Source of the DNA: an uncultured Methanosarcinales archaeon
GTDB taxonomy: Archaea > Nanobdellota > Nanobdellia > Woesearchaeales > CAZOXR01
Reading direction: 5' to 3'
Assembly: GCA_964566535.1 (NCBI GenBank)
Contig: CAZMIO010000011.1
Coordinates: 1-37,935 of the forward strand
Length of the DNA stretch: 37,935 nucleotides
Part shown: in pieces, positions 1 through 37,935 of the stretch
Numbering within the stretch: the first letter of the stretch is position 1
How the letters are laid out: the number at the start of each line of letters is the position of its first letter
Translations under genes and position numbers: made by a program
Notes under the pieces: generated by a model
The model's input: only the letters and a program-made list of their open reading frames with translations
Databases searched by the model: none
What the model was told of the DNA's origin: nothing

Positions 1-53
1 AGGCCTACCCTAAACAAAAACATTTAAAAACATTGTATTAAAACTTTTACATC

Positions 54-599
54 ATGGATTTTGTATATGAACTAAAAATACCTAAGGAAAGGGTAGCAGT
101 CCTAATAGGTAAAGAAGGCAGTGTAAAGGAAGATATAGAGTCATCTACAAAAACAAAGATAAAAGTAGACTCCAAAGAAGGAGATGTATTCATTTCTGGA
201 GAAGACGGGCTAGGTATGTATAACGCAAAAGAAGTAATCATAGCTGTTGGCAGAGGATTCAATCCAGAAACAGCATTATTATTACTAAAACCAGACTATG
301 TATTTGAAATGGTTGATATCTCAGATTACGCTAGAAAATCAAAAGGCTCATTAATGAGACTAAAAGGTAGAATCATCGGAACAGAAGGTAAATGTAGAAG
401 GATTATCGAGGAGTTAAGTGAATGTTATATATCTGTTTTTGGTAAAACAGTTGCAATCATCGGAACAAATAGCTCAGCATCCATTGCTAGACATGCAATA
501 GAATCATTACTAACTGGTTCAACACATGCAAACGTTTATAAATGGCTGGAAAAAAGAAGAAGGGAACTAAAAAGAAATCAAATATTAGATGGTATTTAA
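54..599 (+). CDS. KH-domain rRNA-processing protein (archaeal Dim2/Pno1/Krr1 family)
   Basis: Two KH GxxG loops (VLIGKEG, RIIGTEG), the family motif IAVGRGFNPE and a C-terminal GSTHANVYKWLE. It lies directly upstream of top6B, a common archaeal neighbourhood. Confidence 0.93.
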   Translation: MDFVYELKIPKERVAVLIGKEGSVKEDIESSTKTKIKVDSKEGDVFISGEDGLGMYNAKEVIIAVGRGFNPETALLLLKPDYVFEMVDISDYARKSKGSLMRLKGRIIGTEGKCRRIIEELSECYISVFGKTVAIIGTNSSASIARHAIESLLTGSTHANVYKWLEKRRRELKRNQILDGI

Positions 600-621
600 T
601 TAAGTAACCAAGAGGCAAAAT

Positions 622-2445
622 ATGGCTAAAACACCAGTAGCACACGAATTAGCAAAAAAACAAAGGGAAATAGGAGTAGCAGAATTCTTCAGCCGTAACA
701 GACATCTTCTAGGATTTGATAACAAAAGAAAAGCATTAATGACTACAATCAAAGAAGCAGTAGACAACTCTCTTGACGCATGTGAAGAAGCAAGTATTCC
801 CCCAGAAATAAGTGTGGAAGTTATTGACATGCAAAATGACCGCTTCAGAGTTATTGTTGAAGACAACGGTCCAGGAATTGTTAAAAAACAAATCCCTCAC
901 GTTTTTGCAAGATTATTATACGGCTCAAAATTCTTCAAACTATCCCAATCAAGAGGTCAACAAGGTATAGGTATAAGTGCTTCTGTCCTCTACGCACAAT
1001 TAACAACTGGAAAGCCTGCAAGAATAATTTCAAAAATCTCACCAAAAGATCCAGCTCACTATTATGAACTAAAAATAGACACTCAAAATAATACTCCTTC
1101 AATAATAAAAGAAGAAAAAATTGAGTGGAAAAAAGACCACGGAACAAAAGCAGAATTAGACTTAGAAGGATCATACCTTGGAGGGTCACAATCAATTGAC
1201 CAATACCTAAAACAAACAGCAATCGTAAACCCTCACGTCACAATCATCTACACTAATCCTAAAGCTGAACAAATTATCTTCCCAAAAGCAACTGAAGAAT
1301 TACCAGCTCCAACTAAAGAGATAAAACCTCACCCATATGGTGTTGAATTAGGACGAATGGCTGATATGTTAAAGGCTACTGAAGCAAGAACACTCCAATC
1401 GTTCCTAACAAACGAATTCTCAAGAATGGGTCCAGGCACAGCTAAACAAGTCTGCGAAAACGCAGCATTACTTCCTTTAACTAAACCAAAAAATGTTAAC
1501 AGAGATATGGTTGAAAAACTTATTGGGGGAATCAACAAAACAAAAATAATAGCACCGCCAACTGACTGTATTAGCCCAATCGGATCCGAGTTACTAGAAC
1601 AAGGATTAAGAAAAGAGATTAATGCTGAATTCTACTGCGCAGCAACGCGTCCTCCAAACGTCTACCGCGGAAATCCATTCGTTATTGAAGCAGGATTAGC
1701 ATATGGTGGAGAACAAAGCCATGAAGGCGCAGTAACAGTTTACCGATTTGCAAACAGAGTCCCACTTCTTTACCAACAAGGTGCATGTGCAGTAACAAAA
1801 TCAATAACAGGAACTAACTGGAGATCATACGGCTTAAGTCAAAGTCAGGGATCAGTACCTGTTGGACCACTAACAATAGCAGTACATATAGCATCAGTTT
1901 GGGTTCCATTCACTTCAGAAAGTAAAGAAGCAATTGCCCATTATCCAGAAATAATCAAAGAAGTAAAACTAGCCCTACAAGAAGTAGGAAGAAAACTTTC
2001 ATCATACATTTACAAAAAAAGAAGAATCCAAACAGAATCAAAAAAGAGAGACTACATACAAACATACATTCCTCATGTAAGCAATGCACTAAAAGAACTC
2101 TTAAATCTAAAAGATAAAGACGAAGAAAAATTAAAAGAACAATTAGGGAAAATTCTAGAGAAAGAAAGAGGAGAACTAGAAGAATTACGTATAGACAATC
2201 CAGAGTTTGACGCAGAATTTGCAGCAATAGGAAAGGGAAAAGACGAAGAACCAGGAGAACAACAAACAGAAGAAGGCAAGGAAGAAACAAAAGAGAATAG
2301 CGAAGAAAAAGAAGCCAATGAAGAGACTAAAGAAGAAACTAAAGAACCAAAAGAAGAAGTCAAAACAAAAGACAATAAATCTAAAGATCCTAAAAAAGAA
2401 CAACAAACAACATTAGCAAACATCAAGAAAGGTGGCAAAAAATGA
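622..2445 (+). CDS. top6B: DNA topoisomerase VI subunit B
   Basis: GHKL motifs EAVDNSLDA, VEDNGPG and QSRGQQGIGIS; transducer motifs RFANRVPL and VPFTSESKE; extra acidic/Lys-rich C-terminal tail. Confidence 0.98.
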   Translation: MAKTPVAHELAKKQREIGVAEFFSRNRHLLGFDNKRKALMTTIKEAVDNSLDACEEASIPPEISVEVIDMQNDRFRVIVEDNGPGIVKKQIPHVFARLLYGSKFFKLSQSRGQQGIGISASVLYAQLTTGKPARIISKISPKDPAHYYELKIDTQNNTPSIIKEEKIEWKKDHGTKAELDLEGSYLGGSQSIDQYLKQTAIVNPHVTIIYTNPKAEQIIFPKATEELPAPTKEIKPHPYGVELGRMADMLKATEARTLQSFLTNEFSRMGPGTAKQVCENAALLPLTKPKNVNRDMVEKLIGGINKTKIIAPPTDCISPIGSELLEQGLRKEINAEFYCAATRPPNVYRGNPFVIEAGLAYGGEQSHEGAVTVYRFANRVPLLYQQGACAVTKSITGTNWRSYGLSQSQGSVPVGPLTIAVHIASVWVPFTSESKEAIAHYPEIIKEVKLALQEVGRKLSSYIYKKRRIQTESKKRDYIQTYIPHVSNALKELLNLKDKDEEKLKEQLGKILEKERGELEELRIDNPEFDAEFAAIGKGKDEEPGEQQTEEGKEETKENSEEKEANEETKEETKEPKEEVKTKDNKSKDPKKEQQTTLANIKKGGKK

Positions 2446-3524
2446 GCAAAGCAATAGATGAAATAAAATCACTTGCAACAGGCATCTACAATAAAATCTC
2501 AAAGAAAAAACAACCTAAACTAAATTCCCCACTAAGATCACTAAGTAATGTCAAATATGACGAAAAGGGAGGTTATTTTGAACTTCTAGGAAAGACAAAA
2601 GAAAGAACATTAACAGCCTCAACAATCAAAACATTCGCCCAAACCCTAAAAATGATGGGATTTTCAAAAGAGATAATTGAAAAAGATGACATAGCAACAA
2701 AAAGAGAGGCTTATTACGTTTCAAAAAACTGGGGAGAAGCAGGATTCAAAGAACAACCTGAATCAGACACAGTCATGGATGATATTGAAGCTATGCTCCG
2801 AGTCAACAGAGAACAATTAGGATTCATCCCAGAAGAAAAAGGTGGAGAGATAGCTGGAAAACTTGTTGTTGTTGACAAAGACTCAGAGACAAAGAAAACA
2901 TTAAAAATTGACTGTACAAAATTCGGCTCTGGTGCTTACTCAATCCCTACATCTGTTGAACACTTAAAATTTGAAACAGATGCTAAATTTATATTAGCTA
3001 TAGAAACATCTGGTATGTTTCAAAGACTTGTCAAACACAAATATTGGAAAAAAGCAAACTGTATCTTAGTTTCGATGGGGGGAGTCCCAACAAGAGCTTG
3101 CAGAAGATTCATCAGGCGTTTAAGTGATGCCAAAAAAATTCCAGTCTATGTATTCACTGATGGAGACCCTTACGGATATTTCAATATCTACAGAACACTA
3201 AAAGTAGGCTCAGGAAATGCAGCTCATATAAATCAATATTTCTGTGTTCCTAAGGCAACATTCATAGGGATAACACCAGGAGACATCATTGACTACAAAC
3301 TTCCAACCCATCCGCTAAAAGATATAGACATCAAGCGAGCAAAAGATGCTGTAAAAAACGATCCATTTGTACAACATCATGTGGAATGGCAAAAAGCAAT
3401 CAAAAAAATGGTCCAGATGAAAGTAAGAGCAGAACAGCAAGCATTAGCAAAATGGGGACTTAACTTCGTAATTGACAATTACCTTCCAGAAAAACTAAAA
3501 AAGCCAAAAACTTGGCTACCATAA
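2442..3524 (+). CDS. top6A: DNA topoisomerase VI subunit A
   Basis: TKREAYY (catalytic Tyr region), TOPRIM AIE...FTDGDPYG and AEQQAL; ATGA overlap with top6B. Confidence 0.98.
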   Translation: MSKAIDEIKSLATGIYNKISKKKQPKLNSPLRSLSNVKYDEKGGYFELLGKTKERTLTASTIKTFAQTLKMMGFSKEIIEKDDIATKREAYYVSKNWGEAGFKEQPESDTVMDDIEAMLRVNREQLGFIPEEKGGEIAGKLVVVDKDSETKKTLKIDCTKFGSGAYSIPTSVEHLKFETDAKFILAIETSGMFQRLVKHKYWKKANCILVSMGGVPTRACRRFIRRLSDAKKIPVYVFTDGDPYGYFNIYRTLKVGSGNAAHINQYFCVPKATFIGITPGDIIDYKLPTHPLKDIDIKRAKDAVKNDPFVQHHVEWQKAIKKMVQMKVRAEQQALAKWGLNFVIDNYLPEKLKKPKTWLP

Positions 3525-3560
3525 GAAAAGTTTAAATATCATCAAACTAATTTCTAGAAT

Positions 3561-3893
3561 ATGAGTCCTACTATAAACGATGTCTACAAAAAATTAGTTA
3601 AGATTGAATCAATTCTAAAGAAAGTAGAGGCAGAAGAAGAAAAACTTGAAGCCGAAGAGAAAAAAATAGAAAAAAAAGAAAATTTAATTCTGACAAAAGA
3701 AGAGTGGACAATAATCAAGAAACTAGATAAAAAGACAAAAAAAGCATATAACAACCTAATGCAGTGGAAACTTCACATCTGGGATAGCTGCAGAAACAAG
3801 ATAGAAAAGACCAAAAAAGGAAGAGTAGACTACAACTGCAAAATCACAAAAAATGCATGTAGGTTTGTAGACTGCCCACTAAACATAAAATAA
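3561..3893 (+). CDS. Hypothetical protein: N-terminal coiled coil and C-terminal 4-Cys putative Zn-binding motif
   Basis: TATA box TTTAAATA at 3531, 30 nt before the ATG; E/K heptads followed by WDSC...YNCKITKNACRFVDCP. Confidence 0.75.
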   Translation: MSPTINDVYKKLVKIESILKKVEAEEEKLEAEEKKIEKKENLILTKEEWTIIKKLDKKTKKAYNNLMQWKLHIWDSCRNKIEKTKKGRVDYNCKITKNACRFVDCPLNIK

Positions 3894-3952
3894 TAAACAT
3901 ACCCTCTTCTAACCACTACATTTATAAATAAATTTTATTTCTTAAATACTAT

Positions 3953-4046
3953 GGGCCTGTAGCTCAGCTTGGATTAGAGCGACTGAATTTAATTCCGCTA
4001 AAGCCTTCTAAGCTGTAGGTCGCGAGTTCGAATCTCGTCAGGCCCA
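3953..4046 (+). tRNA. tRNA-Arg(TCT) with an 18-nt intron at position 28/29 (3984-4001)
   Basis: Acceptor GGGCCTG/CAGGCCC-A, D stem GCTC/GAGC, T arm GCGAG-TTCGAAT-CTCGT. Removing 3984-4001 restores the anticodon arm ACAGC-CTTCTAA-GCTGT. Anticodon at 4007-4009. Confidence 0.93.
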
Positions 4047-4071
4047 TTTTTATATTCAAACAGGTCAATTG

Positions 4072-4098
4072 GTCCTATTGAACGAAGTGAAGTAGGAC
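4072..4098. repeat. Short hairpin GTCCTATT-GAACGAAGTGA-AGTAGGAC (REP-like)
   Basis: 8-bp stem (one G-T pair) enclosing GA-AC-GAA-GT-GA, located between the tRNA and trmI. Confidence 0.4.
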
Positions 4099-4122
4099 AA
4101 ATAGTTCAAATTAAACCACACA

Positions 4123-4854
4123 ATGCCAAAAATACTATTAGCTAAAGAAGGAAAGACATTCTTCGTTAAAGACGAAACTAAAGATTACCATACCCAATTT
4201 GGATTCGTAAAAGCAAAAGACTTCAAGAAAAAAGACGGCTCTAAAGTAAAAACAAACATGGATATTGAATTAACCCTCTTCACTTCAAACTTCATAGACG
4301 ACTACAAACGAATAAAGAGAGCACCCCAAATTATCCCAAGAAAAGACGTAGCAGCAATAGTAGCAGAAACAGGAGTAAGTAAAAAAAGCATAATAGTAGA
4401 TGCAGGTGGAGGCTCAGGAGCACTAGCAAGTTTCTTAGCAAATATAGCAAAACAAGTAACAACATACGAAATTAGAGAAGATTTCTACAAAATTATCCAA
4501 AAAAACAAAAAATTCCTAAACCTAACCAACTTAAAGATAAAAAACAAAAACATCTATCAGGGAATCGAAGAAAAAAATGTCGACTTAATAACCCTTGACC
4601 TACCATCACCTTGGAACGCAATAAAACCAGCAGAAGGTGCATTAAAGGTTGGAGGTTTTATAGTCTCATACTCCCCAACAATTCCACAAGTCATGGACTT
4701 CGTTAGCATGATAGAAAAAACACCTAACTTAATCCACTTAAAAACATTAGAGATAATCCAAAGGGAATGGGACGTTGAAGAAAGAAAAGTAAGACCTAAA
4801 TCTCAACCGATTGGTCATTCAGGATTCTTAACATTTGTTAGAAAAGTCAGTTAA
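4123..4854 (+). CDS. trmI: tRNA (adenine-57/58-N1)-methyltransferase
   Basis: RAPQII.PKD-like motif (RAPQIIPRKD), SAM motif DAGGGSGAL, YEIREDF, LDLPSPW, YSPT and RP...IGHSGFL. Confidence 0.93.
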   Translation: MPKILLAKEGKTFFVKDETKDYHTQFGFVKAKDFKKKDGSKVKTNMDIELTLFTSNFIDDYKRIKRAPQIIPRKDVAAIVAETGVSKKSIIVDAGGGSGALASFLANIAKQVTTYEIREDFYKIIQKNKKFLNLTNLKIKNKNIYQGIEEKNVDLITLDLPSPWNAIKPAEGALKVGGFIVSYSPTIPQVMDFVSMIEKTPNLIHLKTLEIIQREWDVEERKVRPKSQPIGHSGFLTFVRKVS

Positions 4855-4871
4855 AGAATAAACAATTAAAA

Positions 4872-5174
4872 ATGGCATCACTAAACCTCGTAATCGGTTC
4901 AATTACCTCATCATTTGGACTAATCTTGATAATTTTTCAAAATCTGTTGAGATCTGGTGCAGGAGGATATGGAAATTTCCAAGCAGAGATTAAAAATTCT
5001 TGGAATAATCTCTTCTTCAAAAAATTATTAAAAACAAAGCCCCCAATTGTATACAAAGGCTTTGATCCAAAATACTCTCCATCAAAAAAAGGGGTCAACA
5101 TCATAGGAATTATATTTATTCTATTTGGACTTTTTGTCATTTTCTATCCAAATATTTATTTCTTGTTCAATTAG
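4872..5174 (+). CDS. Hypothetical small membrane protein (two hydrophobic segments)
   Basis: The ATG-started ORF fills the gap between trmI and the convergent GNAT gene; N- and C-terminal hydrophobic helices. Confidence 0.6.
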   Translation: MASLNLVIGSITSSFGLILIIFQNLLRSGAGGYGNFQAEIKNSWNNLFFKKLLKTKPPIVYKGFDPKYSPSKKGVNIIGIIFILFGLFVIFYPNIYFLFN

Positions 5175-5638
5175 AAAAACCGACTAAACACAAACTCATC
5201 CTTACCTTTATAGAAATGATTCTTCAAAGTTGTCTCGTGCTTGCAACCCATCTTCTCATAAAAAGCCTGTGCCCTTTTATTGTCACCATGAGTCAGAATA
5301 TACAGTTTCCTAAGCTTAAACCCTTCTTTCTCATACTCAGAATCAGAATCCTTAACTAACTCCTTAAACAATTTCTGTGCAACTCCTTTGCCCCTAAAAT
5401 CAGAAAGTACAGCAATCCTATCCAATTCACATAATTGATGTTTAGGTAATCCATGCATTTGCCATGTAACCAGGCCAGCAACTCTCCCTTCTTCATCGGC
5501 AACAATATAATGATAACCCTTAACAACCTCATTCTTAAAAACTTCAACACCTTCTTTGATAGAATCAATATTATAACATTCCTTCAGAACAGTTGCAATA
5601 CCAATCGCATCATTTGCAGTAGCTTTTCTAAATTTCAT
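5171..5638 (-). CDS. GNAT-family N-acetyltransferase
   Basis: Acetyl-CoA motif IAVLSDFRGKGVA and N.RAQAFYEKMG; ATGA overlap with the glmS stop. Confidence 0.92.
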   Translation of the reverse strand: MKFRKATANDAIGIATVLKECYNIDSIKEGVEVFKNEVVKGYHYIVADEEGRVAGLVTWQMHGLPKHQLCELDRIAVLSDFRGKGVAQKLFKELVKDSDSEYEKEGFKLRKLYILTHGDNKRAQAFYEKMGCKHETTLKNHFYKGKDEFVFSRFF

Positions 5639-7461
5639 TCGACAGTCACCGATTTTGCCAAATTCCTTGGCTTGTCAATATCACACCCTCTTTTATCAGC
5701 AATGTAATAAGCCAATAATTGTAAAGGCACTACAGATAAAAGTGGAGTCAGAATATAAGAATTTTTTGGAATATGAACATTAGTATCTACTTTCTCCTTA
5801 AGGCCCTTATCTCCTTTAGTGATAATCGCAATAACAATCCCTCCACGGGACTTAGTCTCTTCAATATTCCCTAAAATCTTTGAGTAAGTCCTATCATCCT
5901 TAGTTGCAACAAACACAACAGGCATATCTTTATCAATCAAAGCAATAGGTCCATGTTTCATCTCAGCAGCAGGATAACCTTCAGCATGAACATAAGAAAC
6001 CTCTTTCAACTTAAGAGCGCCCTCAAGAGCAATGGGATAATTTATCCCCCTACCAAGATAAAGCGCATTAGCTCTTTTATAGTATAATTCAGCACATTCT
6101 TTTATGTAATCAGAATCTTCCAAAATACTTTGAATTTGCAAAGGCACCCTCCTCAAATCCCTTATCCTGTTTCTAACTTGCTCTTGAGGCAGCACACCTT
6201 TGACCTTACCAAAATAAACAGTCATCAGATACAAAACAACTAATTGTGAAGTAAATGCCTTAGTAGATGCAACCCCTATTTCGGGACCAGAATGAGTATA
6301 AACCGTACTATCAGATTCCCTTTCAATAGAACTACCCTTAACATTAACTATAGAAATCACCTTAGCCCTTTTCTTTTTGGCCTCTTTCATCGCAGCCAAA
6401 GTATCTGCTGTTTCCCCACTCTGAGAAATTGCAATAACTATAGTAGTTTTATCAACAATTGGGTTCCTATACCTAAACTCAGAAGCATACTCCACCTCAA
6501 CTGGAATTCTAGTAAGCTCCTCAATCATAAACTCTCCAACTAATCCAGCATGCCAACTTGTACCACATGCAACAATAACTATCTTCTTAACTTTCTTTAT
6601 CTCATCCACACTTAAACCAATTTCATCCTTAATTAAAATGTCAGAATCATCCAATCTCCCATTTATAGTCTCAGATATAGCCCTTGGCTGCTCAAATATT
6701 TCTTTCAACATAAAGTGTTTGTAACCTTGCTTTTGTGCTTGTTCTGCATCCCAATCTATCTTCTCAACCTTCTTATCAACCCACTCACCATTAACATCAA
6801 AAAATTCAACTTTATCCGTAGTCACAACAGCAACTTCTTCATTACCCAAATAAACCACATTCCTAGTATACTTCAAAATAGCAGGAACATCTGAACAAAT
6901 GAAATTCTCCCCATCACCTATCCCAACTATCAATGGACTCTCATTCCTAGCCGCAACAATCTCGTCATGATTCTTATGAACAACCCCTAGACCATAGGAT
7001 CCTTCAATCTTCCCAACAGCAGCAAGTACAGCATCCTTCAAATCTCCCTTATAATTCTCCTCAATAAGATGAGCAATGACTTCAGTATCCGTTTCAGTAG
7101 AAAACTTATGTCCTTTCTTAATCAACTCTTCCTTCAACTCCAAATGATTCTCAATTATCCCATTATGTACAATAGAAACATCCCCTGTACAATCAGTATG
7201 GGGATGTGCATTCTCTTTAGTAGTCCTACCATGCGTACTCCACCTAGAATGAGCTAATCCCATATTACCATTAAGCTCAATAAAATTAACCTTCTTATCA
7301 ACCTCATCTATCTTTCCAATATCTTTCTTGGTGCAAATATCCTTCCCATCACAACAAACCATCCCAACAGAATCATAACCTCGATATTCCAACTTCCTAA
7401 TACACTCTAATAAGATCTTACTAACCTCTCTTTTAGATACTAATCCTACTATGCCACACAT
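5635..7461 (-). CDS. glmS: Glutamine-fructose-6-phosphate transaminase (isomerizing)
   Basis: N-terminal MCGIVG, LEYRGYDS, HSRWSTHG, HNGIIEN, SQSGETADT and C-terminal PRNLAKSVTVE. Confidence 0.99.
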   Translation of the reverse strand: MCGIVGLVSKREVSKILLECIRKLEYRGYDSVGMVCCDGKDICTKKDIGKIDEVDKKVNFIELNGNMGLAHSRWSTHGRTTKENAHPHTDCTGDVSIVHNGIIENHLELKEELIKKGHKFSTETDTEVIAHLIEENYKGDLKDAVLAAVGKIEGSYGLGVVHKNHDEIVAARNESPLIVGIGDGENFICSDVPAILKYTRNVVYLGNEEVAVVTTDKVEFFDVNGEWVDKKVEKIDWDAEQAQKQGYKHFMLKEIFEQPRAISETINGRLDDSDILIKDEIGLSVDEIKKVKKIVIVACGTSWHAGLVGEFMIEELTRIPVEVEYASEFRYRNPIVDKTTIVIAISQSGETADTLAAMKEAKKKRAKVISIVNVKGSSIERESDSTVYTHSGPEIGVASTKAFTSQLVVLYLMTVYFGKVKGVLPQEQVRNRIRDLRRVPLQIQSILEDSDYIKECAELYYKRANALYLGRGINYPIALEGALKLKEVSYVHAEGYPAAEMKHGPIALIDKDMPVVFVATKDDRTYSKILGNIEETKSRGGIVIAIITKGDKGLKEKVDTNVHIPKNSYILTPLLSVVPLQLLAYYIADKRGCDIDKPRNLAKSVTVE

Positions 7462-7517
7462 AAAACCCAGAAGTATGTCCTTTATTTATAATTATTACTA
7501 AATTGAGTATAACTTAT

Positions 7518-9278
7518 TCAACCATAATACAATTTCCCTTTATCTTTCTGCTCCCTATCTTTAAAAGAACCAACCTTATTTGCCCTAGGTCTATGACTCT
7601 CATTATCACGTCTAAATGTAACCCCTACTCCTTTCAAGAAAAGATTCATTCCTTCTTCCATTGTAAACGGACCATCAACCCTTCCCTCAATTGCAGGTTT
7701 TCCATCAAAAACAATAAGATTCTGGCTTATGTAATCAATAAAAAGTAAGTCGTGATCAACTATCAAAGCGGTAGATCCCTTCTGATCCATAAAATCCCCA
7801 ATAATCTTAGAAACTATCAATCTCTGTTCAACATCAAGGTAAGCGGAGGGTTCATCAAGAAGGTATAAGTCAGCATCCTGACTTAAACAAAGTGCAATCG
7901 AAACTCTCTGTAATTCTCCACCAGATAACTCATTTAATTTCTTCATAAACAAAGGTTTAATGTGCAACGGATTAATCAATTGATTGGTGTACTTTTGTAT
8001 CGCTTTCCTAAGAAAATTAACAACCACCTCACTTGAATCTGATTCAAGATATTGTGATTTGTAAGAAACCTTAATCTTCTCAGTAATCTTTCCTTCATCT
8101 TGTTCATCAACACCAGCCAAGATCTTAACAAAAGAAGTTTTTCCAATTCCGTTCTCTCCTAAAATTCCAATAACTTCCCTCTTAAGTACCTCTCCATTCC
8201 CGGCCTCTAAACTAAATTTCCCCAACTTCTTCTTAACTCCTTCCCATGAGGTTAATGTAGTCCCTTCTCTCTGCTTAACAGGCGGCCTTACCTCAAACTT
8301 AATCTTACTGTCCCTAAACCTTACATTCTCTTCTTTCAAAAAACCAGACAAATAAACGTTAATCCCTGCCTTGGTTGATTTGGGCATAGAAACAATACCA
8401 TAAACATTTTCCTTACCATACATCATGTGAATTAACTCAGTCATATAATCTAGAATTATCAAATCGTGCTCCACAACCAAAACTGCAGTATTTTCATTAG
8501 CCAAGCCCTTGATAAATTTACTGACCCTTAATCTCTGCTTGATATCTAAATATGATGTTGGCTCGTCAAAGATATACAAATTAGCTTTCTTCAAAACAGT
8601 AGCAGCAATTGCAACTCTTTGTAGCTCACCACCAGAAATCTTAGTTATATCATTATCCAATATTTCCCCTAACTGTAGTTCCTTAACAATCTTATCAAAC
8701 TGCTTCTTCTCATCAACTTTCCTCAACAAAGTCTTAACCTTACCTTTAGTGGTCTTTGGGATTAGGTCAACTTGCTGAGGCTTATAGCTTATCTTAATCT
8801 TCTTATCCCTCACCTTTTCAAAAAATATTTGCGCCTCAGTCCCCTTAAAGAATTCCAACAACTTGTCAAAATCAACTTCTCCCCCCCCCGTTTCACCTAA
8901 GTTAGGATCCAAAATTCCAGCCAAAACTTTAATCGCAGTTGATTTCCCTATCCCATTTTTTCCAAGTACTCCCACTACCTTACCAAAAATAGGAACAGGC
9001 AAATTATACAGACTAAATCCATTTTCACCATACCTGTGGATTGGCTTATCAGTCAACTCCTCTGGCAGATTAATGATTGAAATAGCATCATACGGACATC
9101 TCTTAGGACATATGCCGCAACCAGTACATAGTGATTCATCTATGTTAGGCTTCATATCTTCGCCCTTAACAATACACTCTTCCCCTGTTTTATTGATAGG
9201 GCACACCCTAATACAAAGGTAATTCCCACACCCGATTGGGTTGCATTTCTCTTTCTCAATTACTGCTATTCGCGTCAT
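7518..9278 (-). CDS. rli: Ribosome recycling ATPase ABCE1/RLI
   Basis: N-terminal Fe-S domain (CTGCGICPKRCP); two ABC domains (GKNGIGKS, GENGIGKT, SGGELQR twice). Confidence 0.98.
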   Translation of the reverse strand: MTRIAVIEKEKCNPIGCGNYLCIRVCPINKTGEECIVKGEDMKPNIDESLCTGCGICPKRCPYDAISIINLPEELTDKPIHRYGENGFSLYNLPVPIFGKVVGVLGKNGIGKSTAIKVLAGILDPNLGETGGGEVDFDKLLEFFKGTEAQIFFEKVRDKKIKISYKPQQVDLIPKTTKGKVKTLLRKVDEKKQFDKIVKELQLGEILDNDITKISGGELQRVAIAATVLKKANLYIFDEPTSYLDIKQRLRVSKFIKGLANENTAVLVVEHDLIILDYMTELIHMMYGKENVYGIVSMPKSTKAGINVYLSGFLKEENVRFRDSKIKFEVRPPVKQREGTTLTSWEGVKKKLGKFSLEAGNGEVLKREVIGILGENGIGKTSFVKILAGVDEQDEGKITEKIKVSYKSQYLESDSSEVVVNFLRKAIQKYTNQLINPLHIKPLFMKKLNELSGGELQRVSIALCLSQDADLYLLDEPSAYLDVEQRLIVSKIIGDFMDQKGSTALIVDHDLLFIDYISQNLIVFDGKPAIEGRVDGPFTMEEGMNLFLKGVGVTFRRDNESHRPRANKVGSFKDREQKDKGKLYYG

Positions 9279-9372
9279 AGTATTTAGCCTATTTAGTGAA
9301 TTAATAAAGGTTTTTATTATTGTTGGAATTTAATAGTCCATACCACCAGCATATTCAAAAACAAAACTTTTG

Positions 9373-9419
9373 AGTGCCCTAAAATTCAGATTTTCACCGG
9401 ATTCTATGCATAGAGCACT
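9373..9419 (-). other. Stem-loop downstream of rps9 (possible terminator, stability element or small RNA)
   Basis: Minus-strand AGTGCTCTA...TAGGGCACT outer stem with an inner imperfect GAAA-capped stem; it overlaps the 12-bp palindrome TCTATGCATAGA (9403-9414). Confidence 0.4.
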
Positions 9420-9458
9420 GACTTAAATATTATAAAAAATTAAGAAATAATAATTTGT

Positions 9459-9860
9459 CTACCTGTAAGACTTCTGTCTTTTTGACCGAGCCTTACCGTG
9501 TCTATTTGGTTTAGATGATTCTTTTCTTCTAACATCTGCAACAAGCATAGCCCTATCATATTTTAAGAACGTCTCTCGTAATTTTTCACTTTTTGAATGT
9601 TGAACTAATGATTTTGCAATAACTAATCTACAAGCATCTGCTTGTGATGAGATTCCTCCACCGTATACATTTACATCAATATCGATCTTGTTTGACGCAT
9701 CTCCAGCGATGATTAATGGTTCTTTAAGTTTTAATCTATACATCTTTGGCTGGTAGATATCTATATGTTTATTATTTATCCTAACTTTACCAGTTCCTTG
9801 TCTAAAAGAAGCTCTTGCTACTGCTCTTTTTCTTTTTCCTGAAACCATTGTTATTTTCAT
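9459..9860 (-). CDS. rps9: 30S ribosomal protein S9 (uS9)
   Basis: SGKRKRAVARA, GGGISSQADA and C-terminal ARSKRQKSYR. Confidence 0.98.
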   Translation of the reverse strand: MKITMVSGKRKRAVARASFRQGTGKVRINNKHIDIYQPKMYRLKLKEPLIIAGDASNKIDIDVNVYGGGISSQADACRLVIAKSLVQHSKSEKLRETFLKYDRAMLVADVRRKESSKPNRHGKARSKRQKSYR

Positions 9861-10273
9861 ATGTCAGCACCCAATTCATTACATATTCTTGATATAGTTA
9901 CATATTTAGTATTTGGAAGTTTTGATACTTGTGCGTTGTCAAGTGTAATCATCTTTTTGTCTTTAAACTCTTCAGGTATGCTTATGTGACATTTTATTCT
10001 TTTAAATGCTTTTTCTCCCTTCTCTTGTTTGAAAGGAAGCATATTTCTTATTAATCTTTTCAAAAACATATCTGGACTTCTAGGTAGGAATGGTCCTTTT
10101 GAGGGTATACCCCTTTCCCTTCTCTGTCTGTATCTAGCTAATACCTGAGCAGGTGTACCTGATATGACTGCGTGTTCAGCATTAACTATGTCTATTGTTT
10201 CCCCTAGTAATGCCTGCTTTGCAACAAATGTTGCCATTCTTCCTGAAATTAAATTTTTTGCATCGATTATCAT
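9857..10273 (-). CDS. rpl13: 50S ribosomal protein L13 (uL13)
   Basis: IIDAKNLISGRMA, IVNAE, GPFLPRSPD and RNMLP. Confidence 0.98.
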   Translation of the reverse strand: MIIDAKNLISGRMATFVAKQALLGETIDIVNAEHAVISGTPAQVLARYRQRRERGIPSKGPFLPRSPDMFLKRLIRNMLPFKQEKGEKAFKRIKCHISIPEEFKDKKMITLDNAQVSKLPNTKYVTISRICNELGADI

Positions 10274-10274
10274 T

Positions 10275-10640
10275 TTATCCTAATATCCTAATTTTTTGGC
10301 CTTTTGGATCTTTATTTGAAAGTTCTTGTAGTGATACCATTTTAGAGCCATTTTCAGATAGTTTTGTTTTAGCTCCTTCTGAGAATTGAAAAGCAGAGAT
10401 AGTTATTTTATGGTTGAGTGTTCCTGAACCTAGAACTTTTCCTGGAACAACTATAGTTTCATCTTCTTTAGTAAATCTGTTTATTTTAGAAAGATTAACT
10501 GCACGCCTGTTTCGCGTAGGTTTCTCTAGGTCAAGAGCAATCCTTTTCCAAATACTTGCATCTTGCTCTATTGCTTTCTTTTTCAATTCCTGGATTAAAC
10601 CAACTAATAATTGATTTGTTGGTCCTGTTCGTTTTACCAT
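10275..10640 (-). CDS. rpl18e: 50S ribosomal protein L18e (eL18)
   Basis: VNLSKINR, VVPGKVLGSG and FSEGA; position within the operon. Confidence 0.98.
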   Translation of the reverse strand: MVKRTGPTNQLLVGLIQELKKKAIEQDASIWKRIALDLEKPTRNRRAVNLSKINRFTKEDETIVVPGKVLGSGTLNHKITISAFQFSEGAKTKLSENGSKMVSLQELSNKDPKGQKIRILG

Positions 10641-10668
10641 TTTTGTTTATTGATTGTGTGATTGTGAA

Positions 10669-10764
10669 TGCGAGGGACGAGGTTCGAACTCGCGCAGGCA
10701 CTAAGCCACAAGGCCCTCAACCATAGGCATGATTTTGCCCGTTTGGCCACTCCGGCACCCTCGC
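10669..10764 (-). tRNA. tRNA-Leu(GAG) with a 12-nt intron at position 29/30 (10723-10734)
   Basis: Minus strand GCGAGGG...CCCTCGC-A with a long variable arm and TTCGAAC T loop. Removing AATCATGCCTAT restores CAAGG-TTGAGGG-CCTTG. A tRNA-Leu between rpoD and L18e is a known archaeal arrangement. Confidence 0.92.
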
Positions 10765-10778
10765 ATGAATATTATTAT

Positions 10779-11588
10779 TTATTGCGGAAGGGCTGCAGCT
10801 TTGAGCTTTTGAGTAAATTCATCTAATTGTTCTTGTAGTACTTTTGATGCTTCCATAACAATCTTTTTTGGTTCTAATTGACCCCATGATTCAATATAAA
10901 ATATAAAATCATTTGAAGGTGTTACTTTAATTGCATCAACTGGACAGATGTCCTGACATGCTTCGCATAAATGGCAGTTAAAGTGATTGTCTTTGATTAT
11001 TGCAGCTTTGTTGTCCTTTAACTCTAGGACATTTACTGGACATACACTTATACATTTTCCACATCCGTCGCACTTTGAATCAGTTTCAATAGTTGCTTTT
11101 TGTTTATAGTGAATACTTCCCGGGCACCATTTTGTATGTACTTTGCCTTGTCCTAATGATGCAGTTGCTTCAAGCTCAAGTGTCTGGCCTTTTAACAGCT
11201 TAACAATAGGTGTTTTTGAGAATACTGGCTTTACTGCTGAATCCTTTGTTTTAATGTCTGATGCGTATACAGTAAAAGGACCTTTTACGCTTAAAGTTAA
11301 ATTAAGCTGGCATCTTGCACAGCCCTTGCCTTCGCACTTACATTTTTCTGGAAGGTTATATGATTTTAAGTCAGTGGTTAATGTTAATAACCCAAGTCTA
11401 TGAGCAATTACTTCATCGTATAGTATTGAACTGTTTTTTCTGATCTCTACATTTTCAATTGCCATAGTAGGTACGTCTTCTACCATAACTCTTCTCAAAG
11501 CGTTGGCATATGCTGGATTTGTTTCTTTCAAAATAAAAGAAAGTTTTCCCTTCTCCTTATCATTTTCTAAAGATCTGATTTCCATCAT
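10779..11588 (-). CDS. rpoD: DNA-directed RNA polymerase subunit D (Rpo3) with a 2x[4Fe-4S] ferredoxin-like domain
   Basis: [22 protein letters not shown], Zn loop [11 protein letters not shown], and CDGCGKC...CP / CHLCEAC...CP. Confidence 0.97.
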
Positions 11589-11983
11589 ACTCTCCTCCCT
11601 CTTTTTCCTCCTTTTTTCCTACACCCATCATGAGGTATTGGGGTGACATCTTCAATTATTCCTATCTTTAAGCCCATTCTTGATAATGCTCTGACAGCAG
11701 CTTGTGCTCCAGGCCCTGGATTGTTAGGGCCATTGTGACCGCCAGGGGCTTTAATCTTAACATTAATACAATTAACCCCTTTCTCCATTGCAGTTTCAGC
11801 TGCTTTCTTTGCAGCCATCATTGCAGCTGTGGGAGATGATTCCATCCTATCTGATTTAACCACCATTCCACCAGAAGCTCTTGCTATGGTTTCTGTTCCG
11901 GTCATATCAGTAATGTGAATAATAGTATTATTATATGAAGCATATATATGTGCTATTCCCCACCTTATAACGTCTCTTGCCAT
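11585..11983 (-). CDS. rps11: 30S ribosomal protein S11 (uS11)
   Basis: [33 protein letters not shown] and GKRGRRV. Confidence 0.99.
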
Positions 11984-11985
11984 TT

Positions 11986-12717
11986 TTATTTAGATTTTTT
12001 ATCTTGTTTTTTATTTTCTTTCTTATCTTCTTTCACTTCTTCCTTCTTCTCAACAACTTTCTTTTCTTTTGATGGTGCCTTAGGTTTCTCTAAACTTTTC
12101 TCGTTTTTACCTGAAGATTTTTTTTCTTCTGTTTTTGGTTCTTTCTTATCTTCCTTTTTCTCTTCCGTCTCTGTTGATTTTGATTTTTTTGTGCCCTTAC
12201 TTTCAATAGGGGCTCTTTCAGCGTGGTCTATACTATTTAGTGCTGATGAGGTAATAAAACTTATTTTCGCCTCTTCTGTTTTAGTCACTAAGTAAGAAGG
12301 TGCAGTTATTAATTGATCATTGATTAGTATGTGTCTATGGGTTATGAACTGTCTAGCTTGTTTTAACGATCTACTCAAGTTTTTCTTAAATACTAATGTT
12401 TGAAGTCGTCTTTCCATTACATCTTTTGGTAAAATGGTTAAAACATCCTCTAAATGTGCTGAACCTTCAATTATACCTAATGAAGATAATCTAGTCAATA
12501 ATTGACCTTTCTCTAATTCGGCTTGTGTTCCTGAAGCTGCAACAAGTTTTTTAGCTTGCTGAGTGAATTTTTTTAGAAATGTTCTTGTTTTCCAAATTTC
12601 CCTTTTATTCTTTAAACCGTATGAATTTAATAGCTCTATCTCTTCTTCAATCCTTTCTTTCTGCCATGGATGTGTGGGCGTGCTATATTTTTTCCTAACT
12701 TTTCTTGGGTCTCCCAT
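11986..12717 (-). CDS. rps4: 30S ribosomal protein S4 (uS4) with a long K/E-rich C-terminal tail
   Basis: [32 protein letters not shown] and ARQFITH. Start moved to the ATG at 12717, which has an upstream GGAG. Confidence 0.97.
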
Positions 12718-12774
12718 TTTTTTACTCCATAACAAAATAGGGCCTAAAAATTTTTAATTTTTTTTGTCCCATTT

Positions 12775-13254
12775 TTAAGGTCTTCCGGCTTTAGCGCCTG
12801 ATCTTTTTTTAACTCCTAATGATACTTTTCCCTTGTTTTTTCTGAAATTTGATTTTGTTCTTTGGCCCCTTGCAGGAAGTCCTGCAGCGTGCCTTGAACC
12901 TTTGTAACTCTTAATCTTTCTCATAATCTTAATATCATTATCTTTTACAAAATCAAGGTTTCCAGTAATAAGGTGTTTAGAAATTCCATCTTCAACATCT
13001 TTTCTTCTGTTAAGCATCCACTCTGGTGCATTGAATTTTGAAGGTGACTCAATAGCAGATTCTAATTTTTTTATTTCTTCATCGCCCATTATTCCGATCA
13101 TCTTAAGTTTATCAGTTTTTGTTAAAGAACATATCATATTAGCAAACATGAAGCTAACTCCCTTAATCTTTGTTAATGCCTTACTAGCAGGGAGTTTCCC
13201 AGCTAAGTCAGTGTTTGATATTCGCACCAAATGTTTGATTTCTTGTTCTGCCAT
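12775..13254 (-). CDS. rps13: 30S ribosomal protein S13 (uS13)
   Basis: VRISNTDL, IKGVS, PEWMLNRRKD and SYKGSRH..GLPARGQRT. Confidence 0.98.
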   Translation of the reverse strand: MAEQEIKHLVRISNTDLAGKLPASKALTKIKGVSFMFANMICSLTKTDKLKMIGIMGDEEIKKLESAIESPSKFNAPEWMLNRRKDVEDGISKHLITGNLDFVKDNDIKIMRKIKSYKGSRHAAGLPARGQRTKSNFRKNKGKVSLGVKKRSGAKAGRP

Positions 13255-13264
13255 TTTATATTCA

Positions 13265-13357
13265 GAGCATATAGCGCATAGAATTCCAAAACTAGGACCC
13301 TAGATGCGCCGTATTGACTCGGGTATAGTAATTGAGGAATTTTGGTAGGTTTATAAA
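13265..13357 (-). promoter_or_regulatory. Promoter (TATA 13350-13357) and structured ~70-nt 5' leader of the S13 operon
   Basis: TTTATAAA preceded by an A-rich BRE on the minus strand. The leader pairs GAGT/GCTC and GGCGCAT/ATGCGCT, with an inner CTAG-GGTC-CTAG hairpin. Confidence 0.55.
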
Positions 13358-13432
13358 GGTTTTTGTTTTTGTTGTTTAATATTGCCATAATAATAAAGTT
13401 TTTAAATAAAATGACTACTCTTAGTTAATTAT

Positions 13433-13505
13433 GGGCCCATGGTCTAGTGGCTATGACAACACCCTTACAAGGTGTGGATCCCCAGTTCGAATCTGGGTGG
13501 GCCCA
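13433..13505 (+). tRNA. tRNA-Val(TAC), no intron
   Basis: GGGCCCA/TGGGCCC-A; anticodon arm ACACC-CTTACAA-GGTGT; T arm CCCAG-TTCGAAT-CTGGG. Confidence 0.97.
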
Positions 13506-13555
13506 TTCATTTTTTTGTGGCTAGCCATAAATTGGATTCACCAATTTAATATCAC

Positions 13556-13659
13556 GCGCCAGTGATCTAGTGGCTACAGCTGGTTAGTCTTTAACTAGCT
13601 GCCGTGAATGATAGGGCCTTGCCAAGGCTCTTACCCGAGTTCAAATCTCGGCTGGCGCA
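13556..13659 (+). tRNA. tRNA-Gly(GCC) with a 32-nt D-loop intron at position 20a/21 (13576-13607)
   Basis: GCGCCAG/CTGGCGC-A; anticodon arm GGGCC-TTGCCAA-GGCTC. Removing the intron gives D arm ATC-TAGTGGCTAT-GAT, whose loop is identical to that of the neighbouring tRNA-Val. Confidence 0.93.
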
Positions 13660-13716
13660 TTTCTTTTATTTTCTCAGTAAAGTTTATAAACAAAAATTAA
13701 ACACTAATCAAGTATT

Positions 13717-13818
13717 GGGTCTGTAGCTCAGTCTGGTTTCGAGCGCTGGTCTTATATGACTACGCTTGGTTCAATCTAGGATAGCCAGTGGTCGCGTGTT
13801 CAAATCACGCCAGACCCA
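13717..13818 (+). tRNA. tRNA-Ile(TAT) with a 26-nt canonical 37/38 intron (13757-13782)
   Basis: GGGTCTG/CAGACCC-A; CTGGT-CT-TAT-A|intron|A-GCCAG; BHB central helix CTTA/TAGG; anticodon at 13753-13755. Confidence 0.9.
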
Positions 13819-13872
13819 CTTTTTTAAATACCCGATAGATTTAAAAAAGATTTATCATTAATTATTTACACT

Positions 13873-13947
13873 GCCCCCATGGTGTAGTCCGGTCAATCAT
13901 TTTGCCTTTTCGAGGCAAGGACACGGGTTCGAATCCCGTTGGGGGCG
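13873..13947 (+). tRNA. tRNA-Glu(TTC), no intron
   Basis: GCCCCCA/TGGGGGC-G; TTGCC-TTTTCGA-GGCAA; ACGGG-TTCGAAT-CCCGT. Confidence 0.97.
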
Positions 13948-14046
13948 TTTATTTTTTTCTAAGAAAAAAACATAATAATTTTATATGAGTTAGATTTCTA
14001 TGATGAAAAAGAAGTGACTCATAATAATGATTATAATGGTGGTAAA

Positions 14047-15495
14047 ATGATTGAGTTTAAAGGAAAGATTCTAATCATAGGTTTTGGTTCTGTTTCTATG
14101 TGTACTCTACCTATGTTGGTGAAGCATGTTAATGTTCCTCTTGGAAATATAACTATAATGGATTTTGAGGATAAGACTGAAACCTTAAAAGAATGGACTG
14201 ATAAAGGGGTCAATTATTTGCACGACAGACTCAAACCAGAGAACTTTAACAGCACATTATCAAAATATGTTTCTGAAGGGGATTTGATAATAGATTTAGC
14301 GTGGAATATTGAAACGAGTGATTTTTTACAGTGGTGTCATGATAATAAAGTGCTTTATGTAAACGCTTCTGTTGAGAAATGGGATCCTTACAAAGACCAA
14401 GAAAAAAAAGGAGCCTATGAGAAATCTCTGTATCATAGACATATGTTGATAAGAGAGATGATTTCTAAGTGGGAAGAAAAAGGAGTTACTGCGGTTTTGG
14501 ACCATGGAGCAAATCCAGGGCTCATTTCCCATTTTGTAATGCAAGGACTTATTGATATTGGTAATAAGTTAATTTCTGACAAAAAGGTTTCTGAAGAAGA
14601 AGGTAATGAAATTAAAAGATTAATTGATGAAAGGAAGTTTGCAGAGTTAGGAATGAAATTAAATGTTAAAGTAATACACTGTAGTGAAAGAGATACTCAG
14701 ATAAGTGATAAACCTAAACAAGTTAATGAGTTTGTAAACACATGGAGTGTTGCCGGGTTTCACGAAGAAGGGATTGGACCTGCAGAGATGGGATGGGGGA
14801 CTCATGAAGAAGTGTTGCCCCCAGGAGCTGTTGTACCTGAGATCGGACCGAAAAATCAAATTTTTCTTCAACAATCTGGGATAAATACTTGGGTGTACTC
14901 GTTTGTTCCACCAAACCATGAAATAATGGGTATGGTGATTAGACATGGTGAGGCATTTACAATTTCTGAGAAGTTAACGGTTGTTAAGGATGGTAAGGCA
15001 ATTTATAGACCAACTGTACACTACGCATATATGCCATGTGATGCTGCAGTTAGTTCATTGCAAGAACTTCGAGGGGCAAATTATGAACTACAATCTAAAC
15101 AAAGGATATATACTGATGATGAGATTAGTTCAGGTGCAGATATACTCGGAGCATTATTGATGGGGCATGATTACAATTCTTGGTGGACTGGAAGTGATTT
15201 ATCAATTGAAGAGTCACGTGAATTAGTACCAGGTCAAAATGCAACTACAATTCAAGTTGCTGCAGGGGTTCTTGCTGCTGTTATGTGGATGATTGAAAAC
15301 CCTAATAAAGGAATATGTGTACCTGATGATCTACCTCATGACTATGTTTTGAGGGTGGCTAAACCGTACCTTGGAAATTTTATATCTAAGGCTTATGATT
15401 GGACCCCCTTGAAGAAGAGAAAAATGTTGTTTCCAACAAATAAGATATATACAAAGGATCCATGGCAATTTAAGTCATTCCTCTTTACTCCGTAA
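14047..15495 (+). CDS. hss: Homospermidine synthase (NAD-dependent)
   Basis: Rossmann IIGFGSV, HGANPGLISHF, NTWSVAGFHEEG, EMGWGTHE, YRPTVHYAYMPC and QNATTIQV. Start placed at the ATG at 14047 after GGTGGT. Confidence 0.93.
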   Translation: MIEFKGKILIIGFGSVSMCTLPMLVKHVNVPLGNITIMDFEDKTETLKEWTDKGVNYLHDRLKPENFNSTLSKYVSEGDLIIDLAWNIETSDFLQWCHDNKVLYVNASVEKWDPYKDQEKKGAYEKSLYHRHMLIREMISKWEEKGVTAVLDHGANPGLISHFVMQGLIDIGNKLISDKKVSEEEGNEIKRLIDERKFAELGMKLNVKVIHCSERDTQISDKPKQVNEFVNTWSVAGFHEEGIGPAEMGWGTHEEVLPPGAVVPEIGPKNQIFLQQSGINTWVYSFVPPNHEIMGMVIRHGEAFTISEKLTVVKDGKAIYRPTVHYAYMPCDAAVSSLQELRGANYELQSKQRIYTDDEISSGADILGALLMGHDYNSWWTGSDLSIEESRELVPGQNATTIQVAAGVLAAVMWMIENPNKGICVPDDLPHDYVLRVAKPYLGNFISKAYDWTPLKKRKMLFPTNKIYTKDPWQFKSFLFTP

Positions 15496-15496
15496 G

Positions 15497-16627
15497 ATGG
15501 CCGAACAATTTAAATCAATAATAGAGAAACATGGCACCCCGGTTCTTGTGGTAGACCATGAAATAATAAAAGCTAATTATATGGAGTTTAAGACTAATCT
15601 TCCTAACGTCCAGGTGTACTATGCTGTTAAGGCTAATCCTGATAAAGAGATATTAAAAACTTTATTTGAACTGGGGGCCAGTTTTGACGTTGCTTCTTTT
15701 GAAGAATTTTCAATGGTACATGAATTTATCAAAGACCTTCCTGATGATGAGAGGCATCAGTTCATCTATGATAAAATAATCTATGCGAATACAATAAAAC
15801 CTATTGAGACGCTAAAGAAACTTAACCCTTACAGGCCACTAGTCACTTATGATAATATTGATGAACTAAAGAAAATAAAAAAACACTGCCCAAAGGCAGG
15901 ACTTGTGATAAGGATAAAAGTACCAAATACTGGTTCTATGGTGGAGCTTTCTTCAAAGTTTGGAATTGATCCAGGTGATGCCGTTGACTTGGTCGTTGAA
16001 GCATTTAATTTAGGATTAGTAGTTGAGGGGTTAAGCTTCCATGTTGGAAGTCAATGTACTAATTTTGAGAATTTTGTACAGGCATTGAATCTTGCTGCAT
16101 CTATTTTTAAGGAAGCTAAATCTCAAGGGCATGAGTTGAAGATTTTAGATATTGGTGGTGGATTTCCTGCTCCGTATGATGATTCGGTTAAACCATTCAA
16201 GGAGCTTTCTAATAAGATAAGTTCTGAAATTGAAAGGCTATTTCCTAAAGATATAGAAATCTTTGCAGAACCAGGAAGATTCATCGTTGCAACTTCCGCA
16301 ACATTATTTACAAAGATTATTGGGAAGTCAATTAGGGATGGAAAATTATATTACTATATTAATGATGGAGTGTACCATTCTTTTTCAGGAGTTGTTTTCG
16401 ATCATTGCCAATATCACTTTAATTCTTTTAAGGATGGGCAACGAAAGATTTGTGCTGTTGTTGGACAGACGTGTGATGCTTTCGATTCTATTTCTTTAGC
16501 CGAGGAACTTCCGGAGTTAGAGATTGAGGATATTCTTTATACTGAGAATATCGGTGCTTATAGTACCGCCTCTTCAACTAACTTTAATGGTTTTCCTCCT
16601 GCAAAGGTTGTGCATGTTAATAAATAG
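15497..16627 (+). CDS. Ornithine (or lysine/ornithine) decarboxylase, alanine-racemase fold (group IV)
   Basis: PLP lysine YAVKANP, SFHVGSQC, LDIGGGF, EPGRF, GQTCD and GAYS; the specificity segment FDH carries Asp as in ODCs. Confidence 0.92.
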   Translation: MAEQFKSIIEKHGTPVLVVDHEIIKANYMEFKTNLPNVQVYYAVKANPDKEILKTLFELGASFDVASFEEFSMVHEFIKDLPDDERHQFIYDKIIYANTIKPIETLKKLNPYRPLVTYDNIDELKKIKKHCPKAGLVIRIKVPNTGSMVELSSKFGIDPGDAVDLVVEAFNLGLVVEGLSFHVGSQCTNFENFVQALNLAASIFKEAKSQGHELKILDIGGGFPAPYDDSVKPFKELSNKISSEIERLFPKDIEIFAEPGRFIVATSATLFTKIIGKSIRDGKLYYYINDGVYHSFSGVVFDHCQYHFNSFKDGQRKICAVVGQTCDAFDSISLAEELPELEIEDILYTENIGAYSTASSTNFNGFPPAKVVHVNK

Positions 16628-16685
16628 TATTTTAGTGATGTAATTGTACACAAAGTTTAAATAATAAGTTAGTAGGTAAGAGTAT

Positions 16686-17441
16686 ATGCAAGACAAGATA
16701 TTTGAAATTCTCTTTGAGAAGGATGATATTACTTGGAAGACCCTTATTATGGATCTTGTTAAGACTGAAGGGATGAATGTTTGGGATGTTGATGTTTCTC
16801 TGCTGACTCAGAAGTATATCGATACTATAAAACAGTTGAAAGAATTAGATTTTAGGGTAAGTGGTAAGGTACTTCTTGCTGCTGCCCTTCTTTTGAAGAT
16901 TAAATCAGACAGATTAGTAGGAGAAGATATGGATCAGTTTGATAAGATGCTGGAACCTGATTCTGAGGAAGAAGGTTTGTTAGGGGAAGGTCCGGTTAAT
17001 CTTAATCCTAATAGAGATATTGATGTTAATTCATTGATTCCTAGAACACCTCAACCTCGTAAAAGGAAGGTTTCCATCTATGACCTTATGAATGCATTAG
17101 AAAAGGCACTTGAAGTTAAGAAAAGAAGAGTTGAAAGAGATATCCCTCCAATAATAATCCCACCTCAGAAGAAAAGAGATATTACTGAAGTGATTAAGGA
17201 GTTGTATGGCAAGATAATGAGTTTTTTCTTTCAGAAAAAAGAAAGTGAACTGACCTTTTCTAAGTTGGCCCCTTCAAATGATAAAGAGGAAAGAGTAGGT
17301 GCTTTTACCCCTTTGTTACACCTTTCTAACCAACAAAAAATAAGTTTATCTCAGAAGAAGCATTTTGGTGAAATTGAGGTTAGGTTGAAGGAAAATAAAG
17401 CGGTCGAGAGTGAGGTAGGAGAGGGCTCGAAAACTATTTAA
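16686..17441 (+). CDS. scpA: Segregation and condensation protein A (kleisin)
   Basis: MNVWDVDVSLLTQKY, SGKVLLAAALLLKIKS, RKVSIYDLMNALEKAL and C-terminal F.PLLHL...Q..HFGEI. Confidence 0.92.
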   Translation: MQDKIFEILFEKDDITWKTLIMDLVKTEGMNVWDVDVSLLTQKYIDTIKQLKELDFRVSGKVLLAAALLLKIKSDRLVGEDMDQFDKMLEPDSEEEGLLGEGPVNLNPNRDIDVNSLIPRTPQPRKRKVSIYDLMNALEKALEVKKRRVERDIPPIIIPPQKKRDITEVIKELYGKIMSFFFQKKESELTFSKLAPSNDKEERVGAFTPLLHLSNQQKISLSQKKHFGEIEVRLKENKAVESEVGEGSKTI

Positions 17442-17466
17442 AACGAAGTTTCTTCCTTTTTTATAC

Positions 17467-18441
17467 ATGGATGAAAAAGAACATATTAGGTTAATAGGAG
17501 GGAGTGCAAACAGTGAGCTTGCAGAGGAGATATCATCTAAATTAGGTGTACCTCTAACACCTATTGAAGTTAAGAGGTTTAATGATGGGGAGATATACTG
17601 TAAGGTTAAGAATAGTGTTAGAGGATGCAAAGTTTTTGTTATACAATCAACATCTAATCCCGTTAATGAGAATCTTATGGAACTTTTGATATTAGTTGAT
17701 GCTTTGAAAAGAGCATCTGCTAAGGAAATTACTGCAATAATCCCTTATTATGGGTATGGTCGGCAAGATAGGAAGGCTGAGCCTCGTGAACCCATAACTG
17801 CAAAATTAGTCGCTAATCTGTTGACTAAGGCAGGTGTTGATAGAGTAATTACTTTTGATCTTCACGTTGAGCAGATACAGGGATTTTTTGATATTCCAGT
17901 AGATAATTTAGAAGCAATACCTCAAATTGCTGAATATTTATTAGATAAAAAGATTGTTGATCCGATTGTGGTAAGTCCTGATGTTGGAGGAACTAAGAGG
18001 GCAATAAGATTAGCAAAACTTATTGATGCCCCATTAGCTATAATAGATAAACGTAGACCTGCCCATGGAGAATCAAAAATTATGAATGTTGTTGGAGAGG
18101 TTAAGGGCAAAACAGTAATTCTAATTGATGATATAATCGACACTGCTGGAACTATTTCAAAGGCTGCAGAAGTTATGTTAGAGAAAGGAGCTAGGGAAGT
18201 CTACATTTGTGCTTCACATGCTGTATTTTCTGGAAAGGCCATTGAGAAGTTAGGTTCTGATGCTATCAAGGAAGTCATAGTCACAAATACAATTAAGATA
18301 GCTGATGAGAAGAAAATAGGAAAGATTAAAATAATATCAGTTGCATCTTTGTTATCAGAGTCAATTAAAAGAGTATATGAAGGATTGCCATTAGGTGTAC
18401 TGTTTGAAGGGATATATGATAGGCTGGCAAAAAAAAGGTAA
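17467..18441 (+). CDS. prs: Ribose-phosphate pyrophosphokinase
   Basis: FNDGE, PYYGYGRQDRK, DLHVEQIQGFF, VSPDVGG and PRPP loop IDDIIDTAGT. Confidence 0.98.
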   Translation: MDEKEHIRLIGGSANSELAEEISSKLGVPLTPIEVKRFNDGEIYCKVKNSVRGCKVFVIQSTSNPVNENLMELLILVDALKRASAKEITAIIPYYGYGRQDRKAEPREPITAKLVANLLTKAGVDRVITFDLHVEQIQGFFDIPVDNLEAIPQIAEYLLDKKIVDPIVVSPDVGGTKRAIRLAKLIDAPLAIIDKRRPAHGESKIMNVVGEVKGKTVILIDDIIDTAGTISKAAEVMLEKGAREVYICASHAVFSGKAIEKLGSDAIKEVIVTNTIKIADEKKIGKIKIISVASLLSESIKRVYEGLPLGVLFEGIYDRLAKKR

Positions 18442-18446
18442 ATAAA

Positions 18447-18866
18447 ATGGAAGACAAACAACAAGAGATACAACAAAAATACATGGAAATGCAGGCATTA
18501 CAGCAACAGATTAAGCAAAGTCAGGGTCAGATTGGGGCTTTAGGACAACAATTAGGGGAGTTAGAAGGGATAAGTCAAAGTTTGGATGACTTGGGCAATG
18601 TAAAAGAAGATAGTGATGCTTTAGTACAGATAAGCAATGGAATATTTGCTAAAGCAACTATAAAGAGTGGTGAAGATCTTATTGTAAATGTTGGTGCAAA
18701 CTTAGCCGTTAAAAAAGATATTGAATCTACAAAACAACTTATTGAAGAACAGATTAAAGAAATCGGTAAGTTGCATAAGAATAAGACTGAAGAGATTCAG
18801 GGTATAACTACTAAAGCAATTTTGATTGAAAAAGAACTTGCAAATTTTATGGGAAACAAAGGGTAA
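18447..18866 (+). CDS. pfdA: Prefoldin subunit alpha
   Basis: Two coiled coils flanking beta-hairpins (LVQISNGIFAKA, LIVNVGANLAVKK); upstream of ftsY as is usual in archaea. Confidence 0.92.
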   Translation: MEDKQQEIQQKYMEMQALQQQIKQSQGQIGALGQQLGELEGISQSLDDLGNVKEDSDALVQISNGIFAKATIKSGEDLIVNVGANLAVKKDIESTKQLIEEQIKEIGKLHKNKTEEIQGITTKAILIEKELANFMGNKG

Positions 18867-18870
18867 GATT

Positions 18871-20466
18871 ATGTTTAAATTCTTAAAAGAGAAATTAAAG
18901 AATAGTGTTTCAAGTATTTCTAAGAAGATTGATGATGAAGGTAAGGAAGATATTATTGAAGAAGAGGTTCCCGTTGAAGAGTCCTCTGAAGTTAAGGAAG
19001 AGGAGAAAAAAGTTGATGTTTCTGAGAGTGAAGAAGTTAAAGAAGAAAGTTCTAGTGAAACTAAAGAAAAAGATTCTAATGAAGAAAACGTTGAAGAAGA
19101 GCCAAAGAAGAAAGGATTTTTTGCTAAATTAAAAGAAAAGTTCGTTCAGAAAGAAGAGATTGATGAAGAGGGTTTTGAAGAGGTTCATTTAAAGAGCGAG
19201 ATAGAGGGTGCTATTAAAGAAAAGGAAGTTGAGAAAGAAGAAGAAAAACTTTCTAAGAAAGATGGAGAAATAAAGGAGAAGGTTGAGAAGAAAGAAACTC
19301 CTTCTATTCAAGAACTAAATGAGAGGAAGGAACAAGAAGAGAAAGTTGTTGAGAAGAAGGAAGATAAAGTTGAGGAAAAAGAAGAAGTAAAAGTTCCTGT
19401 TGAAGAGCCTCCTAAAGTTGAAGGAGAAGTTAAAGAAGGTGTCGTTAGTGAAGAAGAAAAAGTTGATACTGAAAAAGAAGAAATAATTCAAGAAAAAAAG
19501 AGTGAAGAAATTGTTGAAGACAAGGAAGAAGTAGAAGAAACCAAAACAGTTGAAGATGATGCTGAAGAAGAACCAAAGAAAAAAGGATTTTTTGGAAGAA
19601 TAAAAGAAAAAATAGTTACTAAGAAGATAAATGAAAGTCAGTTTGAAGAGATATTCTGGAATTTAGAAACTGCACTGCTTGAAAATAACATTGCAGTAGA
19701 AGTTATTGATAAAATTAAAGATGATTTAAAGGTAGAGATTGTCGATACTGCAATTAAAAGAGGCAAGATTGAAGAAACAATTGAGCAGACACTTAGGAAG
19801 TCAATTAAAGAGATATTAGAAATTGGAACCTTCGATATTGTTGAAAAGATTAAGGGGAAGAAACCTTTTGTAATTTGTTTCCTGGGCATAAATGGTTCTG
19901 GGAAGACTACATCAATTGCTAAATTTACTGATTTGTTAAAGAACGAAGGATTAAAAGTTGTACTTGCCGCCGCAGATACATTTAGGGCTGCATCTATTGA
20001 GCAACTACAGGCACATGCTGAGAAGTTAGATGTTAAACTAATTAAACAAGATTATGGTGCTGATCCTGCTGCTGTTGCTTTTGATGCCATAGATCATGCT
20101 AAATCTAAGGATATGGATGTTGTACTAATTGATACAGCTGGAAGGATGCATTCAAACATCAATCTAATTGATGAACTTAAAAAAGTCGTGAGGGTTGCTA
20201 AACCAGATCTAAAAATCTTTGTCGGTGAAAGCATAACTGGTAATGATTGTGTTGAACAGGCTAAGAAGTTTGATGAAGCTGTTGGCGTTGATGGCGTTAT
20301 ATTAACTAAATCAGATATTGATGAAAAAGGCGGTGCAATGATTTCTGTTTCGTACGTTACTAAGAAGCCAATATTATATTTGGGGACTGGTCAAGAGTAT
20401 AAGGACCTTAAGAAGTTTGATTCTAGTGTTATTGTTGAGGGTTTGGGTTTAGAAGGAGAAGTTTAA
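18871..20466 (+). CDS. ftsY: SRP receptor FtsY with a long acidic N-terminal region
   Basis: GINGSGKTTS, AADTFRAAS, DTAGR, TKSD and GTGQEY. Start placed at the ATG at 18871 (MFKFLKEKL). Confidence 0.97.
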   Translation: MFKFLKEKLKNSVSSISKKIDDEGKEDIIEEEVPVEESSEVKEEEKKVDVSESEEVKEESSSETKEKDSNEENVEEEPKKKGFFAKLKEKFVQKEEIDEEGFEEVHLKSEIEGAIKEKEVEKEEEKLSKKDGEIKEKVEKKETPSIQELNERKEQEEKVVEKKEDKVEEKEEVKVPVEEPPKVEGEVKEGVVSEEEKVDTEKEEIIQEKKSEEIVEDKEEVEETKTVEDDAEEEPKKKGFFGRIKEKIVTKKINESQFEEIFWNLETALLENNIAVEVIDKIKDDLKVEIVDTAIKRGKIEETIEQTLRKSIKEILEIGTFDIVEKIKGKKPFVICFLGINGSGKTTSIAKFTDLLKNEGLKVVLAAADTFRAASIEQLQAHAEKLDVKLIKQDYGADPAAVAFDAIDHAKSKDMDVVLIDTAGRMHSNINLIDELKKVVRVAKPDLKIFVGESITGNDCVEQAKKFDEAVGVDGVILTKSDIDEKGGAMISVSYVTKKPILYLGTGQEYKDLKKFDSSVIVEGLGLEGEV

Positions 20467-21134
20467 CTAAACTCAATCTCTCCATTTAGATATATTCCTT
20501 TATGTAGCTTAACAGGACGCCAACTATCAATCACCAGATTAGCATCCAACCATTTAGCTAGTTCTTCTGGATTTCCTATTGTTGCCGATAGCGCAATTAA
20601 TTGTACGTTTTTTAGAAGTTGTTTTAGGAGAGTTAATAGTATCTCAAGAGTGGGTCCCCTTTTAGGATCATTTAGTAGGTGGACTTCATCTATGATTACT
20701 GTTGTAATGGACGATATCCAAGAAGTCTTATGTCTTAGTAAAGAATCCATTTTTTCCACTGTTAAAATTAGAAGGTCATAGTTTGAAAGCCATTCAGATC
20801 CTGAGTCAATATCTCCTGTAGAGATTGCCACTTGGTAATTTGTATCTTTTAGTAGGTTCTTATAATCATTGTATTTTTCGTTTGCTAATGCTTTCATTGG
20901 AACCAAATAAACCGCTTTTCCTTTTGTTTCTTCTAATCTTTTTGTTATTGCTAGTGTTGCAATGGCAGTCTTACCAGAACCAGTTGGAGTACAAACTAAG
21001 AGGTTTTTGTTGTCTAAAAGCCCATGTTGTATTGCTTTTATTTGTCCAGGATTAAGTTTTGAGATATTTTGTTCCTGGAATTTCTTTATTACAAAATCTG
21101 GCACTTTATGACTTTTTAGTTCGTTTATGTCCAT
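20463..21134 (-). CDS. Stand-alone N-terminal RecA1 domain of a Ski2-like (Hel308) helicase
   Basis: Q motif LNPGQ, motif I PTGSGKT, Ia VPMKALANEK, DEVH, RGPTLE, motif III LSAT and WRPV, followed by a stop. No RecA2 or downstream domains. Confidence 0.88.
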   Translation of the reverse strand: MDINELKSHKVPDFVIKKFQEQNISKLNPGQIKAIQHGLLDNKNLLVCTPTGSGKTAIATLAITKRLEETKGKAVYLVPMKALANEKYNDYKNLLKDTNYQVAISTGDIDSGSEWLSNYDLLILTVEKMDSLLRHKTSWISSITTVIIDEVHLLNDPKRGPTLEILLTLLKQLLKNVQLIALSATIGNPEELAKWLDANLVIDSWRPVKLHKGIYLNGEIEFS

Positions 21135-21186
21135 TATTTTGGTAAAAAACAAAATCTTTATATATTTTTATGTAAAGTTAAGGAAT

Positions 21187-21522
21187 ATGGCCAAAATACG
21201 CAAAAAAAGGGAGAGTAAGCACATTCCAATTGAGGATATTCTTAATAAAACTAAAGTAGATAATGCCCATATGAAAAGAAATGTATGGATTGAAGGTCTT
21301 GTTTTAGCATTACCATTATTTGTAAGTTTTGCTTTTTATGCTAACCTCGTTTTTAGGTCAACTCAGCCTGCTAAGGGCGCTTTACTTTCTCCAGGAGAAG
21401 ATATTCAGTCACTAGTTTTATTTGTGTTTATTTTCATAATCATTTATGGGGTCTTTTTAATATTCCAATATACCAATCTTAGCAAGAAAGTGTTAAAAGC
21501 TAAACCTAGTCACAAGAAGTAA
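21187..21522 (+). CDS. Hypothetical two-TM membrane protein
   Basis: Basic N-terminus and two hydrophobic helices; it shares a divergent AT-rich promoter region with the helicase gene. Confidence 0.7.
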   Translation: MAKIRKKRESKHIPIEDILNKTKVDNAHMKRNVWIEGLVLALPLFVSFAFYANLVFRSTQPAKGALLSPGEDIQSLVLFVFIFIIIYGVFLIFQYTNLSKKVLKAKPSHKK

Positions 21523-21564
21523 GTTTTGGAAACATATTTAAATTGATTTTGAGTTCTATTCTTA

Positions 21565-22248
21565 ATGAAGAAATTAAAACATATTGCTATTATATTGGAT
21601 GGGAATAGGAGATTTAGTAAGAAGCTAGGTCTTAAATGGTGGCAAGGGCATGAAAAAGGTGCTGAGAAGGTTGAACAGCTGTTTGACTGGTGCAAGGAGT
21701 TAGGTATTAAAGAAGTTACATTATATTCTTTTTCTATTGAAAATTTTGAGCGTACCGAGGAGGAGAAAGGCTTCTTGATGAAACTTTTTATTAAAATGTT
21801 TAATAAAGTGATGAAAGATAAAAGGATTCATGAGAACAAGATCAAAATTAAGTTTATTGGCAGGAGAGGGTTGTTTCCTTTAGAAATCCAAAAGACAATG
21901 AATGAAGTTGAAGAGAATACTAAAGATTATGATGGATTTAGAGTAAATTTTGCAATGGGATACGGTGGCAGGGCTGAGATAGTTGATGCAGTTAAGAAGA
22001 TTGTTTCAAAGGGCGTTAAGGCTTCAGATATCGATGAGGAATTACTTTCGAAGAATATGTATTTAGATAGTGAACCAGAACTGTTAATCCGACCAGGCGG
22101 GGAATTTAGGATAAGTAATTTTTTAGTATGGCAGTCAAGCTATATGGAATTGTGGTTTACTGATAAATTATGGCCTGAGTTTGAGAAAGAAGACTTAGTT
22201 GAGGCGATTAATGATTTTAATGCTAGGGAAAGAAGGTTTGGTGTTTAG
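21565..22248 (+). CDS. uppS: cis-Prenyltransferase (undecaprenyl diphosphate synthase family)
   Basis: HIAIILDGNRR, YSFSIENF, GYGGRAEI and RPGGEFRISNFL.WQ. Confidence 0.97.
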   Translation: MKKLKHIAIILDGNRRFSKKLGLKWWQGHEKGAEKVEQLFDWCKELGIKEVTLYSFSIENFERTEEEKGFLMKLFIKMFNKVMKDKRIHENKIKIKFIGRRGLFPLEIQKTMNEVEENTKDYDGFRVNFAMGYGGRAEIVDAVKKIVSKGVKASDIDEELLSKNMYLDSEPELLIRPGGEFRISNFLVWQSSYMELWFTDKLWPEFEKEDLVEAINDFNARERRFGV

Positions 22249-22322
22249 TTATAGATGTTACAGAAAAGAAAAGATTATATATTAGGAGAAAATTAAATTT
22301 ATTAAATTCTTAAGGTGTTTCA

Positions 22323-23747
22323 ATGGATAAATATGCTAACTTTAAAGAAGGAATAGGAATTGCAGTTGAAAGGTTTAAAGAGCTTGATAAGAAGGAGACA
22401 ATCAGGCTGGTTAGCCATTTAGATGCTGACGGTATAACTGCATGTGCTATAATGATAAAACTGCTAAACAGCAATAATAGGAAGTATTCTGTTTCTATTG
22501 TACAACACCTTAATCCTGAAGTACTTAAGGAGTTGTCTAGAGAGCCTTACAAATATTTTATATTCACAGACTTAGGTGCTGGGCAGTTGAAAGGGATAAA
22601 AGAACATTTAGCTGGGAAGACTGTTTTTGTTTTTGATCATCACAAGCCAGAGAATGTTAAACTAAATGGAGGCATTATCCATGTGAACCCTCACCTCTTT
22701 GGTATAGATGGAGGAAGGGAGATTTCTGGAGCAGGCGTTTCGTTTCTTTTTGCTAAGGAACTTAGCTCTTCTGTCGAGGATATGGCTCATGTTGCTGTTA
22801 TTGGTGCTTTAGGTGACATTCAAGGGGATAAAGATGGGTTCTTGAAGCTGAACAAAGAGATTCTTGATTTAGCTGTTGATAAGAAGAAGATAAAGATAAT
22901 TAAAGGACTTAGGATTTTTGGAGCTCAGACTAAGCCATTGCATAAGGTGCTTGAATATAGTACTGATCCTTATATCCTCGGAGTAAGTGGGAGTGAGTCT
23001 GGGGCACTTCAGTTTCTAAAGCAAATAGGTATTGAGCCTCAGCACAATGGAGATTGGAAGAAGATTGTAAATTTGACTGAGGATGAACTTAAGAAGTTAA
23101 TTGCTGGTATCATTACGAAAAGATTTGGTGAAGATGAGCCTGATGATGTTTTAGGTGATGTTTACATATTAAATGATGAACAAAAAGAAAGTTCACTTAG
23201 AGATGCAAAAGAGTTTGCTACCTTGTTAAATGCTTGTGGGCGGTTAGGTAAGGCTTCGCTGGGGATTGGGGCTTGTTTAGGCGATAAAAGGACAAAAGCA
23301 AAGGCTTTGCAGAATCTTAGCAGATATAGGAAAGAGATTGTTAGTGCTATGAAGTGGTTTGAGGATGCTAAGAAGAATAAATCTGAGGATGTTATTGAAG
23401 GAAAGGGTTATGTTCTAATAAATGCTAAAGAAAGTATAATGCCTACCATGATTGGGACTATTGCTTCGATTATTGCTAAATCAAATGGTTTGGGAGAGAG
23501 AACTTATATTATGTCTATGGCTCATTTAATTGACGGAGATATCAAAGTGAGTTGTAGGGTGAGTGGGAGTAGGAAGAATGATGTTGATTTAAGGGAAGTA
23601 GTTAAAGAAATAACTGATATTGTTGGTGGGGCGGCTGGAGGGCACAAGTTTGCTGCAGGAGCAGTTGTTCCTGCCGATAAAGAAAAAGAGTTTATGGCTA
23701 AGGCTAAAGAAGTTCTAAGTAAAAGAGGTCTTGAAGAAGTTATTTAA
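22323..23747 (+). CDS. DHH/DHHA1 phosphoesterase, archaeal RecJ/GAN (Cdc45-like)
   Basis: SHLDADG, FTDLG, FDHH, VNPH, ATLLNACGR and GGHKFAAGA. Confidence 0.92.
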   Translation: MDKYANFKEGIGIAVERFKELDKKETIRLVSHLDADGITACAIMIKLLNSNNRKYSVSIVQHLNPEVLKELSREPYKYFIFTDLGAGQLKGIKEHLAGKTVFVFDHHKPENVKLNGGIIHVNPHLFGIDGGREISGAGVSFLFAKELSSSVEDMAHVAVIGALGDIQGDKDGFLKLNKEILDLAVDKKKIKIIKGLRIFGAQTKPLHKVLEYSTDPYILGVSGSESGALQFLKQIGIEPQHNGDWKKIVNLTEDELKKLIAGIITKRFGEDEPDDVLGDVYILNDEQKESSLRDAKEFATLLNACGRLGKASLGIGACLGDKRTKAKALQNLSRYRKEIVSAMKWFEDAKKNKSEDVIEGKGYVLINAKESIMPTMIGTIASIIAKSNGLGERTYIMSMAHLIDGDIKVSCRVSGSRKNDVDLREVVKEITDIVGGAAGGHKFAAGAVVPADKEKEFMAKAKEVLSKRGLEEVI

Positions 23748-23810
23748 TTATTTCTTTATAAACCACTGGACAAACACCCTCGGAAAGTATTTAAATAAGT
23801 AGTTCTGAAA

Positions 23811-23901
23811 GAAAAAGAGACCGCGCAAAACTTCTAACAAAAACTTATGGAGCATAGCCCCTAAAAGTTTTTTGTAAGTTTCACTTTATGGTCTCTTTTT
23901 C
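23811..23901. repeat. ~90-nt imperfect inverted repeat upstream of the LAGLIDADG gene
   Basis: Perfect 12-bp arms GAAAAAGAGACC (23811-23822) / GGTCTCTTTTTC (23890-23901); inner pairs AAACTT/AAGTTT and ACAAAAACTT/AAGTTTTTTGT; apical GC-ATA-GC. Confidence 0.75.
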
Positions 23902-23962
23902 AACACCCCAATAATTTCTTTTTGATTAAAATAAAAAAGAAATTCAGCTGAGGTGAATTAAG

Positions 23963-25009
23963 ATGAATAAAATACCCATAAAAACAATTAATGAGATAAA
24001 ACAAATATATATTGATGATAAGAGTTCAACTCTTACTGATTTAGCAAAAAGATTTTCTATTTCTAGAGAAAGGATTAAAAAAAGATTAGTTAAAGGAGGC
24101 ATTGATATAAGATCAAATCAAGAAATTGCCGATTTTAAGAAAGAAGAGGCAGTTGAAAATCTTTGTAAATTATACAATAAAATAATGTCCTTGAGAAAAG
24201 TTAGAAAATTAACTGGGCATTCAATAAACTTCATAAAAAGATGCATTAAGGGAAAAGTTCAATTTCCCATTTACCCTAGGCCCTTAAAAGAAGAGTTTGA
24301 TAAAGTAACAAAGGAGAAAGTTAGAATTTATGCACACTCTATTTTTGATGGGCACGTCAGTCATAGTAAGGGTAATTCATATATTGTAGGTTATACAAAT
24401 AAATGTCCTGAGTTACTAAGAGAATTCGGTAATGATGTAGAATATGTTTATGGTATAAAAAAGGGCGAATACTTATTAAAATCGGGAGTTACAAATTTAA
24501 TTTATTCTTCAAAATTAATGTATTTAGACATACTAAACTTTAATAAGTCGATAGTGAAAGAGGATCCCGAATATAAAAAAGTATACCTGCGGGCTTTTTT
24601 CGATGATGAAGGTTGTGTTATTTTTAATCCATCTAAAGGTAAATTTTTTATTAATGGGAAACAGCACAATCAAAAAGAAATATTATTTATTAAGTCATTA
24701 TTAGATGATTTTGGAATTGGAAGTAAAGTATATAAATTTGTAATAGAGATAACTCTTAACAAATCCATTATTGAATATAGCAAACTCATTGGATTCACAC
24801 ACCCTGAAAAAAGAAGAAAAATTTTAACTGGTATAGCTTATTATGAAAAAAAGTTTAGGAAGATTAATAATCAAAATCTTAGAATTAAAAAATTTACACT
24901 TAAAGGGATGGGTCCTTACCAGATATCAAAACTAATTGGTATGCCTCCGACCACTATAAGGCATCGAATAGATTCTGGCTTTAAATCAATTAAATATGAT
25001 TATGGTTGA
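23963..25009 (+). CDS. Free-standing LAGLIDADG (DOD) homing-endonuclease-like protein with N- and C-terminal HTH motifs
   Basis: Motif 1 IYAHSIFDGHV, motif 2 YLRAFFDDEGCV and IGFTHPEK; HTH-like LTDLAKRFSISRERI, SLRKVRKLTG and GMGPYQISKLIGMPPTTIRH; strong GAGGTGA SD; visibly more AT-rich than its neighbours. Confidence 0.85.
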   Translation: MNKIPIKTINEIKQIYIDDKSSTLTDLAKRFSISRERIKKRLVKGGIDIRSNQEIADFKKEEAVENLCKLYNKIMSLRKVRKLTGHSINFIKRCIKGKVQFPIYPRPLKEEFDKVTKEKVRIYAHSIFDGHVSHSKGNSYIVGYTNKCPELLREFGNDVEYVYGIKKGEYLLKSGVTNLIYSSKLMYLDILNFNKSIVKEDPEYKKVYLRAFFDDEGCVIFNPSKGKFFINGKQHNQKEILFIKSLLDDFGIGSKVYKFVIEITLNKSIIEYSKLIGFTHPEKRRKILTGIAYYEKKFRKINNQNLRIKKFTLKGMGPYQISKLIGMPPTTIRHRIDSGFKSIKYDYG

Positions 25010-25755
25010 GATTTTTCTGTTTTCTTTTGGGGGTAAACATATCCACGCATCCAATAAACGCCTGCATAAACCGCCGGAGTGTCGACGATAGCGATGACTA
25101 CTTTCAATAACCAGTAAGGTATAATTAATGCGAATAGGTAAGCTACTGTGAACTTTGGTGATGTATTTAGGATTTGAGGTATGAAATCGAAGGGTAAGTA
25201 GAATAATGCGATGAACATGAAGACTACTGTGTCTATAAGTTGAGAGATGATTGTGGATAAGTTGTTTCTTAACCACAAGTATTTTCCTTTTGTTTTTTCT
25301 TTCCAGAAGTTAAATGCCCAAATGTCATGTGTTTGGCTCAGGATGAATGCTGTAACGCTTGCTATGAAGAATCTAATACTCATTCCAAAAACTCTATTGT
25401 ATTGTTCCGCTTGGACATAAGAACGATCTGCAAATGGTAAGGAAACTGCTAGTACTGCCATTAGTAATACGAATACTACACAAATAAAAGCAACCCTCAC
25501 AAATTCCTTAGTTTTTGCCTTTCCATGAACTTCTTCTATGATATCTGTTATGACAAATGTTAAAGGGAATGCAAAGATTCCAACGCTAAATTCTATGAAA
25601 CCTAAGTGAGTTATTTTTGAACCTAATAGATTAGCTGCTATGATTGCTGCTACGAATAAACCTAATAGAAGATTTGTTTTTTTCTCTAATTTTTTATCAT
25701 TGTTAGCATTAAGTTTATTGCCAATTTTATCTTGAGTAGTTTCTTTAGTCCCCAT
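25000..25755 (-). CDS. yhhQ: preQ0/preQ1 (7-deazaguanine) precursor transporter, YhhQ/Vut_1 family
   Basis: AANLLGSK, FPLTFVITDII.EVHG, AS..AF..SQ..D, LWLRNNLST..SQLIDT and VDTP. Confidence 0.92.
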   Translation of the reverse strand: MGTKETTQDKIGNKLNANNDKKLEKKTNLLLGLFVAAIIAANLLGSKITHLGFIEFSVGIFAFPLTFVITDIIEEVHGKAKTKEFVRVAFICVVFVLLMAVLAVSLPFADRSYVQAEQYNRVFGMSIRFFIASVTAFILSQTHDIWAFNFWKEKTKGKYLWLRNNLSTIISQLIDTVVFMFIALFYLPFDFIPQILNTSPKFTVAYLFALIIPYWLLKVVIAIVDTPAVYAGVYWMRGYVYPQKKTEKSQP

Positions 25756-25802
25756 GAAAGTCTAGAATTCTATGTTGATTTATAATTATTTTGGTTTAGT
25801 TT

Positions 25803-27458
25803 TTAAGGGGTTGTTATAGATTTTGTCATAATTATATTCTTTTCTTTGAATTCATTATTGTCTTGGTCAACTGCAGTTACAGCGAAATGGTATTCTGCAC
25901 CACTTTCTAGAGTGTTTACATTAATGTCAATTGTCGTATCCATCGTTGAAATCTGATTTGAGAATTCAAATGAATCTTTTTCGTAGTAGACTTTGTAAGA
26001 AGTGATTGAATCTGTTAAAAGAGTTCCATCAATGTTTGTTGTTGGTTGTGACCACATTAATTCAATTACTTGGTTTCCGTTCTTCGTTTTTATTGTTGGT
26101 GGATCTAAGTTTACTAGGTTTGGTGCAAGAGTGTCAGTTGGAGTTCCTTGGTTGTAGTTCTGAGATTGAGTTAGCTTCTGGTTGTCATCTTCGTTGTTTA
26201 TTTCGTTATCTGCTGCATCTACTGCTGTGATTGCCACATTATATTGTTCATTTGTTGGTAAATGTATGGAGAGGATGAGTTTGCCATTAATTTCGTAGAG
26301 TTCGTTGTCTTTTAGCTCAATCCTGTCAGGAGTATCATCTAGTTGAATTACTGAGTAAAGGAATGTGCATTTGCTTTCTGCTTGATTGTAATCACATTCT
26401 ACTGGAGTTAAATCCATTGTCTTAAATTTATTTTCGTCTTTTATATTTGAAGTTATGTCCAAGGGGATTAGCGTACTTAATTTATGATTTTCAATTTTTG
26501 AGTTTATCAATGATATTTTTGAATAATAGATTGAATAGTATTTTAGGTCTTGATCATTTAGTTTGCCCCACTCCAAAATTAAATGCTTGTCGGATTTTTG
26601 TCTGTCGTAAGCATTTAGGTCTTTAATTGGTCTTGGAGGCAGGTCATCCATGAATAGTGCAAATTTTATTTGGGGTGAGAAAAGTTGAGGGAGGGATGAG
26701 TATTGATTGGCTACATATAGTTGAGTAGTGGGGGTTGCGCAAAACTTAAAAATATTTTTTGTCACTGCACATTTTGGTTTTGAATTTGTGTCTTTTACGA
26801 AAATTAACTCATCATTGTTTTTGTATATGGTCATGGTGTTGTAATCCCATTCCGCGTCAAACCAATTGTTGATTTCTAATCCCAATTTTGCACTGTCGAA
26901 TGTATTGTCGCCATTATATTTTATGAAGTAGTCAATATATTCTCTTTCTGTCAGTTCAGATGGATTATCTCCTGTATAGGATGGGATGTTTTCTAAGTTG
27001 TATGTTAATTGATTTAAGGTCACTGATTGGTCTTTTGAGAGTTTAATCTTGTATTCTTGGTCAAGGTTCTGGTAGTGGGTAAAATCCAAGGTGAAATCGC
27101 AGACACAGTCATTATCTGCTGTTGCTGCGCAGAGTTCATATTGTTCGATGAAATCGTAGAAAAGGTCGTTTATTCCGTTTTTACAGGATCCTTGTGATAA
27201 GGATAGTTCTGGGTGAGTTAGTTCGAATTGCGTTGTTCTGAGATTTATACAATCTGCTATGTTGTCTGATGATAGGCAAGGGAGGAGATTGTTTTTTACT
27301 TCATCAGTTAATGTTTGGTAGTCGCCTATTATGTTGTAGTCAACTGTTGTTGTGAATGAAGGATTTATTGAGTAAGTTCCCACTTTTATTTCGGTAGCCC
27401 CTCTAATAAAAACTATTAAAGTCGTGAAGAGTATTAGGTAGATTATTTTTTTATTCAT
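25803..27458 (-). CDS. Secreted/surface protein with a Cys-containing N-terminal region and two fibronectin type III-like domains
   Basis: Signal MNKKIIYLILFTTLIVFIRG; FN3 patterns LILEW...YYSIYY...YNVAITAVD..DNE and ELMW...YKVYY...LESGAEYHFAVTAVD..NNE. Confidence 0.8.
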   Translation of the reverse strand: MNKKIIYLILFTTLIVFIRGATEIKVGTYSINPSFTTTVDYNIIGDYQTLTDEVKNNLLPCLSSDNIADCINLRTTQFELTHPELSLSQGSCKNGINDLFYDFIEQYELCAATADNDCVCDFTLDFTHYQNLDQEYKIKLSKDQSVTLNQLTYNLENIPSYTGDNPSELTEREYIDYFIKYNGDNTFDSAKLGLEINNWFDAEWDYNTMTIYKNNDELIFVKDTNSKPKCAVTKNIFKFCATPTTQLYVANQYSSLPQLFSPQIKFALFMDDLPPRPIKDLNAYDRQKSDKHLILEWGKLNDQDLKYYSIYYSKISLINSKIENHKLSTLIPLDITSNIKDENKFKTMDLTPVECDYNQAESKCTFLYSVIQLDDTPDRIELKDNELYEINGKLILSIHLPTNEQYNVAITAVDAADNEINNEDDNQKLTQSQNYNQGTPTDTLAPNLVNLDPPTIKTKNGNQVIELMWSQPTTNIDGTLLTDSITSYKVYYEKDSFEFSNQISTMDTTIDINVNTLESGAEYHFAVTAVDQDNNEFKEKNIIMTKSITTP

Positions 27459-27459
27459 T

Positions 27460-28548
27460 TTAAGTATAGCCTTCTTCTCGTGGAGGAATTTTTCCTAGGT
27501 CCGCTAATAGTATATGGCCAGTTAGACTAATCCTTGACCAGTCGAAATTGGGAGATGGGTCCCATTTGCCTATTGCAGCAGTTGTGACTTGGTAGTGGCC
27601 TAAGACATGTTGATTGTCTGCCTTTATTGATGGCCACCTAACTGCAATGTCATTTATCAGGTCTTTTATGGAGTTGTATTGAGCATTTGTATATTGCATG
27701 TCTGCTTTTCCAGTGTTAACAATCTCTATTCCAATTGAACGAGCATTCCATCCTTTTGCATGGTAGGCCATTTTATCTTCAGTTACTGGATTATGGATTG
27801 TTCCGTCACGGTCAACTATGTAATGGACTGATAATCCTCTGTTTCTCAATGCTCTGAAAGTTTGGGCTGCTGATGAGTCCCCTGTATGATGAAGAATAAT
27901 TCTATCAACTACTGCGCTTCTTGGCCTTGATCTTGAATCTAGCCTTCCAACGTAGTTGGATGAGACTGTTGTTGTAGGAGTTGTTACAACTCCTTGTGAA
28001 GGGGCCCTGGTTTGTGACGATATGTCTACATTAGGGATCTCTTTTTTTCTTTCTTTGATATCCAAGGTTAATGGTTGGAGGGCAAATCCATTAACTGTTG
28101 TTTTTTGGTTTTCTTCTGTTATTAGGAAATTGTAGTTTGTTTGTGGAATGTCTGGATAGTTAATTAAGTATAGGTCTAGGTTAGTTATTATTGAATCTGA
28201 TAGTTCTTTGGCAATATCTGGGTAACATTTTTCTCCAGTATGTTCAAAGTCGTCGTTCCAGATAGTATAACCAAAATAATTACCGCAATTGGGAGGTTCT
28301 GCATGTCCACCTTGTTGGCCTAGGTCGAATATTGCTTGTTGTGCCGAGTATTTTGCGGATTGGTCTATTATGAATAAGTTTTTTTCGGCTTCATGGTAAG
28401 TATCTATTATATCTTTAGGGAGCTGGCCTACGTCCCTTGTTAGTTTAGCTGTTTTAGTATGAACAGTTACCACTAAAACTACTAATACAAATATCATCAC
28501 AGCTAGGAATGATATGTCAAAAAACATGTCTGCTTTTTTATTCTTCAT
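27460..28548 (-). CDS. Pilin-like (class III signal) protein fused to a C-terminal N-acetylmuramoyl-L-alanine amidase (Amidase_2/AmpD-like)
   Basis: MKNKKA|DMFFD plus a hydrophobic helix; S/T/P linker; IILHHTG, SVHYIVDRDG, AYHA..WNARSIGIE, VLGH and KWDPSPNFDW. Confidence 0.9.
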   Translation of the reverse strand: MKNKKADMFFDISFLAVMIFVLVVLVVTVHTKTAKLTRDVGQLPKDIIDTYHEAEKNLFIIDQSAKYSAQQAIFDLGQQGGHAEPPNCGNYFGYTIWNDDFEHTGEKCYPDIAKELSDSIITNLDLYLINYPDIPQTNYNFLITEENQKTTVNGFALQPLTLDIKERKKEIPNVDISSQTRAPSQGVVTTPTTTVSSNYVGRLDSRSRPRSAVVDRIILHHTGDSSAAQTFRALRNRGLSVHYIVDRDGTIHNPVTEDKMAYHAKGWNARSIGIEIVNTGKADMQYTNAQYNSIKDLINDIAVRWPSIKADNQHVLGHYQVTTAAIGKWDPSPNFDWSRISLTGHILLADLGKIPPREEGYT

Positions 28549-29005
28549 TTTGGTAAATTTCTATTTGGAATTTGATTGGTTGATTTGGGATTTTTGATGG
28601 AAGTAATATGAGATATGTGTTTGATTTACCACTGCAAACGGAGTCATCGCAGAACTTTGTTACTTCGTTGTCATCTATTGATATTTTCCACCCAGTTTTT
28701 TTGTTGAATGTTGTTTCTAGTGCTGTTGAAGTTGTTGTTGTTAATTGGGTGTAGTCACCATTATGGTATGCCCCAGTTATTATATCTGCCATATTATTAC
28801 CATTTGCACCATAATTAAGATAATAAGTTATGAACAAATTAGACTTTGAATCAACCATCATATTGTTTATCTTAAATTGTATACGTTGTTCTGCCATCGG
28901 GACATAGATGAACATTAGTGATCCCATTATTATGAACGTGCCGATTATTCCAAAGATTACAAAAGAGAGGTAATCTGCGCTTGTTTGGGCTTTTTTTGAT
29001 TTCAT
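28538..29005 (-). CDS. Pilin-like protein (class III signal peptide)
   Basis: MKSKKA|QTSAD plus a hydrophobic helix; overlaps its neighbours in the operon. Confidence 0.8.
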   Translation of the reverse strand: MKSKKAQTSADYLSFVIFGIIGTFIIMGSLMFIYVPMAEQRIQFKINNMMVDSKSNLFITYYLNYGANGNNMADIITGAYHNGDYTQLTTTTSTALETTFNKKTGWKISIDDNEVTKFCDDSVCSGKSNTYLILLPSKIPNQPIKFQIEIYQNEE

Positions 29006-29502
29006 TTTTGGAAATGTGCAGTCACTATGAGTTTTCCTTTTGTATATGTGTCTTCGTCTTTTATTGTAACTAATATTGATTGAGTTATCGAATCGTAATT
29101 TTTATTTATCAGTCTTGGTTCGATTGATTCGTAAAGTTTTTGGTTGTAGAAGATTTCCGTTGGAGGTTGTGATTCTGGCTCTAAGGTAAGTTTGAAACTT
29201 ATTTGGAGTTTTGTTTCGTTGAATAAGTCTTTTAGGACTTGTTCGTTGAATTTATCTATGTCTACGATGTTAGTGTAATGTCTTTTTGTTAATTCATTTG
29301 TGTAGAATACGGAGTTTTTTGAGTAGAAGACGCGGTTGAAGAGAATATGAGATTCAAGATCTCCTGTTGATAGTGATGATTCTAAAGCTGCTCCAACAAT
29401 AAACCTTATTCCTACGTAGAAGGGGATTAGGATGAAGAGGATTGTAATTACCCACATCCATGTGTATACAGTAACTCTTGCTTTTTTGTTTTTAATCATC
29501 AT
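29002..29502 (-). CDS. Pilin-like protein (class III-like signal peptide)
   Basis: KNKKA|RVTVY plus a hydrophobic helix; ATGA coupling to the next gene. Confidence 0.75.
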   Translation of the reverse strand: MMIKNKKARVTVYTWMWVITILFILIPFYVGIRFIVGAALESSLSTGDLESHILFNRVFYSKNSVFYTNELTKRHYTNIVDIDKFNEQVLKDLFNETKLQISFKLTLEPESQPPTEIFYNQKLYESIEPRLINKNYDSITQSILVTIKDEDTYTKGKLIVTAHFQK

Positions 29503-30445
29503 ATTGTTCTATACCTTTGTTTATTGAGGATGAAATTGCAAGCATTGCTTCTTCGTTTTCTAAGAGGTTTTGAGATTCTCCTATCCTTTGGTTGCCAATC
29601 TGTAGGATAACTGCTATGTTATCTTGGTTAAGTGCTCCATATTCAGATGTTGGGATGATAGTTATCCCAGTTATTCCTTTTAGGTTGTTTTCTTGTATTA
29701 GTGTGTTTAGGTCAGTGTTAGTTATTATTTCGTTTAGGATTAAGCAGGCTACACGTTCTGATTCTAGTGATTTTGCCGAAGACGATGAAATGTATGCTAC
29801 TAAGTTATTATTGTTTTCATCAAAATTAGAAGTGAATTTGATTAATGAGATGAATGCGTCTTTTGATGAAGTGATTATATCTGGGGAATCTAGGTGTTCT
29901 TTTGTAACTAATGGCGGGATGTAGAGAGATTTTCCTTGGACGGTTTCTGCGTTTTCTATTTCTGGGCAGACGAAGGTGAATGGGGTTATTTGAGTGTTAA
30001 AGTCAGTTATACTCATCTTGTTGCCAAGTTTTGTAATCTTTATCTGAACTTTTTCTTTTAATTCATCTTCTTCGAAAGTCGGTTCTAAAGTTGTTTCTTG
30101 AAAAGAGATGTTTCTATCGTTTATGATGGGATGGGTTTGCTTGTGGAGTATTGTGTTTGGGTCATAAACTTCAATTTTGGAATTTGTGAAGGTGAAGGTG
30201 AAAGCGTGGGTGTCCTTAGGATAGTTTAGCTCAACATTTCCTGGTGCTGAGTAGATTGTGTCTATTAAGATAGCTAAATCTTTTTTTAGAAAGATTTTTT
30301 CGAACAAAGTGTGGTTTCTAATTTCTTCAAAAAAGCTTAGAAGGCCGAAGAAAATTACTCCAAAAACTATGACTAATGCAAAGGCTGGAATCATAGCCAT
30401 CTCAATAGTTTCACTACCTCTTTTTCCCCGGAACAAACTATACAT
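29492..30445 (-). CDS. Pilin-like protein with a C-terminal, probably degenerate Amidase_3-like domain
   Basis: GKRG|SETIE plus a hydrophobic helix. The C-terminal DAFISL...VAYIS...SERVACLILNEI...GALNQDNIAVILQIGN resembles the Amidase_3 pattern but lacks the catalytic His/Glu (domain call made by eye). Confidence 0.7.
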   Translation of the reverse strand: MYSLFRGKRGSETIEMAMIPAFALVIVFGVIFFGLLSFFEEIRNHTLFEKIFLKKDLAILIDTIYSAPGNVELNYPKDTHAFTFTFTNSKIEVYDPNTILHKQTHPIINDRNISFQETTLEPTFEEDELKEKVQIKITKLGNKMSITDFNTQITPFTFVCPEIENAETVQGKSLYIPPLVTKEHLDSPDIITSSKDAFISLIKFTSNFDENNNNLVAYISSSSAKSLESERVACLILNEIITNTDLNTLIQENNLKGITGITIIPTSEYGALNQDNIAVILQIGNQRIGESQNLLENEEAMLAISSSINKGIEQYDD

Positions 30446-30482
30446 ATGTTAATTTTAGGAAGAAGTATTTAAATAGTTTACC

Positions 30483-30953
30483 TTAAGTGGTTGGATTAGA
30501 AATGGTTATAATTCCATCAGCGTCTTTTTTTATAAATACATTCGTTATTGCTTCTACTGTGAATTCAGCTATTTTAAAATTACCATTTTTTATTTTCTGG
30601 CAGGCAGGTCTTGGTTTAGGTCTTTCCGTATCTATTATACAAAGCTGAGCAGTATTTTGACTGCATTCATCATCTGGCGGTCCTTCGCAGACCTTTAATG
30701 ACTTTAATATATATTTGCCCCCCACCTCTTTGTTCACCGGAAATGGAATTGTTGCTGATTTGTTGTTTTCTAAATTGTTTATCTCAATTGCTAGCCTCAT
30801 CAGTTTGTCTTGAGTTGCTAAATCTGGTTTTTGAGTTATAAAATTCCATGCAACTATTGGGATTTTAGAAGACCATAAAGCTAGAAGGAATATAAAGAAG
30901 ATTGCGAGAGTCATAAGTTCTCGCATTGTCATTTCTACTGCTTTTTTATTCAT
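30483..30953 (-). CDS. Pilin-like protein (class III signal peptide)
   Basis: MNKKA|VEMTMRE plus a hydrophobic helix; four Cys in the globular part. Confidence 0.78.
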   Translation of the reverse strand: MNKKAVEMTMRELMTLAIFFIFLLALWSSKIPIVAWNFITQKPDLATQDKLMRLAIEINNLENNKSATIPFPVNKEVGGKYILKSLKVCEGPPDDECSQNTAQLCIIDTERPKPRPACQKIKNGNFKIAEFTVEAITNVFIKKDADGIITISNPTT

Positions 30954-31260
30954 CTTTTTTTATACGTTCGCAGCAGAGTGTCTCATCTGGACAGTCCCCC
31001 CATCCCCCGCTTGGTGCAGGAATCTCTTCATAGTAGAAATTGTCAGTTTCACCGCAGGTGTCTTGGCAGTTTTTGTTTGACATAAACCCTTTGCAAACTG
31101 TGCCTTCCCTTATGCCTTTAGTAGTATTACTAATACTTGTAAAACCTGCTGCAAAGTCTTTTATTTGAGATCCGAAGATAGCTATTACAACTACCAGTAC
31201 GAACAGAACAATTGCAGCTACTACAACTGTTTCCATAGAGATTGCTGCTCTTTTTTTCAT
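30946..31260 (-). CDS. Small Cys-rich pilin-like protein
   Basis: MKKRA|AISME-TVVVAAIVLFVLVVVIAIF; six Cys ending WGDCPDETLCC. Confidence 0.85.
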   Translation of the reverse strand: MKKRAAISMETVVVAAIVLFVLVVVIAIFGSQIKDFAAGFTSISNTTKGIREGTVCKGFMSNKNCQDTCGETDNFYYEEIPAPSGGWGDCPDETLCCERIKKDE

Positions 31261-31369
31261 AATATTGATTATTAGCTGACGATTATATAAATTTGTCGAT
31301 TAAGTTAAGACAAATGTCAACACGTCATTTTCCAAAACATTTATATAAATATTTGTTTAGGTAAGGAAC

Positions 31370-32014
31370 ATGGAAAAAAAGGTGCTGGCAGGATTTATCA
31401 TCATAGTTCTTGGAGTTATGATAGTATCTACTTATTTCTTTTTGGAATTTTTTGGTGGTGGTGAAGAGGTTGGAGATAGTGATGAGATAATCATAGATAG
31501 AGGAAATGTTAAAGAGGTTAATGTTGAGCAGATAACTAGTGGTAGTGGCCATTTAGATATGTTTGGGCAACAGTTTGACAATGGAAAAATATCCACTGTT
31601 TTTGGATATAGTGGGTTTTATCACGGTGAATTTTTTGAGTATGAGTATAGGGATGAGCAGGATAAGTTAATGATGAGGATTACTAATGAGATGGAACCCT
31701 TCAATGGAGTTATTGAAGGCTTTGCTGTTGCCAATATAGTAGATAATAAACCAATTGTGCAGATATTTTTAGATGAGGACTGGAAAAGGGAGGTTGGTGA
31801 CACATTTATATGGTATGGAGTAGGATATAAAAATTACAAAGAATTCAATTTTAATGAAATCTCTGAAGGAATTTACTCTGACTCAATAGAGGATGACCCT
31901 GGCAGATTTATGGCAGAATTTACATTACATTTAGGTGGAGTAATCATAGGAGACGTTTCTAAAGAAAAGATTAAGAATGAAGATGAAGATATTACTTTAA
32001 TTAAGTTTGAATAA
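31370..32014 (+). CDS. Hypothetical N-terminally anchored acidic protein
   Basis: TATA-like TTTATATAAA ~30 nt upstream; one N-terminal TM; D/E-rich body; the only plus-strand gene in the pilin array. Confidence 0.8.
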   Translation: MEKKVLAGFIIIVLGVMIVSTYFFLEFFGGGEEVGDSDEIIIDRGNVKEVNVEQITSGSGHLDMFGQQFDNGKISTVFGYSGFYHGEFFEYEYRDEQDKLMMRITNEMEPFNGVIEGFAVANIVDNKPIVQIFLDEDWKREVGDTFIWYGVGYKNYKEFNFNEISEGIYSDSIEDDPGRFMAEFTLHLGGVIIGDVSKEKIKNEDEDITLIKFE

Positions 32015-32015
32015 G

Positions 32016-35000
32016 TTAATTTCTTACTGGCCATTTTGCGCCGGCTACGTTCAATAAAACGTCAGTTACTACACTTGTTGCTACAATTCCAGGGAGACCA
32101 ATAATTGCTCCTGCCCCTGTTGAGCTAACTCCTGTGAAAAAAGCATCAGCAACTAGTGATCCTGAGAATATTAAAAACTTTAAAGCTGCCCTTGGAGCAT
32201 TTATTCCACCGCTATAACAATAATTTGCCCCCCTTTCAAGCATATAACCTTGGTCTAGTTCTTCTAATCCGACCAATATGCATGGCCCGGAAGTTGGCCC
32301 TACTTCAGCTGTAAGTTGTGAAGTCGATAATTCAGCGAATATTCCTCCTGGTGTAGTTACGGGCGACTGATAGAGTTTACAATGTTTTACCCCTCGTGAT
32401 AAATCGCTATTAAAAGTTGTTAATTTCCTGTAATTAAATACATAGTCTTTTGATGCATCCCATATAATTGTATCTCCGAATTGTGAAGGGTTCTGAGGGT
32501 CAACGTCCCTTCCAAGAATGTGGTCGAATGGAGGTCTTGTTAATGGCTGTCCAGTATAGTATGCATTATAATTTTGGTTTACTTCATACATATTTGTCAG
32601 CATCTCGCCCAATAGTTTTGCAGTGAGGCCTAACTTATTTTGATTTCGTTCAAATGTAACTGGATTTGTTAATATTGGGCTATTCTCTGGCAATATCACT
32701 GTTGTAGCATCAGTAAATATCCTTGTATTAATAAAGATCATAAGATTATCAAACCCATCATCTGGGTCAGCAATATTAGAACCATCTACAATATCTTGAA
32801 TACTATTAGTACCTGGATTTGAAATTAATCCTCCACTGACTGCTCTGAAATCAAGTACTCTTGGATCATTTTTCATAGCTGTTGTAATTTGCCTTGTTTC
32901 CATATCTGTTAATGAATTATCCCTCATGAATTCTGCTGCTCTTAATACAATTTGATGATATTCTCCTAAGAATTTCGTAAGAAGTTCTGAATTTTCAAAT
33001 AAGTTTGATGCGCAATTATCATGTGTGTCTTGTTCATAACCATTAAGTGGGTTTGAAAGATCAATTTTTGCACTGCATAATCTAGCCATATATTCCCTAT
33101 TAGATTCTCCGAATTCTGGTTGATCCCACCAATAAACTATTTCTGGAACTGTTGTAAACGTTGCAGTACTCTTTTCTAAAGGATGTTGAAGTGTAGTTCC
33201 TCCTTCTTTAGTATAAACATCGCTTTTTGTTTCAATTTCACAACGGCAATTTGTTTTTTCCACTACTAAATTTGCTTTGCATGGACTAACTAAGAATAGC
33301 CTTTTGATATCATCGTGTCCCCCCCTTATAGCAGAAAGAATGTTATTTTCCTTATTCAGGCCAATAAAATAATCAGTCATGTAAGGCTCCAAGTTATATC
33401 CTACTCCCTCTCCTTCCTCCACTAAAGTTGGTGTGCTTACAGTTAATGTATTTAACCCCTTAGGAACATATTTTTCATTCAAACCCTCTCTATATTTTGA
33501 AATCCTATCAACTACAAATAAAGCAAATAGTTTATGGTTATTGGTAAACTTTATTGTTCCTACTGTTGCTCCACCAGCTAATGCTGTTCCAGTTATTGCT
33601 CCTACTGCACCAATTGCAGCTCCTTGGGGCCCGCCGACAAAGAACCCCACTATCCCTCCAACTGTTGCTGATTTAAATGATCCTGAAAGCCCTATTCTTC
33701 TCGCTGTTGATGTAGAGAAAGGAATAAACTTTATTCCTGCTGCTCTTGCTGTTCTTTGTGCCGAATCAAAAACATTAACTCCATCCTGCCACGTTGTTCC
33801 AAACATATTCCTAAGGAAACCATTTGCCATTGTCTTAAGTTCCCCATCTCGTCTAACTGCTTCTAGTATTTTATCGAAGAATTCCTGCTCTAATTCAGCT
33901 ATTGTTGCTCTGTCTAAATTTCCCAGTGTTAGTTTAGTTAGGAAATTACCATTTGAATCAAATAAAGCAGGGGTTAATTGAGTAAATTGTTTCATTGCTG
34001 CCTCTTGAGCAACTTGGCTTTTAGGATATGCTTTTTTTGCAGCTTCCCCCATAATTTCACTTAGTGCGTCTGCATCAACTATGTATTTACCTCCTTCGAA
34101 TCTGAATAAGGTGCTTAATAAATCCCGGTATGCTAATACTGATCTCATATTTTTCTTAGTTAATCTTGTTGCTGCAAATGTTTCATCAGTAGCACTATCA
34201 ATTGTTTTTCTAAATTGTGATGTAAATACATTTTCTCTGGCAATGTCATTTGCTATGTTATCTAATTCTGCGTCTAAGTCTGTAGCAGCTCCCCTTCTAC
34301 TTGCAAGCTCATCAGCTTGAGCTCTTATTTCATTTCTAGTTGCAGTTATAGAATCTGGGAAGTCTTGGTAAATAGTGTCAAGATCGTCAATGTTTCTTAC
34401 ACTTGCATCTGCAATTTGTTCTGGGCCATCAGAAAGACCATATGAGTGATAGTGGTTGTCCATCAATACTCTTCTTTCTGCCATTTCGAAATCTATAGCC
34501 CTCATTGCAGCCGGATCATTAGGATCTACATTACGGTATTTGTTTCTTAAAAATTCCATTTCCTCATCAACTTGATTCCTTATAAAAGGTTCCATATCGT
34601 CTGGATCGTCCGGTAGAATTACCCTTCTTAAGTCATCAGAAACAGATACTCTATTGCCACCAACCACCCTACTACTATGAAATCTTTCCCAGACTTGAGT
34701 ATAGATATCTTCTCGGGTTGTAGTTGAGCCTACCCCTTCTAAGACCTCATCAATCAAACCGAGCCTATGAACTTCATCTAATCCTTTTACACCTAATGTT
34801 CCCTCTATCTGGGAGTCTACCAATGCCTTTCTTATTAAGGATTCTTCATCAAGATTAGCTCTTTTGGATTTACCAAGACTTCTTAGAAATGATCTAACTG
34901 GTCCAGGAGGTAGTTCTTGTTTTAGTTCTTTTTTAAGCTGCTTGCCTACTTTTTTTGCTTCTTTTCTTGCTGCCCTTACTCCAGTACCACGGTTTACACG

Positions 35001-35879
35001 TATTATTTGTTCTTGTGTTTGATCCACGACCTCTCCAATTGTTTTTTTCAAAATTTTTCTTGTGACTACAAATCCCCTAGCTGCTCTGACTGCTCCTGGG
35101 ACTGCAGGTACTACGTTAACTAAACCCCATACTAAATTCCATTTTGTAAGTATCCTGTATGTGTCTGTTGCCCAAGCTGCTTCTTCCCCTGGTGGAAACT
35201 GCTGGTAATGTAAAACATATTTTGGGTCTCCCATACCGCCCGTAATCCAATCCCTCAACCCTGCAAATCCTAATTCGTCCTTTTTTTGGTCTAGGAGGAA
35301 CCCTTTTACCTTACAATTAAATTGAGGTGTATCTTCACAAGTTACACAGGAAGTACCATATACTATGCCATCGCATGATAGGTCTGGCCCTATACATTCA
35401 GAATTATCAACGATAGAGGCGCCCCATCCAAGGTCACCAACACATTCGTCTTCTAAAGTCCATGATGGAGGATTTGCCCCAGTATGGCCACTAGAAAATA
35501 CACAACAAACCGAATTAGCTGGTATGCTTTGGGCTACTTGTTCTTCAGTTATAACTTGGTATTGGGGATCACAATGAGTTCCAGAAAATTCAGGTTTACA
35601 ATCTTCTTCCCACCCCTTACAACCTAGTGCAGTACTCTGAATTGCACAGACTAGTGCATTCATGCTGTCTTCCACTGTTTGTTCTTGTGTAGTTAGATGA
35701 TCCTCGGCAACATAAGGGGTAAATTCCTTTTCTTCAAAGTAATCAAACAAGTTCTTGAAGAAATCATTTGTCTGCGGGAAGAACGGCATGATTATGCCAA
35801 ATACTACAACGACTAATACAAAGGAGAATAGAGCCCACTTTGCTACCATCTCCCAGCTAAGGGCACCTCTTTTTTTCAT
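32016..35879 (-). CDS. Giant (1287 aa) pilin-signal protein with Cys-rich regions, a charged helical core, a glycine zipper and a C-terminal hydrophobic hairpin
   Basis: MKKRG|ALSWE plus TM; Cys-rich N-terminus; VGGIVGFFVGGPQGAAIGAVGAITGTALAGG; C-terminal LKFLIFSGSLVA...GAGAIIGLPGIVATSVV. Confidence 0.85.
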   Translation of the reverse strand: MKKRGALSWEMVAKWALFSFVLVVVVFGIIMPFFPQTNDFFKNLFDYFEEKEFTPYVAEDHLTTQEQTVEDSMNALVCAIQSTALGCKGWEEDCKPEFSGTHCDPQYQVITEEQVAQSIPANSVCCVFSSGHTGANPPSWTLEDECVGDLGWGASIVDNSECIGPDLSCDGIVYGTSCVTCEDTPQFNCKVKGFLLDQKKDELGFAGLRDWITGGMGDPKYVLHYQQFPPGEEAAWATDTYRILTKWNLVWGLVNVVPAVPGAVRAARGFVVTRKILKKTIGEVVDQTQEQIIRVNRGTGVRAARKEAKKVGKQLKKELKQELPPGPVRSFLRSLGKSKRANLDEESLIRKALVDSQIEGTLGVKGLDEVHRLGLIDEVLEGVGSTTTREDIYTQVWERFHSSRVVGGNRVSVSDDLRRVILPDDPDDMEPFIRNQVDEEMEFLRNKYRNVDPNDPAAMRAIDFEMAERRVLMDNHYHSYGLSDGPEQIADASVRNIDDLDTIYQDFPDSITATRNEIRAQADELASRRGAATDLDAELDNIANDIARENVFTSQFRKTIDSATDETFAATRLTKKNMRSVLAYRDLLSTLFRFEGGKYIVDADALSEIMGEAAKKAYPKSQVAQEAAMKQFTQLTPALFDSNGNFLTKLTLGNLDRATIAELEQEFFDKILEAVRRDGELKTMANGFLRNMFGTTWQDGVNVFDSAQRTARAAGIKFIPFSTSTARRIGLSGSFKSATVGGIVGFFVGGPQGAAIGAVGAITGTALAGGATVGTIKFTNNHKLFALFVVDRISKYREGLNEKYVPKGLNTLTVSTPTLVEEGEGVGYNLEPYMTDYFIGLNKENNILSAIRGGHDDIKRLFLVSPCKANLVVEKTNCRCEIETKSDVYTKEGGTTLQHPLEKSTATFTTVPEIVYWWDQPEFGESNREYMARLCSAKIDLSNPLNGYEQDTHDNCASNLFENSELLTKFLGEYHQIVLRAAEFMRDNSLTDMETRQITTAMKNDPRVLDFRAVSGGLISNPGTNSIQDIVDGSNIADPDDGFDNLMIFINTRIFTDATTVILPENSPILTNPVTFERNQNKLGLTAKLLGEMLTNMYEVNQNYNAYYTGQPLTRPPFDHILGRDVDPQNPSQFGDTIIWDASKDYVFNYRKLTTFNSDLSRGVKHCKLYQSPVTTPGGIFAELSTSQLTAEVGPTSGPCILVGLEELDQGYMLERGANYCYSGGINAPRAALKFLIFSGSLVADAFFTGVSSTGAGAIIGLPGIVATSVVTDVLLNVAGAKWPVRN

Positions 35880-35884
35880 TTTAT

Positions 35885-36028
35885 TTAGAAGAACATATCT
35901 TTTATATTTCTTAATATGTCGTTGCTTCCTTTATCTGCCTGCATTACCATAAATACTAGTACTGTCAGGATTATTAGACCTAGGAGTAATAATACAAGTG
36001 TTCTTGCTGCTAATGCTTTTTTTTTCAT
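35885..36028 (-). CDS. Micro-pilin, 47 aa (not in the ORF track): MKKKALAARTLVLLLLGLIILTVLVFMVMQADKGSNDILRNIKDMFF
   Basis: Translated by hand. KKKA|L class III-like signal, TM and amphipathic tail; it fills the gap between two co-oriented genes. Confidence 0.8.
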   Translation of the reverse strand: MKKKALAARTLVLLLLGLIILTVLVFMVMQADKGSNDILRNIKDMFF

Positions 36029-36030
36029 TT

Positions 36031-36996
36031 TTAGTTCATAATTGCGTCGCATTTATCTACAACCTCAGCATAGGGCCATATGAAAACAGAATCTATTGCC
36101 TGTAGATGGTCTTCTTCTTCTATGAAGTCTGCTATATCACTTGCTATTTCAACAAGCCTATGAATATTGATCCTCATGAATACTACTGCGCTGTCATCTC
36201 CAGGTTTATAATATAGCCTGTCTTTGTCTTCTTCTTCAGCAAAAAAATCGCTAATAATCGATTCGTCCAGTGTGAATTCATAATAACTTGTAGGGTCATA
36301 AGAGCTTAAAGGATGGCTTTTCATCCAATCAGGCAATGTAGTTATTTCAAGTTCAGGGTCAACGTCTGCTCCGAATTCAGCCTTTACAGAATCATCAAAT
36401 CTTACTCTTGAACAGATGATGCATGCCTTTTTTGTTAAACTTACATCTTTATTAAATGGGTATACTTTTTTAAAGAATCTTTCTAATTTACCATCATCTG
36501 ACTTTAATGTTCCTTCTTCATATTCTACAATGCTAAACCAATCTGAGAATAAATCTAAGTCTCCCCTACCTAACTTATTCCAGCAGTGTTTTATCTCTTT
36601 TGCCATGATTTCGTTCATGCGGTATTCCATGTAGTCCTTATCTTCCTTTTCTTCATAAGCGGGGTACCAATTAGCTAGTTTTTTTCTTAGTGAAGAAGGA
36701 ATTTTCTTGTTTATGTAAAGAAATTCTTCATCCGGAAAGTTACTTTTTCTATCTTTACCTGCTTCTGATTGTGTTATAGTTACAAATCTTTGCGGGCAGA
36801 CTATCTTTATCGTTTCTGCTCCACTTACTTTCCCCATTGATGCAAAAACAGCTGACCAAGCACAAACGCCCCCTTCTGCTACTGCTTTTGCGAATGATAT
36901 GATGTGAAGGTCTAGTTTTGCTAACACTACAAAAGATAGCAGCATGACTGTTATTATTACTAATATTGCTGCTGTTAACCCTTTTTTTCCTTTCAT
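36031..36996 (-). CDS. Pilin-like protein, 321 aa (start corrected from 37092)
   Basis: MKGKKG|LTAAILVII plus TM; Cys motifs EIKHCWNKLGRG and CIICSRVRF. The ATG overlaps the TGA of the upstream micro-pilin. Confidence 0.82.
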   Translation of the reverse strand: MKGKKGLTAAILVIITVMLLSFVVLAKLDLHIISFAKAVAEGGVCAWSAVFASMGKVSGAETIKIVCPQRFVTITQSEAGKDRKSNFPDEEFLYINKKIPSSLRKKLANWYPAYEEKEDKDYMEYRMNEIMAKEIKHCWNKLGRGDLDLFSDWFSIVEYEEGTLKSDDGKLERFFKKVYPFNKDVSLTKKACIICSRVRFDDSVKAEFGADVDPELEITTLPDWMKSHPLSSYDPTSYYEFTLDESIISDFFAEEEDKDRLYYKPGDDSAVVFMRINIHRLVEIASDIADFIEEEDHLQAIDSVFIWPYAEVVDKCDAIMN

Positions 36997-37133
36997 ATTG
37001 TTAAGATGGGGCCTAAAGTGTTCATTATAATCCATATAATTGCTGCTACAACTGCGATGATAATTGCCATGACTATTGGGACTTCTAACCACTTCCCTAG
37101 ACTTATAACTCCTCGTTTCGCTAATGAATTCAT
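36993..37133 (-). CDS. Micro-pilin, 46 aa (not in the ORF track): MNSLAKRGVISLGKWLEVPIVMAIIIAVVAAIIWIIMNTLGPILTI
   Basis: Translated by hand. KRG|VISL signal plus TM; TATA-like TTTATATA ~30 nt upstream; ATGA coupling to the next gene. Confidence 0.8.
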   Translation of the reverse strand: MNSLAKRGVISLGKWLEVPIVMAIIIAVVAAIIWIIMNTLGPILTI

Positions 37134-37201
37134 TTATATGAATTATAGAAGAAGTGATATATAAATGTTAAGTTATTTTGGTTGAAAAAGGATAAAGGTT
37201 T

Positions 37202-37486
37202 TTATCTTATGGCTCTGATACAACAGTAGTCTGCGTTAGCATCCTTCTCCTCTTGTGTTGTTGGACAGTCAGTTCCAGGGATTATGGTCATATCTTTATT
37301 ATCAGTGCAGTCTGTTTTAGCGTTTGCTACACAAGTTCCACCTTTGGATACACAATCTTCAATTCCACCAACGAATCCGCCTAGCCTTCCTATGAAGATT
37401 GCCACCATCATTACAAGAACTATTAATGCAACTGCTGAGACTATAATTGTATTTATAGAAATTCCTTGAGCTTTTTTTGAAAACAT
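37202..37486 (-). CDS. Small Cys-rich pilin (paralog 2)
   Basis: MFSKKA|QGISINTIIVSAVALIVLV; C..KGG.C......DC...PGTDCP...CC. Confidence 0.88.
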   Translation of the reverse strand: MFSKKAQGISINTIIVSAVALIVLVMMVAIFIGRLGGFVGGIEDCVSKGGTCVANAKTDCTDNKDMTIIPGTDCPTTQEEKDANADYCCIRAIR

Positions 37487-37504
37487 AAAAAGAAAATAAA
37501 AATT

Positions 37505-37783
37505 TTAATTTGTGACACTGATGCAACAATGTTTTGCTTTTGCCGTTTTCTCCGCATCTGTGACTGGACAGTCAGTTCCAGGGACCACTGCCATACCCTT
37601 GGAAGTACAATCAGCTTTAGCGTCTGCTACACAATCTCCCCCCTTTGATGCACAATCTTCAATCCCACCAACAAACCCGCCTAGTCTTCCGGTAAAGATT
37701 GCCACTAGAACAACTAAAACTATTAGTGCAATAGCAGCTATTATAATCGTATTTATAGAAATTCCTTGAGCTTTTTTCTTCAT
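37505..37783 (-). CDS. Small Cys-rich pilin (paralog 1)
   Basis: MKKKA|QGISINTIIIAAIALIVLVVLV with the same Cys pattern as paralog 2. The start ATG at 37783 follows a GAGGTG SD. Confidence 0.88.
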   Translation of the reverse strand: MKKKAQGISINTIIIAAIALIVLVVLVAIFTGRLGGFVGGIEDCASKGGDCVADAKADCTSKGMAVVPGTDCPVTDAEKTAKAKHCCISVTN

Positions 37784-37851
37784 TATAGACACCTCTTGGT
37801 ATATTATAATAGTACTCTCCTTTATGTTATATTTAAATGTTTCTATAACTG

Positions 37852-37935
37852 CTAATCCTTACAAATATCTAGCTTGATTTCAATTGTTGTTCCTGTGGAT
37901 GAAGGTAGTGTGAATGGTGATGATGCTTTTGAGCC
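37852..37935 (-). CDS. 3' end of a gene truncated by the window edge (...GSKASSPFTLPSSTGTTIEIKLDICKD*), probably another array member
   Basis: The frame is open from the window end to the TAG at 37852-37854 and is co-oriented with the array. Confidence 0.55.
   Translation of the reverse strand, partial: GSKASSPFTLPSSTGTTIEIKLDICKD

What the first reader, a model, noticed from the sequence alone, without database searches (positions are those of the whole stretch)
25803..37935. Candidate pilus-based 'attach-and-breach' apparatus against peptidoglycan-walled cells in a DPANN-like archaeon
Seen: at least 12 co-oriented, often translationally coupled genes begin with K/R-K/R-G/A| plus a hydrophobic helix (a class III/prepilin-type signal). 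They range from 46 to 1287 aa, and the array ends in an FN3 surface protein. One member carries a peptidoglycan amidase, another a degenerate amidase-like domain, and the largest has membrane-inserting-type segments. Established: class III signals are cleaved by PibD/FlaK-type peptidases for assembly into type IV filaments, archaea lack muramic-acid peptidoglycan, and many DPANN are episymbionts. Inference: major pilins, minor pilins and tip cargo form one machine that binds and cuts a bacterial wall and then contacts or permeabilises the membrane, implying a bacterial host or prey. No ATPase, TadC or peptidase gene lies in this window.
Basis: partly seen in the sequence, partly recalled or inferred. 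Interest (0 to 1): 0.88.

Follow-up and report, generated by a model that had tools for sequence, protein, structure and literature searches.

The report
Archaeal pilin operon with wall-cutting cap
A tiny marine DPANN archaeon carries a conserved operon of pilus-subunit-like proteins whose last member is fused to an enzyme that cuts bacterial cell walls, which gives a concrete, testable candidate for how such archaea touch or attack bacteria.

Summary
Twelve minus-strand genes (46 to 1287 aa) begin with K/R-K/R-G/A and a greasy helix, and a Sec-type FN3 protein closes the array. One gene has an intact Amidase_2 domain. The array is the distal part of a larger operon that continues on contig C17. 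Its gene order is kept across the order. The amidase is not a one-off. Its 170-residue N-terminal module is a family found in 161 of 201 genomes of the phylum sample. Of the 149 best representatives, 59 carry murein hydrolases of six families directly behind the module. The genome has one prepilin peptidase, one FlaI/TadA-like ATPase and a platform protein. No PBP transpeptidase or SEDS gene was found, though murein ligases were not excluded. Still only inferred: signal cleavage, filament assembly, tip position, a living bacterial target, and any membrane role for the 1287-aa protein. Printed work reports murein hydrolases in these archaea but no pilin link. This scan noted the same kind of operon before in other genomes.

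The parts
37852..37935 (-). 3' end (27 codons plus stop) of an upstream ORF cut by the contig end; the operon continues beyond the window
   Evidence: Open frame read and translated. Contig C17 ends with homologues of the genes that lie upstream of the small pilins in relatives.
37828..37837 (-). TATA-like box (TTTAAATATA) about 45 nt upstream of the ATG of the first small pilin gene
   Evidence: Read directly. Promoter function is inferred.
37505..37792 (-). p95: small Cys-rich pilin-like protein (6 Cys), candidate major subunit; likely start is the ATG at 37783
   Evidence: Homologues occur at the same operon position in 14 relatives' loci.
37202..37486 (-). p94: tandem paralogue of p95 (71% identical)
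36993..37133 (-). p46: 46-aa class III-like mini-protein
   Evidence: Its stop overlaps the next start by 4 nt.
36031..36996 (-). p353 (321 aa from Met33, motif K-K-G then helix): pilin-like protein with no known family
   Evidence: Homologues in L043, L042 and L032.
35885..36052 (-). p55: 55-aa class III-like mini-protein
32016..35879 (-). p1287: giant pilin-like protein with a class III-like N-terminus and Glu at +5, a Cys-rich region at 78-189, a glycine-zipper-like stretch at 741-757, a hydrophobic C-terminal segment at 1256-1278, and no N-x-S/T sequon
   Evidence: Homologues of about 1000 aa in 19 of 201 genomes, often beside the N-module gene. No Pfam, atlas or word-search match.
31370..32014 (+). 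p214: conserved signal-anchored protein, encoded on the opposite strand inside the operon
   Evidence: Homologues (E 6e-42 to 9e-34) at the same place in L043 and L039 on the opposite strand, and in L025 on the same strand.
30946..31260 (-). p104: small Cys-rich pilin-like protein with Glu at +5
30483..30953 (-). p156: pilin-like protein, overlaps p104 by 8 nt
29492..30445 (-). p317: core pilin-like protein whose C-terminal half is a remote, probably dead Amidase_3-like domain
   Evidence: Atlas relatives are all archaeal.
29002..29502 (-). p166: core pilin-like protein
   Evidence: Homologues in 14 loci at the same position. Overlaps p317 by 11 nt.
28538..29005 (-). p155: core pilin-like protein directly upstream of the cap gene
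   Evidence: Positional homologues align in 15 loci (A4). Overlaps on both sides.
27460..28548 (-). p362: cap or cargo protein. It has a conserved N-module (residues 1-170, two conserved Cys), a disordered Thr/Ser/Pro-rich linker (168-211) and an Amidase_2 domain (residues 213-333, window 27550-27912).
25803..27458 (-). p551: Sec-signal FN3 surface protein. In relatives its homologous region is the C-terminal part of the cap protein itself.
   Evidence: fn3. One search shows fused forms: L028 and L027 at 857 and 856 aa, and L042 at 1338 aa.

Best explanation
The window holds the distal 12 kb of the single type-IV-filament subunit operon of a marine Woesearchaeota-type DPANN archaeon. Two tandem 95-aa Cys-rich pilin-like proteins are the likely bulk subunits. 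About ten further pilin-like proteins are accessory subunits. The last four class III genes (317, 166, 155 and 362 aa) are translationally coupled and conserved in relatives, and probably form an initiation or tip complex. Its final member is a cap made of a conserved 170-residue N-module, a flexible linker and a swappable cargo, which here is an intact zinc N-acetylmuramoyl-L-alanine amidase. The 317-aa member carries a dead Amidase_3-like domain that may bind murein. The FN3 protein is the detached distal part of what is one polypeptide in relatives. The subunits are processed by the genome's one A24 peptidase. They are assembled by its one FlaI/TadA-like ATPase and platform, which are encoded elsewhere. 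The structure presents the hydrolase to bacterial peptidoglycan on contact, for attachment to and local opening of a bacterial wall. Shown: the motifs, conservation, domain identities, catalytic residues and presence of the machinery, and that no PBP transpeptidase or SEDS polymerase gene was detected. Inferred: cleavage, polymerisation, tip position and a living bacterial target.
For: There are 12 class III-like N-termini in one array where 0.94 are expected by chance. Gene order is conserved in relatives' loci, with the N-module gene last or followed only by a p551-like gene in 17 of 18 loci read. The N-module profile hits 2089 representative proteins, always at their N-terminus. It is found in 134 of 201 genomes of the order with the single protein and in 161 of 201 genomes of the phylum sample with the profile. 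Cargo census: 59 of 149 representatives carry a murein hydrolase, rising to 58 of 104 among those of 300 aa or more. The families are M23 (20), M15/VanY (17), SLT (14), Amidase_2 (7), Glucosaminidase (3) and NlpC/P60 (2), and three proteins carry two or three of them. The amidase aligns to AmpD and AmpDh2 with His, His, Asp, Glu and Lys retained, and its model matches AmpD (E 4e-7). The genome has an A24 peptidase, one FlaI/TadA-like ATPase (NCBIfam E 3e-37) and an adjacent 8-helix platform-like protein. A paralogue of an operon pilin lies beside them. The second 'T2SSE' hit is a PIN-ATPase-KH protein, not a pilus motor. The 91%-complete genome has no PBP transpeptidase, SEDS or SLT gene.
Against: The N-module head (pLDDT 86.5) matches no solved pilin. 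The best Foldseek E is 0.97 and the best VIA Z is 6.7, to a dynein light chain, which is within noise. No subunit matches any pilin family in Pfam or NCBIfam. The ATPase and platform are unlinked to the operon here and in all 5 relatives checked, so the link rests on there being only one such motor. The platform match is below Pfam's cut-off (E 2.6e-4). Ninety of 149 family representatives show no recognised hydrolase, and the forms in other orders of the class are short, so the core function of the operon may not concern murein. The closest solved relative, AmpD, is (from memory) a cytoplasmic muropeptide-recycling enzyme, which fits scavenging as well as wall attack. One Mur_ligase_M hit exists in the genome; the same model also hits the archaeal control genomes. 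The array proteins almost lack N-glycosylation sequons (5 against 30.6 expected), whereas archaeal pilins are, from memory, usually glycosylated.
Confidence: 0.55

Rival explanations
1. This is a display or secretion device for scavenging. The class III proteins form a short pseudopilus or bindosome-like surface assembly. It holds or exports murein hydrolases that digest wall debris and muropeptides from dead bacteria, as a source of amino acids and amino sugars, without attachment to a living partner.
For: The closest solved relative of the amidase is AmpD, a muropeptide-recycling enzyme (its role is recalled). A paper on Pacearchaeota proposes peptidoglycan of dead bacteria as an amino-acid source (PMC11537232, passages read). 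The cargo includes M15/VanY carboxypeptidase-type domains in 17 of 149 representatives, which release terminal residues. From memory, class III signals on non-pilin substrate-binding proteins are known in Sulfolobus.
Against: The operon has two small, strongly conserved pilin-like proteins with their own TATA-like promoter, which suggests a polymer. The hydrolase is fixed to a conserved structural module at the last operon position rather than being freely secreted. SLT and M23 cargoes (34 of 149) act on intact polymer. The BasE bindosome model scores 63 bits against a cut-off of 1000.
Confidence: 0.25
2. No filament is formed. The N-termini are uncleaved signal anchors, and the operon encodes a membrane-tethered surface protein complex unrelated to type IV machinery.
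For: No subunit matches a pilin family. The head fold is not recognisably pilin-like. The motor genes are unlinked.
Against: A small residue (G, A or S) directly after the basic pair is kept in 19 of 19 aligned N-modules and 137 of 149 representatives, and a plain signal anchor would not need it. The genome keeps a prepilin peptidase, ATPase and platform, with a paralogue of an operon protein beside them, and it is a reduced 1.45-Mb genome.
Confidence: 0.1
3. The hydrolases remodel the archaeon's own murein-like wall so that the apparatus can pass through it, as dedicated hydrolases do in bacterial secretion and pilus systems.
For: There is one Mur_ligase_M hit in the genome. From memory, bacterial systems do pair hydrolases with envelope-spanning machines.
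Against: No PBP transpeptidase and no SEDS polymerase was found in a 91%-complete genome. The Mur_ligase_M model also hits Methanocaldococcus and Haloferax controls, so it is not wall-specific. The cargo families target MurNAc and D-amino-acid bonds, which archaeal walls lack (established knowledge).
Confidence: 0.03
4. The array is an integrated virus or other mobile element, and the amidase is its endolysin.
For: Amidase_2 is common in phage endolysins (fold matches include several). A LAGLIDADG gene lies 800 bp downstream.
Against: The operon is single-copy and syntenic across the order, with a conserved flank in relatives. GC content is like the rest of the contig. No capsid, terminase or integrase family was seen.
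Confidence: 0.02

Closest known systems
Bacterial modular type IV pilins and the tip complex (Streptococcus sanguinis PilA/PilB/PilC; HIJK minor pilins with the bulky K cap)
   Same: Both have a class III signal, a short pilin-like moiety, a flexible linker and a grafted functional module. Both have several minor subunits encoded together. In the known systems a bulky subunit can only sit at the tip (PMC9934059, passages read).
   Different: The known modules are adhesive (vWA, lectin), whereas the cargo here is enzymatic and swappable among six murein-hydrolase families. The host is an archaeon without murein. The N-module has no detectable fold similarity to solved pilins. Tip position is not shown.
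Large extracellular lytic-transglycosylase proteins of Pacearchaeota and Woesearchaeota (fam00969, Castelle et al. 2021, PMC8204110) and 'vampiristic' Woesearchaeota (Vigneron et al. 2022, PMC9723730)
   Same: Both concern the same archaeal groups and the same idea that they bind or degrade bacterial walls and may have bacterial hosts (passages read). SLT-bearing N-module proteins of up to 1095 aa were found here.
   Different: Those papers do not contain the words pili or pilin (0 occurrences) and describe one enzyme class. Here the hydrolase is one position of a conserved pilin-like operon, and six enzyme families occupy it. Whether fam00969 is the same family could not be checked, because its sequences were not seen.
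Secreted archaeal peptidoglycan hydrolases that kill bacteria (Woldo and Danwoldo of Halogranum salarium, PLoS Biol 2025, PMC12352652)
   Same: These are also archaeal enzymes aimed at bacterial murein, with killing shown experimentally (passages read).
   Different: They are diffusible, carry Sec or Tat signals and have murein-binding domains. That survey reports only Sec and Tat signals and does not mention pilins (0 occurrences). Here the enzyme is tethered to a pilin-like module.
Type IV pili of Saccharibacteria (CPR) used for episymbiosis on bacteria (PMC9894109, PMC11623550)
   Same: These are also ultrasmall, reduced-genome cells using type IV filaments to engage a bacterial host (search listing and abstracts only).
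   Different: They are bacterial systems, and no hydrolase-bearing pilin was seen in the abstracts. The archaeal operon is not homologous at the sequence level as far as tested.
Sulfolobus bindosome (Bas system) and class III-signal sugar-binding proteins
   Same: Non-pilin functional proteins carry class III signals and are processed by the prepilin peptidase (recalled, not read here).
   Different: The BasE model scores far below its cut-off on this ATPase (63 against 1000 bits). The cargo there binds solutes, whereas here it cuts murein. This operon also has small pilin-like subunits.

Membership tests
Type IV filament (T4F) subunit set / archaeal type IV pilus | Class III signal: a basic residue, then G/A/S at -1, then about 20 hydrophobic residues at the extreme N-terminus | tested here: met
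   Met by motif only: 12 of 13 array genes, 19 of 19 N-modules and 137 of 149 family representatives. FlaFind and SignalP were not available.
Type IV filament (T4F) subunit set / archaeal type IV pilus | A prepilin peptidase (A24 family) in the genome | tested here: met
   C1, 287 aa, PF01478 E 1.8e-13 over the full profile. Both Asp motifs are visible in the sequence.
Type IV filament (T4F) subunit set / archaeal type IV pilus | An assembly ATPase of the FlaI/TadA/PilB superfamily with an adjacent polytopic platform protein | tested here: met
   C7, 763 aa: PF00437 49.6 bits against a cut-off of 24.9; NCBIfam FlaI E 3e-37 and TadA E 8e-35, both under the equivalog cut-offs. The next gene is 721 aa with 8 hydrophobic segments, but its T2SSF match is below the cut-off (21.4 against 25.2 bits).
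Type IV filament (T4F) subunit set / archaeal type IV pilus | Pilin fold (long N-terminal helix packed on a beta-sheet head) recognisable against solved pilins | tested here: inconclusive
   The N-module model (pLDDT 86.5) has a TM helix, a long second helix, a third helix and a beta-hairpin. No pilin is among the Foldseek or VIA matches. The small pilins were not modelled.
Type IV filament (T4F) subunit set / archaeal type IV pilus | Cleavage of the signal and polymerisation into a filament | not testable with these tools
   Needs proteomics, in vitro cleavage or cryo-EM.
Amidase_2 (N-acetylmuramoyl-L-alanine amidase; AmpD, T7 lysozyme, PGRP) | Match to the family model above the curated cut-off | tested here: met
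   96.5 bits against 26, profile positions 4-131 of 131.
Amidase_2 (N-acetylmuramoyl-L-alanine amidase; AmpD, T7 lysozyme, PGRP) | Zinc ligands (His, His, Asp/Cys) and catalytic Glu and Lys present | tested here: met
   The alignments to AmpD (1j3g) and AmpDh2 (4bj4) keep the His of the H-H-T motif, the His of G-H-Y, the Asp of K-W-D-P, the Glu of G-I-E and the Lys. Which residues are catalytic is recalled, not taken from a call.
Amidase_2 (N-acetylmuramoyl-L-alanine amidase; AmpD, T7 lysozyme, PGRP) | Fold | tested here: met
   Foldseek: AmpD 2y28 E 4.2e-7, probability 1.0; 38 matches at E <= 0.001. The rows shown are amidases, endolysins and PGRPs.
Amidase_3 (MurNAc-LAA), for the C-terminal half of the 317-aa protein | Match to the family model | tested here: inconclusive
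   The window's own copy matches no family even at E 10. Two of 9 family members match at E 6.5e-4 or weaker, below the cut-off. The family profile's best PDB hit is the Amidase_3 autolysin 5emi (E 0.008), and its second is 3ne8 (E 0.31).
Amidase_3 (MurNAc-LAA), for the C-terminal half of the 317-aa protein | Zinc-binding His and catalytic Glu | tested here: not met
   In the profile-to-5emi alignment, the column opposite the His of the S-I-H-A-N motif holds no His in the consensus or in any of the 9 rows of A3. The Glu column is Gln in the window's copy. The identity of the catalytic residues is recalled. The domain therefore resembles this fold but is not an active member.
Modular type IV pilins (S. 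sanguinis PilB/PilC type) | Pilin moiety plus a grafted functional module joined by a flexible linker | tested here: met
   The N-module is 1-170, the disordered linker is 168-211 (pLDDT under 50) and the amidase is 212-345. The same layout with other modules occurs in 59 of 149 representatives. Whether the N-module is a true pilin moiety is open (see the fold row above).
Sulfolobus bindosome (Bas) | BasE-type ATPase | tested here: not met
   The BasE NCBIfam model gives 63.1 bits against a cut-off of 1000, and ranks below FlaI and TadA.

The most novel reading that the evidence does not exclude
The operon builds a cross-domain 'drill'. An archaeal type IV filament has a four-protein tip complex that combines a murein-binding dead amidase with a cap bearing interchangeable murein hydrolases. 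The giant glycine-zipper pilin (1287 aa) then inserts into the exposed bacterial membrane to open a conduit through which the archaeon feeds. This would make Woesearchaeota-type DPANN contact-dependent parasites or predators of bacteria, with a lineage-specific enzyme chosen to fit the host's wall chemistry.
Probability: 0.15. Interest if true: 0.95.

Novelty: new variant of a known kind. Interest (0 to 1): 0.76.

Why it matters
Woesearchaeota and Pacearchaeota are among the most abundant uncultured archaea, and whether any of them live on bacteria is an open question raised in print (PMC8204110, PMC9723730). This locus turns that question into experiments. It offers a defined, near-universal operon, and a cap protein whose enzyme differs between lineages and could predict the partner's wall type. 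It also offers soluble domains (the amidase and the dead amidase-like domain) that can be expressed and tested on sacculi, and epitopes for imaging. It would also extend the modular-pilin idea from adhesion to enzymatic cargo, and from bacteria to archaea.

Tried and rejected
- **Complex prediction.** The globular parts of the 155-aa protein and the N-module, each given as a 15-row alignment, scored 0.14 against a mark of 0.32. The tool returned no verdict.
- **Expression.** No RNA holder was listed for window 27460-31260. Twenty DNA holders in marine or seawater metagenomes hold the stretch or part of it.
- **The 1287-aa protein.** There was no Pfam family even at E 10, no atlas hit and no word-index homologue for residues 150-920. 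An NCBIfam type III translocon model hit it at E 0.078 with 11.7 bits against 540, which is noise. Its membrane role stays untested.
- **N-module fold.** Foldseek against the PDB gave a best E of 0.97, and VIA-align wide gave a best Z of 6.7, within the stated noise range.
- **Word-index search with the N-module.** It found only 2 proteins. The profile search was needed to see the family.
- **The 27-residue ORF fragment at the window end.** It gave no informative match to relatives' upstream genes.
- **My automatic operon-span detection in relatives.** It broke runs whenever the strict motif missed a gene, so I do not use its span counts. The gene maps were read by eye instead.
- **Self-wall remodelling and a prophage origin.** Both were considered and set aside (see the rival explanations).
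- It failed on a size limit and was repeated as two calls (47, 83).

Full report
**Organism and setting.** The window is the whole of contig C11 of a 1.45-Mb assembly with 37 contigs, 91% complete. The rest of the window encodes archaeal housekeeping genes: topoisomerase VI A and B, ribosomal proteins including L18e, RNA polymerase subunit D with an Fe-S insert, prefoldin, RLI/ABCE1, FtsY and a GAN/Cdc45-like DHH protein. GC content is 31-39% throughout. Atlas relatives of one array protein are all archaeal and labelled Nanobdellota or Woesearchaeota. Near-identical DNA occurs in seawater and marine metagenomes; the holders come from 14 studies in all, two of which hold the runs flagged as possible sources.

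- Thirteen minus-strand ORFs fill 25803-37792. Twelve begin with two basic residues, then G or A, then a long hydrophobic stretch.
- The 353-aa ORF most likely starts at Met33, because that ATG overlaps the stop of the 46-aa gene in an ATGA arrangement.
- A strict motif search finds 10 of the genome's 112 matches inside this 0.84% of the genome (Poisson P 6e-8).
- Six of 12 junctions overlap.
- The last gene (551 aa) has a Sec-type signal and an fn3 domain.
- The 362-aa protein has a full Amidase_2 domain.
- A 214-aa signal-anchored protein is encoded on the opposite strand in the one large gap, and it is conserved at that place in relatives.

**The array is part of a larger conserved operon.**
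- I searched 201 genomes of the same order with the 362-aa protein. Of these, 134 gave a match, mostly to residues 2-165 only, inside ORFs of 97 to 1433 aa. This tally includes the unpublished genomes G121 and G182.
- I fetched up to 20 kb around 20 of these matches and compared all array proteins with them.
- In 17 of the 18 loci where the match was to the N-terminal part, the gene lies at the end of a run of genes with the same kind of N-terminus. Their order resembles ours: small pilins, larger accessory proteins, then homologues of the 317-aa and 166-aa proteins, a positional homologue of the 155-aa protein, and the N-module gene. After it comes nothing more, or a p551-like gene.
- In G076 and G172 the p551-like region is fused to the N-module (856 and 857 aa). 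In G174 one 1338-aa protein holds the N-module, an Amidase_2 domain and the p551-like region. Our 362-aa and 551-aa genes therefore look like a split form of one cap protein.
- Several relatives have four or five more class III genes upstream of the small pilins. Their homologues in our genome sit at the 3' end of contig C17: a 947-aa TSP3/Big protein, a 183-aa protein and a 139-aa protein cut by the contig end.
- The window itself ends inside an ORF. A TATA-like box precedes the first small pilin gene.
- The core array genes are single-copy in the genome.

**The cap family and its cargo.**
- An alignment of 19 N-modules (A1) shows the basic pair plus G/A/S in all 19 rows. It also shows conserved I-G-x-x-Q, A-E-K and Y-I-D motifs, two conserved Cys and a conserved Trp.
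- A profile of A1 run against 1.84 billion representative proteins finds 2089 proteins at E <= 0.001 and 1414 at E <= 1e-10. Among the 150 best listed, all but one match starts within the first 41 residues of the protein (the other at residue 60), and lengths run from 131 to 1332 aa.
- I scanned the 149 best hits other than our own protein with Pfam (118, 31). Fifty-nine carry at least one murein hydrolase domain, usually starting near residue 190-250.
- The counts by family are Peptidase_M23 20, M15/VanY 17, SLT 14, Amidase_2 7, Glucosaminidase 3 and NlpC/P60 2.
- Three proteins carry two or three of these domains. One of them, 1249 aa long, has Amidase_2, M23 and SLT.
- Three proteins have only fn3, and 87 have no Pfam family.
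- Among representatives of 300 aa or more, 58 of 104 carry a hydrolase. Among shorter ones, 1 of 45 does.
- Within the order, Amidase_2 occurs in 28 of 201 genomes (31 hits). In 9 genomes of 7 GTDB families it lies in the same ORF as the N-module. Other Amidase_2 genes lie elsewhere, for example in G027 and G126.
- With the profile, the N-module is found in 161 of 201 genomes of a phylum-wide sample, usually once per genome. This includes other orders of the class, where the ORFs are mostly short.

**The amidase looks active.** Its alignments to AmpD and AmpDh2 keep the residues I recall as the zinc ligands and catalytic residues. The AlphaFold model has a confident amidase domain that matches AmpD, AmpDh2/3, phage endolysins and PGRPs. 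A disordered Thr/Ser/Pro-rich linker (168-211) joins it to the N-module.

**The second amidase-like domain.** The 317-aa family is a core member of the operon.
- Its profile's best PDB hits are Amidase_3 enzymes: 5emi at E 0.008 and 3ne8 at E 0.31.
- Two of 9 members touch Pfam Amidase_3 weakly, but the window's copy does not.
- The column opposite the zinc-binding His holds no His in any of the 9 rows. The catalytic Glu column is Gln in our copy (the residue roles are recalled).
- I read this as a dead amidase-like domain, possibly a murein-binding module. That reading is an inference.

**Machinery and wall genes.**
- The genome has one Peptidase_A24 (C1).
- It has one T2SSE-family ATPase of 763 aa, whose best NCBIfam matches are FlaI and TadA.
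- Directly after the ATPase comes a 721-aa protein with 8 hydrophobic segments and a sub-threshold T2SSF match.
- Two genes upstream of the ATPase lies a 282-aa paralogue of the operon's 183-aa protein.
- The other T2SSE hit is a PIN-ATPase-KH protein.
- In 5 relatives, three of them in 1 to 4 contigs, an ATPase of 762-789 aa is present but never next to the pilin operon.
- The own genome shows no PBP transpeptidase, no SEDS protein and no SLT. It has one Mur_ligase_M hit, and that model also hits archaeal control genomes.

**What remains open.**
- The N-module model is confident (pLDDT 86.5), but it matches no solved pilin or any other fold above noise.
- No subunit matches a pilin family.
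- The 1287-aa protein has homologues of about 1000 aa in 19 of 201 genomes, often near the N-module gene. The conserved stretches are 161-312 and 738-915, the second of which includes the glycine-zipper-like segment. Nothing tested here bears on membrane insertion.

**Literature.**
- Full-text searches found papers that report lytic transglycosylases in Woesearchaeota and Pacearchaeota and propose bacterial hosts or predation: PMC8204110, PMC9723730 and PMC11537232. Passages were read.
- One paper shows that secreted haloarchaeal hydrolases kill bacteria (PMC12352652, passages read). In those four papers the searched words pili and pilin do not occur (pilin was searched for only in PMC8204110 and PMC12352652).
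- Modular pilins and tip complexes are described for Streptococcus sanguinis (PMC9934059, passages read).
- I found no printed description of murein hydrolases as the cargo of a pilin-like operon in archaea. Supplementary tables of these papers were not consulted and might list the same genes.
- Within this scan, earlier notes on other genomes describe the same kind of operon. I saw them only after my own analysis, and they agree with it.

**Verdict.** The finding is real and well above chance. The best reading is a type-IV-filament-like surface apparatus whose cap carries a murein hydrolase aimed at bacteria (confidence 0.55). A scavenging or display device is the main rival (0.25). It is a new variant of known kinds, namely modular pilins and archaeal murein hydrolases, and it makes the question of bacterial partners of these archaea testable.

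Noticed in passing
whole array 25803-37792; genome contigs C2, C6, C17, C18, C23: N-x-S/T sequons are nearly absent from the array proteins: 5 seen against 30.6 expected from composition (P 1.4e-8). The 1287-, 551- and 362-aa proteins have none, and the 353-aa ORF has none either. Genome-wide, large N-terminally anchored proteins split into a sequon-poor set (for example 0 against 39, 4 against 43.7) and a sequon-rich set (123 against 46, 118 against 43). In relatives' operons the depletion is milder (138 against 250).
   Followed up: partly
window 3953-4046 (+): ARAGORN calls a 96-nt 'tRNA-Stop, anticodon tta' here. Rfam's tRNA model fits at 46 bits with a 27-nt insert in the anticodon region. 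It is therefore probably an intron-bearing tRNA misread, not a suppressor. Most array genes end in TAA.
   Followed up: partly
window 23963-25009 (+) and 25000-25755 (-): A LAGLIDADG plus HTH gene and a Vut_1 transporter gene flank the operon's end. Most relatives instead have a conserved gene of about 335 aa directly after the cap gene, so the flank is rearranged here.
   Followed up: no
G000 contig C17:1497-15167 (+), outside the window: A 4556-aa N-terminally anchored protein with 4 sequons against 43.7 expected lies directly upstream of the 947-aa protein that begins the C17 part of the operon.
   Followed up: no
L041 9580-13329 (+) (genome G156), probably the same as P0042: One 1249-aa cap protein carries three different murein hydrolase domains in a row: Amidase_2, Peptidase_M23 and SLT.
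   Followed up: partly
window 31370-32014 (+): A conserved 214-aa signal-anchored protein is encoded antisense to the operon, in the same position in two distant relatives and on the same strand in a third. Its function is unknown.
   Followed up: partly
G000 contig C2:130079-131905 (L048 4079-5905): A PIN-ATPase-KH fusion protein of 608 aa is picked up by the T2SSE model, but it is not a pilus motor.
   Followed up: partly

Follow-up and report, generated by a model that had tools for sequence, protein, structure and literature searches.

A stretch of 37,935 nucleotides from an archaeal genome (the window; its source genome is designated G000) was found to encode a 362-residue protein that, judged by profile and alignment, is an Amidase_2 protein with a complete metal and catalytic site, carried behind a class III (prepilin)-like leader and a conserved N-terminal domain, here called domain A. 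Comparison of orthologs shows domain A to be followed by a slot for an exchangeable enzyme set in a loop, and the amidase appears to be inserted between A and B, two halves of a single conserved protein that is split here into two genes. The evidence tips slightly toward a minor-pilin-like subunit that presents a wall amidase for use against bacteria with which the cell comes into contact, and suggests that these archaea open bacteria in this way. Wall hydrolases have been described in archaea before; their placement in the swappable loop of a conserved pilin-like carrier was not found in print.

The gene for the carrier-amidase protein (domain A, linker and Amidase_2 domain) occupies 27460-28548 on the minus strand and was delimited from the 362-aa ORF, the PF01510 match, the homolog alignment and a structure model (mean pLDDT 78, from a 26-row alignment). 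The leader, residues 1-6, and the hydrophobic helix, residues 7-30, are encoded at 28459-28548 (minus strand); the predicted cut falls after KKA (KKA|DM) and is followed by the hydrophobic stretch, which supports the prepilin-like N-terminus recognized in an earlier sequence-only reading of this DNA. Domain A, residues 31-165 (28054-28458, minus strand), is conserved across the class and has no Pfam family. It is the Cys-containing domain of that reading, with two cysteines, C88 and C108, that are near-invariant among 109 orthologs. It was modeled as a long helix of 76 residues (4-79), a loop region from Cys88 to Cys108, a second helix (112-128) and two strands (139-146 and 149-156) that form a beta-hairpin. 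The S/T/P-rich linker also stood, with 37.5% S/T/P in residues 166-205; its flexible part, residues 166-190 (27979-28053, minus strand), was assigned from composition and a pLDDT below 50 at 168-185. The Amidase_2 domain, of AmpD/AmiD/T7-lysozyme fold, spans residues 191-345 (27514-27978, minus strand) according to sequence, profile and structure matches. The narrower borders first proposed for it, about 27500-27930, have to be revised: since the folded part begins near residue 191, a construct of that extent would remove the start of the domain. The best fold match covers residues 191-345, and P191, S196, Y199 and L203 are near-invariant in 26 full-length homologs.

Assignment to PF01510, which had been proposed from motifs and left to a profile search, was confirmed by a match at residues 213-333 scoring 96.5 bits against a gathering cut-off of 26 (E 2.1e-27). 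The solved relatives that match best by sequence are AmpD, AmpDh2, T7 lysozyme and AmpDh3. A Foldseek comparison of the model with AmpD (2y2b) gave an E value of 1.4e-10, and the best fold match by VIA was the phage endolysin LysCS (6srt; Z 16.4, rmsd 2.5, 142 residues aligned). All motifs read by eye were located: HHT at 220-222, HY at 242-243, YHA at 262-264, SIGIE at 271-275, GH at 317-318 and KWDP at 328-331. Residues E275, H318, K328 and D330 align with E116, H154, K162 and D164 of Citrobacter freundii AmpD, numbers counted along the printed alignment, and H220 aligns with the first His of AmpDh2. We take His/His/Asp to be the metal ligands and Glu and Lys to be the rest of the AmpD-type catalytic site. 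The codons, computed from the ORF start on the minus strand, lie at 27889-27891 (H220), 27724-27726 (E275), 27595-27597 (H318), 27565-27567 (K328) and 27559-27561 (D330). None of the five residues varies among the 26 full-length homologs aligned, which were chosen among the best 120 of 396 matches; thus the zinc-binding His/His/Asp and the catalytic Glu anticipated from the letters are present and conserved. The domain is very probably an active amidase and, from its family and residues, would be a zinc amidase acting on the MurNAc-L-Ala bond.

The sequence has no power to separate specificities within the family, AmpD-like (anhydro-muropeptide) and polymer-cutting relatives scoring 44.9 and 44.0 bits. 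The protein scored 63.7 bits against a cut-off of 143 for the NCBIfam AmpD equivalog, and the cytoplasmic recycling role of that equivalog is contradicted by the N-terminal export leader and by the lack of an AnmK or GH3 match in G000. The PF01510 fold and the His/His/Asp, Glu and Lys site are shared with AmpD of C. freundii (1j3g/2y28), AmpDh2 and AmpDh3 of Pseudomonas aeruginosa, AmiD of Escherichia coli and phage Amidase_2 endolysins (6srt, 7f5i). The window protein differs from all of these in its class III-like carrier and in that its amidase domain belongs to a separate subfamily, a 65-row group (support 97) in a 162-row tree, with no named bacterial row among those sampled. A Pfam search of the 362-aa protein gave no match to a separate wall-binding domain.

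That a bacterial or phage amidase was joined to the gene through misassembly or contamination had been named as a way in which the reading could fail. The total GC of the amidase part is above that of domain A (0.416 versus 0.349) and the amidase has close viral relatives; the GC3 of the two parts is nevertheless alike (0.302 versus 0.291). Genes for topoisomerase VI B and for subunit D of RNA polymerase lie in the window, both matched above cut-off; the GC of the window is level along its length, and the closest named homologs among the matches listed belong to Woesearchaeota and Nanoarchaeota. The genome is 91% complete with 0.09% contamination. Four sequencing runs from four studies, recorded as marine or seawater metagenomes, were compared. 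In runs X3 and X8, from two different studies, one contig each spans the junction of domain A and amidase (27538-29316 with zero differences, and 27529-29517) and includes the amidase and upstream pilin-like genes, while X6 and X8 bridge the junction from the amidase gene to the next gene. The full-length fusion recurs in 25 other proteins at 39-58% identity, and two such fusions are syntenic on named Woesearchaeota and Nanoarchaeota contigs (L006 and L008; L, P and f numbers denote compared loci, proteins and families). The recurring fusion, the synteny and the spanning contigs refute an artefact, whose probability we regard as negligible, and the suspicion of a bacterial or chimeric contig was not borne out.

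The distribution of the carrier was determined with profiles, which were used in place of a single-query search with residues 1-165 that returned 2 proteins. The whole-protein profile matched 249 of 301 genomes of the order, mainly via the N-terminal 165 residues (281 matches), and the domain A profile hit 255 of the 301 genomes sampled from the phylum, with the same class for all among the matches listed; the two tallies include eight and two genomes, respectively, marked unpublished, on which nothing else in this work draws. The domain A profile also gathered 2,269 representatives at 50% identity. A sample of 110 of the best-scoring of the 281 matches, two unpublished genomes being skipped, was combined with four further loci, and domain A was present in 109 of these 114, the ortholog set. 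Up to 450 residues after domain A were scanned with Pfam in 102 orthologs, the other seven having tails below 40 aa. A murein family followed domain A in 72 of the 109 (E ≤ 1e-3), and in 69 of 105 when the query and amidase-led loci were left out. The payloads were M23 (25), SLT (23), Amidase_2 (12), M15/VanY (9) and, more rarely, NlpC/P60 (3), 3D (2), GH73 (2) and YkuD (1), with one C39 beside M23, several of these matches being below gathering score. Since this sample leans to amidases, a second scan was ranked on domain A alone. Among its top 150 representatives, 63 had a murein-family payload (59 of 146 new ones at E ≤ 1e-4 and four known amidases), 50 were empty, 20 had short or cut tails and 17 had other contents; fn3 was the only non-murein Pfam family (E ≤ 1e-4). 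CHAP and Amidase_3 were also among the payload families seen. The expectation that orthologs swap this C-terminus for M23, SLT or M15 therefore holds, and extends to NlpC/P60, GH73, 3D, YkuD, CHAP and Amidase_3. Payloads differ even within families of the carrier: M15 plus SLT and NlpC/P60 in f89, SLT and M15 in f15, and 3D and GH73 in f25.

Most payloads appear to have kept their sites. A catalytic-Glu motif test was passed by 21 of 23 SLT payloads and a two-motif test by 14 of 25 M23 payloads, several of the failures being window or variant effects and about six payloads being degenerate by eye. Metal ligands are kept in 10 of the 12 Amidase_2 payloads and lacking in two; at the catalytic position the ten have Glu in five cases and Ser in five. 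Payloads apparently lacking metal ligands were seen in L091, L092, L105, L131, L158 and L178 (five M23, one Amidase_2), which suggests, from the residues, binding-only versions. The tree of domain A was poorly resolved (15 of 106 branches starred); mapping of one label per row, not always the first domain, gave 56 changes against a shuffled mean of 71, a count from which independent gains cannot be read. The difference indicates that payloads cluster by kin, yet change often. No insert occupies the slot in 23 of the 109 orthologs or in the 50 representatives above (L113, L121 and L179 are examples of empty orthologs), so the carrier has an enzyme-free job as well. Other slot contents are unannotated. 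L124 and L153, of one family, carry a payload of about 300 aa without a Pfam match. By eye this payload resembles an alpha/beta hydrolase, and it might be either an exception to the murein-active pattern or a new domain that acts on the envelope. L133 and P0263 also carry an unannotated payload, which in L133 is an insert of 257 aa, and the payloads of L154, L166, L172 and L116 resemble divergent M15/LAS zinc peptidases by eye.

The position of the slot is defined by domain B, which in the window belongs to the next gene (551 aa; 25803-27458, minus strand), identified by Pfam, ortholog comparison and the A-B model as encoding domain B, a Cys-rich region and a C-terminal fn3 domain. The first strand of domain B lies at about 27342-27374, and the 551-aa product has its own signal or anchor helix with no class III motif. 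A and B reside in one polypeptide in 62 of the 109 orthologs. In 23 of these no more than 45 residues separate B from A, and five of the 23 have SLT further on; in the other 39 the insert is longer than 45 aa, and 37 have a murein domain in it. B is encoded by the next gene in 23 orthologs, the window included, and was not found in the stretch examined in 24. It is the placement of the inserts between A and B in the fused orthologs that identifies the enzyme as an insertion. A model of the complex of A (residues 30-172) and the next gene product (23-263) received a score of 0.67, the best of three controls one of 0.01. Of 157 solved complexes, 116 attain the mark for this score, as do 2 of 215 mismatched pairs, counts that apply only approximately with our own alignments. 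The model runs agree in at least 63% of contacts, with partner pLDDT of at least 64, and place B 34-39 antiparallel to A 150-156 and in touch with helix residues 61-69. The alignments were drawn largely from fused orthologs and A and B are halves of a split gene, so the model supports a shared fold more than binding in the cell. Our literature look-up found no precedent for strand complementation across a split gene.

The amidase gene lies in a cluster that extends to the contig end. ORF list and leader reading place five genes with class III-like leaders directly upstream (155, 166, 317, 156 and 104 aa; 28538-31260, minus strand) and four further class III-leader genes beyond them (1287, about 321, 94 and 95 aa; 32016-37792, minus strand). 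In all, 10 of 11 minus-strand genes from 37792 down to 25803 have a class III-like motif and a hydrophobic stretch, the one exception being the gene after the amidase; Glu at +5 is present in 0 of the 10 leaders. The 94- and 95-aa genes are near-identical and, by size, duplication and leader, are candidate major pilins, with no family match in Pfam or NCBIfam. Among the 103 members of the ortholog set with an N-terminal hydrophobic stretch, K or R followed by G, A or S precedes that stretch in 98, against 64 of 217 control ORFs of G000, and a stricter FlaFind-like pattern is present in 53. Class III processing of the leader is accordingly considered likely.

Inside the cluster but on the opposite strand, at 31370-32014 (plus strand), is a 214-aa membrane-anchored gene with no Pfam match, an interruption that has no counterpart in L006 or L008. 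The 1287-aa protein (32016-35879, minus strand), also with no Pfam match, contains 20 Cys; its middle is long, helical and charged, and it has a hydrophobic stretch rich in Gly and Ala. It may be a further payload, one aimed at membranes. Contig C6 of G000 begins with a class III-leader gene (C6:72-2015, minus strand) that matches domain A weakly (E 0.0014) and may continue the cluster cut at the window end.

Domain A was also compared with solved structures and family profiles. The only pilin among its fold matches was PilJ (4ixj; Z 5.4, rmsd 3.0, 72 residues aligned), tied with unrelated helical chains; a match to a phage sheath by VIA (Z 7.2, rmsd 2.8, 78 aligned) is in the range that the tool calls common. 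No Pfam pilin family was matched by the 109 members, which gave 19 scattered weak families, none in more than two members. A search of PDB sequences with the domain A profile gave a best E value of 0.28, and the ESM Atlas gave unnamed archaeal clusters only, with DUF7286 at 0.78, the chance level. A single-sequence model of domain A had a pLDDT of 42. The label pilin-like is thus based on leader, gene cluster and topology and not on a fold match. G000 encodes one A24 prepilin peptidase (C1:46239-47099), one FlaI/TadA-like secretion ATPase and, in the gene after the ATPase, a 721-aa protein taken from its position to be the platform; all are unlinked to the cluster, the peptidase and the ATPase being on other contigs. 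A second T2SSE match in G000 is PINA and not a pilus ATPase.

An alternative is a surface enzyme with no filament, in which the class III-like helix anchors the A and B head in the membrane or S-layer and the amidase acts at the contact patch only. In its favor, the best pilin match of domain A is tied with unrelated chains. The substrate-binding proteins of the Sulfolobus bindosome are a precedent for class III-anchored surface proteins; in the window, moreover, the anchor helix of B, if uncleaved, would tether the complex, orthologs reach more than 1200 aa, which is large for a subunit of a filament shaft, and the ATPase is unlinked to the cluster. This arrangement is nevertheless judged unlikely, because the gene lies within a run of ten class III-leader genes that includes two short duplicated major-pilin candidates, and because most screened Nanobdellati encode core type IV filament machinery with scattered pilins according to the available text of PMC13705601. 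The same source describes the ATPase and platform of Nanobdellati as adjacent with pilins elsewhere, as in G000. Minor pilins of the archaeal type IV filament system 1 (Epd-like), as described in the available texts of PMC13705601 and PMC4858521, likewise have class III leaders, short duplicated major-pilin candidates and many larger class III proteins. We consider incorporation of the carrier subunit into a filament somewhat more probable than its absence.

The amidase is mobile among carriers and has viral relatives. Members of its subfamily are also found attached to B itself (P0025) and to two other types of carrier, which weakly resemble the 156-aa and 104-aa cluster genes of the window (E 3.4e-4 and 2.5e-3). 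On a viral contig (L196:3601-7023) a 1141-aa protein, which we take by motif to be tail- or baseplate-like, ends in an amidase 58% identical to that of the window, and two similar fragments (P0028 and P0031) carry the amidase at the end of a long protein. NCBIfam on the L196 protein and PHROGs on the two fragments returned the amidase only. A thyX-like gene lies near the L196 protein. These amidases group with the query in two trees (support 92-93), but archaeal monophyly of the amidase is not rejected (p-AU 0.32); no bacterial donor was present among the matches listed. Lysins associated with phage tails or baseplates likewise place a wall hydrolase at the end of a contact apparatus, from which the window differs in being a cellular archaeon with a type IV-type carrier. 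A 2.4-kb contig filed under Methanosarcinales (L007) has an amidase identical to that of the Woesearchaeales locus L087 and is probably mis-binned.

The mechanism that we favor is as follows. A conserved cluster of class III-leader (pilin-like) genes in a Woesearchaeota-type archaeon has this protein as its distal product. The six-residue leader of the protein would be cleaved off by the only A24 prepilin peptidase of the genome, and the ATPase and adjacent platform-like protein would draw the long helix into a type IV filament or short pseudopilus. The head of the subunit would be formed by domain A and the first strand of B, as in the modeled strand pairing, with the loop between them as the slot; here the slot holds the putative zinc MurNAc-L-Ala amidase, the gene ends after it, and B is supplied by the next gene. 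Stripping of stem peptides by the amidase would be local and would let the archaeon attach to a bacterial host or prey or gain access to its membrane. G000, 91% complete, has no match to Transgly or Transpeptidase; since neither murein polymerase nor wall-recycling genes were found, the enzyme most likely acts on the wall of a bacterium that the archaeon touches. Pseudomurein as the substrate was set aside. SLT, GH73, M15, M23 and YkuD have MurNAc or D-amino-acid bonds as their targets, and these slot chemistries, together with the identification of the sole Mur-ligase match of G000 as FolC rather than a murein ligase, argue against it.

The favored mechanism has to be weighed against two other uses of the enzyme. 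The payload might mainly bind peptidoglycan to recognize or hold a host, with cutting secondary; degenerate M23 and amidase payloads do occur (L091, L092 and L105), the slot may be empty, and the 362-aa protein has no match to a separate wall-binding domain. Such a role is improbable in view of the retention of all five site residues in 26 of 26 full-length homologs of the amidase subfamily and of the catalytic Glu in 21 of 23 SLT payloads. Equally, the enzyme might digest the walls of dead cells for amino acids or thin competitors in a biofilm, with no host relation. Peptidoglycan of dead bacteria has been suggested as an amino-acid source for Pacearchaeota in the available text of PMC11537232, secreted archaeal hydrolases are reported to kill bacteria (available text of PMC12352652), and among 21 genomes searched an Asp/Glu racemase match was present in 6 and GH3 in 3. 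In G000 itself, at 91% completeness, searches for AnmK, GH3, SBP_bac_5 and Asp/Glu racemase gave no match; it has a single Amidase_2 and no match to SLT, M23, NlpC/P60, Amidase_3 or VanY, and an organism that cuts only one type of bond would be poorly equipped for digestion. A slot that accepts interchangeable chemistries would also fit the making of a hole better than the harvest of a product. Scavenging or self-defence is for these reasons as hard to credit as a binding role, if not slightly harder, and we think use of the amidase on living bacteria somewhat more probable than not.

Lytic transglycosylases have been described in Woesearchaeota, with bacterial hosts or prey inferred from them (PMC8204110, PMC9723730, available texts), which raised the question of whether Woesearchaeota live on bacteria. 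The fam00969 SLT proteins (Castelle 2021; PMC8204110, available text) share with the window protein the lineage, an extracellular murein-active enzyme and the inference of a bacterial host; the window protein differs in being an amidase of 362 aa. With no SLT match in G000 it falls outside fam00969, to which the SLT-bearing orthologs of domain A may belong. Neither a shared carrier nor a swappable slot is described in the available texts of these two papers; the main text of PMC8204110 contains "pilin" and "pilus" 0 times and that of PMC9723730 "pilin" and "pili" 0 times. Modular hydrolases were reported in 175 of 3,706 archaeal genomes, prominently in Nanoarchaeota and with domain shuffling, and haloarchaeal members of the secreted hydrolases were shown to be antibacterial (Strock et al. 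2025; PMC12352652, available text). That survey required a catalytic and a wall-binding domain and counted Sec/Tat signals, a filter that a protein of the window type would escape, which hints that archaeal wall hydrolases are undercounted wherever a wall-binding domain is demanded. The hydrolases of PMC12352652 are, by its available text, patchy, whereas the window carrier is a near single-copy conserved locus. The dead-cell wall as food is discussed in the available text of PMC11537232. "Pilin" is absent from the main texts of PMC8204110, PMC9723730, PMC12352652 and PMC11537232, and "peptidoglycan" occurs 0 times in those of PMC13705601 and PMC4858521, whose available texts describe no enzymatic payload on a minor pilin. 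The available part of a preprint (10.64898/2026.07.27.741052) added nothing on pili, and a literature search of main texts, with few subscription papers, found no paper linking pilins and peptidoglycan hydrolases in Woesearchaeota.

A conserved, near single-copy carrier with a murein-family domain in its slot, in between 63 of 150 and 72 of 109 of the loci sampled, reduces scattered enzyme hits to one apparatus with one marker gene. The system can also be tested directly, through its small soluble enzyme, the predicted site of peptidase cleavage and the predicted interface of two proteins, and it provides a target for FISH or antibodies with which the host might be found. The slot contents that lack annotation are candidate new wall-active domains. 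A wider generalization is offered tentatively and is on present evidence doubtful: that much of Woesearchaeales, with an enzyme-less ancestral form across the class, has a type IV filament in which a loop of the terminal minor subunit is a socket for wall hydrolases of every chemistry, and that the socket can split into two genes whose products re-associate by strand donation. If so, these archaea would be contact parasites or predators of bacteria, the type of payload would track the chemistry of the host wall, and payloads would be traded with tailed viruses.

Several other genes of the window merit description. Beyond the domain B gene is a Vut_1 gene (queuosine-precursor transporter family; 25000-25755, minus strand), in place of which many relatives have a conserved gene of about 330 aa that is RPA-like by reading. 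Just beyond the cluster end a free-standing HTH and LAGLIDADG_3 gene (23963-25009, plus strand) lies in the lowest-GC kilobase of the window (0.279). The gene at 5635-7461 (minus strand) is glmS-like and presumably serves amino-sugar supply; because G000 has no murein polymerase match, the amino sugars are probably for surface glycans. Two adjacent genes inserted after the ribosomal-protein cluster (14014-16627, plus strand) look to us like homospermidine synthase and ornithine/lysine decarboxylase. An FtsY-like gene (18826-20466, plus strand) encodes a long acidic N-terminal region with two similar KKKGFF motifs, and a neighboring 229-aa gene (20463-21152, minus strand) encodes only the N-terminal DEAD domain of a helicase.
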